Source of the DNA: Gammaproteobacteria bacterium
GTDB lineage: Bacteria; Pseudomonadota; Gammaproteobacteria; Steroidobacterales; Foliamicaceae
Assembly (NCBI GenBank): GCA_026708965.1
Contig: JAPOTY010000020.1
Coordinates: forward strand, 4,017 to 68,016
Direction of reading: 5' to 3'
DNA length: 64,000 nt
Below are positions 1 to 64,000 of this stretch, piece after piece (position 1 is the first letter of the stretch; each line of letters opens with the position of its first letter). Below the pieces are notes generated by a model. The model was not told the DNA's origin. It saw nothing but the letters and a program-made list of their open reading frames with translations, and made no database searches. The position numbers were made by a program, and so were the translations under genes.

Positions 1-703
1 GGACATGGCGGACTCGCATGCCGTGCAGGACGCATGGATTGCCATGAAGGTGGCGCGCGGCGCGAAGATCCGGGGACGCAAGGTGGGCCTCACGTCCAAG
101 GCCATGCAGCGCGCCATGAACATTGGCGAGCCGGATTACGGAACGCTGCTCGACGATATGTTCTTTGAGGACGGGGCGGAAATTGAAGCGGCGAGTTTCC
201 TCGATCCGCGGATGGAAGTGGAGATCGCATTTGTGCTCGACCGTCCGCTCGCTGGCGCAAACGTGACCGTGGAAGAGGCGCTGGCCGCCACCCGGGCCGT
301 GCATCCGTCGCTTGAGTTGATCGCGGCGCGCAGCTTCCGCGTGGATCCGGAAACCGGACGCGCCCGCACGGTCATCGACACGATCGCCGACAACGCGGCT
401 TCGGCGGGTGTGGTGCTGGGCGGGCGCGGATTCGATCCGTCGCAAATCGATCTGCCTTGGGCCGGCGGCATCCTCTACCGCAACGGCGAGGTGGAGGAAA
501 CCGGACTGGCGGCCGGGGTGCTGGGCCATCCCGCCAATGGCGTGTGCTGGCTGGCCCGCCGGTTCGCGGCGCACGGCATTGCCCTCGAATCGGGCGACGT
601 GATCCTGAGCGGCTCGTTCACGCAGCCGGTTCAAGCGCGCCCGGGCGATGAGTTTCTGGCCGATTTCGGGCCTCTCGGCCGGCTCGAGTGCCGTTTCACT
701 TGA
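1..703 (+). CDS. hpaH: 2-oxo-hept-4-ene-1,7-dioate hydratase (HpaH/HpcG family), 5' end cut by the window edge
   Basis: ORF 5..703. The blocks [39 protein letters not shown] and [10 protein letters not shown] align without gaps to my memory of E. coli HpaH from about residue 35. The true start therefore lies upstream of the window. hpaI follows directly. Confidence 0.85.
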
Positions 704-713
704 TGCCGATCGC

Positions 714-1481
714 ATGAAACTGCCCGAGAACCTATTCAAGAAGCGGCTCGGCGAAGACGGTGTGCAGTTCGGCCTTTGGCTGGGCATGTGCTCGCCGGTC
801 GCTGCCGAACTTTGCGCCTGCGCGGGTTTCGACTGGCTGCTGATCGATGCCGAGCATGCGCCCAACGATCTGCGTTCGGTGTTGCGGCAGCTCCAGGCCA
901 TAGAAGGCAGCGGAACGCAGGCGATCGCCCGCGTGGCGGACGGCGATCCCACGCGCGTCAAGCGCTACCTCGATGCGGGCGCTCAGTCGCTGCTGGTTCC
1001 CATGGTCGATACCGCCGAGCAGGCCGAGGCGCTTGCGGCCGCCGTTCGCTATCCTCCGCGGGGAGTGCGCGGGCTGGCCACTTCGATTACGCGGGCGTCG
1101 CGCTGGACGCAGATCGAGAACTACGCCGCTCAGGCCGAGTCGCAGATTTGTCTGATCGTGCAGGCTGAAACCGTAACCGGGCTTGATAATCTCAAGGCCA
1201 TTGCCGCTGTGGACGGCGTGGATTCCGTGTTCATCGGACCCTCGGACCTGTCCGCGTCCATGGGCTATCTGGGTCAGCCGAACCATCCGGAAGTGCAAGC
1301 CGCCGTGGCGCAGGCGCTGCGCGATATCGCCGCGTCGGGCAAGGCGCCGGGAACGCTGGCTGGTTCGCCGGAGGCCGTGCGGACGCACACCGCCAACGGC
1401 GCGAAGTTCTTGGGGATTGGCAGCGATACCGCCCTGCTGGCGAACGCCTCCAAGGGTTTGCTGAGTTCGGCTGCGGGCTGA
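714..1481 (+). CDS. hpaI: 2,4-dihydroxyhept-2-ene-1,7-dioate aldolase (HpcH/HpaI family)
   Basis: ATG at 714 lies in the frame of ORF 648..1481 (MKLPENLFKKRL...). LLIDAEHAPND and GVDSVFIGPSDLSASMG are typical HpcH/HpaI aldolase blocks. The gene sits directly after hpaH. Confidence 0.85.
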   Translation: MKLPENLFKKRLGEDGVQFGLWLGMCSPVAAELCACAGFDWLLIDAEHAPNDLRSVLRQLQAIEGSGTQAIARVADGDPTRVKRYLDAGAQSLLVPMVDTAEQAEALAAAVRYPPRGVRGLATSITRASRWTQIENYAAQAESQICLIVQAETVTGLDNLKAIAAVDGVDSVFIGPSDLSASMGYLGQPNHPEVQAAVAQALRDIAASGKAPGTLAGSPEAVRTHTANGAKFLGIGSDTALLANASKGLLSSAAG

Positions 1482-1541
1482 AAGATAAGGCGATGCTGTG
1501 CGGCGCTGCTCGCCTGCGGTCTGGGTCGGCTCCCGGCTGAA

Positions 1542-2045
1542 TCATCCGCAGCTAGAGAGAAACAGCCGAAACAGCACCCGGATTTCGTCCAGCGCTTCGG
1601 TCAGCCCGTGGCCGGCGCGCAGCAGATGCAGATGCGCGCCGTTGGCGCGGGCGAAATCGACGCTCCATTCCAGCGGCACGATATCGTCCTCCCAGCCATG
1701 CACCAGATGAGCCGGCGCATCCACCGTTTCCCCAAGCGGCGGCCAGTCCGGCACCGCCAGCGCCGGCGCCATCAGAAACAACCCGGCGGCCGGTTGCGCC
1801 TGCGCCGCGGCCACCGCCACGTAGCCGCCCATGCTGCTGCCCGCCAGCAGTATTTCCCTGCGGCAATCGCGCATGCGGGCGATGAGCTTTTTCGCTCTCT
1901 CGGCGGGATCGGGCATTCCCCTGTAGTCGATGGAATCCACCGCAAGGCCCGCGTCGCGGGCATCTTCCGCCAGCACCGTGATCTTTGTTCCCCAGGGCCC
2001 GCTTTCCTGGCCATGCGAAAACAGCACGATCCTCTTCTTTTTCAC
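1542..2045 (-). CDS. small alpha/beta-fold hydrolase (YqiA-like esterase)
   Basis: 167-aa ORF with the nucleophile elbow GSSMGG and a C-terminal GHG His region. High GC3 coding pattern. Confidence 0.6.
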   Translation of the reverse strand: MKKKRIVLFSHGQESGPWGTKITVLAEDARDAGLAVDSIDYRGMPDPAERAKKLIARMRDCRREILLAGSSMGGYVAVAAAQAQPAAGLFLMAPALAVPDWPPLGETVDAPAHLVHGWEDDIVPLEWSVDFARANGAHLHLLRAGHGLTEALDEIRVLFRLFLSSCG

Positions 2046-2146
2046 AGGCGCTCGGCGGGTGTTTCGGAAGCGCCGAAGCCCGGCCCGCCCATGTGCTGCT
2101 TGCGAATCATCCCGTCATCCTAGTGGCTGGCGTTCCGCAGCCCGGC

Positions 2147-2821
2147 TTAAGTGTTCACTACCGGGTAGCGGGGATCGCCCCAATCCTCGTCGGGATTCCG
2201 GATTAACAAATGGATGATTCGCGGCGTTAATTCGCTCATTATGGCGGCCCCGTCGCGGATCTGCTCCCGATTGATACTGCCTTTCCAGGTGGCCCCGCCA
2301 TGCACCAACTGATTCCGCAGGGTATAGAGGCGGGCCAGAACGATGGCGAGCACGGTGGCCGTCTGGCCTGTGCTGCGGAGCGCCCGGAAGGCTGCTTGGT
2401 TCGCCCGCTCGAATTTCTGCTTCCATTCCCGCTCGCCCATTCTTCCGCTTTGGAAATCCCAAAAAGGCTGAAACACGAACTCGTTGTTCAACAGTATGCG
2501 AATCGGGCCGGAAAACCGATCCCAAACCAGCGCGAACAGCAGATTGCCGTGATCGAGCGATACCAGCCTTCCCAAAAACCGTTGCAGCATGGCTTGCTCG
2601 GCTTCATCCGCATCGCGCTGAATTTCGTTGGCATAGGCCGCGTTAAGCGCAATCCACAGGAAAATGAACCGCGCGTCCTCATCGTCGCCGCACAACTCGG
2701 CCCGCTTCAGCCAACTCAACGCCCGGTGAACGCGAAGGCCAATCCGGTCGTCATGATCTTTTTCTAGGCACTTCGCCTGCGCCTCGAGCGCCGCGTAATC
2801 AAATTTCATGGTTCGCGCCAA
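2147..2821 (-). CDS. HEPN-like protein (candidate RNase) linked to an R-M pair
   Basis: 224-aa ORF lying 18 nt downstream of the methyltransferase stop on the same strand. LRNQLVHG gives an R-N-x3-H motif (R169 at 2315-2317, H174 at 2300-2302) in the C-terminal third of a mostly helical-looking sequence. I did not recognise any other family signature. Confidence 0.45.
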   Translation of the reverse strand: MARTMKFDYAALEAQAKCLEKDHDDRIGLRVHRALSWLKRAELCGDDEDARFIFLWIALNAAYANEIQRDADEAEQAMLQRFLGRLVSLDHGNLLFALVWDRFSGPIRILLNNEFVFQPFWDFQSGRMGEREWKQKFERANQAAFRALRSTGQTATVLAIVLARLYTLRNQLVHGGATWKGSINREQIRDGAAIMSELTPRIIHLLIRNPDEDWGDPRYPVVNT

Positions 2822-2839
2822 AATGCTGGCTCTCGTCGG

Positions 2840-4315
2840 CTACCACGCAAGCTCGGTTTGTCGTGTCCTCAAGCGCTTGGATTCAATTGTCCCGCCGCTC
2901 TCTTCCGCCAGCAGTCCGATGTCTAGGCTCGACAGCAGGCTTGCGGTTATAGGCCTTTTGGCATCCCAGAAAATAAACGACTGGAAGAATTTTCTGGCCG
3001 ACTCCGAGTCCAACAACTCCCTCAAGTATTCCGCTTCGCTTTTGCTCCAACAAGGCAGAAAGTAGCAAGTGTCGTCTAGCACTACTGGTCTCTCATTCAG
3101 AGGAGCAACGATCTGAAAATCTAGGTGCTTATAGAATCCTGAAATCGCGACCTTCCATGGAGCGAAACTGTAGCTGCCTACCCCGAAGACCGAATAGCGA
3201 GGTCGATTGCGGTAAATTGTGCTTGATCGAGCATCAAGCAGGTCAGCATGGGATTCTAGGTAGTTCCATGTAAGGGGGGCGCTGCTAGCAATTCGTGCTG
3301 TGTCTTCGCCTATCGAGGTTTGAGTGACCAGCATGTAACGGGACGGCGTACTTCCTTTCGAGAGTTCGGAACTCTTGAGCATTGGGAACAGGAAATTCCG
3401 CTCCAGCTTAACAGTCTCGCCAAGCCCGTTCTCGTACAAGTCAGGCTTGGCTCCCGGTCTTAACTCCATGACGCGCGAGCAATCGTGCTTGATTCCGGAG
3501 CGCCATTTGACGACAGAAGTTCCACAGAGATGCCCATAGGCATCCAGCGAGGCTAAATCCGCGACGAGGCGACTGCTACGCAGCCCGAATGTCTTGATCG
3601 GTTTGGATGACTCTAGCGTGGCAAAAGCTTTGCATTCCTTGGAGTGGCCTCCCGGCTTCAGGACGGCAACCAGCAGGCAGGCATCCACAAAAGCTCCGAA
3701 GTGATCGACCGCGCTGATGCCGTAGGTTGACGCTTTCTTGATTTGGAGGTTGTTTTTCCAAGCGTGGTGCAGCACTTTTCTGGCCACCGATGTCTTGCAT
3801 AACATCGACAACACTGCGACACGCCCCGAAAGCCATTCCAGAAGGCGTGTCAGCATCCATTCCGAGATATCGAAATTGCTTTTTCCGGTGATTGCTTCAA
3901 TGCCATTGAGGCGCTGGGCATTCGACTTGGCGGGCAGGTTCCTGCCATTGATGGAACCTAATGCGGAATTGGTGACCCAGGGTGGATTGCCTATGACCAG
4001 TATTGGCTCATCGAGCTCGCTTAATATCCTCGGCCAATTCTCAACAAAGAAGTTCGCTTGGCATACCTTCGCTCGCTTTGCCTCGCTTTGGGCGACTTCG
4101 ACATGATCGGGATTAATATCGAACCCGAGGAACAAATTGCAGTCTCGAAAGGCCGCTTCAGATGCTTGCAGAAAGGCGCCGATCCCGCAGGTGGGCTCGA
4201 CCACTGCCGCAGGAGATATTTTCAGCCGAATAAGAAGATCGCATACTTGCCTAGCAAGTGCTGCGGGCGTTTGAAAATCGCCAAGCTCCATCTTTTTTTT
4301 GGCACTAATAGCCAT
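2840..4315 (-). CDS. N6-adenine DNA methyltransferase, gamma-class (type II R-M modification subunit)
   Basis: ORF 2840..4399. The start is placed at MAISAKKK (4315), just after the upstream gene's stop at 4320. Motifs seen: GDFQTP, motif I EPTCGIGAF and motif IV VIGNPPW, followed by a C-terminal target-recognition-type region of about 260 aa. The gene is AT-richer than its surroundings. Confidence 0.85.
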   Translation of the reverse strand: MAISAKKKMELGDFQTPAALARQVCDLLIRLKISPAAVVEPTCGIGAFLQASEAAFRDCNLFLGFDINPDHVEVAQSEAKRAKVCQANFFVENWPRILSELDEPILVIGNPPWVTNSALGSINGRNLPAKSNAQRLNGIEAITGKSNFDISEWMLTRLLEWLSGRVAVLSMLCKTSVARKVLHHAWKNNLQIKKASTYGISAVDHFGAFVDACLLVAVLKPGGHSKECKAFATLESSKPIKTFGLRSSRLVADLASLDAYGHLCGTSVVKWRSGIKHDCSRVMELRPGAKPDLYENGLGETVKLERNFLFPMLKSSELSKGSTPSRYMLVTQTSIGEDTARIASSAPLTWNYLESHADLLDARSSTIYRNRPRYSVFGVGSYSFAPWKVAISGFYKHLDFQIVAPLNERPVVLDDTCYFLPCWSKSEAEYLRELLDSESARKFFQSFIFWDAKRPITASLLSSLDIGLLAEESGGTIESKRLRTRQTELAW

Positions 4316-4319
4316 CCGA

Positions 4320-4973
4320 TCAAGCAATCCTCTGGATCCCTCCAACAATACCTGCCTCTTCGATTGCCCGCTTGTATTGTAGCCGCCATTGAAGCGCATT
4401 GGAGATCGTGAGATACCCTATTTGAGGAGGATTCCGCAAGAGCTCTTCGGCAAGCTCCAGTGCTTCCGTGTCATCGATCGGCAAGTTGCGGTCGCTCATG
4501 AAAGCAATGATGTCCTCGGCGTTGCCATCGCGCGAGATGATGTCTCGGATTCCTTGAGTGGTTTGGTAATCTGCGGTTCGCGACTCGTCCACGTAAATGA
4601 CATGAAGAATGTCCAGTTTTGCGGTTTGCGTCTCTTCGTTGTCTGACTTCGAGTAAACAAACACAAGCAGGGAGTATCCGAGACCGCATACTTTCTGACG
4701 AGCTGACTTGAAAGGCGACGAAGATTGCGGCTGTTTGATGCTCGTTACCTTCATGTCCACATTGAGGTCAGGAAAGTCGATTCCTTTGGCCGAACTCCCG
4801 ATTTCGTAAACGTACTTGTTATTCAGAAGCCGTTGGAATTTGTGCTCCAGATAGGTGCCTACGGCCTTGCCGTCGGTAACGCCATAGAGGCTCGCTTCAT
4901 CATGCGCGGATTCCGAGACCGCAAACTCCATTGCCTCGGACAAAAGTTTGTCAATACTGAGTCTGGGCTTCAT
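4320..4973 (-). CDS. putative type II restriction endonuclease
   Basis: 217-aa ORF lying 4 nt upstream of the methyltransferase start, on the same strand, in the lowest-GC part of the islet. The segment GIDFPDLNVDMKVTS could be a compressed PD-(D/E)XK core. The call rests mainly on gene context. Confidence 0.55.
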   Translation of the reverse strand: MKPRLSIDKLLSEAMEFAVSESAHDEASLYGVTDGKAVGTYLEHKFQRLLNNKYVYEIGSSAKGIDFPDLNVDMKVTSIKQPQSSSPFKSARQKVCGLGYSLLVFVYSKSDNEETQTAKLDILHVIYVDESRTADYQTTQGIRDIISRDGNAEDIIAFMSDRNLPIDDTEALELAEELLRNPPQIGYLTISNALQWRLQYKRAIEEAGIVGGIQRIA

Positions 4974-5182
4974 GTAGTTGTGGATTTCACCCGAAACTCA
5001 CTACTCGTTTCAAGAGAAAATGACCGCTCGTTCAGACCGTGGCAGGCGGTGATGACATTGCGGCCTGCTCTCCTCGCGCACAAGCCAAAAACTATACTGA
5101 GAGCATAGCCTAGCTCCACACACACGGATTTAAGGAAGTCGCGAATGTCCTTCGCATATAATTTGGAGGTGAGTTGATACAC
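4970..5182 (-). CDS. small ORF upstream of the endonuclease (possible leader or controller; unproven)
   Basis: 70-aa ORF with a GTG start. Its TGA overlaps the endonuclease ATG as ATGA at 4970-4973. I saw no HTH signature. Confidence 0.2.
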   Translation of the reverse strand: MYQLTSKLYAKDIRDFLKSVCVELGYALSIVFGLCARRAGRNVITACHGLNERSFSLETSSEFRVKSTTT

Positions 5183-5205
5183 AGTTAGGCGGGGAGTTAT
5201 GCCGT

Positions 5206-7731
5206 ATGTGTTTTTCGTTTGATTCTTTCTTGCGTTCGAGCCAATCCATTACTGCGGCGAGCTTCGCCATTGCGGCGCTATTGGCCGCGCCGGGCGTTGC
5301 AGTTGCCCAGCAGGAACCCGGCGATGCCGCCGGGCCCATCGAAGAAGTGGTGGTGGTTGGCACCCGGGCGCTGCCGCGGTCGGTGGAGGAGTCCTCGGTG
5401 CCGGTGGACGTGATCGGCGCGGAGGACTTCGAGGATCAGGCCGGTTTCGAGATGACCAACCTGATTCGCGCTGCGGTGCCCTCGTTTCATGTCAGCGACA
5501 ACCCGTCGCGCGATCTCGCCGCCCTGCTGCGGCCCATCAACCTGCGCGGGCTGGCGCCTGATCACACGCTGGTGCTGATGAACAATAAGCGCCGCCATCG
5601 CGGGGCGGTGATCCAGTGGATTTCCAACGGCGCCTCGAACGGCGCCCAGGGGCCGGATATCTCGGCGATTCCGGCGATCGCGCTTAAGCGCATGGAAGTA
5701 TTGCGCGACGGCGCGGCCGCCCAGTACGGGTCCGACGCCATCGCCGGCGTGGTCAACTTTGTCCTCAAGGATGCCGCCGAGGGCATTTCGCTGCAAGCGC
5801 GCTACGCCGCCTATACCGAAAACTCCAGCGAGGACATGACCTCCGTGGCCGCCAATATTGGGTTGCCGCTCACCGCCAACGGCTTCGCCAATCTCAGCAT
5901 CGAATACGGCGAGTCGGCGCCCACCGACCGCAGCGTCCAGCATGCCCACGCCACAGCGCTCATCGGCTTAGGCATCCCGAACGTGGCCGTTCCCGCCAAG
6001 CCTTGGGGCTCGCCAACCGTCAACGACAGCATCAAGGCCGCCGCCAACCTGGGCTTGGATTTTGGCAGCGGCATGGCATTCTACGGCTTCGGCAACTACG
6101 CCAGCCGCGAGGTATCGACCGCGTTTTTCTTCCGCAGCCCCATGAACCGCAACGGCGTCTATAAAACCAGCGCCAACAAGTTCCTAGTGGGTGGCGAGGG
6201 CTGCGCTGACCGCTACGGCAATATCGACTCGACAGCGGGTAATCTGCTGTCCTTCCGCGATATGCTGGTTGCCGATTCCGGCTGTTTTTCGTTCGTTGAA
6301 ATGCTGCCGGAAGGCTTTACTCCGCAATTCGGCGCGAAGATATCCGACTTCTCCAGCGTTGCCGGCCTCAGGGGCGAGCTGGCCAGCGGCATTCTCTGGG
6401 ATGTTTCCGCCAGCATCGGCGAAAACAATCTCGACGCCTTCAACCACAATACCCTGAATGCCTCGCTGGGACCCGATAGCCCGCGCAATTTCGATATCGG
6501 CGAATACACGCAGCGTGAAACCAGCTTCAACGTGGATGTGTCGTGGCCGATCGATGTGGGCGCGTCCTCGGACCTCAACCTAGCCGCGGGGTTAGAAGCG
6601 CGCAACGAGGAATTCGAAATCACCAGCGGCGAGCGCGCCGCCTGGGAGGTTGGGCCGTACCAGCAATACGGCTTCGCCGCCGGCTCCAACGGCTTCGGCG
6701 GCTTCAATCCCGCCACTGCGGGAAGCTGGGACCGCGGCAACCTTGCCGGCTACGTGGACGTGGAGGTGAGCCCCACGGAAGTCTGGCGCCTCGGCGGAGC
6801 GCTGCGCTACGAGGACTTCGACGGCTTCGGCGGCACCACCAACTTCAAGCTCGCCACCCATTTGCGCCTCAACGACAGTCTGGCGCTGCGCGCCTCGATA
6901 GGCAGCGGCTTCCGCGCGCCCACGCCGGGCCAATCCAACGCGCGCAATCTATCGACGGTGGTCAACGCCGTCACCAACCAATTCGAGGAGCGCGGAACCA
7001 TCGGCTCCACCCATCCCGTGGCCTTGGCGCTGGGCGGTCGCGAACTTGATCCCGAGGAAAGCGATAATTTCTCCTTGGGATTGGTGTTCGCCGCCGAAAA
7101 CGGCTTCAGCCTGACGCTCGACTACTTCAGCATCGATATCGATGATCGAATCGCGCTGTCCGGGCTATTTGCCGTGACCGACGAAATCAAGCGGCAGCTG
7201 GTGGCGCAGGGGGTTCCCGAAGCCAACGAATTTACTTCGGTGCGCTTCTTCACCAACGATTTCGATACCGAAACCACCGGCTTCGACTTAGTGGCCGGCT
7301 ACGAATGGGACACCGCCAGCGGCAATGCCGGCATCGAATTTTCCTTCAACAGCACCGATACCGAAGTGGTGGACTCGTCCAGCATTTCAGCCGGCACCAT
7401 CAGGAACTTGGAGCACGGCTGGCCGGAAACGCGCTACAACCTCACGTACCGGCAGAACTTCAGGCAATGGGGCCTAGTGGCTCGCTACAGCTACTACGGC
7501 GACTGGTATGACGATCACGCCGGCGCGGATTTCGATGGCTACGGGCTTGCCGATATCCAGGTGCGCTACAACTTCGCGAACGGGCTGGCGCTTGCCGTGG
7601 GCGCCGAAAACGCGCTGGACGAGTATCCGGATGAAGCCATCAACTTCGGCAACGGTCGGCGCTACCCGCGCTATGCGCCGGCGGGCCACAACGGCGCGCT
7701 GATATTCGCCAAGCTCAGCTTATCGCTTTGA
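5206..7731 (+). CDS. TonB-dependent outer-membrane receptor
   Basis: 841-aa ORF with a signal peptide (AIAALLAAPGVAVAQ) and plug-region blocks (IEEVVVVGTRA, DVIGAEDF, VLRDGAAAQYGSDAIAGVVNFVLKD). A long beta-barrel-like Gly/Asn/Tyr-rich body follows. Confidence 0.9.
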   Translation: MCFSFDSFLRSSQSITAASFAIAALLAAPGVAVAQQEPGDAAGPIEEVVVVGTRALPRSVEESSVPVDVIGAEDFEDQAGFEMTNLIRAAVPSFHVSDNPSRDLAALLRPINLRGLAPDHTLVLMNNKRRHRGAVIQWISNGASNGAQGPDISAIPAIALKRMEVLRDGAAAQYGSDAIAGVVNFVLKDAAEGISLQARYAAYTENSSEDMTSVAANIGLPLTANGFANLSIEYGESAPTDRSVQHAHATALIGLGIPNVAVPAKPWGSPTVNDSIKAAANLGLDFGSGMAFYGFGNYASREVSTAFFFRSPMNRNGVYKTSANKFLVGGEGCADRYGNIDSTAGNLLSFRDMLVADSGCFSFVEMLPEGFTPQFGAKISDFSSVAGLRGELASGILWDVSASIGENNLDAFNHNTLNASLGPDSPRNFDIGEYTQRETSFNVDVSWPIDVGASSDLNLAAGLEARNEEFEITSGERAAWEVGPYQQYGFAAGSNGFGGFNPATAGSWDRGNLAGYVDVEVSPTEVWRLGGALRYEDFDGFGGTTNFKLATHLRLNDSLALRASIGSGFRAPTPGQSNARNLSTVVNAVTNQFEERGTIGSTHPVALALGGRELDPEESDNFSLGLVFAAENGFSLTLDYFSIDIDDRIALSGLFAVTDEIKRQLVAQGVPEANEFTSVRFFTNDFDTETTGFDLVAGYEWDTASGNAGIEFSFNSTDTEVVDSSSISAGTIRNLEHGWPETRYNLTYRQNFRQWGLVARYSYYGDWYDDHAGADFDGYGLADIQVRYNFANGLALAVGAENALDEYPDEAINFGNGRRYPRYAPAGHNGALIFAKLSLSL

Positions 7732-7773
7732 CCGGCAGCGCCGCCGCGTGCCGCGCAGTGAGGCCGATGCGGG

Positions 7774-8736
7774 TTAGCCGGCGTCCATGGGGGCGTTGGT
7801 ATCGACGACTCGGGTGGCGGCGCCAACGATGAGGGGATCCGGGCCGCTGATGATGTCGGTGTCCTTGTCGGGATAGGGGAGCTTCATCAGGAAGTGCTGC
7901 AAGCAGGCGATGCGGGCGCGCTTTTTGTCGTCGGACTTGATGACCGTCCAGGGCGCGTCGGCGGTGTCGGTGTAGAAGAACATGGCTTCCTTGGCCATGG
8001 TGTAGTGATCCCATTTATCGACCGACGCAATATCGATGGGCGAAATTTTCCATTGCTTTAAGGGGTCGGTGCGGCGGCTGTCGAAGCGGTGCGCCTGCTC
8101 TTCCTGCGACACGGAAAAATAGTACTTGAGAAGGTAGATCCCGCTATTGACCAGCATCCGCTCCAGCGCCGGGCACTGGCGCATGAACTCCAGGTATTCC
8201 GCCCGGGTGCAAAAGCCCATCACGCGCTCCACGCCGGCGCGGTTGTACCAGGAGCGGTCGAACAGCACGATTTCGCCTGCGGCGGGGAAGTGCGCCGCGT
8301 AGCGCTGGAAATACCACTGCGTGCGCTCGCGCTCGTCGGGCTTCTCAAGCGCCACGACGCGGGCGCCGCGGGGATTGAGATGCTCCATGAATCGCTTGAT
8401 GGCGCCGCCCTTGCCGGCGGCGTCGCGCCCCTCGAACAGCAGCAGCACCTTGGCGCCGGATTCCTTGATCCAGCGCTGCGCCTTGAGCAATTCCACTTGC
8501 AGCGCGGCCTTGCGCTTCTCGTAGGTGCGGCGCGGCATCCTGTCCTCGTAGGGATAGACGCCTTCCTGGAACACGCGCCGGATCACGTCGGAGGAATACT
8601 CAGGCCGCTGCGGGGCCTCAGCCGGCGATTCCGGGCTCGCCTCGCCGGTTTCCGATGCTTGCTCTTCGTTTTCCGAGCCCGTTCCGCGCGCTGCTTTGCG
8701 CGGTCCGGTGTCCTCCGGGACGACCTCTTCCCGCAT
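7774..8736 (-). CDS. ppk2: polyphosphate kinase 2
   Basis: LLLFEGRDAAGKGGAIKR (Walker A) and FDRSWYNRAGVERVMGF are classic PPK2 blocks. An acidic, low-complexity N-terminal tail precedes them. Confidence 0.85.
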   Translation of the reverse strand: MREEVVPEDTGPRKAARGTGSENEEQASETGEASPESPAEAPQRPEYSSDVIRRVFQEGVYPYEDRMPRRTYEKRKAALQVELLKAQRWIKESGAKVLLLFEGRDAAGKGGAIKRFMEHLNPRGARVVALEKPDERERTQWYFQRYAAHFPAAGEIVLFDRSWYNRAGVERVMGFCTRAEYLEFMRQCPALERMLVNSGIYLLKYYFSVSQEEQAHRFDSRRTDPLKQWKISPIDIASVDKWDHYTMAKEAMFFYTDTADAPWTVIKSDDKKRARIACLQHFLMKLPYPDKDTDIISGPDPLIVGAATRVVDTNAPMDAG

Positions 8737-8853
8737 AACTTGCCCCCGCCAAGAATGGAGCGCTGATTATAAGATGCCCGATTCAAGCTGTGCCGCGCCG
8801 TTTCGCATCCATCGCTAGCATGGCCGTTGCGCTTACGCTGCGGCATTCAAGCC

Positions 8854-8862
8854 GGGGGGGGG
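8854..8862. repeat. G9 homopolymer in the ppk2 / amidohydrolase divergent intergenic region
   Basis: Read directly: gcc ggggggggg atgatg. Confidence 0.95.
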
Positions 8863-9000
8863 ATGATGAGTCGTTTCCTCGGGTTCGCGTGGCGAGCGCG
8901 GTGCGATAATGGCCGCAGTGAAACCCCAAGGCCCCCACTCATGGACAATCGAGCGTCAGGACAGTGTGCGCAACCCGCTGCATTCGATAGGGAACACGGG

Positions 9001-10113
9001 ATGAATAGGCGTTGCAGAACATGGAGCCTGGCCCTGCTCGCCGCCGTGCCGCTGGCGGTTGGCGCCTCAGATCGGCTTGAACTTGCGGATTTCGTGCCGC
9101 CGCATGACGGCTGCTATGATCGCAGCGCTTGGCCGCAAACCGCCGTGGTGGATACGCATGTCCATTTTCGGCCCTTCGGCGGGCCGGCGCATGCGTTCGA
9201 CGACGTGGTCGCATTCATGGAGCGCACCGGGGTGCGGTTCGCGAATGTTTATGGCATCGGCCAGATGCTGCCGTTGGGCTCGCCCTGCACCTACTATCTG
9301 GATTGCCCGGGGGTGCCGGTCAGGCCCACGCTCAAGAACGATTTTTCCAATGTTCTGAACCTGCTGGACAGCCCGCCTGATAACGTCCACCTTACGCTGT
9401 CGATGACTTTCTTCGATCTGGAACGGCCCGATAAGGTGCTGGAAGGCATCGCCCTCCTTGATGAGGAATTTCCGGGCCTGTTCCGCTGGGCGGGAGAGGT
9501 TAATCTGGTTAAGCAGGCGCTGTTCGGAAACAGCCACCGGGCGGTTCCCTTGGAAGCCATAGCGCGCTGGAAGCCCTTCATGTCGCTGCTGCGCGAGCGC
9601 GGCATCCCGTTCGCCGTCCATTCGGACTTGGGCAGCGACACGGAGCCCATGAAATACGCGGCCTGGATCGAAGAGGTCTTAAGGCTTTATCCGAACAATC
9701 CGATTGTGTGGATGCATATGGGCCTTTCACGCGAACTGACCCGCATTGATCCGCAAGCGCACTTAAGTTTCATGCGCTCTCTGATGGACCGCTATCCGCT
9801 GCTGATGGTGGATATATCCTGGCGCATCATCGACGACGCGCTATTCTCGAAGCCCGAGCTGCGCGGCGCCTACTTGGGCTTCATTGAACAATATTCCGAG
9901 CGTGTTCTGCCGGGCTCGGACTTCGTGGCCTCGGCCGACAAGAGCTTCGAGACCTACCGCGAGGAGTTGCGCGTGACCAGCTCCATTCTGGGCCATCTGA
10001 GCAACGAGGCTTTCCGCAATATCGCGCTGGGCGAGAATTACTTTCGCCTGTTGAGCTTGGATTTCTCCGCGCCGCCGATCTGCTCCTCGGCGCCCGCGCA
10101 ACCGGCAGGCTAA
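9001..10113 (+). CDS. secreted metal-dependent amidohydrolase-family protein
   Basis: ATG at 9001 lies in the frame of ORF 8827..10113 and gives a signal peptide (MNRRCRTWSLALLAAVPLAVGA). VDTHVHF is the usual amidohydrolase N-terminal metal motif, and a later H/D-rich TIM-barrel-like pattern (FAVHSDLG) is present. Confidence 0.6.
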   Translation: MNRRCRTWSLALLAAVPLAVGASDRLELADFVPPHDGCYDRSAWPQTAVVDTHVHFRPFGGPAHAFDDVVAFMERTGVRFANVYGIGQMLPLGSPCTYYLDCPGVPVRPTLKNDFSNVLNLLDSPPDNVHLTLSMTFFDLERPDKVLEGIALLDEEFPGLFRWAGEVNLVKQALFGNSHRAVPLEAIARWKPFMSLLRERGIPFAVHSDLGSDTEPMKYAAWIEEVLRLYPNNPIVWMHMGLSRELTRIDPQAHLSFMRSLMDRYPLLMVDISWRIIDDALFSKPELRGAYLGFIEQYSERVLPGSDFVASADKSFETYREELRVTSSILGHLSNEAFRNIALGENYFRLLSLDFSAPPICSSAPAQPAG

Positions 10114-10119
10114 TTCCGA

Positions 10120-11229
10120 GTGGTTGACCATTTGCGCTCCCGGGCCTGGTGGCTGGGCGTAGCGCTGGCGGGGGCGGTGGCCGTTCTAGCGAGCTACTCC
10201 GCCGAGTGGGTTGGGGAATCGCTGCTGGGATTCGAGAGAAGCCCGGTGAGCGCCATCATGCTGGCCATCATCATCGGCATGGTGCTTTGCAATGTGGTGG
10301 CGCTGGCGCAGCGCGCCGGAGCGGGCCTGAAGTTCTGCTCCACAACGATATTGCGAATTGGCATCATGCTGCTGGGATTCCGGCTGAGCCTGCTGAGCGC
10401 GGGCAAGTTCACGCTGGTGGCCTTGCCTTTCGTGATCGTGGCGATTGCCGTCGGCCTTGCAGTGATTGGCGGGCTGGGGCGGCGGCTGGGCCTGTCGCGC
10501 AGCCTTGGGGGCCTCATTGCAGTGGGAACCAGCATATGCGGGGCCACGGCGATCGTGGCGACTGCACCGCTGATCCGCGCACGGGAATCGGAGGTGAGCT
10601 ACGCCATCGCCTGCATCACGGTATTCGGGGTCGCGGCGATGTTTCTGTATCCGATTCTGGCGCATGGATTCTTCGCCGATTCGCCCGAGCTGGCGGGCCT
10701 GTTCCTCGGCACCTCCATCCACGAAACGGCCCAGGTGGCCGGCGCCGGAATGATGTACCAGGCGCAGTACGGCGCGCCGGTGGCGCTGGATATCGCCACG
10801 GTCACCAAGCTGGTGCGCAACCTCTGCATGATCGCCGTGATTCCGCTGGCGGGCATTCTTTTCGGCGCGGCCCGCGAGCCGGGCGAAACGCGCGGCTTAA
10901 GAGCGTATCTGGCAATGGTTCCCTGGTTCGTGGCGGGGTTCGCCCTGTGCTCGGCGCTGCGGACGCTGGGCGATGCCGGGGAGCGTGCCTTCGGCATTCT
11001 TGAGCCGCAGGACTGGCAATGGGCGGTGGGCTTTCTTCGCCATGCCGCCGAGACTCTGCTGCTGATCGCCATGGCCGCAGTGGGCCTGAATTCAAGCTTT
11101 GCCGGCATTCGCCGCATCGGCTTTCGACCGTTTCTGCTGGGCCTGCTCGCAGCCGCGGTGGTGGGCGGCGTGAGTTTCGTGATGATTTCGCTGGCCGCTT
11201 CGCCGCTGCTGGAATTGCTGGGCTATTGA
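10120..11229 (+). CDS. yeiH: YeiH/UPF0324 family putative sulfate exporter (polytopic membrane protein)
   Basis: 369-aa highly hydrophobic ORF. The blocks GTSICGATAIVA and FLGTSIHETAQVAGAG match my memory of the UPF0324 family. Confidence 0.75.
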   Translation: MVDHLRSRAWWLGVALAGAVAVLASYSAEWVGESLLGFERSPVSAIMLAIIIGMVLCNVVALAQRAGAGLKFCSTTILRIGIMLLGFRLSLLSAGKFTLVALPFVIVAIAVGLAVIGGLGRRLGLSRSLGGLIAVGTSICGATAIVATAPLIRARESEVSYAIACITVFGVAAMFLYPILAHGFFADSPELAGLFLGTSIHETAQVAGAGMMYQAQYGAPVALDIATVTKLVRNLCMIAVIPLAGILFGAAREPGETRGLRAYLAMVPWFVAGFALCSALRTLGDAGERAFGILEPQDWQWAVGFLRHAAETLLLIAMAAVGLNSSFAGIRRIGFRPFLLGLLAAAVVGGVSFVMISLAASPLLELLGY

Positions 11230-11290
11230 CGCGCCGGGACGCGTCGGGACGCCCCGGCGCAACCAAGGCTTTCTTGAGCCGTGCTTGCGC

Positions 11291-11326
11291 CATGCCGGGC
11301 CGACAACATCGCATCGGCCCGGCATG
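11291..11326. terminator. perfect 13-bp stem / 10-nt loop hairpin between convergent yeiH and the DUF465 gene
   Basis: catgccgggccga - caacatcgca - tcggcccggcatg, read directly. There is no clear U-tract, so a terminator function is inferred only from its position between convergent genes. Confidence 0.4.
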
Positions 11327-11431
11327 ATGCGCGCCACAGGATGCCGGAGGCAATCGCCAGCATGTGCCAGCGACAGCCGCCGGGGGCTATCCGCCGAGGC
11401 CCGGATACGGGAACCAGGCCCGTGGTGAAAG

Positions 11432-11647
11432 TCAGGCGTTCAGGTCGGGTATCCGCTCGCTTTCCAGCTTCGCAATCATGTCTTTCAGGCGCAGCTTGCG
11501 CTTCTTCATGCGGCTCAGCATGAATTGATCAGCTTGCGCGCTGCGCGACATTTCGGCGATGGCGAGGTCCAGATCCCTGTGCTCGTCGCGGAGTTGCTTG
11601 ACTTTCTCCCGGTTGGCAAAAACTTGCGTTTCGATATTTGAATTCAT
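11432..11647 (-). CDS. DUF465 (YdcH-like) small coiled-coil protein
   Basis: 71-aa ORF. REKVKQLRDEHRDLDLAI...LSRMKKRKLRLKDMIAKLE is the typical DUF465 pattern. Confidence 0.7.
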   Translation of the reverse strand: MNSNIETQVFANREKVKQLRDEHRDLDLAIAEMSRSAQADQFMLSRMKKRKLRLKDMIAKLESERIPDLNA

Positions 11648-11883
11648 TCTGCCCTTGGGTCACATCAACGCAGGCCCTTCGGAAACCATCATGCATCCTC
11701 TGCCTGCGCACCCCGCATTGTAGCGCGCCCTCCCGCACTTGCAACGGTCATTACCTGCCCCTTTCAGGCTTATGTCTCATTGGGATTTGATTTTGATGCG
11801 GACCGATCGCAAAGCGTCGCTTTGCACTATACGCCCACAAGCGATAGCATCGTGCGATGAAAATCAGGAATGTGGTCCACCGC

Positions 11884-12153
11884 ATGAAGAATCCTCCCCA
11901 CCCCGGCGGATTCGTCAAGCATGAAGTGATTGAAGCTCTCAATCTCACGGTGACAGAGGCAGCCGCCGCGCTTGGGGTCACGCGGTCGACGCTATCGGCT
12001 GTTTTGAACGAGCGCGCACGTCTGTCGACGGAGATGGCGATGCGGATCGAGAAGGCGTTCGGCGTGCCGATGGAAACTCTGATGCGGATGCAGAACAGCT
12101 ACGATATTGCCAAGACCGGTTCTCACGGCGGCGGCTGCGGTTCTGGATTCTGA
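11884..12153 (+). CDS. higA: HigA-family antitoxin-like XRE HTH protein
   Basis: The start is placed at MKNPPHPGGF (ATG 11884) within ORF 11857..12153. NPPHPG, LTVTEAAAALGV(T)RSTLS.VLN.RA.LS.EMA.R..KAFG is the HigA/VapI signature. No HigB-like ORF lies upstream. Confidence 0.8.
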   Translation: MKNPPHPGGFVKHEVIEALNLTVTEAAAALGVTRSTLSAVLNERARLSTEMAMRIEKAFGVPMETLMRMQNSYDIAKTGSHGGGCGSGF

Positions 12154-12184
12154 AGATTCTGCCTGACACCAATAGGAGAAATTC

Positions 12185-12982
12185 ATGCGGGACAAAAACT
12201 ACTCTGAGGAAGTGCAACAAGCATTTGAGAAAGATGCCGCGAATGGAAAACGAATTGGGCAGGTGTGGAAGTTGTCCAAAGAGGAGAAGAGTCCAGTCGA
12301 GATTGCACAAGAACTGGGTGTGGATACCCATCATTTTGTTTACAACTGCAGGAGATGCATAAAGGCAATTGAGGATGGTGTTTTGCCGGAGAGCACGACA
12401 TCGGCCAAGGACTGCGCCTCGGCTCTCCGTGGTTTTGCTAAACGTCATTATTCCGAAATCCTGTCATCGGCAAATCATTCTCAGATCCGCGCTTACGCAG
12501 AACAGTGTGAGCGAATCAGCTCCGATCAAAACAAACGGGAAGAAGAGGACGAGTATGCCGAGCAGCAAACCCAAACCGCTCTCGATTCGCACAAGGGCCC
12601 GGGAATTTATGTGTACACGCTGCCGCACTATTTTCGCTCTCCCGTCGCTCCCTCTGAGGACGAAGCGGCTGCCCCCCGTACCTATATGAAGGTGGGAATG
12701 TCCAAGAGCGATGTTCGCGAGCGGATTGATGCTCAGAACACTACCGCGCTTCCGGAACCGATAATGGTGTTGCGAATATGGGAGCCGCCGGAAGGCGTGT
12801 CTGTTAAGGATATTGAAAACAGGATGCATAACCACTTGGCTGCCGCTGATCACCTTCGCAACAGGCAGAAGGGAGCGGGAAAGGAGTGGTTCCTGACCCA
12901 TCTGAAGTTTCTCGATGCAACTGCCCGCCTTCTTAACCTGAAAATCAAATACGAGCATAGGGATAAGGATGAGACGGACTGA
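12185..12982 (+). CDS. T5orf172/MUG113 (GIY-YIG-superfamily-like) domain protein with an N-terminal HTH-like region
   Basis: 265-aa ORF, AT-richer than its neighbours, 31 nt after higA. The C-terminal half (GIYVYTL...YMKVGMSKSDVRERIDAQNT..LPEP...IENRMHNHL...GKEWF) fits the T5orf172 pattern as I remember it. The N-terminal SPVEIAQELGVDTHHF looks HTH-like. Confidence 0.65.
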   Translation: MRDKNYSEEVQQAFEKDAANGKRIGQVWKLSKEEKSPVEIAQELGVDTHHFVYNCRRCIKAIEDGVLPESTTSAKDCASALRGFAKRHYSEILSSANHSQIRAYAEQCERISSDQNKREEEDEYAEQQTQTALDSHKGPGIYVYTLPHYFRSPVAPSEDEAAAPRTYMKVGMSKSDVRERIDAQNTTALPEPIMVLRIWEPPEGVSVKDIENRMHNHLAAADHLRNRQKGAGKEWFLTHLKFLDATARLLNLKIKYEHRDKDETD

Positions 12983-13163
12983 GTCCGCCCCGGGCTATAC
13001 CGGACTATTTGATCGAGAGGTCAGGCTGTGCCGCTTCATCCAGTCGGCGAGGCGCATGGGCCACGTTCCCTGACAGTCGGCTATTGAAGTGCCTAGCGTT
13101 TTGGGACGCGGGCGCAACGAGGTGCATTAAACTCGCCTGCCTGTGAGGAATAAAGTTGGGGGG

Positions 13164-14183
13164 ATGCTAAAACTGAGGCGCGATTGGCGCGGGATTGGCT
13201 GCGCGGCGGTGCTGGCGTGTTTGTCGGCAACTGCGGCTGCGGATACGCTTTCGGAGGTGCTTGAGCGGGGGGTGCTGCGCTGCGCCGTGATCGAGGCGAG
13301 CCCCGGGTTCAGCGCCATCGATGCGGACGGGCGCCGGTACGGTTTCGATATCGATAACTGCCGGACGGTGGCGGCGGCGGTGCTCGGCGATGCCGACGCG
13401 ATCGAATATGTGCCGATCAACCCCAATACCGCGTTCACCACGTTGCAGTCCGGCGGCGTGGATGTGTTCCCCGGGGGTGCCACTTGGACGTTCCTGCGCG
13501 ATACCTCGCTGGGTTTGGATTACACCGGCGCCTACCTCTACGCGGGGCAGGGTTTCGTGGTGCGCCGCGCATCCGGCGTTGAGCGCATTGCGGACCTTGA
13601 AGGGGCTACCGTTTGCGTTGCCCAGGGAACCACCAACGAGCAGAATCTGGCGGATTATTTCCGCGCCCGCCGAATGAAGTACTCCATCGTGACCTTCGCC
13701 GATGTGGAGCGCGGCCTCAACGCCTACCTCTCGGATCGTTGCGATGCCTTTACCACCGAGGTGTTTTCGCTGGCGGGGCGGATCGTGGCGCTGAGGAATC
13801 CCGAAGAGCATCTGATCCTGGCCGAGGTTATTTCCAAAGAACCGTTCTCCGGCCTGGTCCGCCAAGGCGATCCGCGCTGGCGCGATATCGTGTTCTGGGC
13901 CTTCAACTCGCGGGTGGCCGCCGAGGAGTTCGGGCTGACCATGGCCAACGTGGCTGATATCCGGGCGACCAGCGAAGATGCCGAAATCCGGCGCTTTCTG
14001 GGCGTTGAGGGCGGTTTCGGCGGGAAACTGGGCTTGAGCGACGACTGGGCCTATCAGATCGTGGCGCAGGTGGGCAATTACGGCGAGGTGTTTGCCCGGC
14101 ATTTCGAGCCCTTGGGGCTTGAACGCGGCCTCAACGCGCTATGGAGCGAAGGCGGCCTGATGATCGCCATGCCGTACCGCTAG
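13164..14183 (+). CDS. aapJ: amino-acid ABC transporter substrate-binding protein (AapJ/BztA-like)
   Basis: ATG 13164 in ORF 13143..14183 gives a signal peptide (CAAVLACLSATAAADT). A family-3 solute-binding pattern is present, and two long amino-acid permease genes follow. Confidence 0.75.
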   Translation: MLKLRRDWRGIGCAAVLACLSATAAADTLSEVLERGVLRCAVIEASPGFSAIDADGRRYGFDIDNCRTVAAAVLGDADAIEYVPINPNTAFTTLQSGGVDVFPGGATWTFLRDTSLGLDYTGAYLYAGQGFVVRRASGVERIADLEGATVCVAQGTTNEQNLADYFRARRMKYSIVTFADVERGLNAYLSDRCDAFTTEVFSLAGRIVALRNPEEHLILAEVISKEPFSGLVRQGDPRWRDIVFWAFNSRVAAEEFGLTMANVADIRATSEDAEIRRFLGVEGGFGGKLGLSDDWAYQIVAQVGNYGEVFARHFEPLGLERGLNALWSEGGLMIAMPYR

Positions 14184-14232
14184 CATGCCTGTTTTGACGG
14201 TTCGCCCTGCGTTTGCTGCCGCCGCCGCTGTA

Positions 14233-14328
14233 GCCTTTTCCCGTCCCCGTCGTCCGGGAGTGTTGGAGCCAGGATGGCGGAACCAAGCCAAGGATGGCGC
14301 CTCCCGGACGACGGGGACGGAAAAAGGC
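14233..14328. repeat. 96-bp palindromic intergenic element (28-bp arms, 1 mismatch, 40-nt spacer)
   Basis: gccttttcccgtccccgtcgtccgggag (14233-14260) pairs with ctcccggacgacggggacggaaaaaggc (14301-14328). It lies between the aapJ stop and the aapQ start. Confidence 0.9.
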
Positions 14329-14352
14329 GGGATCAACGTGCCAAGCTGATCT

Positions 14353-15348
14353 ATGTACGCCAGCAAACGCTCCCGTTTGTTTGTGCGCAGAAACTCCGCT
14401 TTCTGGATGCAATGCCTGCTGGGTCTGGCGCTGGCCGCGCTGGTGTTCCTGGTGTTCCGCACCACCCAAGCGAACCTTGAGCTTCTGGGCGTGCAGTCCG
14501 GCTTTGATTTTTTGTCGAAGAAAGCGGGTTTTTCCATTTCCCAGCACCTGATCCCGTACAGCGAGGATTCGTCCATCCTCGCGGCGCTGGGCGTGGCCAT
14601 CCTCAATACGCTGCTGCTGGCGGTTTTTTGCATCGCGCTGGCCAGCGCGCTGGGGCTGCTGGTGGGCGTGGGGCGCCTGTCGTCCAACTGGCTGGTATCG
14701 CGGCTGTCGCTGGCCTATCTGGAGCTGTTCCGCAATATTCCGGTGCTGCTGCAAATTTTTTTCTGGTACTACGTGGCCTTAAGGGCGCTGCCCTCCTTCC
14801 AGGACAGCCTCTTCATCACCGACTATCTGGTGCTGAATAACCGCGGTTTGTATTTTCCGTTTATCGAATTTGGCGGCGGTCTGTCCGTCAATCCTCCGGT
14901 AATGGGACGCTTTTCCTATGAGGGCGGCTTCTACCTGATGCCGGAATTCCTCGCCCTGTGGGTGGGCCTTTCGCTCTACAACGCGAGCTATATTTCCGAA
15001 ATCGTGCGTTCGGGCTTTGAGTCGGTGCCGCGCGGGCAGTGGGAAGCAGGCGCGGCCCTGGGCCTGAAACCGCGCGCCGTGTTGCGCCGCGTTGCCTTTC
15101 CGCAGGCGTTGCGGGCCATCCTGCCGCCGCTCACCACGGTGTACATGAATATGTTCAAGGCCACGTCGCTGGCCGCCGCGATCGCTTATCCCGAAATCGT
15201 GTCGGTATTTGTGGGCACGGTTAATAACCTGGTGGGCCGGCCCGTCGAAGTGATGGCTGTGACCCTGGCGTTTTACGCGGGAGTGAGCTTCCTAGTGGCC
15301 TGGCTGATGGGGCGCTGGAACGAACGGGTGCTGCGCCGTGGCGGCTAG
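14353..15348 (+). CDS. aapQ: amino-acid ABC transporter permease (AapQ/BztB-like)
   Basis: 331-aa polytopic ORF with a His/Glu/Gln/Arg-type permease core (SYISEIVRSGFESVPRGQWEAGAALGL). Confidence 0.8.
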   Translation: MYASKRSRLFVRRNSAFWMQCLLGLALAALVFLVFRTTQANLELLGVQSGFDFLSKKAGFSISQHLIPYSEDSSILAALGVAILNTLLLAVFCIALASALGLLVGVGRLSSNWLVSRLSLAYLELFRNIPVLLQIFFWYYVALRALPSFQDSLFITDYLVLNNRGLYFPFIEFGGGLSVNPPVMGRFSYEGGFYLMPEFLALWVGLSLYNASYISEIVRSGFESVPRGQWEAGAALGLKPRAVLRRVAFPQALRAILPPLTTVYMNMFKATSLAAAIAYPEIVSVFVGTVNNLVGRPVEVMAVTLAFYAGVSFLVAWLMGRWNERVLRRGG

Positions 15349-16450
15349 TTTGCGCCGCTCCGCCCCAAGTCATCGCGGCGCCGGGCGCGTGCTGCCTTGG
15401 CTTCAGCGCAACCTGTTTTCCTCTTGGCTGAATGGCGTTGTGAGCGTGGCGCTGCTGGGGCTGCTGCTGTGGCTGGCGGTCAAGCTCGCTCAGTGGCTAG
15501 TTCTGGACGCGCAATGGTCGGGCAGCGGTCCCGGGGCCTGCGCTAACACGCAGGCTTTGTGCTGGCCGTTTGTGCGTGCGCGCTGGCCGCAGTTTCTCTA
15601 CGGACTGTATCCTTCGGCAGAGGTCTGGAGGGTGAATCTGGGCTTGGGCCTTGGCGCGGTGCTGGGCGCGGCGCTGGCCGTCCGCCGCATGCCGGGCCGC
15701 CGTTGGATTGCCGCTTTTCTGCTGCTGGCCTATCCGCCGCTGGCCGGATGGCTGTTCCGCGGCGGCGTGGCGGGTCTGGCGCCGGTCGATACATCGCTTT
15801 GGGGCGGATTCTTTCTCACGCTGGTCGTGACCGGCTCAGTGTTCTGGGTATCGCTGGCGGCAGGCGTGCTGCTGGCTCTGGGAAGGCAGAGCCGCCTGCC
15901 GCTGCTTCGTCAGGCCTGCACGGTGTGGATCGAATTCTGGCGTGCGGTGCCGGTGCTGGTGCTGCTGTTCGTGGTCATCATCATGCTGCCGCTGTTTCTG
16001 CCTTCGAATATCAAAATCGACCCGCTCGGCCGGGCGATGATCGCGTTTGCCATTCTCATGTCCACCTATTTGGCCGAAGCCGTGCGCGGCGGATTGCAGA
16101 GCCTGCCCGCCGGCCAGTACGAAGCGGCGCGCGCGCTGGGCCTGAGCTGGGCGCAGTCACGGCTTCAGGTGGTGCTGCCCCAGGCGCTGGTGGTGGCATT
16201 GCCGCAAATCACCAGCAATTTCATTGGCCTGTTCAAGGAGACCACGGTTCTGCTGGTGATCGGCCTGTTCGATCTTCTCGGCGAAGTGCAGCGAGCCGCG
16301 AGCGATCCGCAATGGCTGGGAGCAGGAACCACGGTCGCCGGCTACCTGTTCGTGGCCGTTTTCTTCTGGCTCGCTTGCTTCAGCTTGTCCCGGGCAAGCG
16401 CCCGCTTGGAGCGCCGCATGACGCGCTACCGCCCCGCGCGTGTCAATTAG
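15338..16450 (+). CDS. aapM: amino-acid ABC transporter permease (AapM/BztC-like)
   Basis: 370-aa polytopic ORF. Its GTG start overlaps the aapQ stop. Core block: TYLAEAVRGGLQSLPAGQYEAARALGL. Confidence 0.8.
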   Translation: MAASLRRSAPSHRGAGRVLPWLQRNLFSSWLNGVVSVALLGLLLWLAVKLAQWLVLDAQWSGSGPGACANTQALCWPFVRARWPQFLYGLYPSAEVWRVNLGLGLGAVLGAALAVRRMPGRRWIAAFLLLAYPPLAGWLFRGGVAGLAPVDTSLWGGFFLTLVVTGSVFWVSLAAGVLLALGRQSRLPLLRQACTVWIEFWRAVPVLVLLFVVIIMLPLFLPSNIKIDPLGRAMIAFAILMSTYLAEAVRGGLQSLPAGQYEAARALGLSWAQSRLQVVLPQALVVALPQITSNFIGLFKETTVLLVIGLFDLLGEVQRAASDPQWLGAGTTVAGYLFVAVFFWLACFSLSRASARLERRMTRYRPARVN

Positions 16451-17088
16451 TTCCTGCATCCATTGTGATCGCGAACGGCTTGGTTCTCCGTTTCGTTGCT
16501 GAACAGCCCCAGAACCCGGGGGGAATTGTTGCCACGACCGCACAGGCAGTTGCGAACGTCCTGCGGGGTGCGGGGGGTGATGGCGAAACATCCTGAAGTG
16601 ATAAACGTTCCAGCGGAATCTGTGGAACCGGGAGCAACGTTCATGGTGTAGGTTCCGCCCGTCATGAAGCAGCGTCTCCCGAGTATCTGGGCGTCTCTCC
16701 CCGCCGGAGACGCTTCAAGCGTGACATAATACAGCGTGTTTGGGGATAGGCTGCTTCTTGTTACGTTCCCACCGTCATACGTTGGCGATGAACTGCTAAT
16801 GGTTCCTGCAAGGCCATTAGTGGGGTCATCGACTGCTGTTCCATTGGTGTTCCAAACCCTGACGAGGATAAGAGCGTTTGTAGGCGCTTGCCCATCGCCC
16901 AGCGGCGCCAGCACCTGACTCCACGTCACGGCCCGGGCCGTGACGGTCACGCTGTTTTGGGTCATGGCCGTGATGGGGAAATTAGTGGCATCAATTTCAG
17001 CGACACCCACGCAGGTTGTCCGACCCTCGCGCCCGCTGGACGTTACCGTAGTCTGCGCCCATCCCGGCGCGGCGGCCACCATTGCCAC
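16447..17088 (-). CDS. Cys-containing secreted-type protein of unknown function, N-terminus out of frame with its signal-peptide start codon
   Basis: 213-aa ORF with high GC3. The in-frame upstream sequence has no ATG. An ATG at 17152 encodes MKRITSKY... in the +1 register and joins this ORF if the C9 run at 17121-17129 loses one base. Confidence 0.6.
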   Translation of the reverse strand: MAMVAAAPGWAQTTVTSSGREGRTTCVGVAEIDATNFPITAMTQNSVTVTARAVTWSQVLAPLGDGQAPTNALILVRVWNTNGTAVDDPTNGLAGTISSSSPTYDGGNVTRSSLSPNTLYYVTLEASPAGRDAQILGRRCFMTGGTYTMNVAPGSTDSAGTFITSGCFAITPRTPQDVRNCLCGRGNNSPRVLGLFSNETENQAVRDHNGCRN

Positions 17089-17120
17089 CAGCGCGGCGGC
17101 CAGCGTTGCTAATTTAGCAA

Positions 17121-17129
17121 GGGGGGGGG
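17121..17129 (-). repeat. C9 (G9 on the plus strand) homopolymer inside the 5' end of the secreted-protein gene
   Basis: Read directly: aatttagcaa ggggggggg tatttac. Confidence 0.95.
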
Positions 17130-17270
17130 TATTTACTGGTTATTCGTTTCATGTGTTTCCACTTTCGGTTAGCCCGAAGGTCTGCCGCGACTTGTCCGAA
17201 CGCATTGGCAGCATCGGAATCAAACGACAGCGTCGATATCATTGTAACAGGGATGATGCCCAGCGCGGGG

Positions 17271-18017
17271 CTAACGGCGGAGTTGGCCCAGGAACGTTTG
17301 CAGGCGCTCGGATTCGGGGTTGTCGAAGAACGCATCCGGGGGCGCGTCTTCCAGGATTCTTCCCGCATCCATGAAAATGACGCGATCAGCCGCTTGGCGC
17401 GCAAAGGCCATCTCGTGGCTGACGCACAGCATGGTCATGCCGCCGCCGGCCAGTTCGAGCATGACCTCAAGCACCTCGTTGACCATTTCCGGATCCAGCG
17501 CGGAAGTGGGCTCGTCGAACAGCATGATTTCCGGCTCCATGCATAAGGCCCGCGCTATGGCCACTCGCTGCTGCTGCCCGCCCGAAAGCTGCCCGGGAAA
17601 TTTGCCCGCTTGGTCGGCCAGCCCCATGCGCTGCAACAGTTCCACGGCGCGGGCTTCGGCTTGTTCGCGCTTCAGCTTCTGAACCTTGACCGGCGCAAGG
17701 CAGAGGTTATCCATCACCGAAAGGTGGGGAAACAGGTTGAACTGCTGAAACACCATGCCCACCTTGAGGCGCACCCGGCTGGCGGCCGCCGTTGAATCCA
17801 GCGCAATGCCCGCCACTTCCAGCGAACCTTCCTGGTACTCCTCAAGCCCGTTCATGCAACGGATCAGCGTCGATTTGCCGGAGCCCGACGGTCCGCATAT
17901 CACGATTTTCTCGCCTGCTCCAACCTCAAGATCGATCCCGCGGAGCGCTTGGAAATCGCCGTACCACTTTCCAAGCCCCTTTGCGCGCACGGCAGCTGCG
18001 GCGGCCCGCGCATTCAT
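17271..18017 (-). CDS. polar amino-acid ABC transporter ATP-binding protein (GlnQ/AapP-like)
   Basis: The start is placed at MNARAAAA (ATG 18017), which overlaps the SDR stop as ATGA. Motifs seen: Walker A GPSGSGKST, signature LSGGQQQRVAIARAL and Walker B MLFDEPTSALD. Confidence 0.9.
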   Translation of the reverse strand: MNARAAAAAVRAKGLGKWYGDFQALRGIDLEVGAGEKIVICGPSGSGKSTLIRCMNGLEEYQEGSLEVAGIALDSTAAASRVRLKVGMVFQQFNLFPHLSVMDNLCLAPVKVQKLKREQAEARAVELLQRMGLADQAGKFPGQLSGGQQQRVAIARALCMEPEIMLFDEPTSALDPEMVNEVLEVMLELAGGGMTMLCVSHEMAFARQAADRVIFMDAGRILEDAPPDAFFDNPESERLQTFLGQLRR

Positions 18018-18850
18018 TGCGGTCCCTCCCCACGCATCCACCAACGGATCCGCGAGGCGTCTATCGCAACCTGCTTGGCGCGCTCGCCGCAGTCGATGTC
18101 GAGGCTGGCAAACACCTGCTCGGCCACCGGTCCAACGGGAATACGCAATGGATCCGGGGGATTATCGACCGCCGATGCGATGATCCGGGCCGCGTTTCCG
18201 GGCGGTTCGCCCGCTTTCCCATGCTCCGCGAGCGCCCGGTGCAACGGTTCGTAAGCCTCGCTGTCGCGGCTGGAAGCAGCCATCCGCAAGGTGCTTTTAT
18301 TGCGACGAAGCATGTCGGTGTCATAGGGTCCGGCATCCAGCAGGGTAACGCGAACGCCGAAACGCTGCACCTCCAAGGCGAGAGACTCGGACATTCCCTC
18401 CAACGCGAATTTGCTGGCGGCGTACTGGCCGTCGGCGGGCAGCCCCACCAATCCGGATAGAGACGACACCATCAGGATATGCCCTGAACCGCGCCCGCGC
18501 ATGCAAGGAAGAACCGCGCGCGACAATCGCCAGGCACCCAGCAGGTTCACTTCCAGCAGTTCGCGAAAACGCCTCTCGCTAGCGGTTTCCAGCGCGCCGA
18601 AGGCATGCAATCCGGCGTTGTTGATGAGAATGTCAATGCCGTCGGCTTCGCGCCGCGCCAATTCCACTGCACGCTCAACGGACGATTGCGAGGTCACATC
18701 GAGCAATACTTCGGCAAGCCCGGGCTCCTCGCGCAGAATGCCGGCCTTGCGGACGCCGGCAAATACCGTGTAGCCGCGCTCGGCAAGCTCACGCGCCGTG
18801 GCCAGGCCTAGGCCGCGCGACGCTCCGCTGATCAATACGCTTCTCTGCAC
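18014..18850 (-). CDS. short-chain dehydrogenase/reductase (SDR)
   Basis: VLISGASRGLGLA (cofactor-binding motif), NNAG and YAASKFA (catalytic YxxxK). Confidence 0.85.
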   Translation of the reverse strand: MQRSVLISGASRGLGLATARELAERGYTVFAGVRKAGILREEPGLAEVLLDVTSQSSVERAVELARREADGIDILINNAGLHAFGALETASERRFRELLEVNLLGAWRLSRAVLPCMRGRGSGHILMVSSLSGLVGLPADGQYAASKFALEGMSESLALEVQRFGVRVTLLDAGPYDTDMLRRNKSTLRMAASSRDSEAYEPLHRALAEHGKAGEPPGNAARIIASAVDNPPDPLRIPVGPVAEQVFASLDIDCGERAKQVAIDASRIRWWMRGEGPQ

Positions 18851-18867
18851 CGGGAGAATATCCTAGG

Positions 18868-19764
18868 CTACGGCATGAGCATCAGCAGGTAGTGATCGGC
18901 AAGCAGCACTCCAAAAAGCGCGAACAGGTAAACGATCGAATATCCGAAGGTGGGCATGGCCAGCGAATCATCCTTGCGCCGGTACATGCGGTAGGCCCAC
19001 CAAAGGAACCGGCCGCCCAGTATCACCGCCCCGATCAGGTAGAGCAGGCCGCTCATGCCCGCCAGATACGGCAGCAGCCCGAACACAAACAGCAGCACTG
19101 TGTACAACAGAATATGCAGGCGGGTGAGCTCCACGCCGTGGGTGACCGGCAGCATGGGCATATCGACCTTTGCGTAGTCTTCCCGCCGATGAATGGCCAA
19201 AGCCCAGAAATGCGGCGGCGTCCACACGAAAACGATCGCGAACAGGATGGCCGCCCCGGGCTCGAACTGGCCGGTGACGGCAATCCATCCGAGCAGCGGC
19301 GGGGCCGCTCCGGAGGCGCCGCCGATCACGATATTCTGCGGCGTGGCGCGCTTTAGGAACATGGTGTAGATCACGGCGTAGCCCAGCATCGAAGCAAACG
19401 TGAGAATGGCGCACAAAAGGTTGGTGAAGGTCAGCAACAGCCATATCCCGGTTGTTCCAAGCAAGGCGGCGAACGCCATCGCTTGCGGCGTTTCGAGCTG
19501 TCCGCGCGGCAGCGGGCGGTTGCGGGTTCTGGCCATGACCGCGTCGATGCGTTGATCGACCACCTGGTTGAGCGCGGCGGCGGCGGCGGACACCAGCGCA
19601 ATCCCGATCGATCCGAAAATCAGAACCGTCCAAGGCGGAAACGGCTCCGCTGCCAGCAGCATGCCGGCCGTGGCCGTGAACGTGAGCAGCACCACCACCT
19701 TGGGCTTGGTGATTTCGAGGTAGTCGCGCCATCGACGGTGCGTTGTCAGGACTTCCGCATTCAT
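18868..19764 (-). CDS. ctaB: protoheme IX farnesyltransferase (heme O synthase)
   Basis: UbiA-type prenyltransferase block NQVVDQRIDAVMARTRNRPLP, nine or so TM segments, and a position adjacent to ctaA. Confidence 0.9.
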   Translation of the reverse strand: MNAEVLTTHRRWRDYLEITKPKVVVLLTFTATAGMLLAAEPFPPWTVLIFGSIGIALVSAAAAALNQVVDQRIDAVMARTRNRPLPRGQLETPQAMAFAALLGTTGIWLLLTFTNLLCAILTFASMLGYAVIYTMFLKRATPQNIVIGGASGAAPPLLGWIAVTGQFEPGAAILFAIVFVWTPPHFWALAIHRREDYAKVDMPMLPVTHGVELTRLHILLYTVLLFVFGLLPYLAGMSGLLYLIGAVILGGRFLWWAYRMYRRKDDSLAMPTFGYSIVYLFALFGVLLADHYLLMLMP

Positions 19765-19767
19765 GGT

Positions 19768-20763
19768 CTAGTTTTTGGCAGGCCGCAGCCCGTGGCCCAT
19801 CGTGATAAGCGCTAGGATCAGCAGAATGGCACAGGCATTATGCGCCAGCGCGCTGGACATGGGCAGGTAGAACCAAACATTGGCGATGCCAAGGCTCACT
19901 TGAGCAAGCGTTAGCGCGCCAACCGCCGCGCCGGCAATTCGCACCTTTTTTGCTGCGGCAAAACATGCGCTGCGCACCGCAAGCCAGCCCATATAGAGCA
20001 GAACCACCAGCGCTCCGAGCCGGTGCGCCATATGAATGGCCGTGCGCGCGGCATTGTCGAGCACGCCGTATTCATAGTTCACGCCCAGGCCACGCCACAT
20101 CACGAAAGCCTCGGCGAAGTCCATTTCCGGCCACCATTGCCGCTGGCAGGCGGGAAAATCGGGGCAGGCCAAAGCCGCGTAATTGGCGCTGGTCCAGCCG
20201 CCCAGCGACACCTGCACCACCACAAGGGCAAGACCTGCAAAAACCCAACGATGCAAGCGGCTGTCCTCGCCCCGCGCCCAACCTGCCGCAGCGGGCGTTT
20301 GCCGCAGGATCAGCCACCACAGCAACGCCAGCGTTCCGAATCCGCCTAAAAGATGCGCCATCACCACAACCGGCTTTAATTGCAAGGTGACCGTCCACAT
20401 CCCTAGCAGCCCCTGAAACAGCACCAGCGCCACCAGCGAAAGGGCCGTGGCCAGCGCGGCATCCGGCTCGCGCCGCTGCCGCCATGCCAGCGCGCCGATT
20501 GCGAGAATCAGCAGCCCCAGCGCCGCCGCCGCGTAGCGATGGATCATCTCTATCCAGGCTTTTGCAACGTCCACCGGTCGTTCGGGGAAGGCGGCGTTGG
20601 CCCGGGCGATTTCGCCGGCATCCTGCGGCACGTCGATCTGCCCGTAGCAGCCGGGCCAGTCGGGACAACCCAAGCCCGCATCGGAGAGGCGAACGAAAGC
20701 GCCCAGTACGATCACCACCAGGGCGAGGGGCGTGGCGAGCAGCGCGAGTTTGCGGAGGGTCAT
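19768..20763 (-). CDS. ctaA: heme A synthase (COX15/CtaA)
   Basis: ATG 20763 (MTLRKLALLA...) lies within ORF 19768..20793. The motif GLGCPDWPGCYG and conserved His-containing TM helices (MIHRYAA, MAHLLGG, HMAHRLGA) are present. Confidence 0.85.
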   Translation of the reverse strand: MTLRKLALLATPLALVVIVLGAFVRLSDAGLGCPDWPGCYGQIDVPQDAGEIARANAAFPERPVDVAKAWIEMIHRYAAAALGLLILAIGALAWRQRREPDAALATALSLVALVLFQGLLGMWTVTLQLKPVVVMAHLLGGFGTLALLWWLILRQTPAAAGWARGEDSRLHRWVFAGLALVVVQVSLGGWTSANYAALACPDFPACQRQWWPEMDFAEAFVMWRGLGVNYEYGVLDNAARTAIHMAHRLGALVVLLYMGWLAVRSACFAAAKKVRIAGAAVGALTLAQVSLGIANVWFYLPMSSALAHNACAILLILALITMGHGLRPAKN

Positions 20764-20821
20764 GCCCTTGCCTGGCACCGCCGCCCGCCACACAGCCGTA
20801 TCCCCATGACGTTAGCGCGGC

Positions 20822-23053
20822 CTACTTGAGCCGCAATTCGACCGACAGGCCGTAAGTTCGGGGCGGGCCATAGTGCGCCCAGCTGGCGCCGGCGAAACTG
20901 ATGCGCTGATCGGCGTAGAGCGCGTCGGCAATATTCTTGCCCCAAGCCGCGATCCGCCAGCTTTCGTCCGGCGAAGTCCATGCCAGCGAGGCGTTGGCAA
21001 CGCCGTAGGCCTTCTGCCGCGATGCATCGCGCTCGAAGCGCCCCGGGGCGTTATCGCTGTGATGCCAGCAATGGTGCTTCCAGCCGTAATCGACGCTGAG
21101 GTCCACGCTGCCGTTAGCGCCCAGCTCCAAGCTGTAGCCTGCCGCTAGGCCAACCGAATGCCGGGGTGAATGGGGAATCCGGTTGCCGCCGCGGCGGAGG
21201 TCGAATCCTTGGATGGTTCCCGCCACGAATTCGTCGAAACGAGCATCCAGGTAGCCGTAAGCCAGATTCAACAAAAAACGGCTGGCAGGAGCCCAGGCAA
21301 TATCCAGTTCGCCGCCGCTGATGCTGGCGCGCGCGGCATTCTTGACCCTGAGGCCGTCGAATACGCCGGAGGCCTCGTCGAACAGCAGGGTGACTCTTTG
21401 CAGATCGCGGAAATCGGTGGAGAACACCGCAACGTTCACTTGCAGCGATTGGTTCAGCCAGCGGCTCTTGATGCCCAGTTCGTAGTTGGTGGCGGTTTCC
21501 TCCCTGATCGGCCGGCCCGCCTCTGAACCGCGGCTGACCTTGCTGTCGAAGCCGCCGGACTTGAAGCCTTCGGACCCGCTCGCATAGGCCATCAAATCGA
21601 TTCCGTCAAAAGGGCGCCATTCCGCCACCACTCTGGGGGTTAGGGCATCAAAAGACGCTTCGGCGGCCACATCGTAATTCTCGAAGATGATCTGCAAGGG
21701 GATGCCGGGAACCGCGTCGTCGGTGAGCGTTCCGATGGTGCGGTTTTCCTTGTCGTCCCGCGTATAGCGAAGGCCTGCCCGCACCGTGAGCGCCGGGTTG
21801 ATCTCCCAGGATGCGTCGGCGAAGGCGGCCCAGCCGGATGTGTTCGACAGGCCCAGCCAGTCACCCCGGCTTCCGTTGAGCACCCCGTCCTGGTTCACCA
21901 CGATATCCTCGTATTCGAGCCGGTCCACTTTCTCGTCGATGTAATAAAGGCCGGCAACAGCGCTCCAGTTCAACGCTGGGTCGAAGGCGTAGCGAATCTC
22001 AAGGCTGAGCTGCCGCGCGTCCTCCTCCTGCCCGAATAAATCGTCGAATCCTTGGCCGGAGTCCAGCCCCCGGGCGCCGAACTGGTCGAGGGTTTCGGAA
22101 GCCACGTCTCGATAGGCCGCAATCACGGTGAGATCGCCCGCGCCCACAAACTGCTTCAGGCGGGCGGACAGCCCCCATTGCCGGGCATCGTAACCGATCG
22201 GCCGGCCATGCTCGGACACCCGCGGACGGCCGCTGGAGGCCGACGGCGGGAAGCGGTCCCAGCGGGTCACGCTGCGGCTCTGGCTGCCGTTGTCCTCGCG
22301 GCTATAGTCGGCGCTGAACAGCAGGTCCCGGTTCTCGCCGTGGGCCACTCGCATTTGCGCGCGCAAGGCCAGCAGGTCCTCGTCGTCGGATTCCGCGCCG
22401 CTGATGAGATCCATGCCGTAGCCGTCGCGGGTCTTGCGCAGCAGCGACACTTTCCCGCCCACGGCAGGCGCGAGCGGTCCGGACAGCAGCCCCTTCAGCT
22501 CCGCGGCCCCGTAGGCACCATAGCCGGCCAGGATCTTAGCCTCTGTGGCCTCAAGACTGGGCGCCTTGGTGGTCAGGCTTACGGCGCCGCCCACCACGTT
22601 CTTGCCGAATAGCACACCCTGCGGGCCGCGCAGCACCAACGCTTGCTCAAGGTCGAAGAGCTCGAAGAAATAGGAGGTGGACCGGGCGATATACACCTCG
22701 TCCACAAATAGGATGACCGAGTTCTCCAGCCCGCTGCGGGTGGCGCCGCTGTTGCCGATTCCGCGCACCGTCAGCTCTGAGCGGCTGCTGCTGAAGGTGG
22801 AGTAGGAAAGATTGGGGATGCGAAGCGCCAAGTCGCCGATCTTTTCCACTCGGCCCGCCTCCATCGCTTCCGCGTCCAGCGCGCTGATCGACAGCGGCAC
22901 GTCCTGGAGGTTTTCGCTGCGCTTTTGCGCCGTAACCACGATCTCCTCCAGGATCCCGTCGGCGCGTCCGGGCAGGCTCGCCGCTGCGCAAGCGATCAGA
23001 AGCGCGGTGCTGAGGAGTGAGGTGGCACGAACTGAAACGCGGCGGATCATCAC
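20822..23053 (-). CDS. TonB-dependent outer-membrane receptor
   Basis: 743-aa ORF with a signal peptide, the plug block EEIVVTAQKRSENLQDVPLSISA and LRGPQGVLFGKNVVGGAVSL, followed by a long barrel region. Confidence 0.9.
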   Translation of the reverse strand: MMIRRVSVRATSLLSTALLIACAAASLPGRADGILEEIVVTAQKRSENLQDVPLSISALDAEAMEAGRVEKIGDLALRIPNLSYSTFSSSRSELTVRGIGNSGATRSGLENSVILFVDEVYIARSTSYFFELFDLEQALVLRGPQGVLFGKNVVGGAVSLTTKAPSLEATEAKILAGYGAYGAAELKGLLSGPLAPAVGGKVSLLRKTRDGYGMDLISGAESDDEDLLALRAQMRVAHGENRDLLFSADYSREDNGSQSRSVTRWDRFPPSASSGRPRVSEHGRPIGYDARQWGLSARLKQFVGAGDLTVIAAYRDVASETLDQFGARGLDSGQGFDDLFGQEEDARQLSLEIRYAFDPALNWSAVAGLYYIDEKVDRLEYEDIVVNQDGVLNGSRGDWLGLSNTSGWAAFADASWEINPALTVRAGLRYTRDDKENRTIGTLTDDAVPGIPLQIIFENYDVAAEASFDALTPRVVAEWRPFDGIDLMAYASGSEGFKSGGFDSKVSRGSEAGRPIREETATNYELGIKSRWLNQSLQVNVAVFSTDFRDLQRVTLLFDEASGVFDGLRVKNAARASISGGELDIAWAPASRFLLNLAYGYLDARFDEFVAGTIQGFDLRRGGNRIPHSPRHSVGLAAGYSLELGANGSVDLSVDYGWKHHCWHHSDNAPGRFERDASRQKAYGVANASLAWTSPDESWRIAAWGKNIADALYADQRISFAGASWAHYGPPRTYGLSVELRLK

Positions 23054-23182
23054 AGCTGATATCTAGGCAAGCGTTGCTTGGGGGGCGTACTGTAACGCGC
23101 AGCGAGCGCAAGCGGGGCTATGCGCCTGCGCGGCCCGCCGCAGCGGCTTTCGCCAAGGGTTGCTAGCCTGCGGCGGCTCCCG

Positions 23183-24082
23183 CTAACCCGTGAACGACTT
23201 GAGCGCCTGTATCCGGGCCTCCAGCGGAGGGTGCGAAGCGAACATCTGCCGAATGCCTGAGCGCGCCGCAGGCGAAATGCCGAACGCAGCCATGGATTCC
23301 GGCATCGCCTGTCCGGTGCCGTAGCCGCGCTTGAGCGACTCCAAGGCGTTGATCATGGCGCCCCGCCCGGCCAGTCTGGCACCAGCCGCATCGGCGCGGA
23401 ACTCGCGCTTTCGCGAGTACCACATGACGATGGCGCTGGCCAGAATGCCGAACACGATCTGGGCAGCGATGGTTACTGCGAAGTAGCCGATGCCCGGTCC
23501 GCGTTCGTTGCGGAAAATCGCCCGATCGACCACATGGCCCACGATCCGGGAGAAGAAGATGACGAAAGTGTTCAGAATGCCTTGCAGCAGCGAAAGCGTG
23601 ACCATATCGCCGTTGGCGACATGGCCGATCTCGTGGCCCAGCACCGCCCGCACTTCATCGCGGCGCATGCTTTTGAGCAGTCCTTCGCTTACCGCCACCA
23701 AGGATTTGTTGCGGTTCGCGCCGGTGGCGAAAGCGTTAGGCTCTTGGGCCGGGAAAATGCCGATTTCAGGTGTGCCGATGCCCGCGCTGCGGGCCAGCTG
23801 CTGGGTGGTATCGACCAGCCATTTTTCCGTCTCGTTGGCCGGCGTTTCGATGATGCGAGTACGCGTGGCGCGTTTCGCCATCCACTTCGACAGGAACAGC
23901 GAAACGAAGGCGCCTCCGAAGCCGAAAATCGCGCTGAAGATGAACAGGCCCGTGTAGTTCAGCGCGTATCCGCCCGCCGCGTCCAGCACCATCCGGTCGA
24001 TGCCAAGTATGTTCAGCACCACGCCGGCGACCGCTAGGACCGCTAGGTTGGTCAGCATGAAAAGCGCGATACGAGTGAACAT
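23183..24082 (-). CDS. htpX: membrane zinc metalloprotease HtpX
   Basis: N-terminal TM helices, the [10 protein letters not shown] zinc motif and the C-terminal [11 protein letters not shown] block. Confidence 0.9.
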
Positions 24083-24172
24083 AGGCAGTGCTCCGCTGCG
24101 TCGGATTCAAGGATAGCAAGTATATGGGGACGGGCGCGCCGGATTCACAGGGCATGCCAAAGCTGGCGTCGC

Positions 24173-24769
24173 TTATTCTCCTTTCGTGGCTCCGGCAACG
24201 GATACGCGGCTAACGGCACTCTCCAATTCGCCAATACGGCACGGTTCAACCTGCTTGAGTTTCCGCAATGCCCCCAATCCGATCGACTTCTGGTGTTCGG
24301 GCAAGACGCTGGTGGGCACAACGTGGAAAACCCATTGCTTGGCATTTCTCTGATCGCACAATTCGGCCTTGACTTCTCCGTGCCATGCGAACACGTAGAT
24401 GCAGGCATGACGTCCGGGAATATCCACCCATTGGTTCCCTTCGGGGGTCCAATAGCCTTTGCGGGGTGCAATATCAAAGCGAGGGACTCGCTTTGGCGTT
24501 TTTGGCGGATCCCATGACTGCCTCGCTGCCGCCTGTTTCACTTCCAATCTCACGCCTGATTCGGACTCAAGGTCCCAAGCCGCCCAATCCCAGCCCTTTT
24601 GCCATGTAAGGCGCCATTGTTCCCCGAGCGCCCACGCAATCAAGCACTCCGCAAAATGAGCACGATACGTGTTATTCATGACCCGCTTGTCATAGGGCCC
24701 CAAGATCAGTTCACGGATATCTGCCTTCAACATACGAGTTCGCCCAGACGAAGTAGCCGATGGCGTCAT
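24173..24769 (-). CDS. PD-(D/E)XK-like nuclease-fold candidate, last gene of the vsr-dcm-R operon
   Basis: 198-aa ORF that starts 6 nt after the NotI-like gene's stop. Its N-terminal half shows the ordered elements HFAECLIA (helix Glu), AAWDLES (Asp) and RLEVKQ (ExK). I did not recognise a named family. Confidence 0.4.
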   Translation of the reverse strand: MTPSATSSGRTRMLKADIRELILGPYDKRVMNNTYRAHFAECLIAWALGEQWRLTWQKGWDWAAWDLESESGVRLEVKQAAARQSWDPPKTPKRVPRFDIAPRKGYWTPEGNQWVDIPGRHACIYVFAWHGEVKAELCDQRNAKQWVFHVVPTSVLPEHQKSIGLGALRKLKQVEPCRIGELESAVSRVSVAGATKGE

Positions 24770-24775
24770 GTCCCC

Positions 24776-25771
24776 CTAATCGCCGGGGCTTGGATGAGGG
24801 ACAGTGAGGACGGCGCTTTCGTTTGAGGCCAGCTTTCGCTCCAATGATTCCAGCGCCGGCACATGCGGAGCGCCGAGTATCTCCATCCAGCAATGGCGAT
24901 CAGCCCCAGATGGCCGGATGGGACCCGAGTACAAGTCGAAGGCATCCTGAAGATCGGAGACCACCAGGTTCACTTCGCTTGCTTGCCAGTCCGGGGAACG
25001 CAGCCGGTCTAACGGCAACGCTGTTCGGGTGCGCATGTAGTCGGCTAGCAAATCCTGCACAATCCAAATGGTTTTCCCTCCCCATGCAAGCGCTGCCTCC
25101 GATTTGGCAATCAGTTGAGATGCCATCCGCGCCCATACCTGCCGAATATTCACACCCGGTGATTCCGGGGGTCCGTCTCTCAACTTGAAGGCCGCAAGCA
25201 CCGCTCGTCGGAATGCCATTTTCATGTCCGTTCCTTTGGCACGATTGCCGCCGGACGTGGAGCAGGTCATCACTTCAATGATGATCGGCGGCGATTGCGG
25301 AGATGTGCCGCGCACAACGTAGTCAAGCCGGTAGTCGAATGAGCTGCCCTTGGGGCCGCGCTCCTTGAGCGTAATTTCACTCCAGATTCTCACTTGCTCG
25401 CCCGGAAGGAATCCGGCAAGCATGAGCACCTTCGTTGCAAGTTTTCGATGGCGTCCGAAGGCATCGGCACCGCCAAAAGAAAACAGACGGCGAGGGCATA
25501 CAGCCCACATTTGCCCGGTAGCGGTAGATCTAACGGTGCATACTCCGCAGGGAAGAAAACCGCCCGTCTTGCCTCCAATCGAAGGATGCAGCAATGGCCC
25601 GAGGGTCTCATCGTTCGCGGGGATGCGCATCATGTCGCGATTGCCGCCGCCATCGCATATTCGCTGGCTGAACGGACACTGGGCGCGGCGCAGAGCGGAC
25701 CCCGGGTCACGCGCCTCGCGTTGCGCCTCCTGTTGCGCGTGGCCATAGAGTTCGCCCACTACATAAGGCAT
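24776..25771 (-). CDS. NotI-family type II restriction endonuclease
   Basis: CPFSQRIC...LPCGVCTV...WAVCPRRLF parallels the Cys4 metal-binding N-terminus of R.NotI (CPF...C...GVC.V...W.VCP.R) as I remember it. SSFDYRLDYVV and IIIEVMTCSTSGG parallel the NotI blocks FSFDWTLAEV and VLEIQTMDFHGS. The ORF overlaps the methyltransferase stop by 13 nt. Confidence 0.7.
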   Translation of the reverse strand: MPYVVGELYGHAQQEAQREARDPGSALRRAQCPFSQRICDGGGNRDMMRIPANDETLGPLLHPSIGGKTGGFLPCGVCTVRSTATGQMWAVCPRRLFSFGGADAFGRHRKLATKVLMLAGFLPGEQVRIWSEITLKERGPKGSSFDYRLDYVVRGTSPQSPPIIIEVMTCSTSGGNRAKGTDMKMAFRRAVLAAFKLRDGPPESPGVNIRQVWARMASQLIAKSEAALAWGGKTIWIVQDLLADYMRTRTALPLDRLRSPDWQASEVNLVVSDLQDAFDLYSGPIRPSGADRHCWMEILGAPHVPALESLERKLASNESAVLTVPHPSPGD

Positions 25772-26820
25772 AGCGAGTCACGCACACGGGCTGCCACGGC
25801 CTTGGCTAGCGGCGGCGGAACGGCGTTGGCCACCTGGCGGTGCTGATCGAGGTTCCGCACCTGCCCCGTGCGGCCTCGGATGGGCCCCATCAGCACGTGC
25901 CGATCCGGGAATCCTTGCAAGCGCGCCGACTCGCGCGGAGTCAGGTAGCGGTGCTGCACCGGATGATAGAACGGTTCTCCGCAGCGCACGGTGGGTGAAG
26001 GCTGCTGGCGGTCCAGTCGGCGAAATTTGGTGGTGTCCTTGCGCGTGAGGTTGCGCATGATCGAGGAAGGAACATTGGGCGACTTCGCGAGCCATTGGCC
26101 CTCCGAAACATAGCGGATGCGCTCGCGGTCGCGGTCGGGCGTTATGTCGATATGATTCGGCACTTCGGATTCCTGGCCCTTTGCGACAGGCTCGGGCAGG
26201 CCCGCTAGCGCTCTTCCAACCGTGTGGGGAATGCGCCCGCTGGGAAGCGGAAAATTAAATGGCTGCCCGCGAGGCACACATACGATGACTATGCGCTTGC
26301 GCAATTGCGCAACCTCGAAATCGCTGGCGTTCAGAATGTCGATATGGAGATCGTATCCAAGCGCATAAAAGCCCTCTTGCAGAGCGTTGATGATCGGTTC
26401 GCCGCCGGACGTAGCAGCGCGGGCGAAGTAGGGGACCTGCTCGATCATTACTGCCGACGGGCGCAGCTTCTCAGTGAACCGCACCATCTCGAACACCAGC
26501 GTCCCGCGAGGATCGCGGGTGCCTTTGCGATTGCCGATCTGGCTGAAGGGCTGGCAGGGAGGCCCTCCATGCAAAAGGGCTAAAGCGCCCTGCTCAAGTC
26601 CAAAAATTTCAAGCAGGCGGGCAGGATCCAATGCCCGCATATCCACTTGCCAAACCGTTTTGCGGCGCGCATTGCGCCGCAGCGTGGATACGCAGGGCGC
26701 ATCGAATTCGATGGAGCAGAGGGTTTTGAATCCCGCTTGATCGACACCGATGTCCATGCCGCCTGCGCCGGCAAACAGGCTGATCGACGGAAAACGATCC
26801 GATTTCCTTGGGCTATACAC
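25759..26820 (-). CDS. dcm: DNA (cytosine-5)-methyltransferase
   Basis: Motif I SLFAGAGGMDIG, motif IV GGPPCQPFS, RYLTPRESARLQGFPD and QVANAVPPPLA. Confidence 0.92.
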   Translation of the reverse strand: MYSPRKSDRFPSISLFAGAGGMDIGVDQAGFKTLCSIEFDAPCVSTLRRNARRKTVWQVDMRALDPARLLEIFGLEQGALALLHGGPPCQPFSQIGNRKGTRDPRGTLVFEMVRFTEKLRPSAVMIEQVPYFARAATSGGEPIINALQEGFYALGYDLHIDILNASDFEVAQLRKRIVIVCVPRGQPFNFPLPSGRIPHTVGRALAGLPEPVAKGQESEVPNHIDITPDRDRERIRYVSEGQWLAKSPNVPSSIMRNLTRKDTTKFRRLDRQQPSPTVRCGEPFYHPVQHRYLTPRESARLQGFPDRHVLMGPIRGRTGQVRNLDQHRQVANAVPPPLAKAVAARVRDSLCLM

Positions 26821-27009
26821 CGCTGCACTCCATGTCTTGCTTCGGAATCATCGAAAATCTGATTATAGCTAGGCGGCGTATTGTGCAAGGAAGCAGGGCG
26901 CGGTTATGCAGCGGGGACTAAGGAGTGATCCCTTCAGGGGTGCGAGAGCTTGGCCTGCTGGTAGTGGGTGCCGATAGCGGCGGCAACCGTGGCATGATGC
27001 GCATCCTCG

Positions 27010-27438
27010 CTAACGCGGCGGGCGCGAGGAGAGGAAGGTTTCGAGGCGGGCGCTTAAGGCGGCGGTGTCCTTGAGCTGGCATTCCCATACCACGAGCACC
27101 TCCCAGCCGAGTTCGCGCAGTGCGGAATAGTTTTCCGCATCGCGCACCATGTTCCGGTCTAGCTTGGCGTTCCAGTAGTCTTGGTTCGATTTGGGGCGGC
27201 GGTTGGCAGGGCAGTCCGGATCGTCGTGCTGGTGCCAGAAGCAGCCATGCACCATGATGATTTTGCCCAGCCGCGGAAAGGTCATGTCCGGGCGTCCGGG
27301 CAGGTCCTTGCGGTGCAGGCGGTAGCGGTAGCCCATCGCATGCACCATCCGCCGCACCCGCATCTCGGGCTTGGTGTCCTTGCCGCGGATGCGCGACATG
27401 ATTTCGCTGCGCCGCTCGGCGCTTACGGTGTCAATCAT
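27010..27438 (-). CDS. vsr: very-short-patch repair endonuclease
   Basis: ATG 27438 (MIDTVSAERRSEIMSRIRGKDTKPEM...) lies within the longer ORF 27010..27837. GRPDMTFP, HGCFWHQH and VVWECQL match E. coli Vsr blocks. Confidence 0.88.
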   Translation of the reverse strand: MIDTVSAERRSEIMSRIRGKDTKPEMRVRRMVHAMGYRYRLHRKDLPGRPDMTFPRLGKIIMVHGCFWHQHDDPDCPANRRPKSNQDYWNAKLDRNMVRDAENYSALRELGWEVLVVWECQLKDTAALSARLETFLSSRPPR

Positions 27439-27675
27439 TTTTCCGCGGCGCCATTTCCCGCCACCAGCGTTGGTCCAGTGCAAATATAAAGGCTGCGCCC
27501 GGAAAACCCCCGCAACGGACTTGGCGCAGGCAAGGCGGCGGATGCCCTCGTTCAGGCTCATGTCGCGCTGAACAAGGCGCCAACTGCACGGGTGCAGACA
27601 CATGCGGGACTGGTGCCGACGCCACCGAGGGGCGGTTGCGGCGTGGCTGGCGCGCCGCCTACACTTGCCGCTGTG

Positions 27676-29250
27676 ATGGCGGATTTCGATGTGATCGTGA
27701 TTGGCGGCGGGGTGAACGGCCTGGCCTGCGCCGCTACGCTCGCGCGCGAAGGATTGAGCTGCTGCGTGCTGGAGCGCAACCGCTACGTGGGCGGCGGCGC
27801 GGTCACGCGCGAAGTCACGCTGCCGGGATTTCGCCACGATCTATATGGTTCCTCGCATGTTTGGATTCACTGCAACGACGATTTCAAGGCGATTCAGCCG
27901 GAGCTGGAGCGATTCGGGCTGAAGTACATCGAGCCGGAGGAGCACATCACCGGCCATCCAGACCGCGGCGGCGGCCCCGGCATCGTGGTCTATAAGAGCG
28001 TGGAGCGCACCTGCGGATCCATTGCGGCGTATTCGCCTGCGGACGCGCGCCGCTACGCTGCGGTCTGCGCGGATTTCGAGCAGATCCGCGAGGGCTTTAT
28101 CAAGGCCTTTTTCTCGCCTCCGGCGCCGCCAAGCACGCTGCCGCGCGCGCTGGAAGGGAGCGTGGATGGCCTAAAGCGCCTGCGCGAATTCTCCATGTCG
28201 GCGCGCGCTTGGGTGGAAGCCAACTTCGAGAACGATTTCGTGCGCGCGATGATGCTCAACTGGGCGCTGGCGCCGCAGATCCTTCCGGACCAGGAGGGCG
28301 CGGGGCAGTCCTTCTACATCATGATCCCGGCCATCCACCACTACGGGCAGGCGATTCCCGAAGGCGGGAGCCAGCAACTGCCGGACGCCATGGCGGCCTT
28401 TCTGGAAGGCAACGGCAGCCGGGTGATGACCTCGTCACCGGTCGAGCAGATCGTTGTGGAGCAGGGCCGGGCCTGCGGCGCGCGCCTTGAGTCCGGCGAG
28501 ACGCTGCGAGCGCGGCGGGCGGTGGTGTCCGCGCTGGAGCCGCGCCAGACTTTCTTGCGACTGCTGGACGACGATTTGCTCGAAGATGGATTCCTGGAAA
28601 TGGTGCGCGGCTATTCCTTCGGCAGGATCACGGTTTGCCGGATGCACTTGGCACTGAAGGAACCGCCCCGCTTCGCCAACGGCGAGGCCATGAGCCGCTG
28701 CGCCTTCCACCGCATGACCGACAGCATGCCGCAGCTACTGAAGTTCTACGGTGAGCTGGCCATGGGCATTCCGCCTTCGGACCCGTTTTTGTGGTCGGCC
28801 TGCTGGACGCTGCTTGATCCGACGCGGGCGCCGGACGGGCAACATACCCTGATATTTGATACCTTTGTTTCCAATCATCTGTCTGATGGGCGCGCTTGGG
28901 GCGAAATCGGAGAAAACTATGCGCGCGATGTGCTGCTGCCCAAGCTGCGGCAATACGCGCCCAATATCGCCGGGGACAATATTCTCGGACAGCATGTGGA
29001 AACCGGCGAGAGCCTGGAGCGCGCCAATCCGTCGTTTGTTGAAGGAACCACCAACGGGGGCGAACGGATCGCTTCGCAGCTCGGCTATTTCCGACCGTTT
29101 CCGGGCTATGCGCATTACCGTTCCCCGGTGCAGGGCCTTTACATGACCGGGCCGCACTGCCATCCCGGCGGAGGGATCTCGGCCATGGGCACGATCACAG
29201 CGCGGGTCATGCTGGACGACTTCGGCATCCGCGAGGCGGACTTTTGGTAA
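27676..29250 (+). CDS. FAD-dependent oxidoreductase, phytoene-desaturase (CrtI-like) family
   Basis: ATG 27676 gives MADFDVIVIGGGVNGLACA (dinucleotide-binding fold). The body of about 520 aa has a CrtI-family C-terminal GPHCHPGGGISAMG block. Confidence 0.75.
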   Translation: MADFDVIVIGGGVNGLACAATLAREGLSCCVLERNRYVGGGAVTREVTLPGFRHDLYGSSHVWIHCNDDFKAIQPELERFGLKYIEPEEHITGHPDRGGGPGIVVYKSVERTCGSIAAYSPADARRYAAVCADFEQIREGFIKAFFSPPAPPSTLPRALEGSVDGLKRLREFSMSARAWVEANFENDFVRAMMLNWALAPQILPDQEGAGQSFYIMIPAIHHYGQAIPEGGSQQLPDAMAAFLEGNGSRVMTSSPVEQIVVEQGRACGARLESGETLRARRAVVSALEPRQTFLRLLDDDLLEDGFLEMVRGYSFGRITVCRMHLALKEPPRFANGEAMSRCAFHRMTDSMPQLLKFYGELAMGIPPSDPFLWSACWTLLDPTRAPDGQHTLIFDTFVSNHLSDGRAWGEIGENYARDVLLPKLRQYAPNIAGDNILGQHVETGESLERANPSFVEGTTNGGERIASQLGYFRPFPGYAHYRSPVQGLYMTGPHCHPGGGISAMGTITARVMLDDFGIREADFW

Positions 29251-29260
29251 GGAGCATGAA

Positions 29261-30412
29261 ATGAGCGGAATCGAGAAATACACGGGCATGGTGATACAAC
29301 CGCACGTGGTGGTGGCTGAGGACCGCGACGGCATACAGCGCAATCTCGACCGGGCGCTGAACATGATCGACTTCGGCGTGGGCTACTTCTGGGAGTTGCC
29401 GGTGAAGCTGGTGGTGCTGCCGGAATACTTCCTGCAAGGCGTGACCACGCCCGGCAAGGGCGAACACGGCATCGACAGCTTCATGAAAAAGGCGATCACC
29501 TTCGACGGCCCGGAGATGCGCGCGCTCGGCGACAAGGCCCGCGAATACGGCCTCTACATCGCCGGCGGAGGCGTGGTGGAGCAGGTGCCCGAGTTTCCGG
29601 ACCGCTGGTTCAACGCCGCCTTCATTATCGGGCCTTCCGGCGATGTGATCCTGCGTTACCACAAGTGGCATATTCCCGCCAACATCGGCCTCGGCAGCAG
29701 CCCGCACGACTTGCTCGACGCCTACCGCGAAGTGTTCGGCGACGATATCAAGGATCTGTTCCCGGTGGTCGATACCGAAATCGGCAAGCTCGGCACCATG
29801 ACCTGCCACGACGGCTGCACGCCGGAGGTTTCCCGCGCGCTGGGCTACAACGGCTGCGAGGTGCTTTGCCATCCCACCGCGTTGCAGGAGATCGAGGGCG
29901 TGAGCGAGCCGTGGGACTTCTGGACCTTCACCCGCCGCACCCGCGCCCACGACAATATGTGCTATCTGCTGGGCTCGAACTGGGGCACGGTCGATTACGA
30001 CTTCTACCCCAAGGCCTTCTGCCCTGGCGGCTCGTTCATCATCGACTACACCGGCATGATGCTGCGCCACGCCAACTACCCGTCCGAGCAGGTGATCGGC
30101 GCCACCATCGATATCGAGTCGCTGCGCGAGCATCGGTCGCGCTGCGGCCATAATTGCTGGGTCGATGTGCGCACCGAGGGCTTCAAACAGATCTACGAGA
30201 ATCCGATCTACCCGCCCAACCAGTTTCCGCCCGGCCAGCCGCCGCGCACGCTGGCGGACAAGATGGGGCCGCTGGACACCGTGTTCCGCGATCTCTACGG
30301 GCGCGGCCAGTTCATGCCGCCCGCCGGCATGACGGCGGAGGACATGCCCAAGCGGCATCGCCAGCGCGTGCGCGCCGCCCAAGAGCGCGGCACGCTGAAG
30401 AAGAGCGACTGA
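29261..30412 (+). CDS. carbon-nitrogen hydrolase (nitrilase/amidase superfamily)
   Basis: Glu-Lys-Cys triad contexts VVLPEYF, RYHKWH and GTMTCHDG. It lies 10 nt downstream of the oxidoreductase. Confidence 0.8.
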   Translation: MSGIEKYTGMVIQPHVVVAEDRDGIQRNLDRALNMIDFGVGYFWELPVKLVVLPEYFLQGVTTPGKGEHGIDSFMKKAITFDGPEMRALGDKAREYGLYIAGGGVVEQVPEFPDRWFNAAFIIGPSGDVILRYHKWHIPANIGLGSSPHDLLDAYREVFGDDIKDLFPVVDTEIGKLGTMTCHDGCTPEVSRALGYNGCEVLCHPTALQEIEGVSEPWDFWTFTRRTRAHDNMCYLLGSNWGTVDYDFYPKAFCPGGSFIIDYTGMMLRHANYPSEQVIGATIDIESLREHRSRCGHNCWVDVRTEGFKQIYENPIYPPNQFPPGQPPRTLADKMGPLDTVFRDLYGRGQFMPPAGMTAEDMPKRHRQRVRAAQERGTLKKSD

Positions 30413-30470
30413 TGCCACGCTGCGTTTATATTCGCGTTCGCGTGATCGGCTATGACCGGGAGGTTGGCGC

Positions 30471-30824
30471 ATGCGCGTGAAGAGCGACTTGGCCGACCTC
30501 AACCTCAAGCTGGGGCGCATCCGCCGCCAGGGCGATGAACTGGTGGTCGATAGCGCCCCGGAGAGCAGCATCGACGCGCGCATCCGCATTGACGCTTCCG
30601 AAGCCCGCAGCATTCTTGGCAGAATCCTGAGGTCGGGGGCTGTATGGAGCTTTTTGATCCGCCTGCCCTTTGCGCAGCGGATCAAGGCCGCTCGCTCGCG
30701 CCGGGAGCAGGCGCGGGCGCTTGCCGCCCCCGATACGAACGCAGACACCTCCGCTTTCGTTGCCCGCGATAACCCGGTCTGGCGCACCCGACGCGAAAGC
30801 ACCGGCCTCAACAAGCCTTGGTAG
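30471..30824 (+). CDS. hypothetical protein
   Basis: 117-aa ORF with a strong GC3 bias consistent with coding. It is on the same strand as, and directly after, the C-N hydrolase. No recognisable motif. Confidence 0.4.
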   Translation: MRVKSDLADLNLKLGRIRRQGDELVVDSAPESSIDARIRIDASEARSILGRILRSGAVWSFLIRLPFAQRIKAARSRREQARALAAPDTNADTSAFVARDNPVWRTRRESTGLNKPW

Positions 30825-30857
30825 GCTACCCGACATATTGCGTATGCGTGATCTAGA

Positions 30858-30963
30858 GGCCTTTGCGCCACCCCCTCTTGGGGGAGCGTCGGCGGCAGGA
30901 GCCGCCGCCGAGCCCCATGGATGGGTTTATGCGTCTCCCCCAAGAGGGGGTGGCGCAAAGGCC
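30858..30963. repeat. 106-bp palindromic intergenic element (perfect 29-bp arms, 48-nt spacer containing its own hairpin)
   Basis: ggcctttgcgccaccccctcttgggggag (30858-30886) is the exact reverse complement of ctcccccaagagggggtggcgcaaaggcc (30935-30963). An inner hairpin cggcggc-agga-gccgccg lies at 30890-30907. Confidence 0.95.
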
Positions 30964-31060
30964 GAGGGACTGGCAAAACTGCGGCTCGCGGCAACTGGCC
31001 GGGAGTTCTTGCTGCCATCAAGAAGAGTGCTCTAAAAGCCAAGGGACTGAGGATAGGCAG

Positions 31061-32065
31061 ATGGCCAGCATTCTGGGATTCGGCGAGATCATGCTGCGGC
31101 TGTCCACGCCCCGAGGCGAGGTGCTGAGCAGCGCGAGTTCGCTTGATACGGCCTTTGGCGGGGCGGAGGCCAACACCATCATTGCGCTGGCCGGCTTCGG
31201 GCATAACGCAGCGTTTCTGACCTGTCAGCCGGACAACGACTGGGGCCGAAGAAGCACCGCCATGCTAGCGGCCTCCGGCATTCGTTCCGAGACCTTGTAC
31301 ATGAGCGACGCGCGAATCGGGACGTATTTCCTGGAGACCGGCGTCGGTCGGCGGGGCGGCCGCATCATCTACGACCGCAAGCATTCGGCTTTCGCCTGTC
31401 AGGACTGGTCCGGCTTGGATTGGTCGGCGCTGTTGAGGGGCGTGGACCGACTGCACCTGAGCGGCATCACGCTGGCGCTTTCCGAGTCCGCCGCCGATGC
31501 CTGCGAAGCGGCGGCCCGGGCTGCGTGCGAGGTCGGCTGCGGGGTGTCATTCGATGCCAACTACCGTAGCGCGCTATGGGCCGACCCGCGGGACTTCGGT
31601 GCCGCCTGCCGCCGCATTGCGGCTTTGGCCGATGTGGTGTTCTGCGGTTGCCGCGAGATCCGCTGGATGATCGACCAGCCGCGCCCTGATGAGATTTCGC
31701 CCGATCCCGCGCACGGCTTCCATCTGCTTAAGCCGGTTGCTCCCAACATGAGATGGCTGGCCGGCACCCTGCACGATCAGGACGAAAGCGGCATGCAGAG
31801 ACTGGGCGGTTTCGCCACCAACGGCGAGGATTCCGCCAAGGTTGAACCACGCGGATTAGGCCAGTTCATCGACCGGGTGGGCGGCGGCGATGCCTTTGCA
31901 GCCGGCATTCTGCACGGCTTGGCAGAGGGCTGGCCGGTGCAGCGAACCAGCGAATTCGCCCATGCCGCCGCTGCCCTCAAGCACACCATCTTCGGCGATC
32001 AGCTACGTGCTTCCGCCGCCGAAGTGCAGCGCTACGCCGCCCACGGCGCCGCCGTCTCCCGCTAA
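31061..32065 (+). CDS. kdgK: PfkB-family sugar kinase, 2-dehydro-3-deoxygluconokinase-like
   Basis: ATG 31061 (MASILGFGEIMLRLS...) lies within ORF 30863..32065. FGGAEANT and the C-terminal DRVGGGDAFAAG are KdgK/PfkB signatures. Confidence 0.8.
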   Translation: MASILGFGEIMLRLSTPRGEVLSSASSLDTAFGGAEANTIIALAGFGHNAAFLTCQPDNDWGRRSTAMLAASGIRSETLYMSDARIGTYFLETGVGRRGGRIIYDRKHSAFACQDWSGLDWSALLRGVDRLHLSGITLALSESAADACEAAARAACEVGCGVSFDANYRSALWADPRDFGAACRRIAALADVVFCGCREIRWMIDQPRPDEISPDPAHGFHLLKPVAPNMRWLAGTLHDQDESGMQRLGGFATNGEDSAKVEPRGLGQFIDRVGGGDAFAAGILHGLAEGWPVQRTSEFAHAAAALKHTIFGDQLRASAAEVQRYAAHGAAVSR

Positions 32066-32808
32066 CGCAAGCTAACCAGCACTTCGTTGCGGCGCAGCTG
32101 CGGGATCGTCCACGGCGGGTTGTAGCCCGCCACTCGCCAATCGCCTTCATGCTCCAGCCCGCGCTCGTCCAGCCACGCGGCGAGCTTCCTGCGATGCTCT
32201 TCGGCATTTCTGTCGCGCAACAAGCCTCCGAAGCGCACGCTGGCCGACCGGCGAGGTGTCACATCGCGAATCTTCACCATGGGGTTGGTAGGCGTGGGCG
32301 CCGTTTCCTTGGTGTAGCCCTCGGGCAGAACGAAGGCCATCGACCAGTTGCGGATATCGTCGCCGGCCAGCCGTCCGCCATCGGCCTCGCCTGAATCTCC
32401 GCCAGGACTCAAAAGCACCGGCGCGGTCATGGCAATCTTCTCGCCCTGCGGCTGAAATTCCACCGGCGCGGTCATCTCGATCTTCCGCTTGCCCTCGTTG
32501 GCGCCGGAAATGTAGCGCACCAGCCAACGGAACCCCACCCGGCTGGTGCCATCGAAATCCTGCGGCACCACCACTTCCGCCACCGCATAGGCATCGTAAT
32601 CGCGCACCTGAAAATCGCCGTCCTCAATAACGACGCGAAAAGCTGGCTCCTCCGCCGCCTTCCCCCCCACGACCGAACAAGCCGCCACCGCCATCGCCGT
32701 TAAAACGCCCATAAGACCAGCCTTTGCGGATGGGCGCCGTTTCCGTGCCGAGCTTCGAGTTTCATTTTCGGAAAAGATACGATCCGCTTTTGGAGTTTTC
32801 ATGGTCAT
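32062..32808 (-). CDS. SOUL heme-binding-family protein (secreted or lipoprotein-like)
   Basis: A start at 32808, 32802 or 32712 is possible within ORF 32062..33033. FQVRDYDAYAVAEV and FRWLVRYISGANEGKRKIEMTAPV fit the SOUL/HBP pattern. Confidence 0.7.
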   Translation of the reverse strand: MTMKTPKADRIFSENETRSSARKRRPSAKAGLMGVLTAMAVAACSVVGGKAAEEPAFRVVIEDGDFQVRDYDAYAVAEVVVPQDFDGTSRVGFRWLVRYISGANEGKRKIEMTAPVEFQPQGEKIAMTAPVLLSPGGDSGEADGGRLAGDDIRNWSMAFVLPEGYTKETAPTPTNPMVKIRDVTPRRSASVRFGGLLRDRNAEEHRRKLAAWLDERGLEHEGDWRVAGYNPPWTIPQLRRNEVLVSLR

Positions 32809-33218
32809 AACTCTAAACCTCACTCCAATCAACTTGCAAGAATATACGCTTGTTTCCCCCCGCACGGATTCACCCGCACAATCTCTGGTGGTCAAACGGG
32901 GAAGGATTCTCGGAATTGAAGTGAAGGCGGGGGCAACAGCGAAGCCCGAGGACTTCCGAGGCCTCAGGCGCCTTCGGTCGGCAACCGCCGAAGCATTCGC
33001 CTGCGGAATCGTCCTGCACGACGGGGACCGCATCTAGCGCTTCGGAGACAGGCTGTACGCCATGCCGGTCAGCCGCTTATGGATATAACGCCGACTGGCA
33101 AATTATGCGTTTCGCCTCTACTAGCATCCCATGCTGCGGGTGGTTTGGCAGTGTCAAAAATTTTTCGCATACATACTCCTCGGTATATATGCATTCCTTT
33201 CAGCGCTTAATCACGATC

Positions 33219-34499
33219 CTATGTGACACGAGAGGCGTTGCGGGCATGCCATCGCAAAGCCTCCCGATCGGGATGCTGGCTCTCATGTACAGGCATCCGC
33301 AGTTTTCGGCCCCGAAATTGTCCTAGCCAGTCATTGCGCGAATCTTTATCGGCATCCTTGGACAAATTGATGCGGTATTCCCTATTGATCCAAAGCATTC
33401 CATTGTCGAACGCCCAGTGGATCATGCGGCACAACGCAAGTCCGTTACGCACGAGGTCTTTGCCGCCCCGGGAAACGGGGACGATATGCGCCGCCTCCAC
33501 CTCGAAGCGGAATCCGGTGTCCATGCCGTCAGCGGATCGAAGACCCATCCCCGAAATAGCGCACTTAGACTCGTACGCGCCCAACACAGCGGTTCTAAAC
33601 ATGTTGGATCGAACCGCCACTTGGCGTTCGGTCATCTTCCTTGTACCAATTTCGGCGAGTAAGTCGTCCAACCGCCGAGCCACCGAGCGATCATCGCGTA
33701 ATTCGCTCACTTCCTTGAGTCTCTTAAAGAGTGTCGGCGATGAGCCTTTCAAGTTTTCCGTGTCGTTTAACCACACCGAAAACGAGGCCGGGAGCAGCGC
33801 TATTATGGTGTCGGCTGACAAGTTGGAAAGATCGAAACAGTCCGGCAGATTATTGAGGAACCTGCAATAGGCCCGCAGCCCAATTTCCTCGTCGGAATAA
33901 CCGCGCTTCGGTTTGCCGGATATGGGGTGGACGTAGAGTCGGCTTGCCGCGATCAATGCGCCAGGACTGGCCATCAGGCGCAATCGCTCGCCGAGGTGCG
34001 TGGCCGCAATACCGTGGACCGGTAAAGCGTATGAGAGAAGAAGGTCCAGCTCGCCATTAGGTCCGCCGTTGTAACGGCGATACGACATGTAGGGCCCGCG
34101 CAGAAGGTGGCGATGCCGTCGACGGGCATCCGGGTCTTCGAGCAAGTGGCGTCCGTCCACGCCAGGCTCTCGTTGCCCGTCCGGGCTGATCGGGCACACT
34201 GCGTCAAAGTAGAGCAACGACAGCCATTCCCACATTCCGTGCTCGTCGGCATCCGCGAATACGCCGGCTTCGACGACCCTCTGGTTGATGTACTCGGCGA
34301 ACTCCCTTCTGCTTGCAAAATTTCGCCGCTTAACCAGTATGTCACCGAGGGCGCATGGTGCTGAGTAACGGGGATCCGTCAGCATCTCAAGAGGCGGTGA
34401 TAAAGTGCTTTGGCGGCGCAACCGAGCCAGATATTGAGCGAATTCGCTGATGCCTTTGGCGGTTAAACACCGTACCGTGTGCAATTGCCTGTCCCCCAA
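33219..34499 (-). CDS. HNH_2-type endonuclease with an uncharacterised N-terminal region of about 300 aa
   Basis: C-terminal CAISG...EVEAAHIVPVSRGGKDLVRNGLALCRMIHWAFDNGMLWI matches the HNH_2 (PF13391-like) pattern. The ORF uses a TTG at 34499, and the first ATG gives a start at 34385. The gene is AT-richer than its flanks. Confidence 0.7.
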   Translation of the reverse strand: MGDRQLHTVRCLTAKGISEFAQYLARLRRQSTLSPPLEMLTDPRYSAPCALGDILVKRRNFASRREFAEYINQRVVEAGVFADADEHGMWEWLSLLYFDAVCPISPDGQREPGVDGRHLLEDPDARRRHRHLLRGPYMSYRRYNGGPNGELDLLLSYALPVHGIAATHLGERLRLMASPGALIAASRLYVHPISGKPKRGYSDEEIGLRAYCRFLNNLPDCFDLSNLSADTIIALLPASFSVWLNDTENLKGSSPTLFKRLKEVSELRDDRSVARRLDDLLAEIGTRKMTERQVAVRSNMFRTAVLGAYESKCAISGMGLRSADGMDTGFRFEVEAAHIVPVSRGGKDLVRNGLALCRMIHWAFDNGMLWINREYRINLSKDADKDSRNDWLGQFRGRKLRMPVHESQHPDREALRWHARNASRVT

Positions 34500-34509
34500 A
34501 TTCTTACGG

Positions 34510-35721
34510 CTACCAGTGCCAGAGGGTGCCGTCTTCGAGGCGGTTGACGGGGAGGGAGGCGGGGCGGTAGGGGTGTTCGGCGGCTAGCGCCTCGTTGATA
34601 TCGACGCCGTGGCCGGGGGCTTCGCCGGGGTGCAGGTAGCCGTTATCGAAGCGCCAGGCGCGGGGGAAAACGGCATCCGTTTCTGGCGTGTGGCGCATGT
34701 ATTCCTGGATGCCGAAATTCGGTACGGAAAGGTCGAAGTGGAGCGCGGCGCCCATGCTTACGGGCGACAAGTCGGTGGCGCCGTGGCAGCCGGTGCGGAC
34801 TTGGTGGAGCGCGGCCAGCGCGGCGATTTGGCGCAGGTGGGTGATGCCGCCGGCGTGGGTAACGGTGCAGCGGATGTAGTCGATCAGCTGGTTCTCGATC
34901 AGGTCTTTGCAGTCCCAGATGGCGTTGAAGATTTCGCCCACCGCTAGCGGAGTCGTCGTGTGCGAGCGGATCAGCCTGAAGGACTCCTGGTTTTCGGCGG
35001 GCGTGGGGTCTTCCATCCAGAACAGCGCATAGGGTTCCAGCGCCTTGCCCAAGCGACCGGCCTCGATGGGGGTGAGGCGATGGTGCACGTCGTGCAGCAG
35101 GTGCGGCGTAAATCCGTATTCCTTGCGCAGGGCGGAGAACAGTTCGGGCACGGAGTTGAGGTATTTCTCCGACGACCAGACGTTTTCCTCGGGGACCGCA
35201 GCGCCCGCCGGTTCGTAGAACATCTTGTCCTTGCTGACGCCGTAAGTGCTTGGCAAGCCGGGAACGCCGCACTGGGCGCGCACGGCCTTGTAGCCGAGCT
35301 TCAGGTAGCGGCCCACTTCCTCCACGGTGGCGGCTACATCCTCGCCGTTGGCGTGGCCGTAGCAGAGCACGCCGTCGCGGCTGCGCCCGCCCAGCAACTG
35401 GTAGAGCGGCATTCCTGCGGCTTTGGCCTTGAGGTCCCACAAGGCGGTATCGACGGCGCCGATGGCGGTCATCGTGACTGGCCCGCGCCTCCAGTAGGCG
35501 CCGCGATAGAGGTACTGCCAAGTGTCCTCGATGCGGGCCGCGTCGCGGCCGATCAGGGTAGGGATGACATGGTCGTTGAGATAGCTGAAGACCGCCATTT
35601 CACGACCGTTGAGCGTGGCGTCGCCTAGGCCGTGCAAGCCGTCCTCGGTGACGACCTTAAGCGTGATGAAGTTACGCCCCGGGCAGGTCGCGATCACGCG
35701 GGCCTCAGCGATCCGCGACAT
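34510..35721 (-). CDS. enolase-superfamily D-mannonate dehydratase (ManD/RspA-like)
   Basis: The N-terminus [33 protein letters not shown] and the block [25 protein letters not shown] are typical of the ManD/RspA subgroup. Confidence 0.85.
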
Positions 35722-35786
35722 CAGTTAGACGCTCCCCCATCGGATCGGGTGTTGCGCCGCCAAGCCAGTTTCGATGCCCTGTCGCA

Positions 35787-37277
35787 TCAATCCATCCTCG
35801 CCATGATCGACTTGGTTTCCATGTATATCTTCAGGCCCTCAAGGCCGTGCTCGCGGCCCCAGCCGGACTGCTTGTAGCCGCCGATGGGCATTGAGAGATC
35901 GGGAATGCCGTGCGAGTTGATCCACACGATGCCGGATTCCAAGCGCTCAGCAATCGCATGGCCGCGCGCCAGATCGCGGGTCCAGACGCTCGCGGCCAGT
36001 CCGTAACGGCTTTGGTTCGCCTCGCGGATCGCTTCGTCCGCTGTTTCAAAAGGCGCTATCGTCACCACCGGGCCAAATACCTCTTCGCGGCTAATCCGCA
36101 TGTCTTCGGCGGCCCCTGTGAAAACGGTTGGCGGGTAGAAGAAGCCGTCGCCGGGGACTGGTTCTCCGCCGGTCACGAGCCGCGCGCCCTCGCCGATCCC
36201 GGATTCGACTAACGCATGCACCGATTGGCGATGCGAGGCGCTGATGAGCGGGCCCATTTGCGAGCCGGGGTCCAGCCCCGGGCCCAGCTTGAGTCCGTGC
36301 GCGGCTTCCGCCAGGCCGTCGAGCACATCCTGATACACGCCCGCCTGGGCGTATATCCGCGAGCCGGCCACGCATACCTGTCCGGCGCCGGCGAATATCG
36401 CGTCGGCAGCGCCGCTAATAGCCTGCGGCAAATCGGCATCGTCGAAGATCAATACCGGCGATTTGCCGCCCAGCTCCAGCGATAAGCGCTTCAGGTTGCC
36501 GCGCGCATCGGCCAGCAACCGCTTGCCCACCTCGGTGGAGCCGGTGAACGCCACCTTGTTCACCTGCGAATGGCGCGCCAAGTGTTGCCCCAGCGCTCCG
36601 CCAGGGCCGGGCAATATGCTGACCACGCCCTCGGGCACGCCCGCTTCCAGCAGCAGCCGGCCTAGGTAAAGCGCCGTAAGCGGCGTTAGTTCCGCAGGCT
36701 TGAGCACGCAGCTGCAGCCGGCCGCCAGGGCCGGCGCCAGCTTCCAGGCGGCCATCACCAGCGGCCCGTTCCAGGGCACGATCTGCGCCGCCACCCCTAC
36801 CGGCTCGTGCCGGATCAACCCCTGAAAGCGCTGGCCGGGCACGGACGGATCGAAAGTGGCGCCGGGCAGCTTGGTGCACCAGCCCGCGTAATAGCGGAAT
36901 GTATCGGCGGCGTGGGGCACCTCGCCATGCAACGCCGCCGCGTACAGCTTGCCGCCGTTGAGCGTTTCCAGTTCCGCGAGCGTTTGAGCGTCGCGGTCGA
37001 TCAATTCCGCCACGCGCAACAGCACACGCTGCTTGTGCGCGGGCGTTTGCCCGCTCCAGCGCCGGTCGAGAAAGGCGGCGCGGGCCGCCGCCACCGCGTC
37101 GTCCGCCTGCCCTGCGGAAGCGGGCGCGACACGCGCTATTTCCTCGCCCGTGGCCGGATCAAGGATCGGCTCCGGCTTTCCGCCCTGTCCTGGCGCCCAG
37201 CGCTCTCCTGCCAATACGAGGTGCTTTGCGCCGAGAAAATCCCGCGCCGCCTGCGAAACCCCGTGCGAATTATTCAC
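35787..37277 (-). CDS. NAD(P)-dependent aldehyde dehydrogenase
   Basis: LELGGKSP and AGQVCVAGSR (catalytic Glu and Cys contexts). 496 aa. Confidence 0.9.
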   Translation of the reverse strand: MNNSHGVSQAARDFLGAKHLVLAGERWAPGQGGKPEPILDPATGEEIARVAPASAGQADDAVAAARAAFLDRRWSGQTPAHKQRVLLRVAELIDRDAQTLAELETLNGGKLYAAALHGEVPHAADTFRYYAGWCTKLPGATFDPSVPGQRFQGLIRHEPVGVAAQIVPWNGPLVMAAWKLAPALAAGCSCVLKPAELTPLTALYLGRLLLEAGVPEGVVSILPGPGGALGQHLARHSQVNKVAFTGSTEVGKRLLADARGNLKRLSLELGGKSPVLIFDDADLPQAISGAADAIFAGAGQVCVAGSRIYAQAGVYQDVLDGLAEAAHGLKLGPGLDPGSQMGPLISASHRQSVHALVESGIGEGARLVTGGEPVPGDGFFYPPTVFTGAAEDMRISREEVFGPVVTIAPFETADEAIREANQSRYGLAASVWTRDLARGHAIAERLESGIVWINSHGIPDLSMPIGGYKQSGWGREHGLEGLKIYMETKSIMARMD

Positions 37278-37305
37278 TGCGCTTCAAAGGCGGACGGGGA
37301 ATCAG

Positions 37306-38292
37306 TCAGTCCTTGGGCAGCCAGTTCATCATTTTGCGGAGATTGGCGCCCACGGCTTCGATGGGATGGGCGGCCGTCTTCGCCCGCAATTCGTGCAGAC
37401 GCGGCTCGCCTTTCTCGAACTCCTCGATCCATTCGCGGGCGAAGGCGCCGGACTGAATTTCCTCCAGCACCTCCTTCATCGCCTTGCGGGCCGCTTCGCC
37501 CACCACCCTGGGGCCGCGCGAGTAATTGCCGTACTCGGCGGTGTCGCTCACCGAGTAGTTCATGCGCTTCAAGCCGCCCTCATAGTAGAGGTCAACAATC
37601 AGCTTGAGTTCATGCAGCACCTCGAAGTAGGCCAGTTCCGGCGGATACCCGGCTTCCACCAGCGTCTCGAATCCGGCTTTGATCAGTTCCTCGGAGCCTC
37701 CGCACAGCACCGCCTGCTCGCCGAACAGGTCGGTTTCGGTCTCGTCTTTGAAATTGGTTTCGATCACGCCGGCGCGGATGCCGCCAATGCCGTCGGCGTA
37801 GCTCAACGCAAGATCGAGCGCGCCGCCGGTGGAGTCCTGATGCACGGCGGCCAGGCAGGGCACGCCGGCGCCTTGCAGATACATCCGCCGCACCAGGTGG
37901 CCCGGGCTCTTGGGCGCCACCATGAACACGTCCACATCCGCCGGCGGCTCGACCTGCCCGTACAGCACGCTGAATCCGTGGCCCACCGCCAAGGCTTGGC
38001 CGCTTGCCAGATTGGGCGCCACCGCCGATTCGTAAACGCGGCGATGGTGTTGGTCGGGCACCAGCAGCATCACCACATCGCCCCAGGCGGCGGCCGCTTC
38101 CATATCCATAACGCTCAAGCCTTGGGATGCTGCCTCATCGCGCGACGAGGAACCGTCGCGCAGCCCCACCGCAACCTCAATGCCGCTTTCCTTCAGGTTC
38201 AGCGCGTGCGCGTGCCCCTGGCTTCCGTAGCCCAGCACCGCCACCTTGCGGCTGCGGATGATGGACGGGTCGGCTTCGTAGTGAATCTTCAT
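37306..38292 (-). CDS. ilvC: ketol-acid reductoisomerase (class I)
   Basis: [21 protein letters not shown] and the downstream KARI blocks. Confidence 0.95.
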
Positions 38293-38385
38293 ATCCGTTT
38301 CCTTAAGCTAGATTATTCGATGCCCAAACCGCGAGGGCTGGAAACCCTTTCCTTAGTGCGGTCCCGGGCGGCGCCTTGCGCCGCG

Positions 38386-38979
38386 TCAGTCCGATCCGCC
38401 GTCCTCCGGCTGCGGCGCCCTTTGCATGGCCACGCGCCCGGAGCGCGCCACCTCGTCGATGCCGTGCGGCTTCATCAAGTTGACGAATGCGTCCACTTTT
38501 TTAGTGGGGCCGACGATTTCCAGCGCCAGGATGTCCGGCGTCACATCCACCACGCGGCCGCGGAAAATCTCGTTGACCTGCAGCACATCGGCGCGCTTTT
38601 CACCGCGGCAGCGCACCTTGATGATGCATAACTCGCGTTCGACGAAATCGGTGCCGGTCAGGTCGTCCACCTCGATGGTATCGACCAGCCGATTGAGCTG
38701 GCGCAGAATCTGCGAGATAACCCGCACGCTGCCGCGTGTCACGATGCACAGACGCGAAACCGTGGGATCCTCGGTAACGCCCACGGTCACGCTGTCGAGA
38801 TTAAAACCGCGCGCCGAGAACATGTTCACCACCCGGATCAGCGCGCCCATGGAGTTTTCCAGCAGCACGTTGATGATGTGCTGCTCGATATCGGGAGCGG
38901 CGCCCGCCTCCACCGGCTCGCCCGCCGCCCGCTTGCGTATAAGTTGCTGCGGCGTGAGCGTGATCGCTTCCTCGTTCAT
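38386..38979 (-). CDS. ilvH: acetolactate synthase small (regulatory) subunit
   Basis: ATG 38979 (MNEEAITL...) overlaps the ilvI stop as ATGA. ACT-domain block HIINVLLENSMGALIRVVNMFSARGFNLDSVTVG. Confidence 0.9.
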   Translation of the reverse strand: MNEEAITLTPQQLIRKRAAGEPVEAGAAPDIEQHIINVLLENSMGALIRVVNMFSARGFNLDSVTVGVTEDPTVSRLCIVTRGSVRVISQILRQLNRLVDTIEVDDLTGTDFVERELCIIKVRCRGEKRADVLQVNEIFRGRVVDVTPDILALEIVGPTKKVDAFVNLMKPHGIDEVARSGRVAMQRAPQPEDGGSD

Positions 38980-40772
38980 ACGAACGTTTCCGGCGCATGC
39001 TTGGAAGTGATCATCTCGTCGGACGACTTGCCCGCCGGCACCATCGGGAACACCATCTCTTCCTTCACCACCCGGAACTCCATCACCGCCGGTCGGTCGT
39101 TCACCGCCCAGGCCTTCTCGATCACGCCATCGACCTGGTCCGTCCGCTCGGCGCGGAAGGCCGCGCAACGGCTGGCGCGCGCCAGCTGCACGAAATCCGG
39201 ATTGGTGTCGGTGAGATCGGTATGGCTGAAGCGGTTCTCGTGGAACAGCTCCTGCCACTGGCGCACCATGCCTAGGAAGTTGTTGTTCATAATCACAACT
39301 TTGAGCGGCACGCCATGCGCCGCGGCCACCGCCAGCTCCTGCGCGTTCATCATGAAGCCGCCGTCGCCGTTGATCGAGATGACCGTTTTATCAATGCCGT
39401 AGGCGCGCAGCCCCAAACCGGCGCCCAGCGCCGCCGGCAGCGAGAAGCCCATGGTGCCTAGGCCGCCCGAGGTGATGTGCGAGCGCGGCTGGGTGTATTT
39501 CATGTACTGCGCCGCCCACATCTGATTCTGGCCCACATCCGTCACCACCACCGCATCGCCGCCGGATTTCGCCCGCAGCCTTTCGAGCACGAATTGCGGG
39601 CGCAGTTCGCCGTCGTCGGCATAGCTGAGCGGACACTCGTCCCGCCAGCCTTGGATCTTGTTGTGCCAGCGCTTCACCTTCCTGGCGCGAACCAGCGGGC
39701 GCAGCGCCTCAAGCACGGCCTTGGCATCGGCATTGAAGGCGAGGTCGGCGTAGATGTTTTTGGAAATGCAGGATTTGTCGATTTCGATATGGATGATGGC
39801 GGCATGCGGCGCCCAGCGATCGACCATGCCGGTGACCCGGTCGTCGAACCGCGCCCCCACGGCGATAATGAGGTCGGCATGCTGCACCGCCTGATTGGCC
39901 CACCAAGTGCCGTGCATGCCCAGCATGCCCAGCGACAGCGGATCGTTTTCCGGGAAAGCGCCCAGCCCGTGCAGGCTGGTGGTGACCGGAACATTCAAAT
40001 GCCGGGCAAGCTCCGTGAGCGCCTCGCAGGCATTGGCGTTGATGGCGCCGCCGCCCACGTAGAGCAGCGGCCGTTGGGCGGCCTCGATCATGCGCACCGC
40101 GCGGCGCAGGCGCATTTCGTCGCATTCGTGCGGAACCGAATAGCCGCGCATGCGGATCGCTTCGTCGTAGCCGAACACGCCTTCGCTCATCAGCACGTCC
40201 TTGGGCAGGTCCACCACCACCGGGCCGGGGCGCCCGGTGCGGGCCAGGTGATAGGCCTCGTGAACGATGCGGGGAATGTCTTCCGGCGCGCGCACCAAGT
40301 AGTTGTGCTTGGTGATGCTGCGGGTCACGCCCAGCGTGTCGGTTTCCTGGAAGGCGTCGTTGCCGATCAGCGGCAGCGGCACCTGCCCGGTGAACACCAC
40401 GATGGGCACCGAATCCATGAAGGCGTCGGCGATGCCGGTAACGGTGTTGGTGGCGCCCGGGCCGCTGGTCACCAGCACCGTGCCCACCTCGCCGGTGGCC
40501 TTGGCATAGCCTTCCGCCGCATGCGTGCCGCCCTGCTCGTGGCGCACCAGCACATGCTTGAAGTTGGGCTTCACCCGCGCCATCTCGTCATAGACGTGAA
40601 TGACGGCGCCGCCGGGATGCCCGAATACCACCCGCGCGTCCTCCGCTTCCAGCGCCCGGAGAAAGATCTCCGCGCCCGACATCCTCTTGCCGATATGCTG
40701 CTGAACGGCGGCCCTGCCGCGCAGGCGCGGCTGGGGTTCCGCGAGCGCGGCGGCGGTGCTGGCGCTAGACAT
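38976..40772 (-). CDS. ilvI: acetolactate synthase large subunit
   Basis: ThDP-enzyme blocks [29 protein letters not shown] and [10 protein letters not shown]. The start is either 40772 or the internal MSGAEIF at 40682. Confidence 0.92.
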
Positions 40773-42498
40773 GGGTCAATTCCTCATGGCATGTGGAGTC
40801 GTCGCGCGCTTTTTCCTCTTCGGGGCTATGCACGCGCAGGACGGCGCCGGTCGAAGCGCTGGTCACGAAATGCGTGTAGCGCTCCAGCCAGCCGCCCTTG
40901 ATCTTGGGGCGGAACGGGGCGAGCCGCGCGCGGCGGCGTTCGAGTTCTTCGGAATCCACTTCCATATCCACGCGCCGCTCATCAAGATCGATCACGATGC
41001 GATCGCCCTCCTCAAGCAGCGCGATGGGGCCGCCGGCCGCCGCTTCGGGCGAAACATGGCCTATGGAAAGCCCGCGCGTGGCGCCCGAGAAGCGCCCGTC
41101 GGTGAGCAGCGCCGCGGAGGTGTCCAGGCCCATGCCCGCGATGGCGGAAGTGGGCTGAAGCATTTCGGGCATGCCGGGGCCGCCGCGCGGCCCTTCATGG
41201 CGGATCACCACCACATCGCCCTCGCATACTTCTCCGGCCATGATTCCGGCCACGGCCTCGTCCTGCGATTCGTAGATGCGCGCCCTGCCCTCGAAGCGTT
41301 GCAAATGCGGCGGCACTGCGCCCACCTTGATGATCGCGCCCTCCGGCGCCAAGGAACCGAACAGCACGCTCAACCCCCCGGTGGCCCGGAAGGCGGTGCC
41401 GCGATCGCGGATAACGGAGCGGTTTCGCACTTCCGCCTGCTCAAGTTGCTCGCGCAAAGTGCCCGCTACAGTCGGCCGGTCCGAGTTCAGAACGCCGATG
41501 GCGTCCAGTTCCTTGAGAATGGCCTGCACGCCGCCGGCCTGTTCCACATCCTCCATGTGAACGTCCGGCGTGGCCGGCGACACCTTGCAGATGTACGGCA
41601 CCCGGTCGGACATCTCGTTGATCCGGTGGAGGTCGTAGGGCACTTCGGCCTCATGGGTGGCGGCCAGCAGGTGCAGCACCGTGTTGGTGGAGCCGCCCAT
41701 GGCCATGTCCAGCGCAAATCCGTCATCAAATGCGTCCACGGTCACGATGTCGCGGGGTTTTAGGTCCTGCTCGACCAGCTCCACGATTCGCCGGCCGGCC
41801 TCTTTCACCAGCTGCTCGCGCCTGGGGTCCACGGCCAGGATCGAGCCGTTGCCGGGCAGCGCCAGCCCCAGCGCCTCGAGCAGGCAGTTCATGGAGTTGG
41901 CGGTGAACATGCCGGAGCAGGAGCCGCAAGTTGGGCAGCTGAGCTCTTCGAGCTGTTTCAGCTCCTCATCGCTCAGGTCGCCTTTCTGATGCCGCCCCAC
42001 GGCCTCGAAAACCGTCGCAAGGTCCGATTTGCCGCCTCCCGGAAGTTTGCCGGCCTTCATGGGGCCGCCGGAAACGAAAACCGTGGGAATATTGATCCGC
42101 AGCGCGCCCATCAGCATGCCGGGCACGATCTTGTCGCAGTTGGATATGCACACCAGGCCGTCTAGGCAATGGGCCAGCGCCATCGTCTCAACCGAATCGG
42201 CGATCAGTTCGCGCGACGGCAGCGAATAGCGCATTCCGATATGGCCCATGGCGATGCCGTCGTCCACGCCAATGGTATTGAACTCGAATGGCAGCCCGCC
42301 GGCCTCGCGCACGGCCTCGCGCGCCGCGGCGCCGAGCTTTTGCAAATGCACATGCCCGGGAATCAATTCCACAAACGAATTGCAGATGCCGATGAAGGGC
42401 CGCTCGAAGTCCTCATCCGAACGCACCACGCCGGTGGCGCGCAACAACGAGCGATGCGGCGCTCTCTCGATGCCGCGCTTTACGGTGTCGCTTCTCAT
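40765..42498 (-). CDS. ilvD: dihydroxy-acid dehydratase
   Basis: ATG 42498 ([19 protein letters not shown]...) lies within ORF 40765..42552. Blocks seen: [25 protein letters not shown] and [14 protein letters not shown]. Confidence 0.95.
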
Positions 42499-42697
42499 TA
42501 TTCCAAGCCTGCCGCGCCGACGCCGACTATTCGCGCCAGCCCAACCGAACATCTTACATCACCAATCCCTGAAAAATGCTGCTGTAGATGTTGTTTGTTG
42601 GGCACTGCTGCCGCTGATGAACGCGCCAGCCCTTAACGAAAGAGCTTGGCGCTAACGCTAGCGGGCCCTAGTTTTGCGGGGAGCCTGCTTCCCCTAA

Positions 42698-43027
42698 TTA
42701 CTCTTTCTGCGCGGGCGGCATGGGTTCCGGCGTATAAAATATCCGCAGCACTCTCGGCCTGTCGAAATAGGAACGCGGTATGGTGGTTCCGTCGTCCAGA
42801 ACCACTCCCCCCACGTTAGGCGGCAGAGAGGGCAGCCTGCTTAAAACCGGTTCCATCTCTGCCCATGTGCGTCCCTGCTCATCCCCAGGATCCCAAGTTT
42901 CCCAAGAGAAGTTCTCCCAAGCTTCGGCTGTAAACCCCGGGGGTGGCTTGCTCGACGCAAACGACCAATATCCCACCCCGGCGGCTAGTGCCAAACAAAG
43001 GAAAAATAGAAAGAACGCCGTTTTCAT
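42698..43027 (-). CDS. hypothetical signal-anchored protein
   Basis: 109-aa ORF with an N-terminal hydrophobic helix (MKTAFFLFFLCLALAAGVGYW). It lies 9 nt downstream of the 77-aa ORF in an AT-richer region. Confidence 0.45.
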   Translation of the reverse strand: MKTAFFLFFLCLALAAGVGYWSFASSKPPPGFTAEAWENFSWETWDPGDEQGRTWAEMEPVLSRLPSLPPNVGGVVLDDGTTIPRSYFDRPRVLRIFYTPEPMPPAQKE

Positions 43028-43036
43028 GCCACCAAT

Positions 43037-43270
43037 TTACGGCAAGTTGTAGCAGGCACCACCAGTATATGACGAGTAGGAGTTGAACCCCATAGAGTAA
43101 AGTTTCTGGGCGCAGGTCCCTTGTGCTTTTCCCGCCGAATCAAATGAGCATCCCCCAAGAAAATAGTATGTTGTCCCTGAGCAGGCGGGCTGCTTCCAAG
43201 CAGGGAACGCTTCAATTGCAGTAGGGGAAAGCGCAACGCCTTTCTGCCAGAGCCAATGCGGTGCCAGCAT
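43037..43270 (-). CDS. hypothetical small Cys/Gly/Ser/Tyr-rich protein
   Basis: 77-aa ATG-initiated ORF with four Cys residues in its C-terminal 48 aa. No family recognised. Confidence 0.3.
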   Translation of the reverse strand: MLAPHWLWQKGVALSPTAIEAFPAWKQPACSGTTYYFLGGCSFDSAGKAQGTCAQKLYSMGFNSYSSYTGGACYNLP

Positions 43271-43378
43271 TACGCGGACTCATTTTTTTCACTACTGGTT
43301 TCCTCGGAAAGTTGGAATTTACTATACACGTTTGTTTCGCTATGAATTTGAATACTTCATTGCCAGCCCCTCCACGCC

Positions 43379-43519
43379 GACGCGCCGCAGGCCAAGGGCC
43401 GGGTGGACCGGGCCAACCGGACGCTGCAGGACCGCTTGGTCAAGGAGTTGAGGCTGGAAGGCATGGGCTCCATGGAGGCGGGCAACGCCTTTCTCCCGTC
43501 GTTCATGGAGGACCACAAC
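43379..43519 (+). pseudogene. C-terminal remnant of a DDE (rve integrase-core) transposase
   Basis: The translation DAPQAKGRVDRANRTLQDRLVKELRLEGMGSMEAGNAFLPSFMEDHN matches the SPQ.KGR.ER.N.TLQDRLVKELRL signature, which I associate with ISNCY/IS1202-group transposases. About 47 codons of homology remain. An in-frame stop lies at 43349-43351, and no catalytic domain is present upstream. Confidence 0.6.
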
Positions 43520-43616
43520 TTGCTGGCGGGGCTATTGTGTCATCACCTTCAGTTGGCGGAGCTATCGCCAGATCTATATTATCGATCCTAACGGGATCGA
43601 TCTCGACAGTGATAGC

Positions 43617-43898
43617 GTGGACATGCGGATGAAATTCAAATATTTTCTCTTGCGGCCCGATTTATCGAGGCGCGAAAATTTTTTCCGTGCGCTCGCACCT
43701 GTGGGAGGATTGCTAGGGCTTGTTGCCATCTCTTTCGCCCCGATAAAGAGGGGCGATTGGTGGGGTGCCGTGCTTACCATACTGGCCGTTCTGGTCATCA
43801 TGGCACCCGTCTGGTGGCTTCAATACAGAGCCACAAAACGGCGGATAGAAAAAAAAGCCCAAGACCGTACCATCCGTCACCATGCGCCAGAAACGTAA
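43617..43898 (+). CDS. hypothetical two-TM small membrane protein
   Basis: 93-aa ORF with two clear hydrophobic helices, in an AT-richer region. Confidence 0.35.
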   Translation: MDMRMKFKYFLLRPDLSRRENFFRALAPVGGLLGLVAISFAPIKRGDWWGAVLTILAVLVIMAPVWWLQYRATKRRIEKKAQDRTIRHHAPET

Positions 43899-44127
43899 GC
43901 TTGCCTACGGCACTGTTCTTGTTTTCTTGCTGGTGGCTGCGACCGGTTGGCTTTTCTCCATATTCTTCGGCTTTTTCTTGGTGGAAGAGTTATATCGAGA
44001 CGGGCTTCTGAAGCGTGAATGGATAGCCCATCGCGCTACAGCCGCATTTATGGATATTGCCTTTTTGGCGGGAGGCTTGGGGATCGCTTGGTTCTTCGTG
44101 GGCCGGAAAAAATCATTTTGGCGATAA
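43882..44127 (+). CDS. hypothetical two-TM small membrane protein
   Basis: 81-aa ORF with two hydrophobic helices. It overlaps the previous ORF by 17 nt. Confidence 0.35.
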   Translation: MRQKRKLAYGTVLVFLLVAATGWLFSIFFGFFLVEELYRDGLLKREWIAHRATAAFMDIAFLAGGLGIAWFFVGRKKSFWR

Positions 44128-44273
44128 TAGGCATAAGAGGAATACTGGAGTTGCTCCGTTTTCAGGGACGGTGGTTAAGTATTTGGGACTGCCGTAGTGC
44201 TTATGCTCTTGAATCTTAAGCATGTTTCACTTCCTTCGTAGCGTGGATTGCTCGGCGGCGCTTCCCCGGTGGT

Positions 44274-45710
44274 TTATCTGCCGTTTTTGCGCCAGCCGCC
44301 GCCGAGGGCTTGGTAGAGGCTGACGATGGCGTTGAGGTGGGCGCGTTTATTGCTGAGCACGTTGTTGCGGGCGCTGTAGAGGAAATCCTGCGCGGTGAGG
44401 ACGCGCTGGTAGTCGATCACGCCTTCGCGGTAGCGCACCTCGGCGATCCGCAACGATTCCTCGGCGCGTTTGAGGTCTTCCAGCGCGATTTTGCTGAGCG
44501 AGTCGAGCAGCTCGATATTGCCCAGCGCGATTTCGATGTCGTTGAACGCGCGGATGACGGTTTCGCGATAGCTGGCCAGCGACGAATCCATCGCCAGCCG
44601 GGCACTCTCTCTGGCCCGCCCGCGGCGGCCGAAATCAAACACGTTTTGCACCAAGGAGGCGCTCAGTGAGGCTGCGGCGCTGTTGTCCGAGGTCAATTTG
44701 CGCAGATCGCTGCTTGCAGTGTTGGCGGATGCAGTCAGCGAGATGCCGGGCAGCAGCGCGTTGCGCGCGATGGACACGTTGGCCCGCGTCCGGCGAAGGC
44801 TCATTTCGGCTTGCACGATGTCGGGCCGGCGGATGAGCAGCTCCGAGGGCAGGCCGGGAGCTATGGATGGCGTAAGCAAGCCATCAAGCGTGGTGGCCTG
44901 AACATCGAAATTGCGAACCGGTTCTACCACCAGCAGGGCCAGCGCCGCCCGCGCGGCGTATTCCTCTTGGCGCAATTGCGCCAGCGCATTGCGCTGCCTT
45001 TGCACGGCGATCTGCTGCTGAAGCGCGTCGATGGGAGTGAGCACTCCTGCCTCCACGCGCGCACGGGTGATCCGCTCAATGGCTTCCGCGTTCTGCAAGT
45101 TGAGCCGCGCCGCCTCGATCTGGTCGCGTGCGTAGAGGATGCGGAAGTACGTTGAAGCGGCGGTGCCGAGCAAATTCAGCCGAGTGGCGGCAAGTTGCGC
45201 CGCAGCCGATTCAAAAGCGGCTTCGGCAACCTCGAAACGGTACGGCTTGCTGAGGATGTCCGCGTAGCTCAGGCTTAGCGCCAGGCTCCCGGAGCCGGAA
45301 TCGCCGTCCTGAAATGCGCCGCCTGGCGGGGCTGCTCCGCTATAGGTGCCGCCAGCGTTGAAATTGACCACTGGCGTGGGATAGAGATCGAAGCCGGCAT
45401 CGATCAGAGCCAGCTGCGCCTGACGCAAGCTGCGTTCAGCGTTCTCAAGACTCAGGTTGCGCTCCTGGACCCGCTGCATAAGGCCGCGCAACTCGCCGCT
45501 GCCAAAGGTGTCCCACCATTCCTCTCCGGGCCACTCGCCGATCGCGGTGGCGCCCCAGTCCGGCGGCGTGTCCGCATCTAGCGCGGGCATGGAAACCGTG
45601 GAGCAGGCCGCCAGCGCTATAGCCGCCAGAAGCGGCGCAAAGGGCAGCATGCTTGCGGCGATTCGCGATTGCCTGTTGATGGTGCCGAGATACAAGTTCG
45701 CCTTTTTCAT
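44274..45710 (-). CDS. efflux outer-membrane factor lipoprotein (NodT/TolC family)
   Basis: 478 aa with the lipobox LAACS and two TolC-like repeats rich in Ala/Leu/Gln/Arg. It lies directly downstream of macA-macB. Confidence 0.85.
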   Translation of the reverse strand: MKKANLYLGTINRQSRIAASMLPFAPLLAAIALAACSTVSMPALDADTPPDWGATAIGEWPGEEWWDTFGSGELRGLMQRVQERNLSLENAERSLRQAQLALIDAGFDLYPTPVVNFNAGGTYSGAAPPGGAFQDGDSGSGSLALSLSYADILSKPYRFEVAEAAFESAAAQLAATRLNLLGTAASTYFRILYARDQIEAARLNLQNAEAIERITRARVEAGVLTPIDALQQQIAVQRQRNALAQLRQEEYAARAALALLVVEPVRNFDVQATTLDGLLTPSIAPGLPSELLIRRPDIVQAEMSLRRTRANVSIARNALLPGISLTASANTASSDLRKLTSDNSAAASLSASLVQNVFDFGRRGRARESARLAMDSSLASYRETVIRAFNDIEIALGNIELLDSLSKIALEDLKRAEESLRIAEVRYREGVIDYQRVLTAQDFLYSARNNVLSNKRAHLNAIVSLYQALGGGWRKNGR

Positions 45711-45743
45711 CTCGCTTCCTCAGATTCCCGCAGTTTGCGGATA

Positions 45744-47687
45744 TTAAGCCCGCAACGCGGCGACCGGATCCATCCCCGCCGCCCGCCGCGCCGGCGCAAA
45801 GCCGAATATCACGCCAGTCAATGTGGCGCAGGACAGCCCAACAAGCAGAATCCCGGGCGTGAACGCCACGACCGCTGTGGGCGCGAAACTGTTCGCCAAG
45901 GCCCCCAGCCCCAGCGCGCCGATCAGTCCAATGGCGCCGCCCAGCCCCGCTACCATCGCAGCCTCGCAAACGAACTGCATCAGGATATCGCGCTGGCGGG
46001 CGCCGATGGCCATGCGCAGTCCAACCTCGCGGGTGCGTTCGGCCACCGAAGCCAGCATGATGTTCATGACGCCAATGCCGGCCACCACCAGCGAAATGCC
46101 ACCGATGGCGCCGAACACCAAGCTTACGATCCGCCCGATATTGTTCTGGACCTCCATGATTTCCGCTTGGTTGGTTATCCGAAACGCGCTTCCCCCATGA
46201 TGTCGGCTCATTAGGGCCTCGATCGAATTCTGGACTGTCCCGACTTGATCCGTATTGGCGGCGACAACCTGAATCGAGTCGAGGTTGTCGCGGTCGAATA
46301 GCCGCGCTGCGCCGGTCGTAAGCGGCACATGGGCGGACCGTTGCGCGAAATCGAAGGAGCCGAATCTACCCTCGTTTCGCTTGAGCACGCCGATTACCTG
46401 GTACGGCTCGCCGTTGATCAGGACATACTCGCCCACCGCCCGGGCACGTTCGCCATACAGGTTGCCGGCCAGCAGCCCGCCCAGAATGACCACCGGGGCG
46501 TAGCTCTCGCTATGTGTCTCGTCGAAGAATATGCCTTCGGCCAGGATCAGGCCGCGCTCCCGCATCGCCCTGCCGGTAGTGGCGGTGATGCGCGCGCTTT
46601 CGCTGTTGCCTCCTCCAACCAGAGTCCCGCCGCCGCTGATTTCAGGCGCCACCAAAAGCAGGTTGGGGATTTGCGAGCGGATTGCTTCCGCGTCACTGAG
46701 GGTAAGAGGCTTGCTGTCTTCGCCGAACCGGGGACTGATCATGATGCCGGCACCGCCGAGATGCCGGAAACTGTCCATTATCGAGTTGCGCATGCCCTGA
46801 GCCACGCCCAGCATGGCAGTGACCGAGAACACCCCGATCACGATGCCCAGCAGCGTGAGTGCGGTACGCGATTTGTTTCCGCGCAGTGTGCGGTGCGCGG
46901 TGCGCAAGCTTTCCGCCAGCGATGCCACCGGCGCCCGGATGCGCGTCGCCCCCGCGGTCGCCGCGCCAACGGTCGAAACTTGCCGCCCCGGATTAGTGCC
47001 CGTGTCGCTTACCACGCGACCGTCCAGCAGCTCGATGCGCCGGTCTGCGTAGCGGGCCACAACGGGATCGTGCGTCACCAGTATTACAGTGCATCCGCGC
47101 TCGGGTAGCGCGTTCAGTTGCGCCATGATCTCCTCGCCGTTGCGCGAATCCACCGAGCCCGTGGGCTCATCGGCTAGCACGACCGCCGCGCCGTTCATCA
47201 GCGCCCGCGCAATGGCCACCCGCTGCCGCTCGCCGCCCGACAGCTCGTTGGGATGATGGCCGGTGCGGTGCGCCAGACCCAGCGTGGAAAGCAGCTCCGC
47301 CGCCCGTGCCCAGCGGATGCGCCTGCGTGTTCCCGCGTAAATGGCGGGCATCTCGACGTTTTCCTGGGCCGTGACCATGCGCAGCAAGTTGTAGTCTTGG
47401 AACACGAATCCGAACGCTTTTCGCCTTAAGCGGGCTCGTTCATCGGCGCTGGTCGCGTGGACTGGCTGTCCGTCGTGGAAATACTCGCCGCCGCTCGGTT
47501 GGTCGAGACAGCCGATGATATTCATCAGCGTAGTTTTACCGGACCCGGACGGGCCCATCACCGCTACGAACTCACCAGCGTATATGTCCAGTGTCACATT
47601 CTTCAGCGCGCCTACCTCGGCATCGCCTGCGCGATACCGCCGACTGATGTTTTCAAGCCTGATCAGCGGCGGAGCTCGGTCCTCCAT
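45744..47687 (-). CDS. macB: macrolide-type export ATP-binding/permease fusion protein
   Basis: N-terminal ABC domain (GPSGSGKTT, LSGGERQRVAIARAL) fused to a C-terminal FtsX-like permease. 647 aa. Confidence 0.9.
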   Translation of the reverse strand: MEDRAPPLIRLENISRRYRAGDAEVGALKNVTLDIYAGEFVAVMGPSGSGKTTLMNIIGCLDQPSGGEYFHDGQPVHATSADERARLRRKAFGFVFQDYNLLRMVTAQENVEMPAIYAGTRRRIRWARAAELLSTLGLAHRTGHHPNELSGGERQRVAIARALMNGAAVVLADEPTGSVDSRNGEEIMAQLNALPERGCTVILVTHDPVVARYADRRIELLDGRVVSDTGTNPGRQVSTVGAATAGATRIRAPVASLAESLRTAHRTLRGNKSRTALTLLGIVIGVFSVTAMLGVAQGMRNSIMDSFRHLGGAGIMISPRFGEDSKPLTLSDAEAIRSQIPNLLLVAPEISGGGTLVGGGNSESARITATTGRAMRERGLILAEGIFFDETHSESYAPVVILGGLLAGNLYGERARAVGEYVLINGEPYQVIGVLKRNEGRFGSFDFAQRSAHVPLTTGAARLFDRDNLDSIQVVAANTDQVGTVQNSIEALMSRHHGGSAFRITNQAEIMEVQNNIGRIVSLVFGAIGGISLVVAGIGVMNIMLASVAERTREVGLRMAIGARQRDILMQFVCEAAMVAGLGGAIGLIGALGLGALANSFAPTAVVAFTPGILLVGLSCATLTGVIFGFAPARRAAGMDPVAALRA

Positions 47688-49003
47688 CAGCGGTTGGAGA
47701 AGGCCGAAGGTTGAGGCATCGGAGGCTGCCGCGTTCCAGTTACCACACGCTCGCCCTCCGACAAGCCCGAAAGCACCTCCACCTCCACGTCGTTGCTCAT
47801 GCCCGCGCGCACGGTTCGTGATTGCTGCTCGCCCCCGGCGGCCACCACCCGGACTGTGGCCTCCCGCCCCGGGAGGCGAGGCGACGGTTGCCCGCGATCA
47901 TCATTCCCCTTCGGGGACGCTTCCGCTGCGGGCTTCGCCGGGATTTGCGGCTCTTGGGGGTTGCCCGACGCGTTAACTGCGGCTTGTTGCACATACTGGC
48001 TTGCCGCGCTCACCGGCCCGTCCACGAACGTTACTGCGCCTCGCGGAACTTTGAGGATATTGCGAGCGGATCTCACTACGAAAAACACTCTGGCGGTCAT
48101 TCCTGGCAGTAGCGCACCGTCCGGATTTTCGACTTCCATCAACGCGTCGAACTGGGCCAGCCCTGCTCCAGCCGATGCCTGCGGTATGGGTGAGATTTCC
48201 GTCAGTTGTCCTTGCCAGCGCCGGTTTCCGTCCGCCGGGGTGGTGAAATAGGCATCCATGCCCGCAGCGAGGCGCCGCATGTCCGCTTCCGACACTCGGG
48301 CGTTCACCGTGATAGTGCGCAGATCGCCGATCCGCAGGATTACCGGCGCGGTTTGCGCCGCGTTGAGCGTTTGCCCTTCCTGCACGAACACCTCCACGAC
48401 CGTGCCATTGGCCGGTGCCGTGATGCGGGTAAAGTCCAGCATCGCCCTGGCTTCCTCCACGCTGGCCTGCGCCTGTTCGATTTGCAGAAGATGGCGCGCC
48501 AAGTTGGCCTCCGCTTGCGCCAAGCTCACCACCGCCCGGTCATACTCCACCTCGGTGGTGGCTTGCGCCTGCATCATGCGCTCCTGACGTTTGAGGTCGC
48601 CGCGGGCTAGCGCCAAGGCGGCCTCTTGCGAGGAAGAAGCCGCCTGAAGGCTCTCCAAATTGGCCTCCGCCGAAGTCACGCGGGTCTGCTGGATGAAGTC
48701 GTCGATCTCCGCCAGCGCATCGCCTTCCGCAACCACGTCTCCAAGCCGCACATGCAGCTTTTTGAGCTGTCCCGACACCTGCGCTCCCACATCCACGAGT
48801 TTGCCTGCTTGGAGCGTCCCGGAAGCCGCAATCAACTGCTCGATATCGCCTCGCACGACCGGGGCAGTGGCGGGGGGCGATGGCGGTTCCGCGCCCTCCG
48901 GCCATAGGAGCCACGCAACCAGGCACACAATTGCCGCCAGCGTGCCCGCCTTGGCGCGATTGTGCCGCAGCCACGCCGTCATTCCGCGGAATCCGCCTGT
49001 CAC
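47687..49003 (-). CDS. macA: efflux periplasmic adaptor (HlyD/MacA family)
   Basis: N-terminal anchor, a coiled-coil hairpin region and beta-barrel blocks. Its stop overlaps the macB start (TGATG at 47685-47689). Confidence 0.85.
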   Translation of the reverse strand: MTGGFRGMTAWLRHNRAKAGTLAAIVCLVAWLLWPEGAEPPSPPATAPVVRGDIEQLIAASGTLQAGKLVDVGAQVSGQLKKLHVRLGDVVAEGDALAEIDDFIQQTRVTSAEANLESLQAASSSQEAALALARGDLKRQERMMQAQATTEVEYDRAVVSLAQAEANLARHLLQIEQAQASVEEARAMLDFTRITAPANGTVVEVFVQEGQTLNAAQTAPVILRIGDLRTITVNARVSEADMRRLAAGMDAYFTTPADGNRRWQGQLTEISPIPQASAGAGLAQFDALMEVENPDGALLPGMTARVFFVVRSARNILKVPRGAVTFVDGPVSAASQYVQQAAVNASGNPQEPQIPAKPAAEASPKGNDDRGQPSPRLPGREATVRVVAAGGEQQSRTVRAGMSNDVEVEVLSGLSEGERVVTGTRQPPMPQPSAFSNR

Positions 49004-49238
49004 GCCAGCAGCAGCCTCACCTGCGGGACCGATTCGCTAGCCATGACGGGCTAGCTCTTGGTTTCCGCCTAATAGCGTCGTGGGCGCACACTTCGAACCG
49101 TGAGAGTGTATGCGATCTTGTCATGCCAGCCCCGCTTTCTTTTGTCGAGCGCCATCCGGATAAAGCCTAGCCTCAAAAGGTCCTGATTGCGTGCATCAGG
49201 CCGAGCCTAGAATTCACTCAGCACGGGGAGTTGCGATC

Positions 49239-49610
49239 TTACTTGTCAGTGGATTGTGCAACTTCCCTATCGTCTTGGGATTCCCCTTGGTCCGGAGGGC
49301 GATACATTATGCGCGCCAAACCAAACTCGTTAAGGAGCGGGTTTCCGTATATTTCTTGGCGGGAGAAATAGCGACCGTTTGCCAGCGTGATGCCGGTAAC
49401 ATCTGGTGGAAGCACTATGCTCCTGCTTTCATAGTGTCGACGAACATCATTTGCGTTCCAAGTATCCAGTTCAGCGGGAGTGGGAGGGACGTAGGTGCCA
49501 GCCGACCCGTAAGCGCGCTCCAACTTCTGTGGTAAACCCGAATAGATGGCTGCCCCTACCGCGACTCCCCCGAGTATTAACGCATATGTAAACCATTTGA
49601 TTTTTTTCAT
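49239..49610 (-). CDS. hypothetical membrane-anchored protein
   Basis: 123-aa ORF with an N-terminal TM helix (FTYALILGGVAVGAAIY), in an AT-richer region. Confidence 0.4.
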   Translation of the reverse strand: MKKIKWFTYALILGGVAVGAAIYSGLPQKLERAYGSAGTYVPPTPAELDTWNANDVRRHYESRSIVLPPDVTGITLANGRYFSRQEIYGNPLLNEFGLARIMYRPPDQGESQDDREVAQSTDK

Positions 49611-49700
49611 ATTACGCCGGGAATTTCAGAGGGATGATCAGACAAAAAATCATTCTATGCACTGAAAATTCTTTGTCAAACTTCAGCCTGGTTCTTGTAG

Positions 49701-49745
49701 AGAGCACATGAAGTGTCCGGTTTTAGAGCACATGAAGTGTCCGGT
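49701..49745. repeat. two exact 21-bp direct repeats with 24-bp periodicity
   Basis: agagcacatgaagtgtccggt occurs at 49701-49721 and again at 49725-49745, separated by ttt. Confidence 0.95.
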
Positions 49746-49853
49746 CGTATCGTTTCGCGTTTCGGTCTTTTGGGGAGTGCGCGGTGGCCGAGGCCCGCAG
49801 AAAGCAAAGGCGCAAGCGCGAACTGGGGCAGCGTCCCGGAAGTTGACTCAAGT

Positions 49854-49863
49854 GGGGGGGGGG
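49854..49863. repeat. G10 homopolymer upstream of mutM
   Basis: Read directly: caagt gggggggggg cgggcgg. Confidence 0.95.
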
Positions 49864-50010
49864 CGGGCGGATTGTGCGGTTGTAGGATTCCGGTCGTGAT
49901 GCGCGTGGGCGAGAATGCGTCACGCGTACGCTATTGCGCGCAAGGAGAAGAATGTATGGCCCAGTTCCGCGAGAAGGGCTGGTAGCGCGGGGTTCGCCGG
50001 AGAGGTCGGC

Positions 50011-50826
50011 ATGCCTGAGCTGCCGGAAGTCGAAACGACCCGGCGCGGCATCGAGCCGCTGGTGGCTGGCGCGCGGGTGGAGCGAGTTGTCGTGCGCGAG
50101 CGGCGGCTTAGATGGCCGATACCCTGGCAGGTGGAGCGCAAGCTCACCGGGGCCAGGATGCTAGGCGTTCGGCGCAGGGCCAAATACCTCCTGCTGGAGA
50201 GCGAGCGCGGAACGGCCATCGCCCACCTCGGAATGTCGGGCAGCTTCTCCGTGGTGGCGGTCGGAACTGAGCCGGATATCCACGATCACTACGACATGGT
50301 TTTCGATGGCGGCAAGGCCCTCAGGTTTACCGATCCGCGAAAATTCGGCAGCCTTCTGTGGGGCGGGCGCGAGCCGTTGCGCCACAAGCTGCTGGCGGAT
50401 CTCGGCCCCGAGCCTTTCAGCGCCGAATTCAGCGGCGCCTGGCTGAAGGCCTGCTCGCTTGGCCGGCGGGTTGCCGTGAAGTCGTTTCTGATGATGCCGG
50501 CGGTGGTTGCGGGAGTGGGCAATATCTACGCCAGCGAGGCGCTCTACCGGGCCGGGATTCATCCGCGCCGCTCTGCCGGCCGGATCGCCTTGCGCCGCTA
50601 TGATCGCTTGGCTAGCGCCATTCGCGGCGTGTTGAGCGAGGCGATCGAGGTCGGCGGAACCACCTTGCGCGACTTTGCCGATGCTCGCGGCCGACCCGGT
50701 TATTTCTCCCAGCGGTTGGACGTATATGACCGAGCGGGCCGGAATTGCCGCCGCTGCGGTTCAGAGATCAGGCGCTGCGTAATTGGGCAGCGCGCCAGCT
50801 ACTACTGCCTGCGCTGCCAGACGTAA
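50011..50826 (+). CDS. mutM: formamidopyrimidine-DNA glycosylase
   Basis: ATG 50011 gives the canonical MPELPEVETTRRG N-terminus. The C-terminal zinc finger CRRCGSEIRRCVIGQRASYYCLRCQ is present. Confidence 0.95.
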   Translation: MPELPEVETTRRGIEPLVAGARVERVVVRERRLRWPIPWQVERKLTGARMLGVRRRAKYLLLESERGTAIAHLGMSGSFSVVAVGTEPDIHDHYDMVFDGGKALRFTDPRKFGSLLWGGREPLRHKLLADLGPEPFSAEFSGAWLKACSLGRRVAVKSFLMMPAVVAGVGNIYASEALYRAGIHPRRSAGRIALRRYDRLASAIRGVLSEAIEVGGTTLRDFADARGRPGYFSQRLDVYDRAGRNCRRCGSEIRRCVIGQRASYYCLRCQT

Positions 50827-50851
50827 CGGGCAGGTAAGCGAGGGATGCGGG

Positions 50852-52573
50852 CTAGCGGATATCGGAGCCGCCGTTGCGGCGAGGGTCGCTGGCGGCGGTG
50901 AGCGTGCCGTTGGCGTAGTCGAGAGTGATTGCCTGCATATTGCCCCAGGGGCGGGACGATTCCCGCAGCTCATGGCCCAGTTCGTCCAGCGCGGCCTGCA
51001 GTTCATCGTCCATCGCGTCGGCCTCGAACGACACCGAGTCCGGAATGTACTGATGATGAACGCGCGGCAGGCCAACGATACCCTCTGCGTCCGCGCCGTC
51101 CATCCAGGCCAGCGCGCCCAGCAGCACCATCGTGACGATGCGGCTGCCCCCGGGCGTGCCCAGTATCGCCAGGCCCCGCTCGGACTCCAGGAAAGTGGGC
51201 GTCATGCTCGAAAGCATGCGCTTGCCCGGTTCGATCCCGTTGGCATGCGAATGCACCAGCTCGAATGCGTTGGGCGCCCCCTGCTTTACCGAAAAGTCGT
51301 CCATCTCGTTATTCAGAATGACCCCGGTGCCGGGCGGCACGAAAGCGGAACCGAACAACGTGTTGATTGTTTGTGTGACCGCAGCGCGGTTGCCGTCCTT
51401 GTCCAGAACCGAGAAATGGCTGGTATCCGTTCCGAGCGGCTGCTGACTGACCGGTCCGGGCAGCGTGTGGCTGGGTGTGGCCCGGTCCATGCGCATGCTA
51501 GCCAGCAAACCGTGCGCATACCAGGGATGAATCAGCCGCTCCAACGGGATCGCAACGAAGTCAGGATCGCCCAGATACTCGGCCCGGTCCCGGTAGGCGC
51601 GCCGCATCGCTTCCACCAGCAAGTGGGTTTTCGCCGGCTCGCCTAGCTGGCCGTAGCCGCGCTGCCCAAGCATGTTGAGCACCTGGGCCAGCGCCACGCC
51701 GCCGGCCGATGGAGGCGGCGCAGTGGTAATGTCCACTTTCTGGTAGCGGAAGCGGATCGGTTGCCGCTCCGCAATCCGGTAGGTTGCCAGATCCTCCATG
51801 CTCCAGATGCCGCCTTCCTCGCGCACGCCCTTAACCAGAAGCTCGGCCCTGGGGCCGGTGTAAAAACCTGCTGCGCCCTCGGCGCTCAGGATTTCAAGCG
51901 TATCGGCGAGGTCCGGACGGCGAATCAGTGTGCCTGCGGGCGGCGCCTCTCCGCCCGGCAGGAAGATTTCAGCAAAGGCCGCGGAAGGCGAGGCCATGCG
52001 GGGAACGGCCCGCAGCAGCCTTTGGGTTTGCTCGGTGACCGGCAGGCCCTGGCGCGCCAGCCGGATTGCCGGCTCCAGGCTCTGCGCCAGCGGCAGGCGG
52101 CCGTATTTGTTCGCCACATGCTCAAGCGCCGCCGGCAGTCCCGGGATGCCTGCGGCCAGCGGACCCGATCGCGAAGCGCTACGGATCGGCTCGCCGTTCT
52201 CATCGAGGTACATATCGCGGGTTGCCTCGCCGGGCGCGGTTTCCCTGGCGTCCACAAATACGCTGGACTGATCGACCGCTAGGTGGAGCAAGAAGAAACC
52301 CCCTCCGCCAATGCCCGAGCTGTGGGGTTCGGCAACCGAAAGGGCGGCGCTTACCGCTACCGCCGCGTCGAAGGCGTTGCCGCCCTGCGAAAGAATTTCG
52401 AAGCCTGCCATGGTGGCGGCGGGGTGGGCGCTGGCAATCGCTGCGTGCCCGGAACCGGTTGCTCTTGCAACCTTGCCCATCATGTCCTCGGCGTAGGCGG
52501 CGAGAGCTGCCACAGCCCACAACAGAAGGGCCGGCGGTAGAACCTGGACGGCCCGGTTCAAAAACGGTGTCAT
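50852..52573 (-). CDS. ggt: gamma-glutamyltransferase
   Basis: Signal peptide, SSGIGGGGFFL, and the autoprocessing and nucleophile context GTDTSHFSVLD. Confidence 0.92.
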   Translation of the reverse strand: MTPFLNRAVQVLPPALLLWAVAALAAYAEDMMGKVARATGSGHAAIASAHPAATMAGFEILSQGGNAFDAAVAVSAALSVAEPHSSGIGGGGFFLLHLAVDQSSVFVDARETAPGEATRDMYLDENGEPIRSASRSGPLAAGIPGLPAALEHVANKYGRLPLAQSLEPAIRLARQGLPVTEQTQRLLRAVPRMASPSAAFAEIFLPGGEAPPAGTLIRRPDLADTLEILSAEGAAGFYTGPRAELLVKGVREEGGIWSMEDLATYRIAERQPIRFRYQKVDITTAPPPSAGGVALAQVLNMLGQRGYGQLGEPAKTHLLVEAMRRAYRDRAEYLGDPDFVAIPLERLIHPWYAHGLLASMRMDRATPSHTLPGPVSQQPLGTDTSHFSVLDKDGNRAAVTQTINTLFGSAFVPPGTGVILNNEMDDFSVKQGAPNAFELVHSHANGIEPGKRMLSSMTPTFLESERGLAILGTPGGSRIVTMVLLGALAWMDGADAEGIVGLPRVHHQYIPDSVSFEADAMDDELQAALDELGHELRESSRPWGNMQAITLDYANGTLTAASDPRRNGGSDIR

Positions 52574-53076
52574 TGCAGATGTTCCTTGAGCGCGGTCGCT
52601 ACTTGCGGATGCACGAAATTCGATACGTCGCCGCCCATGCCCGCGATTTCCCGAACCAGGGTTGACGACACGTGGGCGTAATTGCCGGATGGCGTGAGGT
52701 AAACCGTTTCGATTGATGGGTCCAAGCGCCGGTTCATGCTGGCGAGCTGGAACTCGTGCTCGAAATCGCTTGCCGTGCGGAGACCTCGAAGGATTGCGCG
52801 CAGCCCGTTGGCGCGTACGTATTCGACCGTCAGGCCGTCGTACCCGTCCACCCGGACTCCGGGCACGCCGGCGAGCGCTTCGGTCGCCAGGCCGATGCGG
52901 GTCTCAAGGTCGAACATCGGCGACTTGGCCGGGCTTGCCGCCACGGCCACCACCACCTCGCCGAACAATGCCGCGGCGCGACCCACCAGCTCGCAATGAC
53001 CGTTGGTGATGGGATCGAAGGTGCCGGGATACATGACGCCCCGGCGCCTTCCCGTGTTCTGCCGTTTCGCGTTCAT
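52570..53076 (-). CDS. coaD: phosphopantetheine adenylyltransferase
   Basis: YPGTFDPITNGH and the ISSTLVREI-like block (VSSTLVREIA). Its stop overlaps the ggt start (ATGA). Confidence 0.92.
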   Translation of the reverse strand: MNAKRQNTGRRRGVMYPGTFDPITNGHCELVGRAAALFGEVVVAVAASPAKSPMFDLETRIGLATEALAGVPGVRVDGYDGLTVEYVRANGLRAILRGLRTASDFEHEFQLASMNRRLDPSIETVYLTPSGNYAHVSSTLVREIAGMGGDVSNFVHPQVATALKEHLQ

Positions 53077-53080
53077 CTGT

Positions 53081-53662
53081 CTAGTAGCTAACAGGCCCTG
53101 GTGTCCGACCGGCCAGCATCATGCGCACATCCCCAACAACCTTTTCGCGCATCAGTTTCAGTTCCGACGGCAATTCGGGTGCGGGTTCGCGCTTGCCGGC
53201 CTCCAAGTAAAGGCGGCAATGATTAGCAAGCCATCCGTTCCGAACCAGCAGTTTACAGCAGCGCGCCGCAAGACCGCTTCCGAACGGCGGATCCATGAAT
53301 ACGATGTTCATGCGCTGGCGCGGACCCGATTTCTCAAGCCAGCCGACGGCATCGGCCGGCTCAACGCGGGCTGCCACCTGCCATTCTTCCACCACTCGGC
53401 GCAGCATTCTGGCTGCGGAGTGCTCCGACTCCACGAAAACGCAATGGGCCGCGCCGCGCGACAGCGCTTCCAAGCCCAAGGCGCCGGCGCCGGCGAACAA
53501 ATCCAGGCATTGCGCCTCTTCCACCACGGGCGCCAGCCAGTTGAACACGGTTTCGCGCGCACGCGCAGGCGTGGGCCGCGCTTTGGGCGGCACTTGCAGC
53601 AGTCGTCCGCGGAGATTTCCGCCCATAATGCGCACCCGGCCTCGCTGTTGCTTCGGCGGCAT
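53081..53662 (-). CDS. rsmD: 16S rRNA (guanine966-N2)-methyltransferase
   Basis: RIMGGNLRGRLL, LDLFAGAGALGLEALSRGA and FMDPPF. Confidence 0.88.
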   Translation of the reverse strand: MPPKQQRGRVRIMGGNLRGRLLQVPPKARPTPARARETVFNWLAPVVEEAQCLDLFAGAGALGLEALSRGAAHCVFVESEHSAARMLRRVVEEWQVAARVEPADAVGWLEKSGPRQRMNIVFMDPPFGSGLAARCCKLLVRNGWLANHCRLYLEAGKREPAPELPSELKLMREKVVGDVRMMLAGRTPGPVSY

Positions 53663-53690
53663 GGCCGGAGAGTATCATTTTGCGCGCCTC

Positions 53691-54359
53691 ATGATTCGCC
53701 TTCAGCACGTCACCATGCGATACCGGGGCGGCGCGGAAGCGTTGTCGGAGGTCAGCCTTTCCGTGGAGCCGGGCGAGTTCACTTACCTCACCGGACCGTC
53801 TGGCGCCGGCAAGACCACGCTGATCAAGCTCTTGGCCGCGATCGAGCGGCCCACACGCGGGCAGGTTTTCGTTCTGGGACGCAATGTGGGGCGCCTCGGT
53901 CGCCGTGCGGTATGCAGGCACCGGCGCAATATCGGCATCGTTTTCCAAAACAACCTGTTGCTGGAGGATCGAAGCGCTTTTGAGAACGTTGCCTTGCCGC
54001 TGCATATTTCCGGGCTGGGGCCGCGCGAAGTGCGGCGCCGCACCGAGGCGGCGCTGGATTCCGTGGGCCTGCTGCGCAGCGCGCGCAAATCCCCGAGGCT
54101 GCTGTCGCAGGGTGAGCAGCAGCGGCTGGGCATCGCCAGGGCGGTGGTGAACCGGCCGGAACTGCTGATCGCCGACGAGCCCACCGGCAACCTGGATCCT
54201 GATCTGTCGCGGGAAGTCATGCGCCTGTTTCACCGCATGGCCGGCTACGGCGTCACCGCGCTTGTGGCAACGCATGACCCGGGCCTCATCGAAGTATTGC
54301 CGGGCCGGCGGATCAGCTTGGCGGACGGGCAAATCCACTCCGACACCGCGCCGTCATGA
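53691..54359 (+). CDS. ftsE: cell-division ABC ATPase FtsE
   Basis: ATG 53691 (MIRLQHVTMRY...) lies within ORF 53295..54359. Motifs seen: GPSGAGKTTLIKLL, LSQGEQQRLGIARAVV and LIADEPTGNLD. Confidence 0.92.
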   Translation: MIRLQHVTMRYRGGAEALSEVSLSVEPGEFTYLTGPSGAGKTTLIKLLAAIERPTRGQVFVLGRNVGRLGRRAVCRHRRNIGIVFQNNLLLEDRSAFENVALPLHISGLGPREVRRRTEAALDSVGLLRSARKSPRLLSQGEQQRLGIARAVVNRPELLIADEPTGNLDPDLSREVMRLFHRMAGYGVTALVATHDPGLIEVLPGRRISLADGQIHSDTAPS

Positions 54360-55267
54360 AACTCCTGCGCTTCATCCGGCGGCATGCCGATTGTTGTTAT
54401 GCGGAGTTCACACGCATTGTGCGGCAGCCTCTGGGCAGCCTCATGACGATGTCGGCAATAGGGCTGGCTCTGGCGCTTCCGGCTGGCCTGAGCGCGGCGC
54501 TGAGCAACGCCGAGGGTCTGGCGGCTGCCTGGGGCGAGGCCAGGTCGTTCTCAATCTACCTGAAAGGCGGAACGGGCGTTGCCGTGGCCGAGCAGCTGGC
54601 CGCGGATCTGGAACGCAATCCCGCCGTTGGCGCCGTAAGGCGGATCAGCCCTGCGGAAGCCTTGGCCATCATGGAGGGTCGCAGCGAGTTTGCCGGCGCG
54701 CTCGAAACCATGGCAGACAACCCGTTGCCGTGGACGCTGGTAGTGACACCGGCGCCTGCGGCCGCCGACACCGAATTTCTGGTGCTGAAGACCACGCTGG
54801 CGACGCTGGACGAAGTGGACGAGGTGCTGGCCGACACCGAGTGGCTTCAGCGCCTGGGGGCCCTGCTGACACTTGCCGGACAGGCGCTGCTGCTGGTGCT
54901 GTTCATGGTGCTCGTGGCTCTGGTCGTGATCATCGGCAACACCATCCGGCTGGAAGTCCAAAAGCAAGACGGCGCGCTGGAGGTTCTGGCGCTGCTGGGC
55001 GCTAGCCGGGGCTATATGCGCCGTCCGTTTCTGTACCAAGGATTCTGGTACGGCTTGGGCGGCGGCCTAGTGGCGCTGGGCCTGGTGCGTCTGGGAATCT
55101 GGGGCTTGGGCGGTTCGTTTTCCGAGCTCATGGCCCTCTACGACAGCGAACGGGTTCTGAGTGGCGCGGGCTGGCGCCAGGATCTGCTGATCCTGGGGTT
55201 GGGGGTCCTTACCGGCTGGCTAGGCGCTTGGCGCGCGGTGGCCGGGCAAATGCGCCGCATCGGTTGA
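54356..55267 (+). CDS. ftsX: cell-division permease-like protein FtsX
   Basis: It overlaps the ftsE stop (ATGA). It has a periplasmic loop after TM1 and three C-terminal TM helices of FtsX type. Confidence 0.88.
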   Translation: MKLLRFIRRHADCCYAEFTRIVRQPLGSLMTMSAIGLALALPAGLSAALSNAEGLAAAWGEARSFSIYLKGGTGVAVAEQLAADLERNPAVGAVRRISPAEALAIMEGRSEFAGALETMADNPLPWTLVVTPAPAAADTEFLVLKTTLATLDEVDEVLADTEWLQRLGALLTLAGQALLLVLFMVLVALVVIIGNTIRLEVQKQDGALEVLALLGASRGYMRRPFLYQGFWYGLGGGLVALGLVRLGIWGLGGSFSELMALYDSERVLSGAGWRQDLLILGLGVLTGWLGAWRAVAGQMRRIG

Positions 55268-55347
55268 TCCGCGCTGCGCCGCCGCGGAATAGGGCTTTAG
55301 CAAGTGCCGTAGCCCTCGGAAAGCAGGCGATTCGTGCGGGCGGGCGG

Positions 55348-56280
55348 CTATTCGTCGGGCAGCTTGGGCAGGTCCGGCATCGTCAGGCGCACGAACAGCT
55401 CCTCGAGGCGGTTGGTCTTGTGGCGGATGCTGGCAACCTGGATGCCGGCCGCATTGAGCAGCTCGAAGAACTCGTTGAGGCTGCGCGTGGCAGGCACTTC
55501 CACCTCCAGCTCATAGCGGCTGCGCCAATGCACCTGGAAGCCCTTGAACTTGAGGCCGGCGCGGGAGGATGATTGAAGCGAGATCACGAAGTGCTGCTCG
55601 GGCAATTGCCTCAAGACCTGCTCCATCCGATCCTCCACCACGATTTGCCCCTGGTCGAGGATGGCCAGGCGGCGGCACAGGTGCTCGGCTTCCTCCAAGT
55701 AGTGGGTGGTGAGGATGATCGTGACGCCGCGCTCATTGATCTCGCGAAGCAACTCCCACATGGAGCGGCGGATCTCGATATCCACGCCTGCGGTCGGCTC
55801 GTCGAGAATCAGCAGCCTGGGCTCATGGACCATCGCGCGGGCGATCATCAGCCTGCGCTTCATCCCTCCCGAAAGCGTGCGAGCGAGCATATTCCGCTGA
55901 TCCCACAGGCGAACCGCCTTCAGGCACTTTTCGGCGTTGCGGCGCGCCTGCCGCGGAGTGAGTCCGAAGTAGCCTGCCTGGTGCATGAGTGTGGGCATCA
56001 GCTTCTCGAACATGTTGAGGTTGACTTCCTGCGGCGTCACGCCGATGCACTTCTTCACCGCCTCTTGGTCGCGATCCAGATCATGGCCGTACACACACAC
56101 TTTGCCGCCGGTCTTGTTGACCAGTGTCGTGATGATTCCGATAGCCGTGGTTTTGCCGGCTCCGTTGGGACCCAGCAAGGCGTAGAATTCGCCCTCCCGC
56201 ACGGTGAGGTTAATGCCCTTGAGCGCCTGCACGCCGTTGGGATAGGTTTTGGTAAGTCCTTTGAGGGATAGAGCGTCCAC
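55348..56280 (-). CDS. ABC transporter ATP-binding protein (ABC-2/YadG-like), no adjacent permease
   Basis: A GTG at 56280 is the proposed start (VDALSLKGLTKTY...). Motifs seen: GPNGAGKTT, LSGGMKRRLMIARAM and ILDEPTAGVD. The longer ORF up to 56739 runs across argR and is rejected. Confidence 0.8.
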   Translation of the reverse strand: MDALSLKGLTKTYPNGVQALKGINLTVREGEFYALLGPNGAGKTTAIGIITTLVNKTGGKVCVYGHDLDRDQEAVKKCIGVTPQEVNLNMFEKLMPTLMHQAGYFGLTPRQARRNAEKCLKAVRLWDQRNMLARTLSGGMKRRLMIARAMVHEPRLLILDEPTAGVDIEIRRSMWELLREINERGVTIILTTHYLEEAEHLCRRLAILDQGQIVVEDRMEQVLRQLPEQHFVISLQSSSRAGLKFKGFQVHWRSRYELEVEVPATRSLNEFFELLNAAGIQVASIRHKTNRLEELFVRLTMPDLPKLPDE

Positions 56281-56394
56281 ATGCCGGATTGTGCAGCCCC
56301 GGCCGCGCAAAGGAAAGTGGCCGTGCCTGCAAAAGACTTCTTCCGGAGGGCTGCAAGATGTGCGGCCCAAGGGCTTGTGTGAGGCGGGATAGTA

Positions 56395-56438
56395 TGCATA
56401 ATATCCGTCCTTCTGATAATTTATGAGCATTTTATGCA
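56395..56438. promoter_or_regulatory. AT-rich palindromic half-sites at the argR start (candidate ArgR operator / divergent promoter region)
   Basis: TGCATAA (56395-56401) and TTATGCA (56432-56438) are inverted copies. The imperfect palindrome TGATAAtTTATGA lies between them at 56414-56426. This is the only AT-rich stretch in the 153-bp divergent intergenic region. Confidence 0.3.
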
Positions 56439-56880
56439 AAACGGCGCTCATCATGCGGCCCGCCGCCACGAATGCATCGCGGAGCTCATCCGCGGGCAGA
56501 GCGTGGGCAGCCAGGCCGAGTTGGGCGAGCTGCTTGCCCAGCGCGGCATTCGCGTTAGCCAATCCTGCCTGAGCCGCGACCTGTCCCTGTTGGGCGCGGT
56601 GAAACGGGGCCGGTCGTACACGCTCGTCCGCCCCGATCTTGCCGAAGACGACCGGCAGGCGTTGTCGGCCTACGCCCGCAGCGTGGAACAGGCGGGGCCG
56701 CACCTGGCCATCGTGCGCACCGCTACGGGCGCGGCGCAACGCATCGCGCTGTTTCTGGACCGCAGCGGATGGCGGGAGATTCTGGCGACGCTGGCGGGAG
56801 ACGACACCATTTTCGTGGCGACGCGCAATCAGGCCGAGCAGCGCGCCCTGCTGTCCCGCCTGCGCCGCGAGATGGGCTAA
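56434..56880 (+). CDS. argR: arginine repressor
   Basis: 148 aa. N-terminal winged helix (SQAELGELLAQRGIRVSQSCLSRDL) and the C-terminal oligomerisation block GDDTIFV. Confidence 0.9.
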   Translation: MQNGAHHAARRHECIAELIRGQSVGSQAELGELLAQRGIRVSQSCLSRDLSLLGAVKRGRSYTLVRPDLAEDDRQALSAYARSVEQAGPHLAIVRTATGAAQRIALFLDRSGWREILATLAGDDTIFVATRNQAEQRALLSRLRREMG

Positions 56881-56918
56881 GGGCGTACCTTCACTTCATC
56901 CCATCAAGGCCAAGGATC

Positions 56919-58145
56919 ATGAGCAATTCACCCATCGTGCTGGCTTTTTCCGGCGGACTGGACACGTCGTTCTGCGTGCCTTGGCTGCGCGAAAAGCACC
57001 GCCGCCCGGTAGTGACTCTGACGGTCAACACCGGCGGAATCAATACAGCGGAGGCGGTCGCTCTTGAGCAGCGTGCCCTGGCGCTGGGCGCCGAGCAGCA
57101 TTTGCTGGTGGAGGCGCGCCCGCAGTTCTTCGACGAAGTGATCCGCCACCTGGTTGCCGGCAATGTGCGGCGGGGCCACAGCTATCCCCTGTGCGTGGGC
57201 GCCGAGCGCGGCATTCAGGCGCGGATCCTGGCACGCACCGCAAGCGAACTGGGCAGCGACACGGTGGCCCACGGCTGCACTGCGGCCGGCAACGATCAGT
57301 TCCGGTTCGAGATGGCCATGGGCGCGCTGGCGCCGGAAATCAAGGTGCTGGCGCCGGTTCGCGACGAATCGCTTCAACGCGCAACGCAACTGGAATACTT
57401 AAGGGAGCGCAACGCTCCGGAAATGCCGGCTGGCGGCGATTATTCGATTAATCGCGGCCTTTGGGGCGTGACCATCGGCGGTCGCGAGACGCTCACCTCG
57501 GCGGATTCGATCCCGGAATCCGCTTGGGTGCTGTCGTCGGGCGCGCTCGAAAAGCCGCCTGCCGAGGAGCCTCACGATCTGGATTTCGAGGCCGGCGTGC
57601 CGGTGCGCTGGAACGGCGAAGCCCTTGATCCGGTGGCGCTGATCGAGGCGGTGGAGGGCGCCGCGGCGCGCTTCGGAATCGGGCGGGGCATCCACTTGGG
57701 CGACACCATTCTCGGCGCCAAGGGCCGGGTGGCCTACGAGGCCCCGGCCGCGGAGGTTCTGCTGACCGCCCACCGCGAACTCGAAAAGCTCACATTGGGC
57801 GCCGGACAGTTGCGCGTGAAGGACACGCTGGCCGCCATCTATGGCGATCTCGTACATGAGGGCAAACAGCTGGATCCGGTATGCCGCGATATCGAGGCCT
57901 TCTTCGACAGCTCGCAGCAATGCGTGAGCGGGCGCGTCCGCCTCGTTCTGAGGCCCGCAAGCGTTTGGATACGGGGCGTGGAATCGGACTATTCCCTGCT
58001 TGCGGCCACGCGCGGCGTGTACGGCGAGGCCGCGGGGGAATGGACGCCGCGCGATGCGCTGGGAGCCGCCCGGGTGCTGGCGCTGCCCGGCCTTCTGCAC
58101 AGCCGGGTGGCGGCTTCAACCAGCAAGGATGGCGGCCATGCGTAG
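56919..58145 (+). CDS. argG: argininosuccinate synthase
   Basis: ATG 56919 (MSNSPIVLAFSGGLDTS...), with HGCTAAGNDQFRFE. Confidence 0.93.
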   Translation: MSNSPIVLAFSGGLDTSFCVPWLREKHRRPVVTLTVNTGGINTAEAVALEQRALALGAEQHLLVEARPQFFDEVIRHLVAGNVRRGHSYPLCVGAERGIQARILARTASELGSDTVAHGCTAAGNDQFRFEMAMGALAPEIKVLAPVRDESLQRATQLEYLRERNAPEMPAGGDYSINRGLWGVTIGGRETLTSADSIPESAWVLSSGALEKPPAEEPHDLDFEAGVPVRWNGEALDPVALIEAVEGAAARFGIGRGIHLGDTILGAKGRVAYEAPAAEVLLTAHRELEKLTLGAGQLRVKDTLAAIYGDLVHEGKQLDPVCRDIEAFFDSSQQCVSGRVRLVLRPASVWIRGVESDYSLLAATRGVYGEAAGEWTPRDALGAARVLALPGLLHSRVAASTSKDGGHA

Positions 58146-59199
58146 CGTGGTGGTCGATAAGCTCTCCTCGGTGGCGTCCGGGCTGGACCTGGGGCGCGAA
58201 ATCCGTGTGGGCGAAGAGATTCCCAGCGAGGAAGGCGTGCTCGTTGCGGTGGAAGTGCTCAACGACAAGTCGTCCTACAACCGGCTGGAGCTGGCCAGCG
58301 GCCGGATGGCCCGGGTGCGCAGCGGAGATATTGTGGTGGGCGCTCTGGGGCACAGGAAAGCCTTGTTTGGGTACGCGGGACATGTTCCGGAATCGGTCAA
58401 GCGCGGAGACGTGCTGCAGTTGCTCAATATTGGCGGCGTGCTGGGCGTGTGCGATTCGGTGAACGCCACCATGGGGCCGCCTTTCGATGTCCGGGTGCTG
58501 GGCGTGGTCTTGGAGTTCCCTTATCTGGGCGAACGCGTGGGCATACCGGCGAGGGTGGGCGGCGAGGCGCTGCCGCATGAAGATTCCGGCAGCCTCGACC
58601 TCGGCGGCGTGCCTGTGGTGACGCTGGCGGGCACCACCATGAACTCAGGAAAAACGGCGGCGGCCAGCGCGATCATCGGCCGCTTGCGGCATGAAGGCTA
58701 TGTGGTGGACGCATTCAAGGCCACCGGCGTGTCGTTGCGCCGCGACATCCTCGCGATGGAGGACGCGGGCGCGCGCAACACCGCGATTTTTACCGATTTT
58801 GGCGTGGTCAGCACCGCTTCGCATAATGCGCCAGGGCTGGTGCGGGCCATGCTGCGGCGGATGGCGGCCGCCGGGCCGGACCTGATCCTGTTTGAATTGG
58901 GCGACGGCATACTCGGGGCCTACGGTGTGGAGGCGATTTTGGCGGACGAAGGCATACGCTCGGCGATCACCTGCCTGCTGCTTTGCGCCAGCGATCCCGT
59001 TGCTGCCTGGGGCGGCGCCGTTCTTTTGAAGAAGGAGTACGGAATCGAATTAGCCGCCGTCACCGGCCCCGCCACCGACAACCAGGTAGGGATCGATATC
59101 CTGCGGCAGCGTGTCGGCGTGCCTGGCTACAACGCGATTACCCATAGCGCCGAATTGGGCCAGTTCGTGGCGCGCCGCCTGAATCTGTCACGATCATGA
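58138..59199 (+). CDS. uncharacterised protein with a DTBS/CobQ/DUF1611-like P-loop, embedded in the arg operon
   Basis: An ATG at 58138 (or 58129) overlaps the argG stop. Its TGA overlaps the argC ATG (ATGA at 59196-59199). The motif LAGTTMNSGKT has the GTxTxxGKT spacing of dethiobiotin-synthetase-type P-loops. It is preceded by an N-terminal region of about 170 aa (the first ~120 aa beta-rich-looking) and followed by LFELGDGILGAYG. Confidence 0.75.
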   Translation: MRSVVVDKLSSVASGLDLGREIRVGEEIPSEEGVLVAVEVLNDKSSYNRLELASGRMARVRSGDIVVGALGHRKALFGYAGHVPESVKRGDVLQLLNIGGVLGVCDSVNATMGPPFDVRVLGVVLEFPYLGERVGIPARVGGEALPHEDSGSLDLGGVPVVTLAGTTMNSGKTAAASAIIGRLRHEGYVVDAFKATGVSLRRDILAMEDAGARNTAIFTDFGVVSTASHNAPGLVRAMLRRMAAAGPDLILFELGDGILGAYGVEAILADEGIRSAITCLLLCASDPVAAWGGAVLLKKEYGIELAAVTGPATDNQVGIDILRQRVGVPGYNAITHSAELGQFVARRLNLSRS

Positions 59200-60245
59200 G
59201 TGTTCCTGCCGTCGTTTTGGGCGCTTCGGGATACGTGGCCGGCGAGCTTTTGCGCCTTCTTGCCGGCCATCCGGAGTTTCGGATCGCAGCGGCGTTTTCA
59301 CAGAGCAACGCCGGCGCCCCGGTGGAATCCGTGTTCCCCAACCTCACCGGCCTTTGGCCCGGCTTTCGCTTCGCTTCCCCGGTTGAACTTGAGGAAGCGC
59401 TACAGCAGCCATGCGCCGTTTTTTCCTGCGCGCCGCATGGGGCCAGCGCAGCGCTGGTGGCCAAGGTATTGAAACTGGCCGGAGGGCGCGATGCCGAGGT
59501 TCGGATCGTGGATGTGTCGGCCGACTTCCGCTACGCTGCCGCCAACGCCTACGAGCAGGTGTACGGCTCGGCGCATGGCGCTCCCGAGCTGCTGCCGATA
59601 TTTTCCTGCGCGCTTCCGGAGCATCGGGCCAAAGCGGACACGCCGCATATCGGGCACCCCGGATGTTTCGCCACCGCCTTGCTGCTCGCTTGCGTGCCGC
59701 TGATGCGATTCGGGCTCACCGACAGCCCGCTTTTCGCCAGCGGCGTGACCGGCAGCACCGGGGCTGGCAAGCAGCCTTTGGCAACCACTCATCATCCGAT
59801 TCGCCATTCCAACATGTTCGCTTACCGGCCGCTCAAGCACCGGCATGCTCCGGAAGTGGAAGAGGTTTGCGCGGCCGTGAGCGGGCAGCGCCCGCGATTG
59901 CGGTTTGTGCCGCATTCCGGGCCGTTTGCCCGCGGGATCCATCTCACGATGCAGGCCGCGCTGAAGCCTTCGCTGGGCGGGCGGCAGGTGAGAGAGGCTT
60001 TCGAGCAGAGCTACGCCGATGCGCCGTTTGTGCATGTGACGGAATCGCCGCCGCGGCTCAAGAATGTGACAGGCGGCAATCATGCGCATCTTTCGGTGTC
60101 GGTGGAAAACGGTTCCGTGGCGGTTTTCGTGGTGCTGGACAACTTGGTGAAAGGCGCCGCCGGCGGAGCAGTCCAATGGGCCAACCGCCTGTACGGATTC
60201 GATGAGACGGCCGGTTTGGCCGCGCCGGGCCCGGCATGGACATGA
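59196..60245 (+). CDS. argC: N-acyl-gamma-glutamyl-phosphate reductase
   Basis: VLGASGYVAGELLRLL and the catalytic Cys context GHPGCFATA. Confidence 0.93.
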   Translation: MSVPAVVLGASGYVAGELLRLLAGHPEFRIAAAFSQSNAGAPVESVFPNLTGLWPGFRFASPVELEEALQQPCAVFSCAPHGASAALVAKVLKLAGGRDAEVRIVDVSADFRYAAANAYEQVYGSAHGAPELLPIFSCALPEHRAKADTPHIGHPGCFATALLLACVPLMRFGLTDSPLFASGVTGSTGAGKQPLATTHHPIRHSNMFAYRPLKHRHAPEVEEVCAAVSGQRPRLRFVPHSGPFARGIHLTMQAALKPSLGGRQVREAFEQSYADAPFVHVTESPPRLKNVTGGNHAHLSVSVENGSVAVFVVLDNLVKGAAGGAVQWANRLYGFDETAGLAAPGPAWT

Positions 60246-61420
60246 CCGCGCCGCAGTCCGGCGGCAAGTCCCGGGATGCGCGGCATCTTGAAGCCGCGCA
60301 TCTGGCGCAGGTGTACTCCCAGTTTCCTTTCGAGGTGGTGGCCGGTGAAGGCGCTTACCTGATTTGCGCCAACGGCCGCCGGCTTCTGGACCTGTACGGC
60401 GGACACGCCGTCTGCGCTTTGGGATACGGCCATCCGCGCCTGCTGGCGGCCCTCAAGCGCCAGGCGGGCGAATTATTGTTCGCCAGCAACGCGATGGCCC
60501 TGCGGGTGCGCGCCCGGGCTGCCGAAAAGCTTGCCGGGTTTGCTCCTCGGGGATTGAACCAGGTGTTTTTCGTGAATTCGGGGGCCGAAGCCAATGAGAA
60601 CGCTCTGCGTCTGGCCTGCCGGCTTACGGGGCGCTCCCGCGTCGTTGCCCTGGAGCACGCGTTTCATGGACGCACGGCTGCCGCCGCCGCAGTCAGTTGG
60701 GGCGCCCGGGACCGCTGGTACGGCTTTCCGCAAACGCCGTTTGACGTGGCGTTTTCGCCGCGGGATGACGCTGCGGCCTTGGCGTCGTTGATCGACGCGA
60801 ATACGGCTGCCGTTATCCTGGAACCGATTCAGGGCCTAGGAGGCGCGTTTCCGGTTCGCAATGAGGTTCTGGCCGCCGCGCGCGAAGCCTGCGATGCCCA
60901 AGGCGCCTTCTTTATCGCCGATGAAGTGCAGTGCGGAATGGGTCGCAGCGGCCTGCCCTTCGCCGTTTCGCACGCCGGCGTGATGCCTGACATCATCACC
61001 ACCGCCAAGTCGCTGGGCGCCGGTTTCCCCTGTGCGGCGCTGCTGATGCGCGAGGACTGCGCCGCGCAGCTTGCAAAAGGCGATCTCGGCAGCACCTTCG
61101 GCGGCGGGCCGCTGGCCTGCGCCGCCATCGAAGCCGTGCTCGACGTGATGCGCGAGGAGCAGCTTCCTCAAAGGGCGGCGGAGCGCGAACGGCAGATACG
61201 CGCCACCTGCGCGACGGGTCCGGTGGAGGCCATACAGGGCCGGGGCCTGTTGCTGGGGCTGAAATGCAAGGACGGCGCGGTCGCTGTGCGCGACCAACTG
61301 CTTGATGCGGATATTCTCGCTGGTGCCAGCGCCTTGCCGGACTGGCTGCGTATCATGCCTCCGCTTAACCTTCACGAGAACGAGGCAGCCCGGTTAGCTG
61401 CCGCCCTTGGACCGCTTTGA
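60236..61420 (+). CDS. argD: acyl-ornithine aminotransferase (class III PLP aminotransferase)
   Basis: The start is at 60236 or 60242 (ATGA overlap with the argC stop). Blocks seen: GHAVCALGYGHP, DEVQCGMGRSG and TTAKSLGAGFP (PLP Lys). Confidence 0.9.
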   Translation: MDMTAPQSGGKSRDARHLEAAHLAQVYSQFPFEVVAGEGAYLICANGRRLLDLYGGHAVCALGYGHPRLLAALKRQAGELLFASNAMALRVRARAAEKLAGFAPRGLNQVFFVNSGAEANENALRLACRLTGRSRVVALEHAFHGRTAAAAAVSWGARDRWYGFPQTPFDVAFSPRDDAAALASLIDANTAAVILEPIQGLGGAFPVRNEVLAAAREACDAQGAFFIADEVQCGMGRSGLPFAVSHAGVMPDIITTAKSLGAGFPCAALLMREDCAAQLAKGDLGSTFGGGPLACAAIEAVLDVMREEQLPQRAAERERQIRATCATGPVEAIQGRGLLLGLKCKDGAVAVRDQLLDADILAGASALPDWLRIMPPLNLHENEAARLAAALGPL

Positions 61421-61454
61421 CGGCCCATGGCTTGCGCTTACCAGGAGCAGCCCA

Positions 61455-62471
61455 ATGAGTGACATCAATCGATTCGACGATCTGGCCGATTTCGCGGCCG
61501 ATCAGATATCGGCGCTGCTGGGCCTCTCGGCCCGACTTGAGCAGCACCCGGAGCCCGAGGCGCTGAAAGGCAAGGTTCTGTCGCTGCTTTTTCTCAATCC
61601 CTCGCTTCGAACGCTGGCATCATTTCAAGCGTCCATGACGCGGCTGGGCGGTGGCGCGTTCGTGATCTCTCCGGAGATGTCGATTCATGGCCTGGAGACC
61701 CGGCCGGGAATCGTGATGGACGGGGCGGCCGCAGAGCATGTCCGCGAGGCGGTTCCGGTTATCGCGTCGTATGGCGATGCCTTGGGACTGCGCGCATTCG
61801 CTGAGCGTCGCGACCTGGTGGAGGATCTGGAGGACCGGGAGTACCGGAATCTCGCCGAGCTGGTGTCCACGCCGCTGATCAACATGGAATCGGCGATCAA
61901 TCATCCCTGCCAGAGCCTGGCGGACTGGAAAACGCTCGATGACCTTGGCATTTCCGAACGCGGAGGCAAGTTCGTGCTCAGTTGGGCCTATCATCCGTCG
62001 GCCCTGCCTTTGGCGGTGCCGTCGGCCACCATGCAGATGGCGGCCATGCGGGGCATGGACGTGACCGTGCTGCGACCCGACGGCTTTGAACTGCCTCCTC
62101 TGGTGATGGACAAGGCGCGATTGCTTGCCGAGCGCTCCGGCGGCTCCATTAGGGAAACGGACGACCGGAGCGAGGCCATGGAGGGCGCCCATGTGCTCTA
62201 TGCCAAGTCTTGGAGCTCCACCCGCCACTATGGCGACAAGCATTCCGATTATCAGTTGCGCAACCGGCACGAGGACTGGTGCGTGGCTGAAGCTTGGTTT
62301 CAGCAGGCCGCAGCCGACTGCCGGTTTATGCACTGCCTGCCGGTTCGCCGCAACGTGGTGGTGAGCGAGGCGGTGCTGGATGGACCGCGCAGCGTGGTCG
62401 TGGCCGAGGCGCGCAACCGCATGTGGGTGCAGATGGCTGTTCTCTACGCCATGCTCGGGCCGGGGTTGTGA
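61455..62471 (+). CDS. argF': N-acyl-L-ornithine carbamoyltransferase (ArgF' type: acetyl- or succinyl-ornithine specific)
   Basis: ATG 61455 is preceded by aggag. FLNPSLRT, INMES..HPCQ, SWAYHP, YAKSW and HCLPVRRNV align ungapped over long stretches with my memory of Xanthomonas N-acetylornithine transcarbamylase rather than classical OTCase. Confidence 0.85.
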   Translation: MSDINRFDDLADFAADQISALLGLSARLEQHPEPEALKGKVLSLLFLNPSLRTLASFQASMTRLGGGAFVISPEMSIHGLETRPGIVMDGAAAEHVREAVPVIASYGDALGLRAFAERRDLVEDLEDREYRNLAELVSTPLINMESAINHPCQSLADWKTLDDLGISERGGKFVLSWAYHPSALPLAVPSATMQMAAMRGMDVTVLRPDGFELPPLVMDKARLLAERSGGSIRETDDRSEAMEGAHVLYAKSWSSTRHYGDKHSDYQLRNRHEDWCVAEAWFQQAAADCRFMHCLPVRRNVVVSEAVLDGPRSVVVAEARNRMWVQMAVLYAMLGPGL

Positions 62472-62491
62472 ACCGCAAGCGGCCGAGCGGC

Positions 62492-63406
62492 ATGGGATTC
62501 GGCGCGCTGCGGGCCGCCGCGCCGTATCTGCGCCTGTACAAGGACCGCGTCTTCGTGGTCAAGCTCGGCGGGGAGGTGCTGAGCCGGACCAGCCGCATAG
62601 AGGCGCTGGTGGAGCAGGCAGCGGTGTTGCAGGCCCTTGGGGTTCGCGTGGTGATCGTACATGGCGGCGGGCCGCAATCGACGCAACTGACCAGCCGGCT
62701 GAAGCACTCCGCGCGCATGGTGGCTGGCCGCCGCGTGACCGGTTCCGAGGAACTTCAGGTGGCCAGTTATGTGCTCAACGGCGAGGTCAATACCCGTTTG
62801 CTTTCCGCCTGCCGGGCCTGCGGCGTGCCGGCCGTGGGCTTGTCCGGAGTCGATGCGGGTCTGGTGATGGCCCGCCGCCGCCCGCCGATGAAGGTGGAGG
62901 GCGCGGGCGAGGAGCCGGTGGATTTCGGTTTTGTGGGCGATATAGAGGAAGTGGATCCAGCGGTGCTGAAAATGCTGCTGAAGAAGCGCTTTCTGCCCAT
63001 CGTGAGCCCGCTCTCCGCCGACTCAAGAGGCGGGCTTCTCAATATCAATGCCGATACGGTGGCTGCGGCGGTGGCGACGGCGATTGGGGCCGAGAAACTG
63101 GTGCTCACCATGGCCGCGCCGGGCATTCTGTCCGACCGTGCGGATGCTTCCACGCTGTTGTCGCACTTGGACCTTGCCGGATTGCGGCAACTGCGCGCCG
63201 ATGGGGCGCTGGCCGATGGAATGCTGCCCAAGGCCGCCGCCATCGAAGCCGCGATCACGGGCGGCGTGCCGCGGGTCCACCTGGTTTCCGGCAGCACCGA
63301 AGACGCCCTGCTGCGCGAGGTGTTCACCAACGAGGGTTGCGGCACCTTGGTGGTTCGCAGCATCGATGCCCTGTCGGCTGCTGAGCAGGAGGCTGGGCGG
63401 CAATGA
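62492..63406 (+). CDS. argB: N-acylglutamate kinase (no fused GNAT domain)
   Basis: ATG 62492. Alternatively, GTG 62468 overlaps the argF' stop as GTGA. Blocks seen: VVKLGGEV, VIVHGGGPQ and NINADTVAAAVA. The protein of about 300 aa ends right after the kinase fold. Confidence 0.9.
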   Translation: MGFGALRAAAPYLRLYKDRVFVVKLGGEVLSRTSRIEALVEQAAVLQALGVRVVIVHGGGPQSTQLTSRLKHSARMVAGRRVTGSEELQVASYVLNGEVNTRLLSACRACGVPAVGLSGVDAGLVMARRRPPMKVEGAGEEPVDFGFVGDIEEVDPAVLKMLLKKRFLPIVSPLSADSRGGLLNINADTVAAAVATAIGAEKLVLTMAAPGILSDRADASTLLSHLDLAGLRQLRADGALADGMLPKAAAIEAAITGGVPRVHLVSGSTEDALLREVFTNEGCGTLVVRSIDALSAAEQEAGRQ

Positions 63407-64000
63407 CCCGGCTGTGGGACAAGGGCGTGGAGCTGGACGAGACGGTGCTGCGCTATACGGCAGGCGAAGACCATCGGCTGGACGGTCGGCTGGTGGCGCA
63501 CGATGTGCGGGCCTCGATTGCCCATGCCGGGATGCTGCGCGCGGCAGGCTATCTGTCGAGTCCGGATCATGCCGGAATCGTGCGCGGCCTTGAGGCATTG
63601 GCCAAGGAGCACGCCGCCGGCGAATGGACGATCTCCTTGGAAGAGGAAGATGTCCATACCGCGCTGGAGCAGCGCTTGGTGGCGCGTGTGGGCGAGGCCG
63701 GCAAGCGGGTGCATCTGGGACGCTCCCGCAACGATCAGGTGCTGGCGGCTCTGCGGCTGTATCTCAAGGATGCGGCCGGTGGCCTGCGGCAGGCTGCCGG
63801 GGCTGTGGCGGATGAACTGGATAATTTGGATGCGCGCGAGGGCGGCCTGCCTTTGCCCGGCTATACGCACATGCAGCAGGCCATGCCCAGCAGCGTGGGG
63901 CTTTGGGCCCGCGGCTTTGCCGGGGAACTGCGCGACGATGCGGCTGGCATGGGCGCGGCCATGCGCCGCCTGGACCGCAATCCGCTGGGCAGCGCCGCAG
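63403..64000 (+). CDS. argH: argininosuccinate lyase, 3' end beyond the window
   Basis: ATG 63403 overlaps the argB stop (ATGA). My own translation gives MTRLWDKGVELDETVLRYTAGEDHRLD...HLGRSRNDQV...GYTHMQQAMPS. The frame stays open to the window edge, so it is absent from the ORF track. Confidence 0.88.
   Translation, partial: MTRLWDKGVELDETVLRYTAGEDHRLDGRLVAHDVRASIAHAGMLRAAGYLSSPDHAGIVRGLEALAKEHAAGEWTISLEEEDVHTALEQRLVARVGEAGKRVHLGRSRNDQVLAALRLYLKDAAGGLRQAAGAVADELDNLDAREGGLPLPGYTHMQQAMPSSVGLWARGFAGELRDDAAGMGAAMRRLDRNPLGSAA

Follow-up and report, generated by a model that had tools for sequence, protein, structure and literature searches.

Type II restriction-modification (R-M) systems of the NspV family are very widespread, and consist of a compact operon in which the restriction gene (R) is followed by a same-strand, adjoining modification gene (M) for a gamma-class N6-adenine DNA methyltransferase. 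NspV recognizes the sequence TTCGAA (PMC2779907), and its family has been assigned to the PD-(D/E)XK group (PMC2441816). The anticodon nucleases PrrC and RloC, in which an N-terminal ABC-type ATPase is fused to a HEPN domain, reside in type I and type III R-M loci, a conserved neighbourhood that goes with the idea of a suicide backstop to restriction. An initial annotation of the locus described here took PrrC/RloC with type I systems as the precedent for such wiring, which was incomplete, as HEPN genes are linked to many types of R-M system and at least 16 HEPN clades show such links (PMC3710099). Defence genes also accumulate in islands and integration hotspots, of which the P2/P4 hotspots are an example (PMC9122126).

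The locus analysed here lies on the minus strand of a 64,000-nucleotide stretch of a gammaproteobacterial contig (the window), to which all positions refer. Four ORFs (2147-2821, 2840-4399, 4320-4973 and 4970-5182) are tightly packed there, and the junctions described in the initial annotation were found: an ATGA overlap at 4970-4973 between a 70-aa ORF and the restriction endonuclease (REase) ORF, a 4-nt gap from the REase stop codon to the methyltransferase ATG at 4315, and an 18-nt gap from the methyltransferase gene to the TTG at 2821 of a HEPN-like ORF. This last ORF had been read as encoding 224 aa. Its RNQLVH motif was present, but the conserved start was the ATG at 2809 and not TTG 2821, giving a solo, resident accessory gene of 220 aa (2147-2809, minus strand) that is separated by 30 nt from the methyltransferase gene. 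The locus is bounded on its inner side by an alpha/beta-hydrolase gene (167 aa; 1542-2045, minus strand), a conserved flank and core gene present in 22/22 congeners, and on its outer side by a conserved PPK2 gene (7774-8736, minus strand) that adjoins the HEPN-like or abhydrolase gene in relatives.

The 217-aa product of the gene at 4320-4973 (minus strand), previously an endonuclease candidate, was identified as an NspV-family type II REase. It scored 337.1 bits against NCBIfam model NF052465, above the curated equivalog cutoff of 290, with aa 5-213 aligned to positions 1-209 of the 209 in the model, and 323 bits against PADLOC REase_II; Pfam PF27258 (NspV) is the precomputed assignment of an identical protein. 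Homologues of the NspV-type REase number at least 8000. The adjoining gene (2840-4315, minus strand) encodes a gamma-class N6-adenine DNA methyltransferase of 491 aa, as had been proposed from its EPTCGIGAF and IGNPPW motifs: the 519-aa ORF matched PADLOC MTase_II (PDLC03310) with 528 bits over aa 32-494, and motif I (EPTCGIGAF, at aa 40) precedes motif IV (NPPW, aa 110-113, inside IGNPPW from aa 108), which is the gamma-class order, with about 380 more residues that include a C-terminal target-recognition region. The longer, 519-aa start (ORF to 4399) was rejected because a 60%-identical homologue aligns from M29 and gene callers on identical contigs give 491 aa. The same pair is kept at the loci L022, L023, L032 and L033. 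Overall, and in line with the earlier reading of these two genes, they are an ordinary NspV-family type II R-M pair, here with no gene for a controller protein. The pair probably recognizes TTCGAA or a palindrome related to it; TTCGAA was depleted in the genome (observed/expected 0.42, z -20) but ranked only 7 of 64 palindromes, a depletion that is consistent with this target and not specific to it.

Alignment to other loci delimited the pair as a two-gene cassette of 2.18 kb (2838-5019, minus strand, by blastn), made up of the REase gene, then the methyltransferase gene, and a conserved upstream leader of about 46 nt. Exactly this span, and no more, was matched at 79-80% nucleotide identity (blastn) at L022 (in a congener), L032 and L033, which are three unrelated loci with different neighbours (TIR/NOV_C genes, PIN-Phd, and MazE/HicB genes) that never include the HEPN-like gene. 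The aligned edges showed no repeats or integrase; cassette homology simply ends, 2-5 nt beyond the stop codon of M on one side and about 46 nt ahead of the start codon of R on the other. At the junction between resident DNA and inserted cassette (2810-2837, placed by alignment edges), homology to the resident DNA of L001 and L024 (94%) ends at 2822 and homology of about 80% to L022 and L033 begins at 2837/2838, so that the HEPN-like gene retains no more than about 14 nt of its native leader. In the congener G018, the R-M pair (88% and 80% aa identity for REase and methyltransferase, respectively) lies on contig C119, apart from the HEPN-like gene at the PPK2 junction, and the congener G017 carries the pair at 68% and 60% aa identity with no HEPN-like homologue. 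By these sequence comparisons, the cassette moves independently of the HEPN-like gene. We therefore consider it likely that a mobile NspV-type cassette was inserted beside an older, independently inherited HEPN-like gene, and that the genes are neighbours by insertion and not as a co-inherited three-gene unit. The tight packing would be a chance result of where the cassette landed, and would not mark the three genes as a system that evolved together.

The 70-aa ORF (4970-5182, minus strand), previously listed as a member of the operon, is probably spurious and not a gene. It crosses the cassette edge at 5019, no gene was called at its position on the identical contigs L038 and L039, tblastn found no homologue of it beside REases 88% and 68% identical to the present one, and it matched no family in Pfam, NCBIfam or PADLOC. 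A role as controller (C) protein was rejected, as the ORF gave no HTH match, is unconserved and spans the cassette edge.

Composition separates the genes in the same way. A GC dip (0.50-0.53 across about 2850-5250 vs 0.64-0.69 in the flanks) bears out the low-GC islet that had been described, but the HEPN-like gene, previously included in it, lies outside: its GC (0.576) and GC3 are intermediate, and DNA homology to the sister species spans the gene and stops at 2822. GC3 fell into three strata, with 0.60 in the R-M genes, 0.71 in the HEPN-like gene and 0.77-0.84 in flanking genes. These values bear on the possibility that R, M and the HEPN-like gene form a co-evolved system inherited and transferred jointly, for which the tight same-strand packing, seen in the present genome and in conspecific contigs, speaks. 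However, with the GC3 step, a cassette boundary that falls between M and the HEPN-like gene, the absence of the HEPN-like gene beside the cassette at three other loci and in G017, and synteny that makes the HEPN-like gene older than the insertion, we regard such a system as very improbable. The suggestion in the initial annotation of a two-layer unit of R-M pair and abortive RNase was thus not upheld, as the boundary divides it and both of its parts occur apart.

The HEPN-like gene has a history of its own. Orthologues with 67-91% identity occupy the same PPK2/abhydrolase synteny without this R-M pair; no R-M genes are present at the site in L002, L004, L007, L027 and L029, and L028 has a different (type III) R-M system there. 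In the sister species, the gene is intact at 91% identity and the cassette is reduced to REase remnants. The dN/dS of the gene was 0.09-0.22, and at the level of sequence it persists under purifying selection without the cassette. Within the genus, it is full-length in 6/22 genomes (that of the window included), with remnants in others, a patchy distribution. A survey of the neighbours of homologues, proposed earlier as a check for recurrent pairing with R-M genes, did not reveal such pairing, an outcome that the initial annotation had listed as counting against its reading: an NspV-type M or intact R lay within 6 kb of a HEPN-like homologue at 0/80 loci of other species, and no methyltransferase or REase family recurred among the 251 neighbours found one or two positions to either side. 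Homologues were often found beside WYL regulators, toxin-antitoxin genes and other variable genes, and a module of a WYL(-WCX) regulator, a HEPN-like gene and a Mokosh-like helicase-nuclease recurs in Alphaproteobacteria; the ancestral arrangement has ppk2 and hydrolase genes as neighbours. A minimal nucleotidyltransferase, the partner in HEPN-MNT toxin-antitoxin systems, was found neither in the window nor recurrently among the neighbours. Compared to PrrC/RloC, the locus shares a predicted HEPN-type RNase beside restriction genes, but the protein has only 220 aa and no ATPase family match, its gene has no conserved R-M linkage, and the restriction genes next to it belong to a mobile type II pair that travels without it.

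The PPK2/HEPN junction has received other cargo. Restriction systems of types II, IIG, III and IV are found there within the genus: G012 has a type III system, G003 a type IIG system and G015 the remnants of a type III system, and conspecific strains carry a GmrSD-like gene. The REase and TonB-dependent receptor genes are separated by a spacer with a divergent upstream region (5020-5205). The alignment to L034 breaks there (5124/5138), and conspecific strains carry at 5124-5138 an extra GmrSD-like (HEC-05) gene and an ABC/AAA_21 ATPase gene (Pfam GmrSD_N and AAA_21/AAA_15; PADLOC HEC-05 703 bits, AriAB-like 97 bits). The TonB-dependent receptor gene (5206-7731, plus strand) has also entered the hotspot, as a block of one gene; its GC is host-like, its orthologue (78-90% aa identity) is located elsewhere in G006, G016 and G009 with shared DNA confined to 5206-7732, and remnants of it remain in the sister species. 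Among congeners lacking the HEPN-like gene, the site was empty in 12/12 sampled (Fisher p = 0.009, uncorrected for phylogeny). The junction looks like a defence hotspot. As in described hotspots, a single chromosomal junction holds cargo that differs by strain and species together with remnants of earlier cargo; here, however, the site is chromosomal with metabolic genes on either side, it showed no integrase, tRNA or repeats, and its cargo includes a TonB-dependent receptor, which is not a defence gene.

The same pattern would also fit a functional affinity of the HEPN-like gene for R-M systems generally. The HEPN-like RNase might act as a general backstop in cooperation with any restriction system that adjoins it, kept inactive as long as restriction functions and set free once restriction is blocked, as in PrrC but with no fixed partner; R-M systems would then be preferentially retained beside the gene. 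The three to four unrelated restriction types at the junction vs none in the 12 HEPN-less congeners, the probable co-transcription with R and M here (30-nt gap, no terminator) and the links of HEPN clades to R-M systems noted above point in this direction. Against it, the type III and IIG systems lie on the strand opposite to the HEPN-like gene, G003 retained its IIG system while its HEPN-like gene decayed, the gene has been kept with no adjoining R-M system in four lineages, the survey found neither this R-M pair nor any recurrent R-M family among neighbours, neither an ATPase nor a sensor domain like those of PrrC/RloC is present in the protein, and the hotspot also took a non-defence gene, that for the TonB-dependent receptor. 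We consider this opportunistic cooperation unlikely. A more far-reaching form of it, to which we give slightly less credence still, would have a genus-wide defence hotspot founded on, and functionally anchored by, the HEPN-like gene, whose product would be a partner-independent abortive RNase backing any restriction system that lands directly upstream (NspV, IIG, III or the type IV GmrSD-like), wired by read-through or by sensing restriction failure, with a sister form in Alphaproteobacteria under a WYL-WCX regulator beside the Mokosh-like helicase-nuclease.

In HEPN proteins as they have been defined (PMC3710099), a helical bundle carries the motif where helix 3 ends and the loop leading to helix 4 begins, and helices 2 and 3 are separated by an insert. 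R165, N166, Q167 and H170 were invariant in 50 homologues, as was the extended R-N-Q-x2-H-G-G motif in these closer relatives; in 120 diverse homologues down to about 35% identity, the R, N, Q and H were at least 90% conserved and G171 was invariant. R165-N166-x3-H170 conforms to the HEPN pattern Rx4-6H with a polar residue after R. The AF2 model (pLDDT 83.7, pTM 0.84) placed helices at 21-38 and 44-59, a helical insert at 71-143, a long helix at 147-169 that ends at the motif and, beyond a loop, a last helix at 181-204; this corresponds to the HEPN arrangement as judged from secondary structure only. The HEPN-like fold proposed earlier thus agreed with the model in helix and motif arrangement, but no solved HEPN fold was matched, and Foldseek searches of the model against PDB and BFVD returned nothing with E below 0.1.

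The protein itself gave nothing significant against Pfam, NCBIfam, PADLOC or PDB, as a single sequence or as a 50-sequence profile, and E above 0.1 against PF18735 (RiboL-PSP-HEPN). However, 22/120 relatives matched PF18735, weakly (E up to 0.05, best 3.6e-5, with the gathering cutoff of the family not applied), and no other family recurred. Ribo L-PSP-HEPN, which is distantly related to AbiD/AbiF (PMC3710099), shares the R-[N]-x3-H motif and an all-helical protein; no L-PSP fusion or ParB operon was seen here, and the recurrent partner was a WYL-WCX regulator. Longer relatives (P0121, P0132, P0141 and others) contained no informative extra domain in Pfam. The failed searches and the ancestral position beside ppk2 and hydrolase genes are what would be expected of a helical protein with another role, such as a regulator or binding protein that has a HEPN-like motif, conserved beside metabolic genes. 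The invariant motif, its location exactly where a long helix gives way to a loop and the last helix, the recurrence of PF18735 as the only family, the patchy distribution and the frequent variable neighbours argue otherwise, and we hold such a role to be improbable. The HEPN assignment is plausible, and the protein is predicted to be a dimeric, metal-independent RNase using R165, N166 and H170.

Returning to insertion of a mobile cassette as the preferred reading, the locus would be a small composite defence islet, sited at an insertion hotspot that is specific to the genus and lies between ppk2 and the abhydrolase/HpcH/FAA-hydrolase genes, with two independent layers of different age. The older layer would be the solo HEPN-like gene, on site before other cargo came. 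The younger would be the R-M cassette, a self-contained unit of PD-(D/E)XK endonuclease and gamma-class methyltransferase that was inserted about 15-30 nt upstream of the HEPN start codon, presumably in the common ancestor of the present species and its sister species. The methyltransferase would protect host sites, and the endonuclease would cut unmodified incoming DNA. The insertion would have cost the HEPN-like gene its former upstream region, so that its transcription now probably depends on read-through out of the R-M operon. No sigma-70-like promoter or terminator was detected by scanning the 30-nt gap between M and the HEPN-like gene or the minus strand of 1900-5400; the sole terminator-like stem, fewer than the shuffled expectation, was at 5141-5155 on the plus strand.

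A hard-wired operon of R-M pair and suicide RNase, if true, would be a new type II analogue of PrrC. The locus instead provides a worked example of how operon-like packing can come from insertion at a hotspot, with layers that can be dated as intact cargo, polymorphic cargo and decayed remnants in the sister species. It also draws attention to a large unannotated family of solo HEPN-like proteins (about 1,760 clusters at 50% identity, at least 586 genome loci, no Pfam model) that is under purifying selection and found in variable regions, and in which the module of WYL regulator, HEPN-like protein and helicase-nuclease is a reasonable candidate defence system.

An ORF scan recovered all four minus-strand ORFs that the initial annotation had combined into one operon, at 2147–2821 (HEPN-like), 2840–4399 (methyltransferase, long form), 4320–4973 (restriction endonuclease, REase) and 4970–5182 (70 aa), and the motifs it had named were present in the methyltransferase (EPTCGIGAF at aa 40, IGNPPW at aa 108) and the HEPN-like protein (RNQLVH). 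The 70-aa ORF was rejected as a gene and is regarded as spurious, because it spans the edge of the restriction-modification (R-M) cassette at 5019, was absent from gene calls on identical contigs, had no homologue next to REases of 88% and 68% identity, and matched no Pfam, NCBIfam or PADLOC family. GC content dropped to 0.50–0.53 across ~2850–5250, cf. 0.64–0.69 on either side, as had been described, but the region was not a single low-GC islet: since GC3 was 0.60 in both R-M genes, 0.71 in the HEPN-like gene and 0.77–0.84 in the flanking hydrolase (1542–2045, minus strand), TonB-dependent receptor (5206–7731, plus strand) and ppk2 (7774–8736, minus strand) genes, we distinguish three compositional strata.

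With window 1–10200 as blastn query and related loci as subjects, homology fell into two abutting blocks. Loci of the sister species G015 (L001 and L024) matched 1–2822 at 94% identity, and three unrelated loci (L032, L033 and L022 of congener G018) matched at 79–80% identity from 2837/2838 to 5018/5019 only. Downstream, cassette homology ended 2–5 nt past the methyltransferase stop codon and resident homology restarted ~14 nt ahead of the HEPN-like ATG at 2809, the start that gives a 220-aa protein; upstream, ~46 nt preceding the REase ATG were conserved. The copy in L032 had TIR/NOV_C gene neighbours and that in L033 was surrounded by PIN-Phd, MazE and HicB genes and an integrase fragment, and in neither was a homologue of the 224-aa HEPN-like protein alongside. 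In G018, the R-M pair (88% and 80% amino acid identity) lay mid-contig on C119 and the HEPN-like gene at the ppk2 junction on C39/C172, and congener G017 carried the pair (68% and 60%) and lacked a HEPN-like homologue. The mobile cassette consists of two genes and leaves out the HEPN-like gene. At another locus, G001 (L025:9101–9286) and G011 (L026:8726–8911) carried 64-aa N-terminal remnants of an NspV-type REase (59% identity, one in-frame TGA).

Both enzymes of the pair were confirmed by profile searches. The 217-aa endonuclease matched NCBIfam NF052465 ('type II restriction-modification system restriction endonuclease') over the entire model at 337 bits (cutoff 290) and PADLOC REase_II at 323 bits, and an identical protein carried the precomputed Pfam label PF27258 'NspV', a family that Orlowski and Bujnicki placed in PD-(D/E)XK (PMC2441816). 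The 491-aa methyltransferase matched PADLOC MTase_II PDLC03310 at 528 bits, and its nearest solved relative was only M.BseCI (E = 0.0017). Its start at ATG 4315, 4 nt past the REase stop, is backed by the PADLOC alignment, which starts at aa 32 of the longer ORF, by a homologue of 60% identity whose alignment begins at M29, and by gene callers, which chose the 491-aa form on identical contigs. TTCGAA, the NspV recognition sequence (PMC2779907), occurred 296 times in this genome vs 713 expected (O/E 0.42); because it ranked only 7th of 64 six-base palindromes for depletion, this is compatible with NspV specificity and no proof of it. By far the most avoided palindrome was GTCGAC (45 observed vs 576 expected, O/E 0.08), with GTGCAC, GACGTC and CACGTG likewise strongly depleted, pointing to restriction systems, current or former, that recognise these sequences. 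Overall, the R-M pair is unremarkable within its family, for which at least 8000 homologues were counted.

The HEPN-like gene was already resident before the cassette arrived. Orthologues 67–91% identical shared the same ppk2/HEPN-like/abhydrolase/HpcH/FAA-hydrolase synteny without the NspV R-M pair, the gene directly followed ppk2 in several lineages (L007, L027 and L029), and its dN/dS against five orthologues was 0.09–0.22. In G015 it was intact (91% identity), the REase was an inverted 39-aa fragment and the receptor two 33-aa fragments; from these remnants we infer that the common ancestor had both the R-M pair and the receptor, and that these degenerated along the G015 branch, sparing the HEPN-like gene. 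The graveyard of cargo in G015 (L024:10754–11153 and L040:4179–4754) was accompanied by a ppk2 truncated at its 5' end. A 274-aa abhydrolase gene, found between the HEPN-like and 167-aa abhydrolase genes in most congeners, was absent from this genome (window 2045–2147), G015 and G019. In two close lineages (L001:7684–7959; L002:7563–7829), the gene directly upstream of the HEPN-like gene coded for a small HTH protein of Xre/MqsA type; it was codirectional with the HEPN-like gene in one lineage and divergent from it in the other, and its product may serve as a regulator or antitoxin-like partner.

The HEPN-like family is of a known kind, though uncharacterised. It is large (2306 matches from one search; 1762 representatives at 50% identity), occurs in Gamma-, Alpha- and Betaproteobacteria, and is described by no Pfam, NCBIfam or PADLOC model. 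Within its most conserved block, LYTLRNQLxHGGATW, residues R165, N166, Q167, H170, G171 and G172 were invariant in 50 sequences, and conservation of R, N, Q and H was still at least 90% across 120 sequences with identities as low as ~35%. The AF2 model (pLDDT 83.7, pTM 0.84) was all-helical, with an N-terminal hairpin (21–38, 44–59), a helical insert (71–143), a long helix (147–169) ending in the motif, then a loop and a last helix (181–204). PF18735 RiboL-PSP-HEPN was matched by 22 of the 120 relatives (best E 3.6e-5), among which no other Pfam family recurred. No solved or viral structure reached E < 0.1 in Foldseek searches; thus, the proposed HEPN-like fold stands on motif, helix topology and weak profile matches. 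Among longer members (P0121, 492 aa; P0141, 394 aa; P0132, 528 aa), some were tandem duplications of the domain and others were extended at the N-terminus by ~310 aa that matched no Pfam family.

We read the ppk2/HEPN junction as a recombination hotspot, with the HEPN-like gene its oldest cargo. The 167-aa abhydrolase gene was core in the genus (22/22), and in all 12 sampled congeners lacking the HEPN-like gene, ppk2 and the abhydrolase genes were direct neighbours, 17–102 nt apart. Cargo between ppk2 and the HEPN-like gene was frequent in genomes with that gene or a remnant (4/7, vs 0/12 without; Fisher p = 0.009, on small numbers and without phylogenetic correction). It comprised the receptor and NspV R-M pair here; a type III Mod/Res pair (618 and 589 bits) with a DUF2335 gene in G012 (L028:10400–15413); type III fragments in G015 too (Mod 107 aa, 71%; Res 150 aa, 63%); and, beside a 45-aa HEPN-like remnant in G003, a type IIG enzyme (MmeI/Eco57I-like; L132:4231–7596), seemingly divided between ORFs of 748 and 346 aa. 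At window 5124–5138, conspecific contigs (99% identity) carried two further inserted genes (L034:2304–5833), one GmrSD-like (PADLOC HEC-05, 703 bits) and one for an ABC/AAA_21 ATPase of 530 aa (AriAB-like, 97 bits), a within-species presence/absence polymorphism.

The main rival explanation for this cargo is that the HEPN-like gene has a functional affinity for restriction systems, and HEPN genes alongside R-M systems are a published theme, with at least 16 HEPN clades (PMC3710099). The receptor is a single-gene block whose orthologue was located elsewhere in G006, G016 and G009, and therefore the hotspot is not restricted to defence genes. The initial annotation had asked whether HEPN-like homologues recurrently follow R-M pairs, and they did not: in 80 loci of other species, with neighbour ORFs called by a simple longest-ORF heuristic, none had an NspV-type methyltransferase or intact REase within 6 kb, and no methyltransferase or REase family recurred among the 25 commonest families per scan (141 immediate and 110 second neighbours). 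By that annotation's own refutation criterion, the survey counts against the proposed unit.

The sole recurrent neighbour among the families listed was a WYL-WCX regulator, encoded directly upstream in the same orientation (16 loci by Pfam among immediate neighbours; 19/80 by tblastn, mostly Alphaproteobacteria). In most cases the regulator gene diverges from that of a 1,100-aa protein, which combines RNase_H_2 and AAA_11/12 domains and is similar to Mokosh MkoA in its helicase part. These three genes look like a mobile module and candidate defence system. In the alphaproteobacterial example L080:1557–6645, the HEPN-like gene lay 41 nt downstream of a 327-aa regulator; ~18 loci were similar, including L078, L086–L088, L091, L094, L095, L097, L098, L105, L107, L108, L110, L112 and L118, and the 1,100-aa protein was 81–93% identical across genera.

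Gene content, cassette limits, independent distribution and motif conservation were observed directly, and beside them a mechanism is proposed. The methyltransferase would methylate adenine within its target, probably TTCGAA, the endonuclease would cleave unmodified DNA, and the HEPN-like protein would be a dimeric metal-independent RNase. Because only ~14 nt of native leader is left, and a sequence scan of the 30-nt gap after the methyltransferase gene found no terminator and no sigma-70-like promoter, the HEPN-like gene is now probably transcribed together with R and M; such co-expression would be accidental. The parts worth pursuing are the history of the hotspot and the WYL-linked module.

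Follow-up and report, generated by a model that had tools for sequence, protein, structure and literature searches.

Which gene product carries out the first step of arginine biosynthesis in the many bacteria that are prototrophic and yet seem to lack the enzyme for it? The question is raised by a stretch of 64,000 nucleotides of gammaproteobacterial DNA (hereafter the window), in which the genes of the pathway follow each other in the order argR-argG-X-argC-argD-argF'-argB-argH, X being a gene that automatic annotation leaves as "hypothetical". All features described herein lie on the + strand. The cluster opens with the arginine repressor gene argR (56434..56880; Pfam Arg_repressor and Arg_repressor_C, TIGR01529) and continues with argG for argininosuccinate synthase (56919..58145; Pfam Arginosuc_synth and Arginosuc_syn_C, TIGR00032 at 271 against a cutoff of 268.2). 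Downstream of X come argC (59196..60245; TIGR01850 at 292.9, cutoff 233.6), argD for an N-acylornithine aminotransferase (60236..61420; Pfam Aminotran_3, the best NCBIfam models being those of acetylornithine/succinylornithine transaminases) and argF', which encodes a knotted N-acylornithine carbamoyltransferase with a succinyl-type signature (61407..62471; NF003384 at 329.7, cutoff 288; alignment to 3L02 and relatives). They are followed by argB for N-acylglutamate kinase (62492..63406; AA_kinase by homology to annotated neighbours in other loci), which consists of the kinase domain alone without a fused GNAT domain, and by the 5' part of argH for argininosuccinate lyase (63403..64000), whose start overlaps the argB stop and which ends at the window edge. 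No homologue of ArgA or ArgJ was found among the 20 large ORFs scanned in the 64-kb window, and no deacylase of the M20 or AstE type is linked to the cluster in the window or in the 80 closest loci, which are gammaproteobacterial. Since this clade has no linked deacylase, two steps are locally without a gene and not one.

Gene X (58138..59199) is a 353-aa ORF and the candidate gene for an N-succinylglutamate synthase. Its ATG at 58138 lies within GGC CAT GCG TAG, the end of argG, with an overlap of 8 nt (58138..58145) and a Shine-Dalgarno-like AAGGA upstream. At the other end, its TGA (59197-59199) shares the tetranucleotide ATGA (59196..59199) with the start of argC, whose ATG begins at 59196. 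Both overlaps can be read directly from the sequence and bear out the translational coupling to argG and argC that a preliminary description of this DNA had put forward. A longer ORF with a TTG start at 58000 was dismissed as the gene, the homologues all beginning with M-R/K-S/T-V. The GC3 of X (0.79) is like that of the adjacent genes, at least 6859 homologues are found, which fall into 1680 clusters at 50% identity, and the columns of an alignment of relatives with 64-89% identity to X are on average 72% identical. Codon usage, homologue number, and conservation thus argue against a chance ORF and for a real gene at these coordinates. The lineage is an uncultured gammaproteobacterial one, distinct from that of Steroidobacter (see below), and a protein of the metagenome-assembled genome (MAG) r_cahl1 is 97% identical to the X of the window. 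All source names seen for the family read "hypothetical protein"; no Pfam or NCBIfam model matches X at threshold, and X alone finds no match in the PDB by sequence at E≤10.

The gene neighbourhood of X is strongly conserved. Among the 80 closest genomic loci, 79 of which are from MAGs, the downstream flank is sufficiently long in 76, and in every one of these argC comes immediately after X. The commonest order is argR-argG-X-argC-argD-argF'-argB; minimal clusters such as argR-X-argC-argD-argB and X-argC-argB also occur. More distant bacterial homologues (∼30-40% identity) sit in an arginine cluster in 9/9 loci, labelled at the source as Elusimicrobia, Myxococcota, Planctomycetes, and a "Gottesmanbacteria" MAG, the others being unlabelled. 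The association with arginine genes extends across several phyla, and in each of the eight distant bacterial loci with argC downstream, X and argC overlap by 4-14 nt. Six of the nine distant clusters carry a deacylase of their own, namely an M20 deacylase gene (L081, L088, L089, L096, and L097) or an AstE-like domain fused to ArgH (L090). Because the deacylase is present, the N-acylglutamate synthase step is the only one without a gene in these six clusters, where X is the only unassigned gene.

A natural fusion of X and ArgB is also known from the data (P0220, 626 aa), identical on four contigs, of which the three listed come from three different metagenomes. Its arrangement resembles the kinase-synthase architecture of classical N-acetylglutamate synthases (NAGS). 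An apparent fusion of X and ArgC (P0176, 687 aa) was discarded as a frameshift artefact with a low-complexity, out-of-frame translation, and the same is suspected of P0259, which joins the C-terminus of ArgG to X. In DPANN archaea, the X homologue adjoins RimK-family (ATP-grasp) glutamate ligases and an AstE/aspartoacylase-like deacylase, and arginine enzymes are absent alongside. The neighbourhood is again one of N-acyl-glutamate chemistry.

The nature of the acyl group can be approached through the carbamoyltransferase. In the ArgF' of the window, E92, N185, and K302 of the Xanthomonas campestris N-acetylornithine carbamoyltransferase (AOTCase) are replaced by A, P, and V, and all 63 X-linked ArgF' sequences have a residue other than Glu at 92, Pro at 185, and V/A/E/I at 302. 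The signature of N-succinylornithine carbamoyltransferases (SOTCase) is A/S/P/V/Q, P, and V/I/E at positions 92, 185, and 302, respectively (PMC4581275); this rule, on which the succinyl assignment depends, comes from two characterized enzymes. The NCBIfam name matched by the window argF' is nevertheless N-acetylornithine carbamoyltransferase. The A/P/V residues of ArgF' lead to the prediction that succinyl, and not acetyl, is the group transferred. The earlier idea of an N-acylglutamate-forming role is retained in this form.

Structure prediction and profile searches divide X into two domains. The N-terminal all-beta domain (residues 1-158, 58138..58611; AF2 model mc4af52210f06, pLDDT 93.1) consists of beta-strands throughout its first ∼126 residues, after which a linker extends to residue ∼158, in line with the beta-rich look that had been remarked on from the translation. 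Across 43 sequences, S11, G33, Y47, E51, R73, G78, P84, G99, G100, and G122 are invariant in it. C105 and H72 were considered as a catalytic pair and rejected, being conserved only in the gammaproteobacterial clade. Foldseek finds no match for this domain in the PDB (best E 1.6) or in BFVD (best E 0.63), and, judged from the model, it appears to be an all-beta fold that was previously undescribed.

The C-terminal domain (residues 159-353, 58612..59196) is a P-loop domain of the SIMIBI class resembling dethiobiotin synthetase (DTBS), as assigned by Foldseek and by a profile search against the PDB. The four motifs picked out in the preliminary description could all be located in X: VVTLAGTTMNSGKTAAASAIIGRL corresponds to residues 160-183, KATG to residues 194-197, FTDFG to residues 218-222, and LFELGDGILGAYG to residues 251-263. 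In an alignment of 54 diverse homologues, down to 28% identity, the Walker A motif or P-loop GTTMNSGKT (residues 165-173, 58630..58656) has G171 and K172 invariant and T173 in ≥90% of the sequences. The equally invariant K194 (58717..58719) aligns with the catalytic Lys37 of DTBS, at the same distance of 22 residues from the P-loop lysine, and in Mycobacterium tuberculosis BioD the aligned counterparts of K172, T173, and K194 are K15, T16, and K37. A Walker-B-like ELGDG follows (residues 253-257, 58894..58908), in which E253 and G255 are invariant; E253 is probably the equivalent of E115 in DTBS. For a second model (m1936453b4a91, pLDDT 73.7), the top Foldseek matches are the DTBS structures 1dbs (E 5.8e-7) and 1dts, followed by SRP GTPases, and the best PDB match of an X-family profile is BioD 3fgn (E 1.9e-4), in an alignment that starts at the P-loop and runs as far as the K37 equivalent. 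The DTBS-like character suggested earlier from the P-loop spacing is thereby supported on both structural and sequence grounds. Relatives of X also show sub-threshold matches to CbiA, MobB, DUF1611_C, and AAA_26.

A comparison with characterized proteins places X near several families and inside none of them. BioD shares the P-loop Lys and Thr, Lys37 at identical spacing, and a Glu after the Walker-B-like strand; it is, however, a single domain of ∼225 aa that closes the ureido ring on a carbamate, whereas X has an extra beta domain of 158 aa and no biotin context. X does not match TIGR00347 (BioD) or PF13500 (AAA_26), and among its 54 relatives AAA_26 is hit weakly in eight (best E 1.8e-4) and the bioD model reaches 16.8 bits where 83.3 are required. 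DgcN (PDB 7XRJ), a member of the DUF1611 family (PF07755 and PF17396), is described as a D-glutamate N-acetyltransferase. It N-acylates glutamate, as is predicted of X, and has in common with X a DTBS-like C-terminal P-loop domain with GTxxxxGK[T] spacing; DUF1611 proteins likewise retain the P-loop. DgcN differs in its Rossmann-like N-domain and in acting catabolically on D-glutamate with an acetyl group, where X is predicted to act biosynthetically on L-glutamate with a succinyl group. Membership of X in DUF1611 was rejected, no match to PF07755, PF17396, or an NCBIfam model being found at E≤1. PF07755 gives sub-threshold matches in 22/54 relatives (best E 1.3e-5), and in the three relatives inspected these amount to 17-21 bits over ∼40 residues at the P-loop, the gathering score being 25 bits. 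The proposed likeness to DUF1611 accordingly stands at the level of the superfamily and falls at the level of the family, the N-domain being all-beta and not a Rossmann-like DUF1611_N. 7XRJ, for which a structural link to the family has been reported (see below), is not among the top 50 Foldseek matches of model m1936453b4a91.

The reading that best accommodates these observations, to which we assign a probability of roughly 0.72, is that X supplies the otherwise missing first step of the arginine pathway here by succinylating L-glutamate. The succinyl group would go onto the alpha-amino nitrogen, and the resulting N-succinyl-L-glutamate would then be handled in turn by ArgB, ArgC, ArgD, and the succinyl-type ArgF', by a desuccinylase encoded outside the cluster, and by ArgG and ArgH. 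The substrates may be held at the interface between the two domains. The catalytic activity is inferred from context and fold; of the functions considered, the formation of an N-acylglutamate, which the preliminary description had also preferred, is the best supported. In reaction and in pathway position, X would match ArgA and BT3761/Cabys_1732, GNAT enzymes of which the latter is the proposed N-succinylglutamate synthase of Bacteroidetes; BT3761 likewise feeds a succinyl-type ArgF'. X has no homology to these GNAT-type synthases, and no GNAT acetyltransferase domain is detected in it by Pfam or NCBIfam at E≤1, so that X would be their non-homologous replacement, a case of non-orthologous displacement. 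Searches of Pfam, NCBIfam, and the PDB tie X to no acyltransferase at all. As for the acyl donor, there is a slight leaning toward succinyl-CoA, by analogy with DgcN and all known ArgA enzymes. It is not obvious why the NTPase-type active site should be invariant in a transferase that depends on CoA.

The proposal of an N-succinylglutamate synthase has been made before, by Price et al., who predicted this function for ACG33_RS14135 of Steroidobacter denitrificans, a prototroph without ArgA and also without ArgE, noted that homologues of this protein and of ArgA never occur in the same genome, and obtained a Foldseek E of 1.4e-7 against DgcN 7XRJ (bioRxiv 10.1101/2024.10.14.618325). Both proteins are hypothetical proteins of an arginine cluster, with the same argR/G/C/D/F'/B/H neighbours, a succinyl-type ArgF', and the same predicted function, and X is probably the orthologue of ACG33_RS14135 (A0A127FCT3), a relation drawn from taxon and gene context and not from alignment. 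In nine Steroidobacteraceae MAG loci, X occurs at 63-65% identity as the sole unassigned gene of the cluster, and "hypothetical protein [Steroidobacteraceae bacterium]" was the sole name that an exact-sequence cluster look-up gave for such orthologues. The preprint covers neither the DTBS-type residues and the N-domain nor the fusion with ArgB and the DPANN setting.

The same product could also be reached without coenzyme A. DTBS, CobQ, and Mur-type ligases use ATP to phosphorylate their own carboxylate substrates, and X might similarly be an ADP-forming amide ligase which turns free succinate and ATP into an acyl-phosphate that is attacked by L-glutamate. This is a possibility to be taken seriously, albeit with the odds against it, and such ATP-dependent ligation is nearly as likely as the use of succinyl-CoA as a donor. 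In its favour, little or no variation is seen at the Walker A Lys and Thr, at the K37 equivalent, or at E253, DTBS is the closest protein both in structure and in PDB sequence, and the Rossmann-like N-domain of DUF1611/DgcN is missing. To this is added the DPANN context, in which the homologues adjoin ATP-grasp glutamate ligases and succinyl-CoA is presumably an unlikely metabolite. On the other hand, the N-acylglutamate synthases characterized so far all depend on an acyl-CoA, DgcN is itself described as an acetyltransferase, no motif for adenine or guanine specificity was identified in X, and a conserved P-loop is no proof of ATP use, given that it persists in DUF1611 proteins too. Somewhat more tentative still is the full form of this proposal, in which X would represent a new class of CoA-independent, ATP-dependent succinate-L-glutamate ligases (ADP-forming) in which a P-loop domain of DTBS type is joined to an all-beta substrate domain of a new kind.

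Two further roles had been considered as equally open, a balance that shifts with the six distant clusters that carry their own M20 or AstE-type deacylase next to X. That X is the missing deacylase of N-succinylcitrulline (or N-acylornithine), or an ArgJ-like trans-succinylase returning the succinyl group to glutamate, seems improbable. It would explain why the clusters of the window and of all 80 gammaproteobacterial loci have no deacylase of the M20 or AstE type, and why S. denitrificans lacks ArgE, as reported by Price et al. (bioRxiv 10.1101/2024.10.14.618325); the trans-succinylase variant would close both local gaps of the pathway at once. Against a deacylase, apart from those six clusters, X is associated most tightly with argC and argB, which belong to the early steps, as in the X-argC-argB clusters and the X-ArgB fusion. 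An amidohydrolase with the fold of a P-loop NTPase is also without precedent, Pfam and NCBIfam detect no M20 or AstE_AspA catalytic domain in X, and C105 and H72, which could have served a Cys/His acyl-enzyme mechanism, are not kept across the family. Slightly less probable again is an accessory NTPase for an arginine enzyme, whether it acts as a metallochaperone, in assembly, or as a regulatory switch in the manner of MeaB, UreG, and HypB of the SIMIBI/G3E proteins. X does belong to the SIMIBI class, with SRP GTPases, HypB, and MobB among its structural and sequence neighbours. Such a role, however, would leave the first step geneless in otherwise complete clusters, and the DPANN homologues have no arginine enzyme to serve. 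The DTBS-type catalytic Lys is kept, visual inspection of the alignments showed no NKxD or CxCC-type motif, and ArgA homologues reportedly never occur in X-carrying genomes (bioRxiv 10.1101/2024.10.14.618325).

If X is an N-succinylglutamate synthase, a recurrent gap in the arginine pathway would be closed. The succinyl-type route, first proposed for Bacteroidetes, would then reach Gammaproteobacteria, Elusimicrobia, Myxococcota, Planctomycetes, and others, and the annotations of adjoining genes as "N-acetylornithine carbamoyltransferase" would probably be wrong. With a P-loop protein in the place of a GNAT enzyme, the family would be a clean example of non-orthologous displacement. Should the protein turn out to be a ligase, arginine synthesis would start from free succinate, so that what the desuccinylase sets free could go directly back into the pathway, and in DPANN archaea the relatives would start off an N-acyl-oligoglutamate for RimK-type ligases to lengthen. 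The acyl donor, be it succinyl-CoA or succinate with ATP, and the unmatched fold of the N-domain are where surprises may still come from this family.

X, a protein of 353 aa, is encoded at 58138-59199 (+) of the window between argG and argC, at the coordinates and with the overlaps that had been read from the sequence alone. Its ATG, preceded by an AAGGA motif, lies inside the final argG codons (GGC C-ATG-CG-TAG, an overlap of 8 nt), and its stop codon overlaps the argC start as ATGA (59196-59199). The four motifs described earlier are also present (residues 160-183, 194-197, 218-222 and 251-263). A mechanical ORF list offers a longer frame from a TTG at 58000, which was rejected because all homologues share an M-R/K-S/T-V N-terminus. 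The GC3 of the gene (0.79) matches that of the adjoining genes. Based on Pfam and NCBIfam, these are argR (56434-56880), argG (56919-58145), argC (59196-60245), argD (60236-61420) and argF′ (61407-62471), the last encoding a knotted N-acylornithine carbamoyltransferase, followed by argB (62492-63406) and the start of argH (63403-64000, cut by the window end), all on the (+) strand. Beyond that end, a 97%-identical MAG (L001) carries a 148-aa ORF directly after argH (9501-9947) which by eye resembles a PaaI-type hotdog thioesterase (…GLLHGGASAVLAESLGS…). Elsewhere in the window, positions 2001-6000 and 42001-44000 have a G+C content of 0.55-0.56 against about 0.63 and may be acquired DNA.

The same arrangement recurs among close homologues. 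When one genome per species was scanned, at least 583 X loci were obtained, of which the best 80 (60-97% identity) were kept; 79 of them are MAGs. Most bear the label Gammaproteobacteria (Steroidobacteraceae and "Chromatiales" among them), and a few are labelled Gemmatimonadetes, Longimicrobiales, Rhodospirillaceae or Pseudomonadota. argC lies immediately downstream of X in all 76 loci with a long enough flank, and the usual order is argR-argG-X-argC-argD-argF′-argB, reduced to argR-X-argC-argD-argB in L006-L012 and to X-argC-argB in L071, L078 and L079.

The family is large, with at least 6859 homologous proteins (E≤1e-3) and 1680 clusters at 50% identity in a representative library. Among the matches listed, every source-given name is "hypothetical protein" and none has a precomputed Pfam domain. 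X itself reaches the threshold of no Pfam or NCBIfam model, showing weak P-loop matches to MobB and CobQ, and a single-sequence search of the PDB returned no relative. A first AlphaFold model built with close relatives (pLDDT 73.7, confident only from about residue 160 to 350) finds dethiobiotin synthetase (DTBS) as its best PDB match (1dbs, E 5.8e-7; also 1dts and 3of5), then SRP-type GTPases and HypB, all SIMIBI-class P-loop proteins. A profile of 54 diverse homologues, with identities down to 28%, likewise has M. tuberculosis BioD as its best PDB hit (E 1.9e-4), the alignment running from the P-loop to a conserved lysine with identical spacing (K172/T173/K194 = BioD K15/T16/K37). The DTBS-type P-loop proposed in the preliminary description is thus borne out by structure and sequence alike. 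G33, P84, G100, G171, K172, K194, G197, G211, G222, E253, G255, D286 and G310 are invariant in the 54 sequences, and T173, D203, D220 and D248 are kept in at least 90%. This is the conservation expected of a working nucleotide-phosphate site, in which E253 and D220 would be the equivalents of the DTBS Mg2+ ligands.

The accompanying DUF1611-like label holds for the P-loop superfamily and the motif spacing, which X and DUF1611 have in common, but not for membership. X has no match to PF07755, and its 54 relatives give only sub-threshold matches (CbiA 30, MobB 29, DUF1611_C 22 with a best E of 1.3e-5, AAA_26 8), those inspected individually being confined to some 40 residues at the P-loop. Modelled alone from a 43-sequence alignment, the N-terminal 158 residues form an all-beta domain (pLDDT 93.1) that matches no entry of the PDB or BFVD (best E 1.6 and 0.63, respectively), whereas the N-domain of DUF1611 is described as Rossmann-like. 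X is therefore placed outside DUF1611.

A second protein search used a profile of distant X branches and was followed by inspection of the contigs. An arginine cluster surrounds the distant bacterial X in 9/9 inspected loci: argG-X-argC-argD-argB-argF-argH-M20 in L081 and the unlabelled L096; argG-X-argC-argD-argF-argB-M20-argH in the unlabelled L097 and, preceded by argR, in L088 (Elusimicrobia); argG-X-argC-argD-argF-…-argB-M20 in L089 (Myxococcota); M20-argH-…-argG-X in L087 (Planctomycetes); and, all unlabelled, carA-carB-argG-argF-X-argC-argB-(AstE-like::ArgH)-argD in L090, argR-X-argC-argD-argF-argB in L091 and argG-…-X-argC-argD-argF in L092. Where argC follows X (8/8), the two overlap by 4-14 nt. 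L081 (JACPKY010000002.1, a contig of 1.1 Mb) belongs to a MAG with the label Candidatus Gottesmanbacteria; either its complete eight-gene arginine cluster is unusual for that candidate phylum or the label is wrong. Six of the distant clusters contain a deacylase and genes for all steps but the first, N-acylglutamate synthesis, and X is their sole unassigned gene, which favours a synthase and disfavours a deacylase. The N-acylglutamate-forming role preferred in the preliminary description gains support from this context; the deacylase and regulatory roles it held equally open are not equally likely, as these six clusters pair X with a deacylase of their own. The nearest NCBIfam models, both below threshold, are acetylornithine deacetylase/ArgE-DapE for the L088 M20 protein and succinylglutamate desuccinylase for the L090 fusion domain. 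The latter, of the AstE/aspartoacylase family, is fused to argininosuccinate lyase in a protein of 735 aa (9869-12076) and is a candidate N-succinylcitrulline desuccinylase.

Further homologues lie outside arginine clusters. In P0220 (626 aa) an X domain and an amino-acid-kinase (ArgB) domain are joined. This is a real fusion, since the identical sequence recurs on four contigs, the three listed ones deriving from three separate metagenomes. It parallels classical N-acetylglutamate synthases, which also combine kinase and synthase in one chain. Its gene stands alone, divergent to an arginase-family gene (L093:6077-7957; also L094 and L095); the L093 call begins within the N-domain, and the true start may be further upstream. 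DPANN homologues come from Aenigmatarchaeota and also include relatives that are 55% identical to a Nanohaloarchaea-labelled protein. On two such contigs (L083:7001-12260 and L085:5984-11316) X adjoins two to three RimK-family glutamate ligases and a Peptidase_C39_2 protein, that of L083 also having weak mechanosensitive-channel Pfam matches; L085 adds an AstE/aspartoacylase/DoeB-like deacylase and, nearby, a separate mechanosensitive-channel gene. Together these genes may serve to make an N-acyl-(oligo)glutamate solute.

The preliminary description allowed an acetyl or a succinyl group; ArgF′ points to succinyl rather than acetyl. The window enzyme matches the NCBIfam N-acetylornithine carbamoyltransferase model (329.7 bits, cutoff 288), but its best PDB match is 3L02, the X. 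campestris enzyme with the mutation E92A. According to Shi et al. (PMC4581275), Glu92, Asn185 and Lys302 set the acetyl enzyme apart from the succinyl enzyme, which has A/S/P/V/Q, P and V/I/E instead. At these positions the window ArgF′ has Ala, Pro and Val; in all 63 X-linked ArgF′ examined, position 92 is not Glu (A, P, Q, T or I), position 185 is Pro and position 302 is V, A, E or I. N-succinylated intermediates are therefore predicted for the pathway, with N-succinyl-L-glutamate as the predicted product of X; the AstE-like domain on the L090 ArgH is consistent with a desuccinylase.

From the observed fold class, invariant P-loop/Lys/Glu constellation, argC coupling and succinyl-type partner enzyme we infer catalytic activity, and give N-succinylglutamate formation by X a probability of about 0.72. 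If so, two chemistries are nearly balanced. Slightly favoured, by analogy with DgcN and every known ArgA, is a succinyl-CoA:L-glutamate N-succinyltransferase, whose P-loop would hold the CoA phosphates. Scarcely less probable is an ADP-forming ligase, in which succinate would be phosphorylated and attacked by the glutamate amine. Such carboxylate phosphorylation is ancestral in the branch of DTBS, CobQ and CTP synthase as well as in the Mur-type ligases, and the intact DTBS catalytic set, the lack of the Rossmann-like domain of DUF1611 and the ligase and deacylase neighbours in DPANN all argue for it. No M20/AstE-type deacylase was found in or near the cluster in 56434-64000 or L001-L080, as also noted for Steroidobacter denitrificans by Price et al. 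(bioRxiv 10.1101/2024.10.14.618325). An X that is bifunctional or recycles in the manner of ArgJ would fill this gap, a speculative reading to which nothing else points. Also encoded in the window are an Amidohydro_2 protein (8827-10113) and a carbon-nitrogen hydrolase (29261-30412).

The synthase idea, reached independently here, is already published as a prediction. Price et al. (bioRxiv 10.1101/2024.10.14.618325) assigned it, labelled as such and without experiment, to ACG33_RS14135 (A0A127FCT3), a hypothetical protein encoded within the S. denitrificans arginine cluster; this organism is a prototroph without ArgA. They argued from its conserved neighbourhood, some homologues adjoining argE candidates, the absence of homologues from genomes with ArgA homologues, a Foldseek match to DgcN (7XRJ, E 1.4e-7, rmsd 5.6 Å), and the residue at ArgF′ position 92, which is A, P, S or V in 90% of 70 neighbours. 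In our analysis 7XRJ is absent from the top 50 Foldseek matches of the full-length model (pLDDT 73.7), possibly owing to its mediocre quality. Nine loci of the present set come from Steroidobacteraceae MAGs, with X (63-65% identical) as the sole unassigned cluster gene, and from these and the cluster context we infer that the two families are the same. X is a fresh member of a recently predicted family of putative function, and the automatic name "N-acetylornithine carbamoyltransferase" is probably wrong for the X-linked ArgF′ group.
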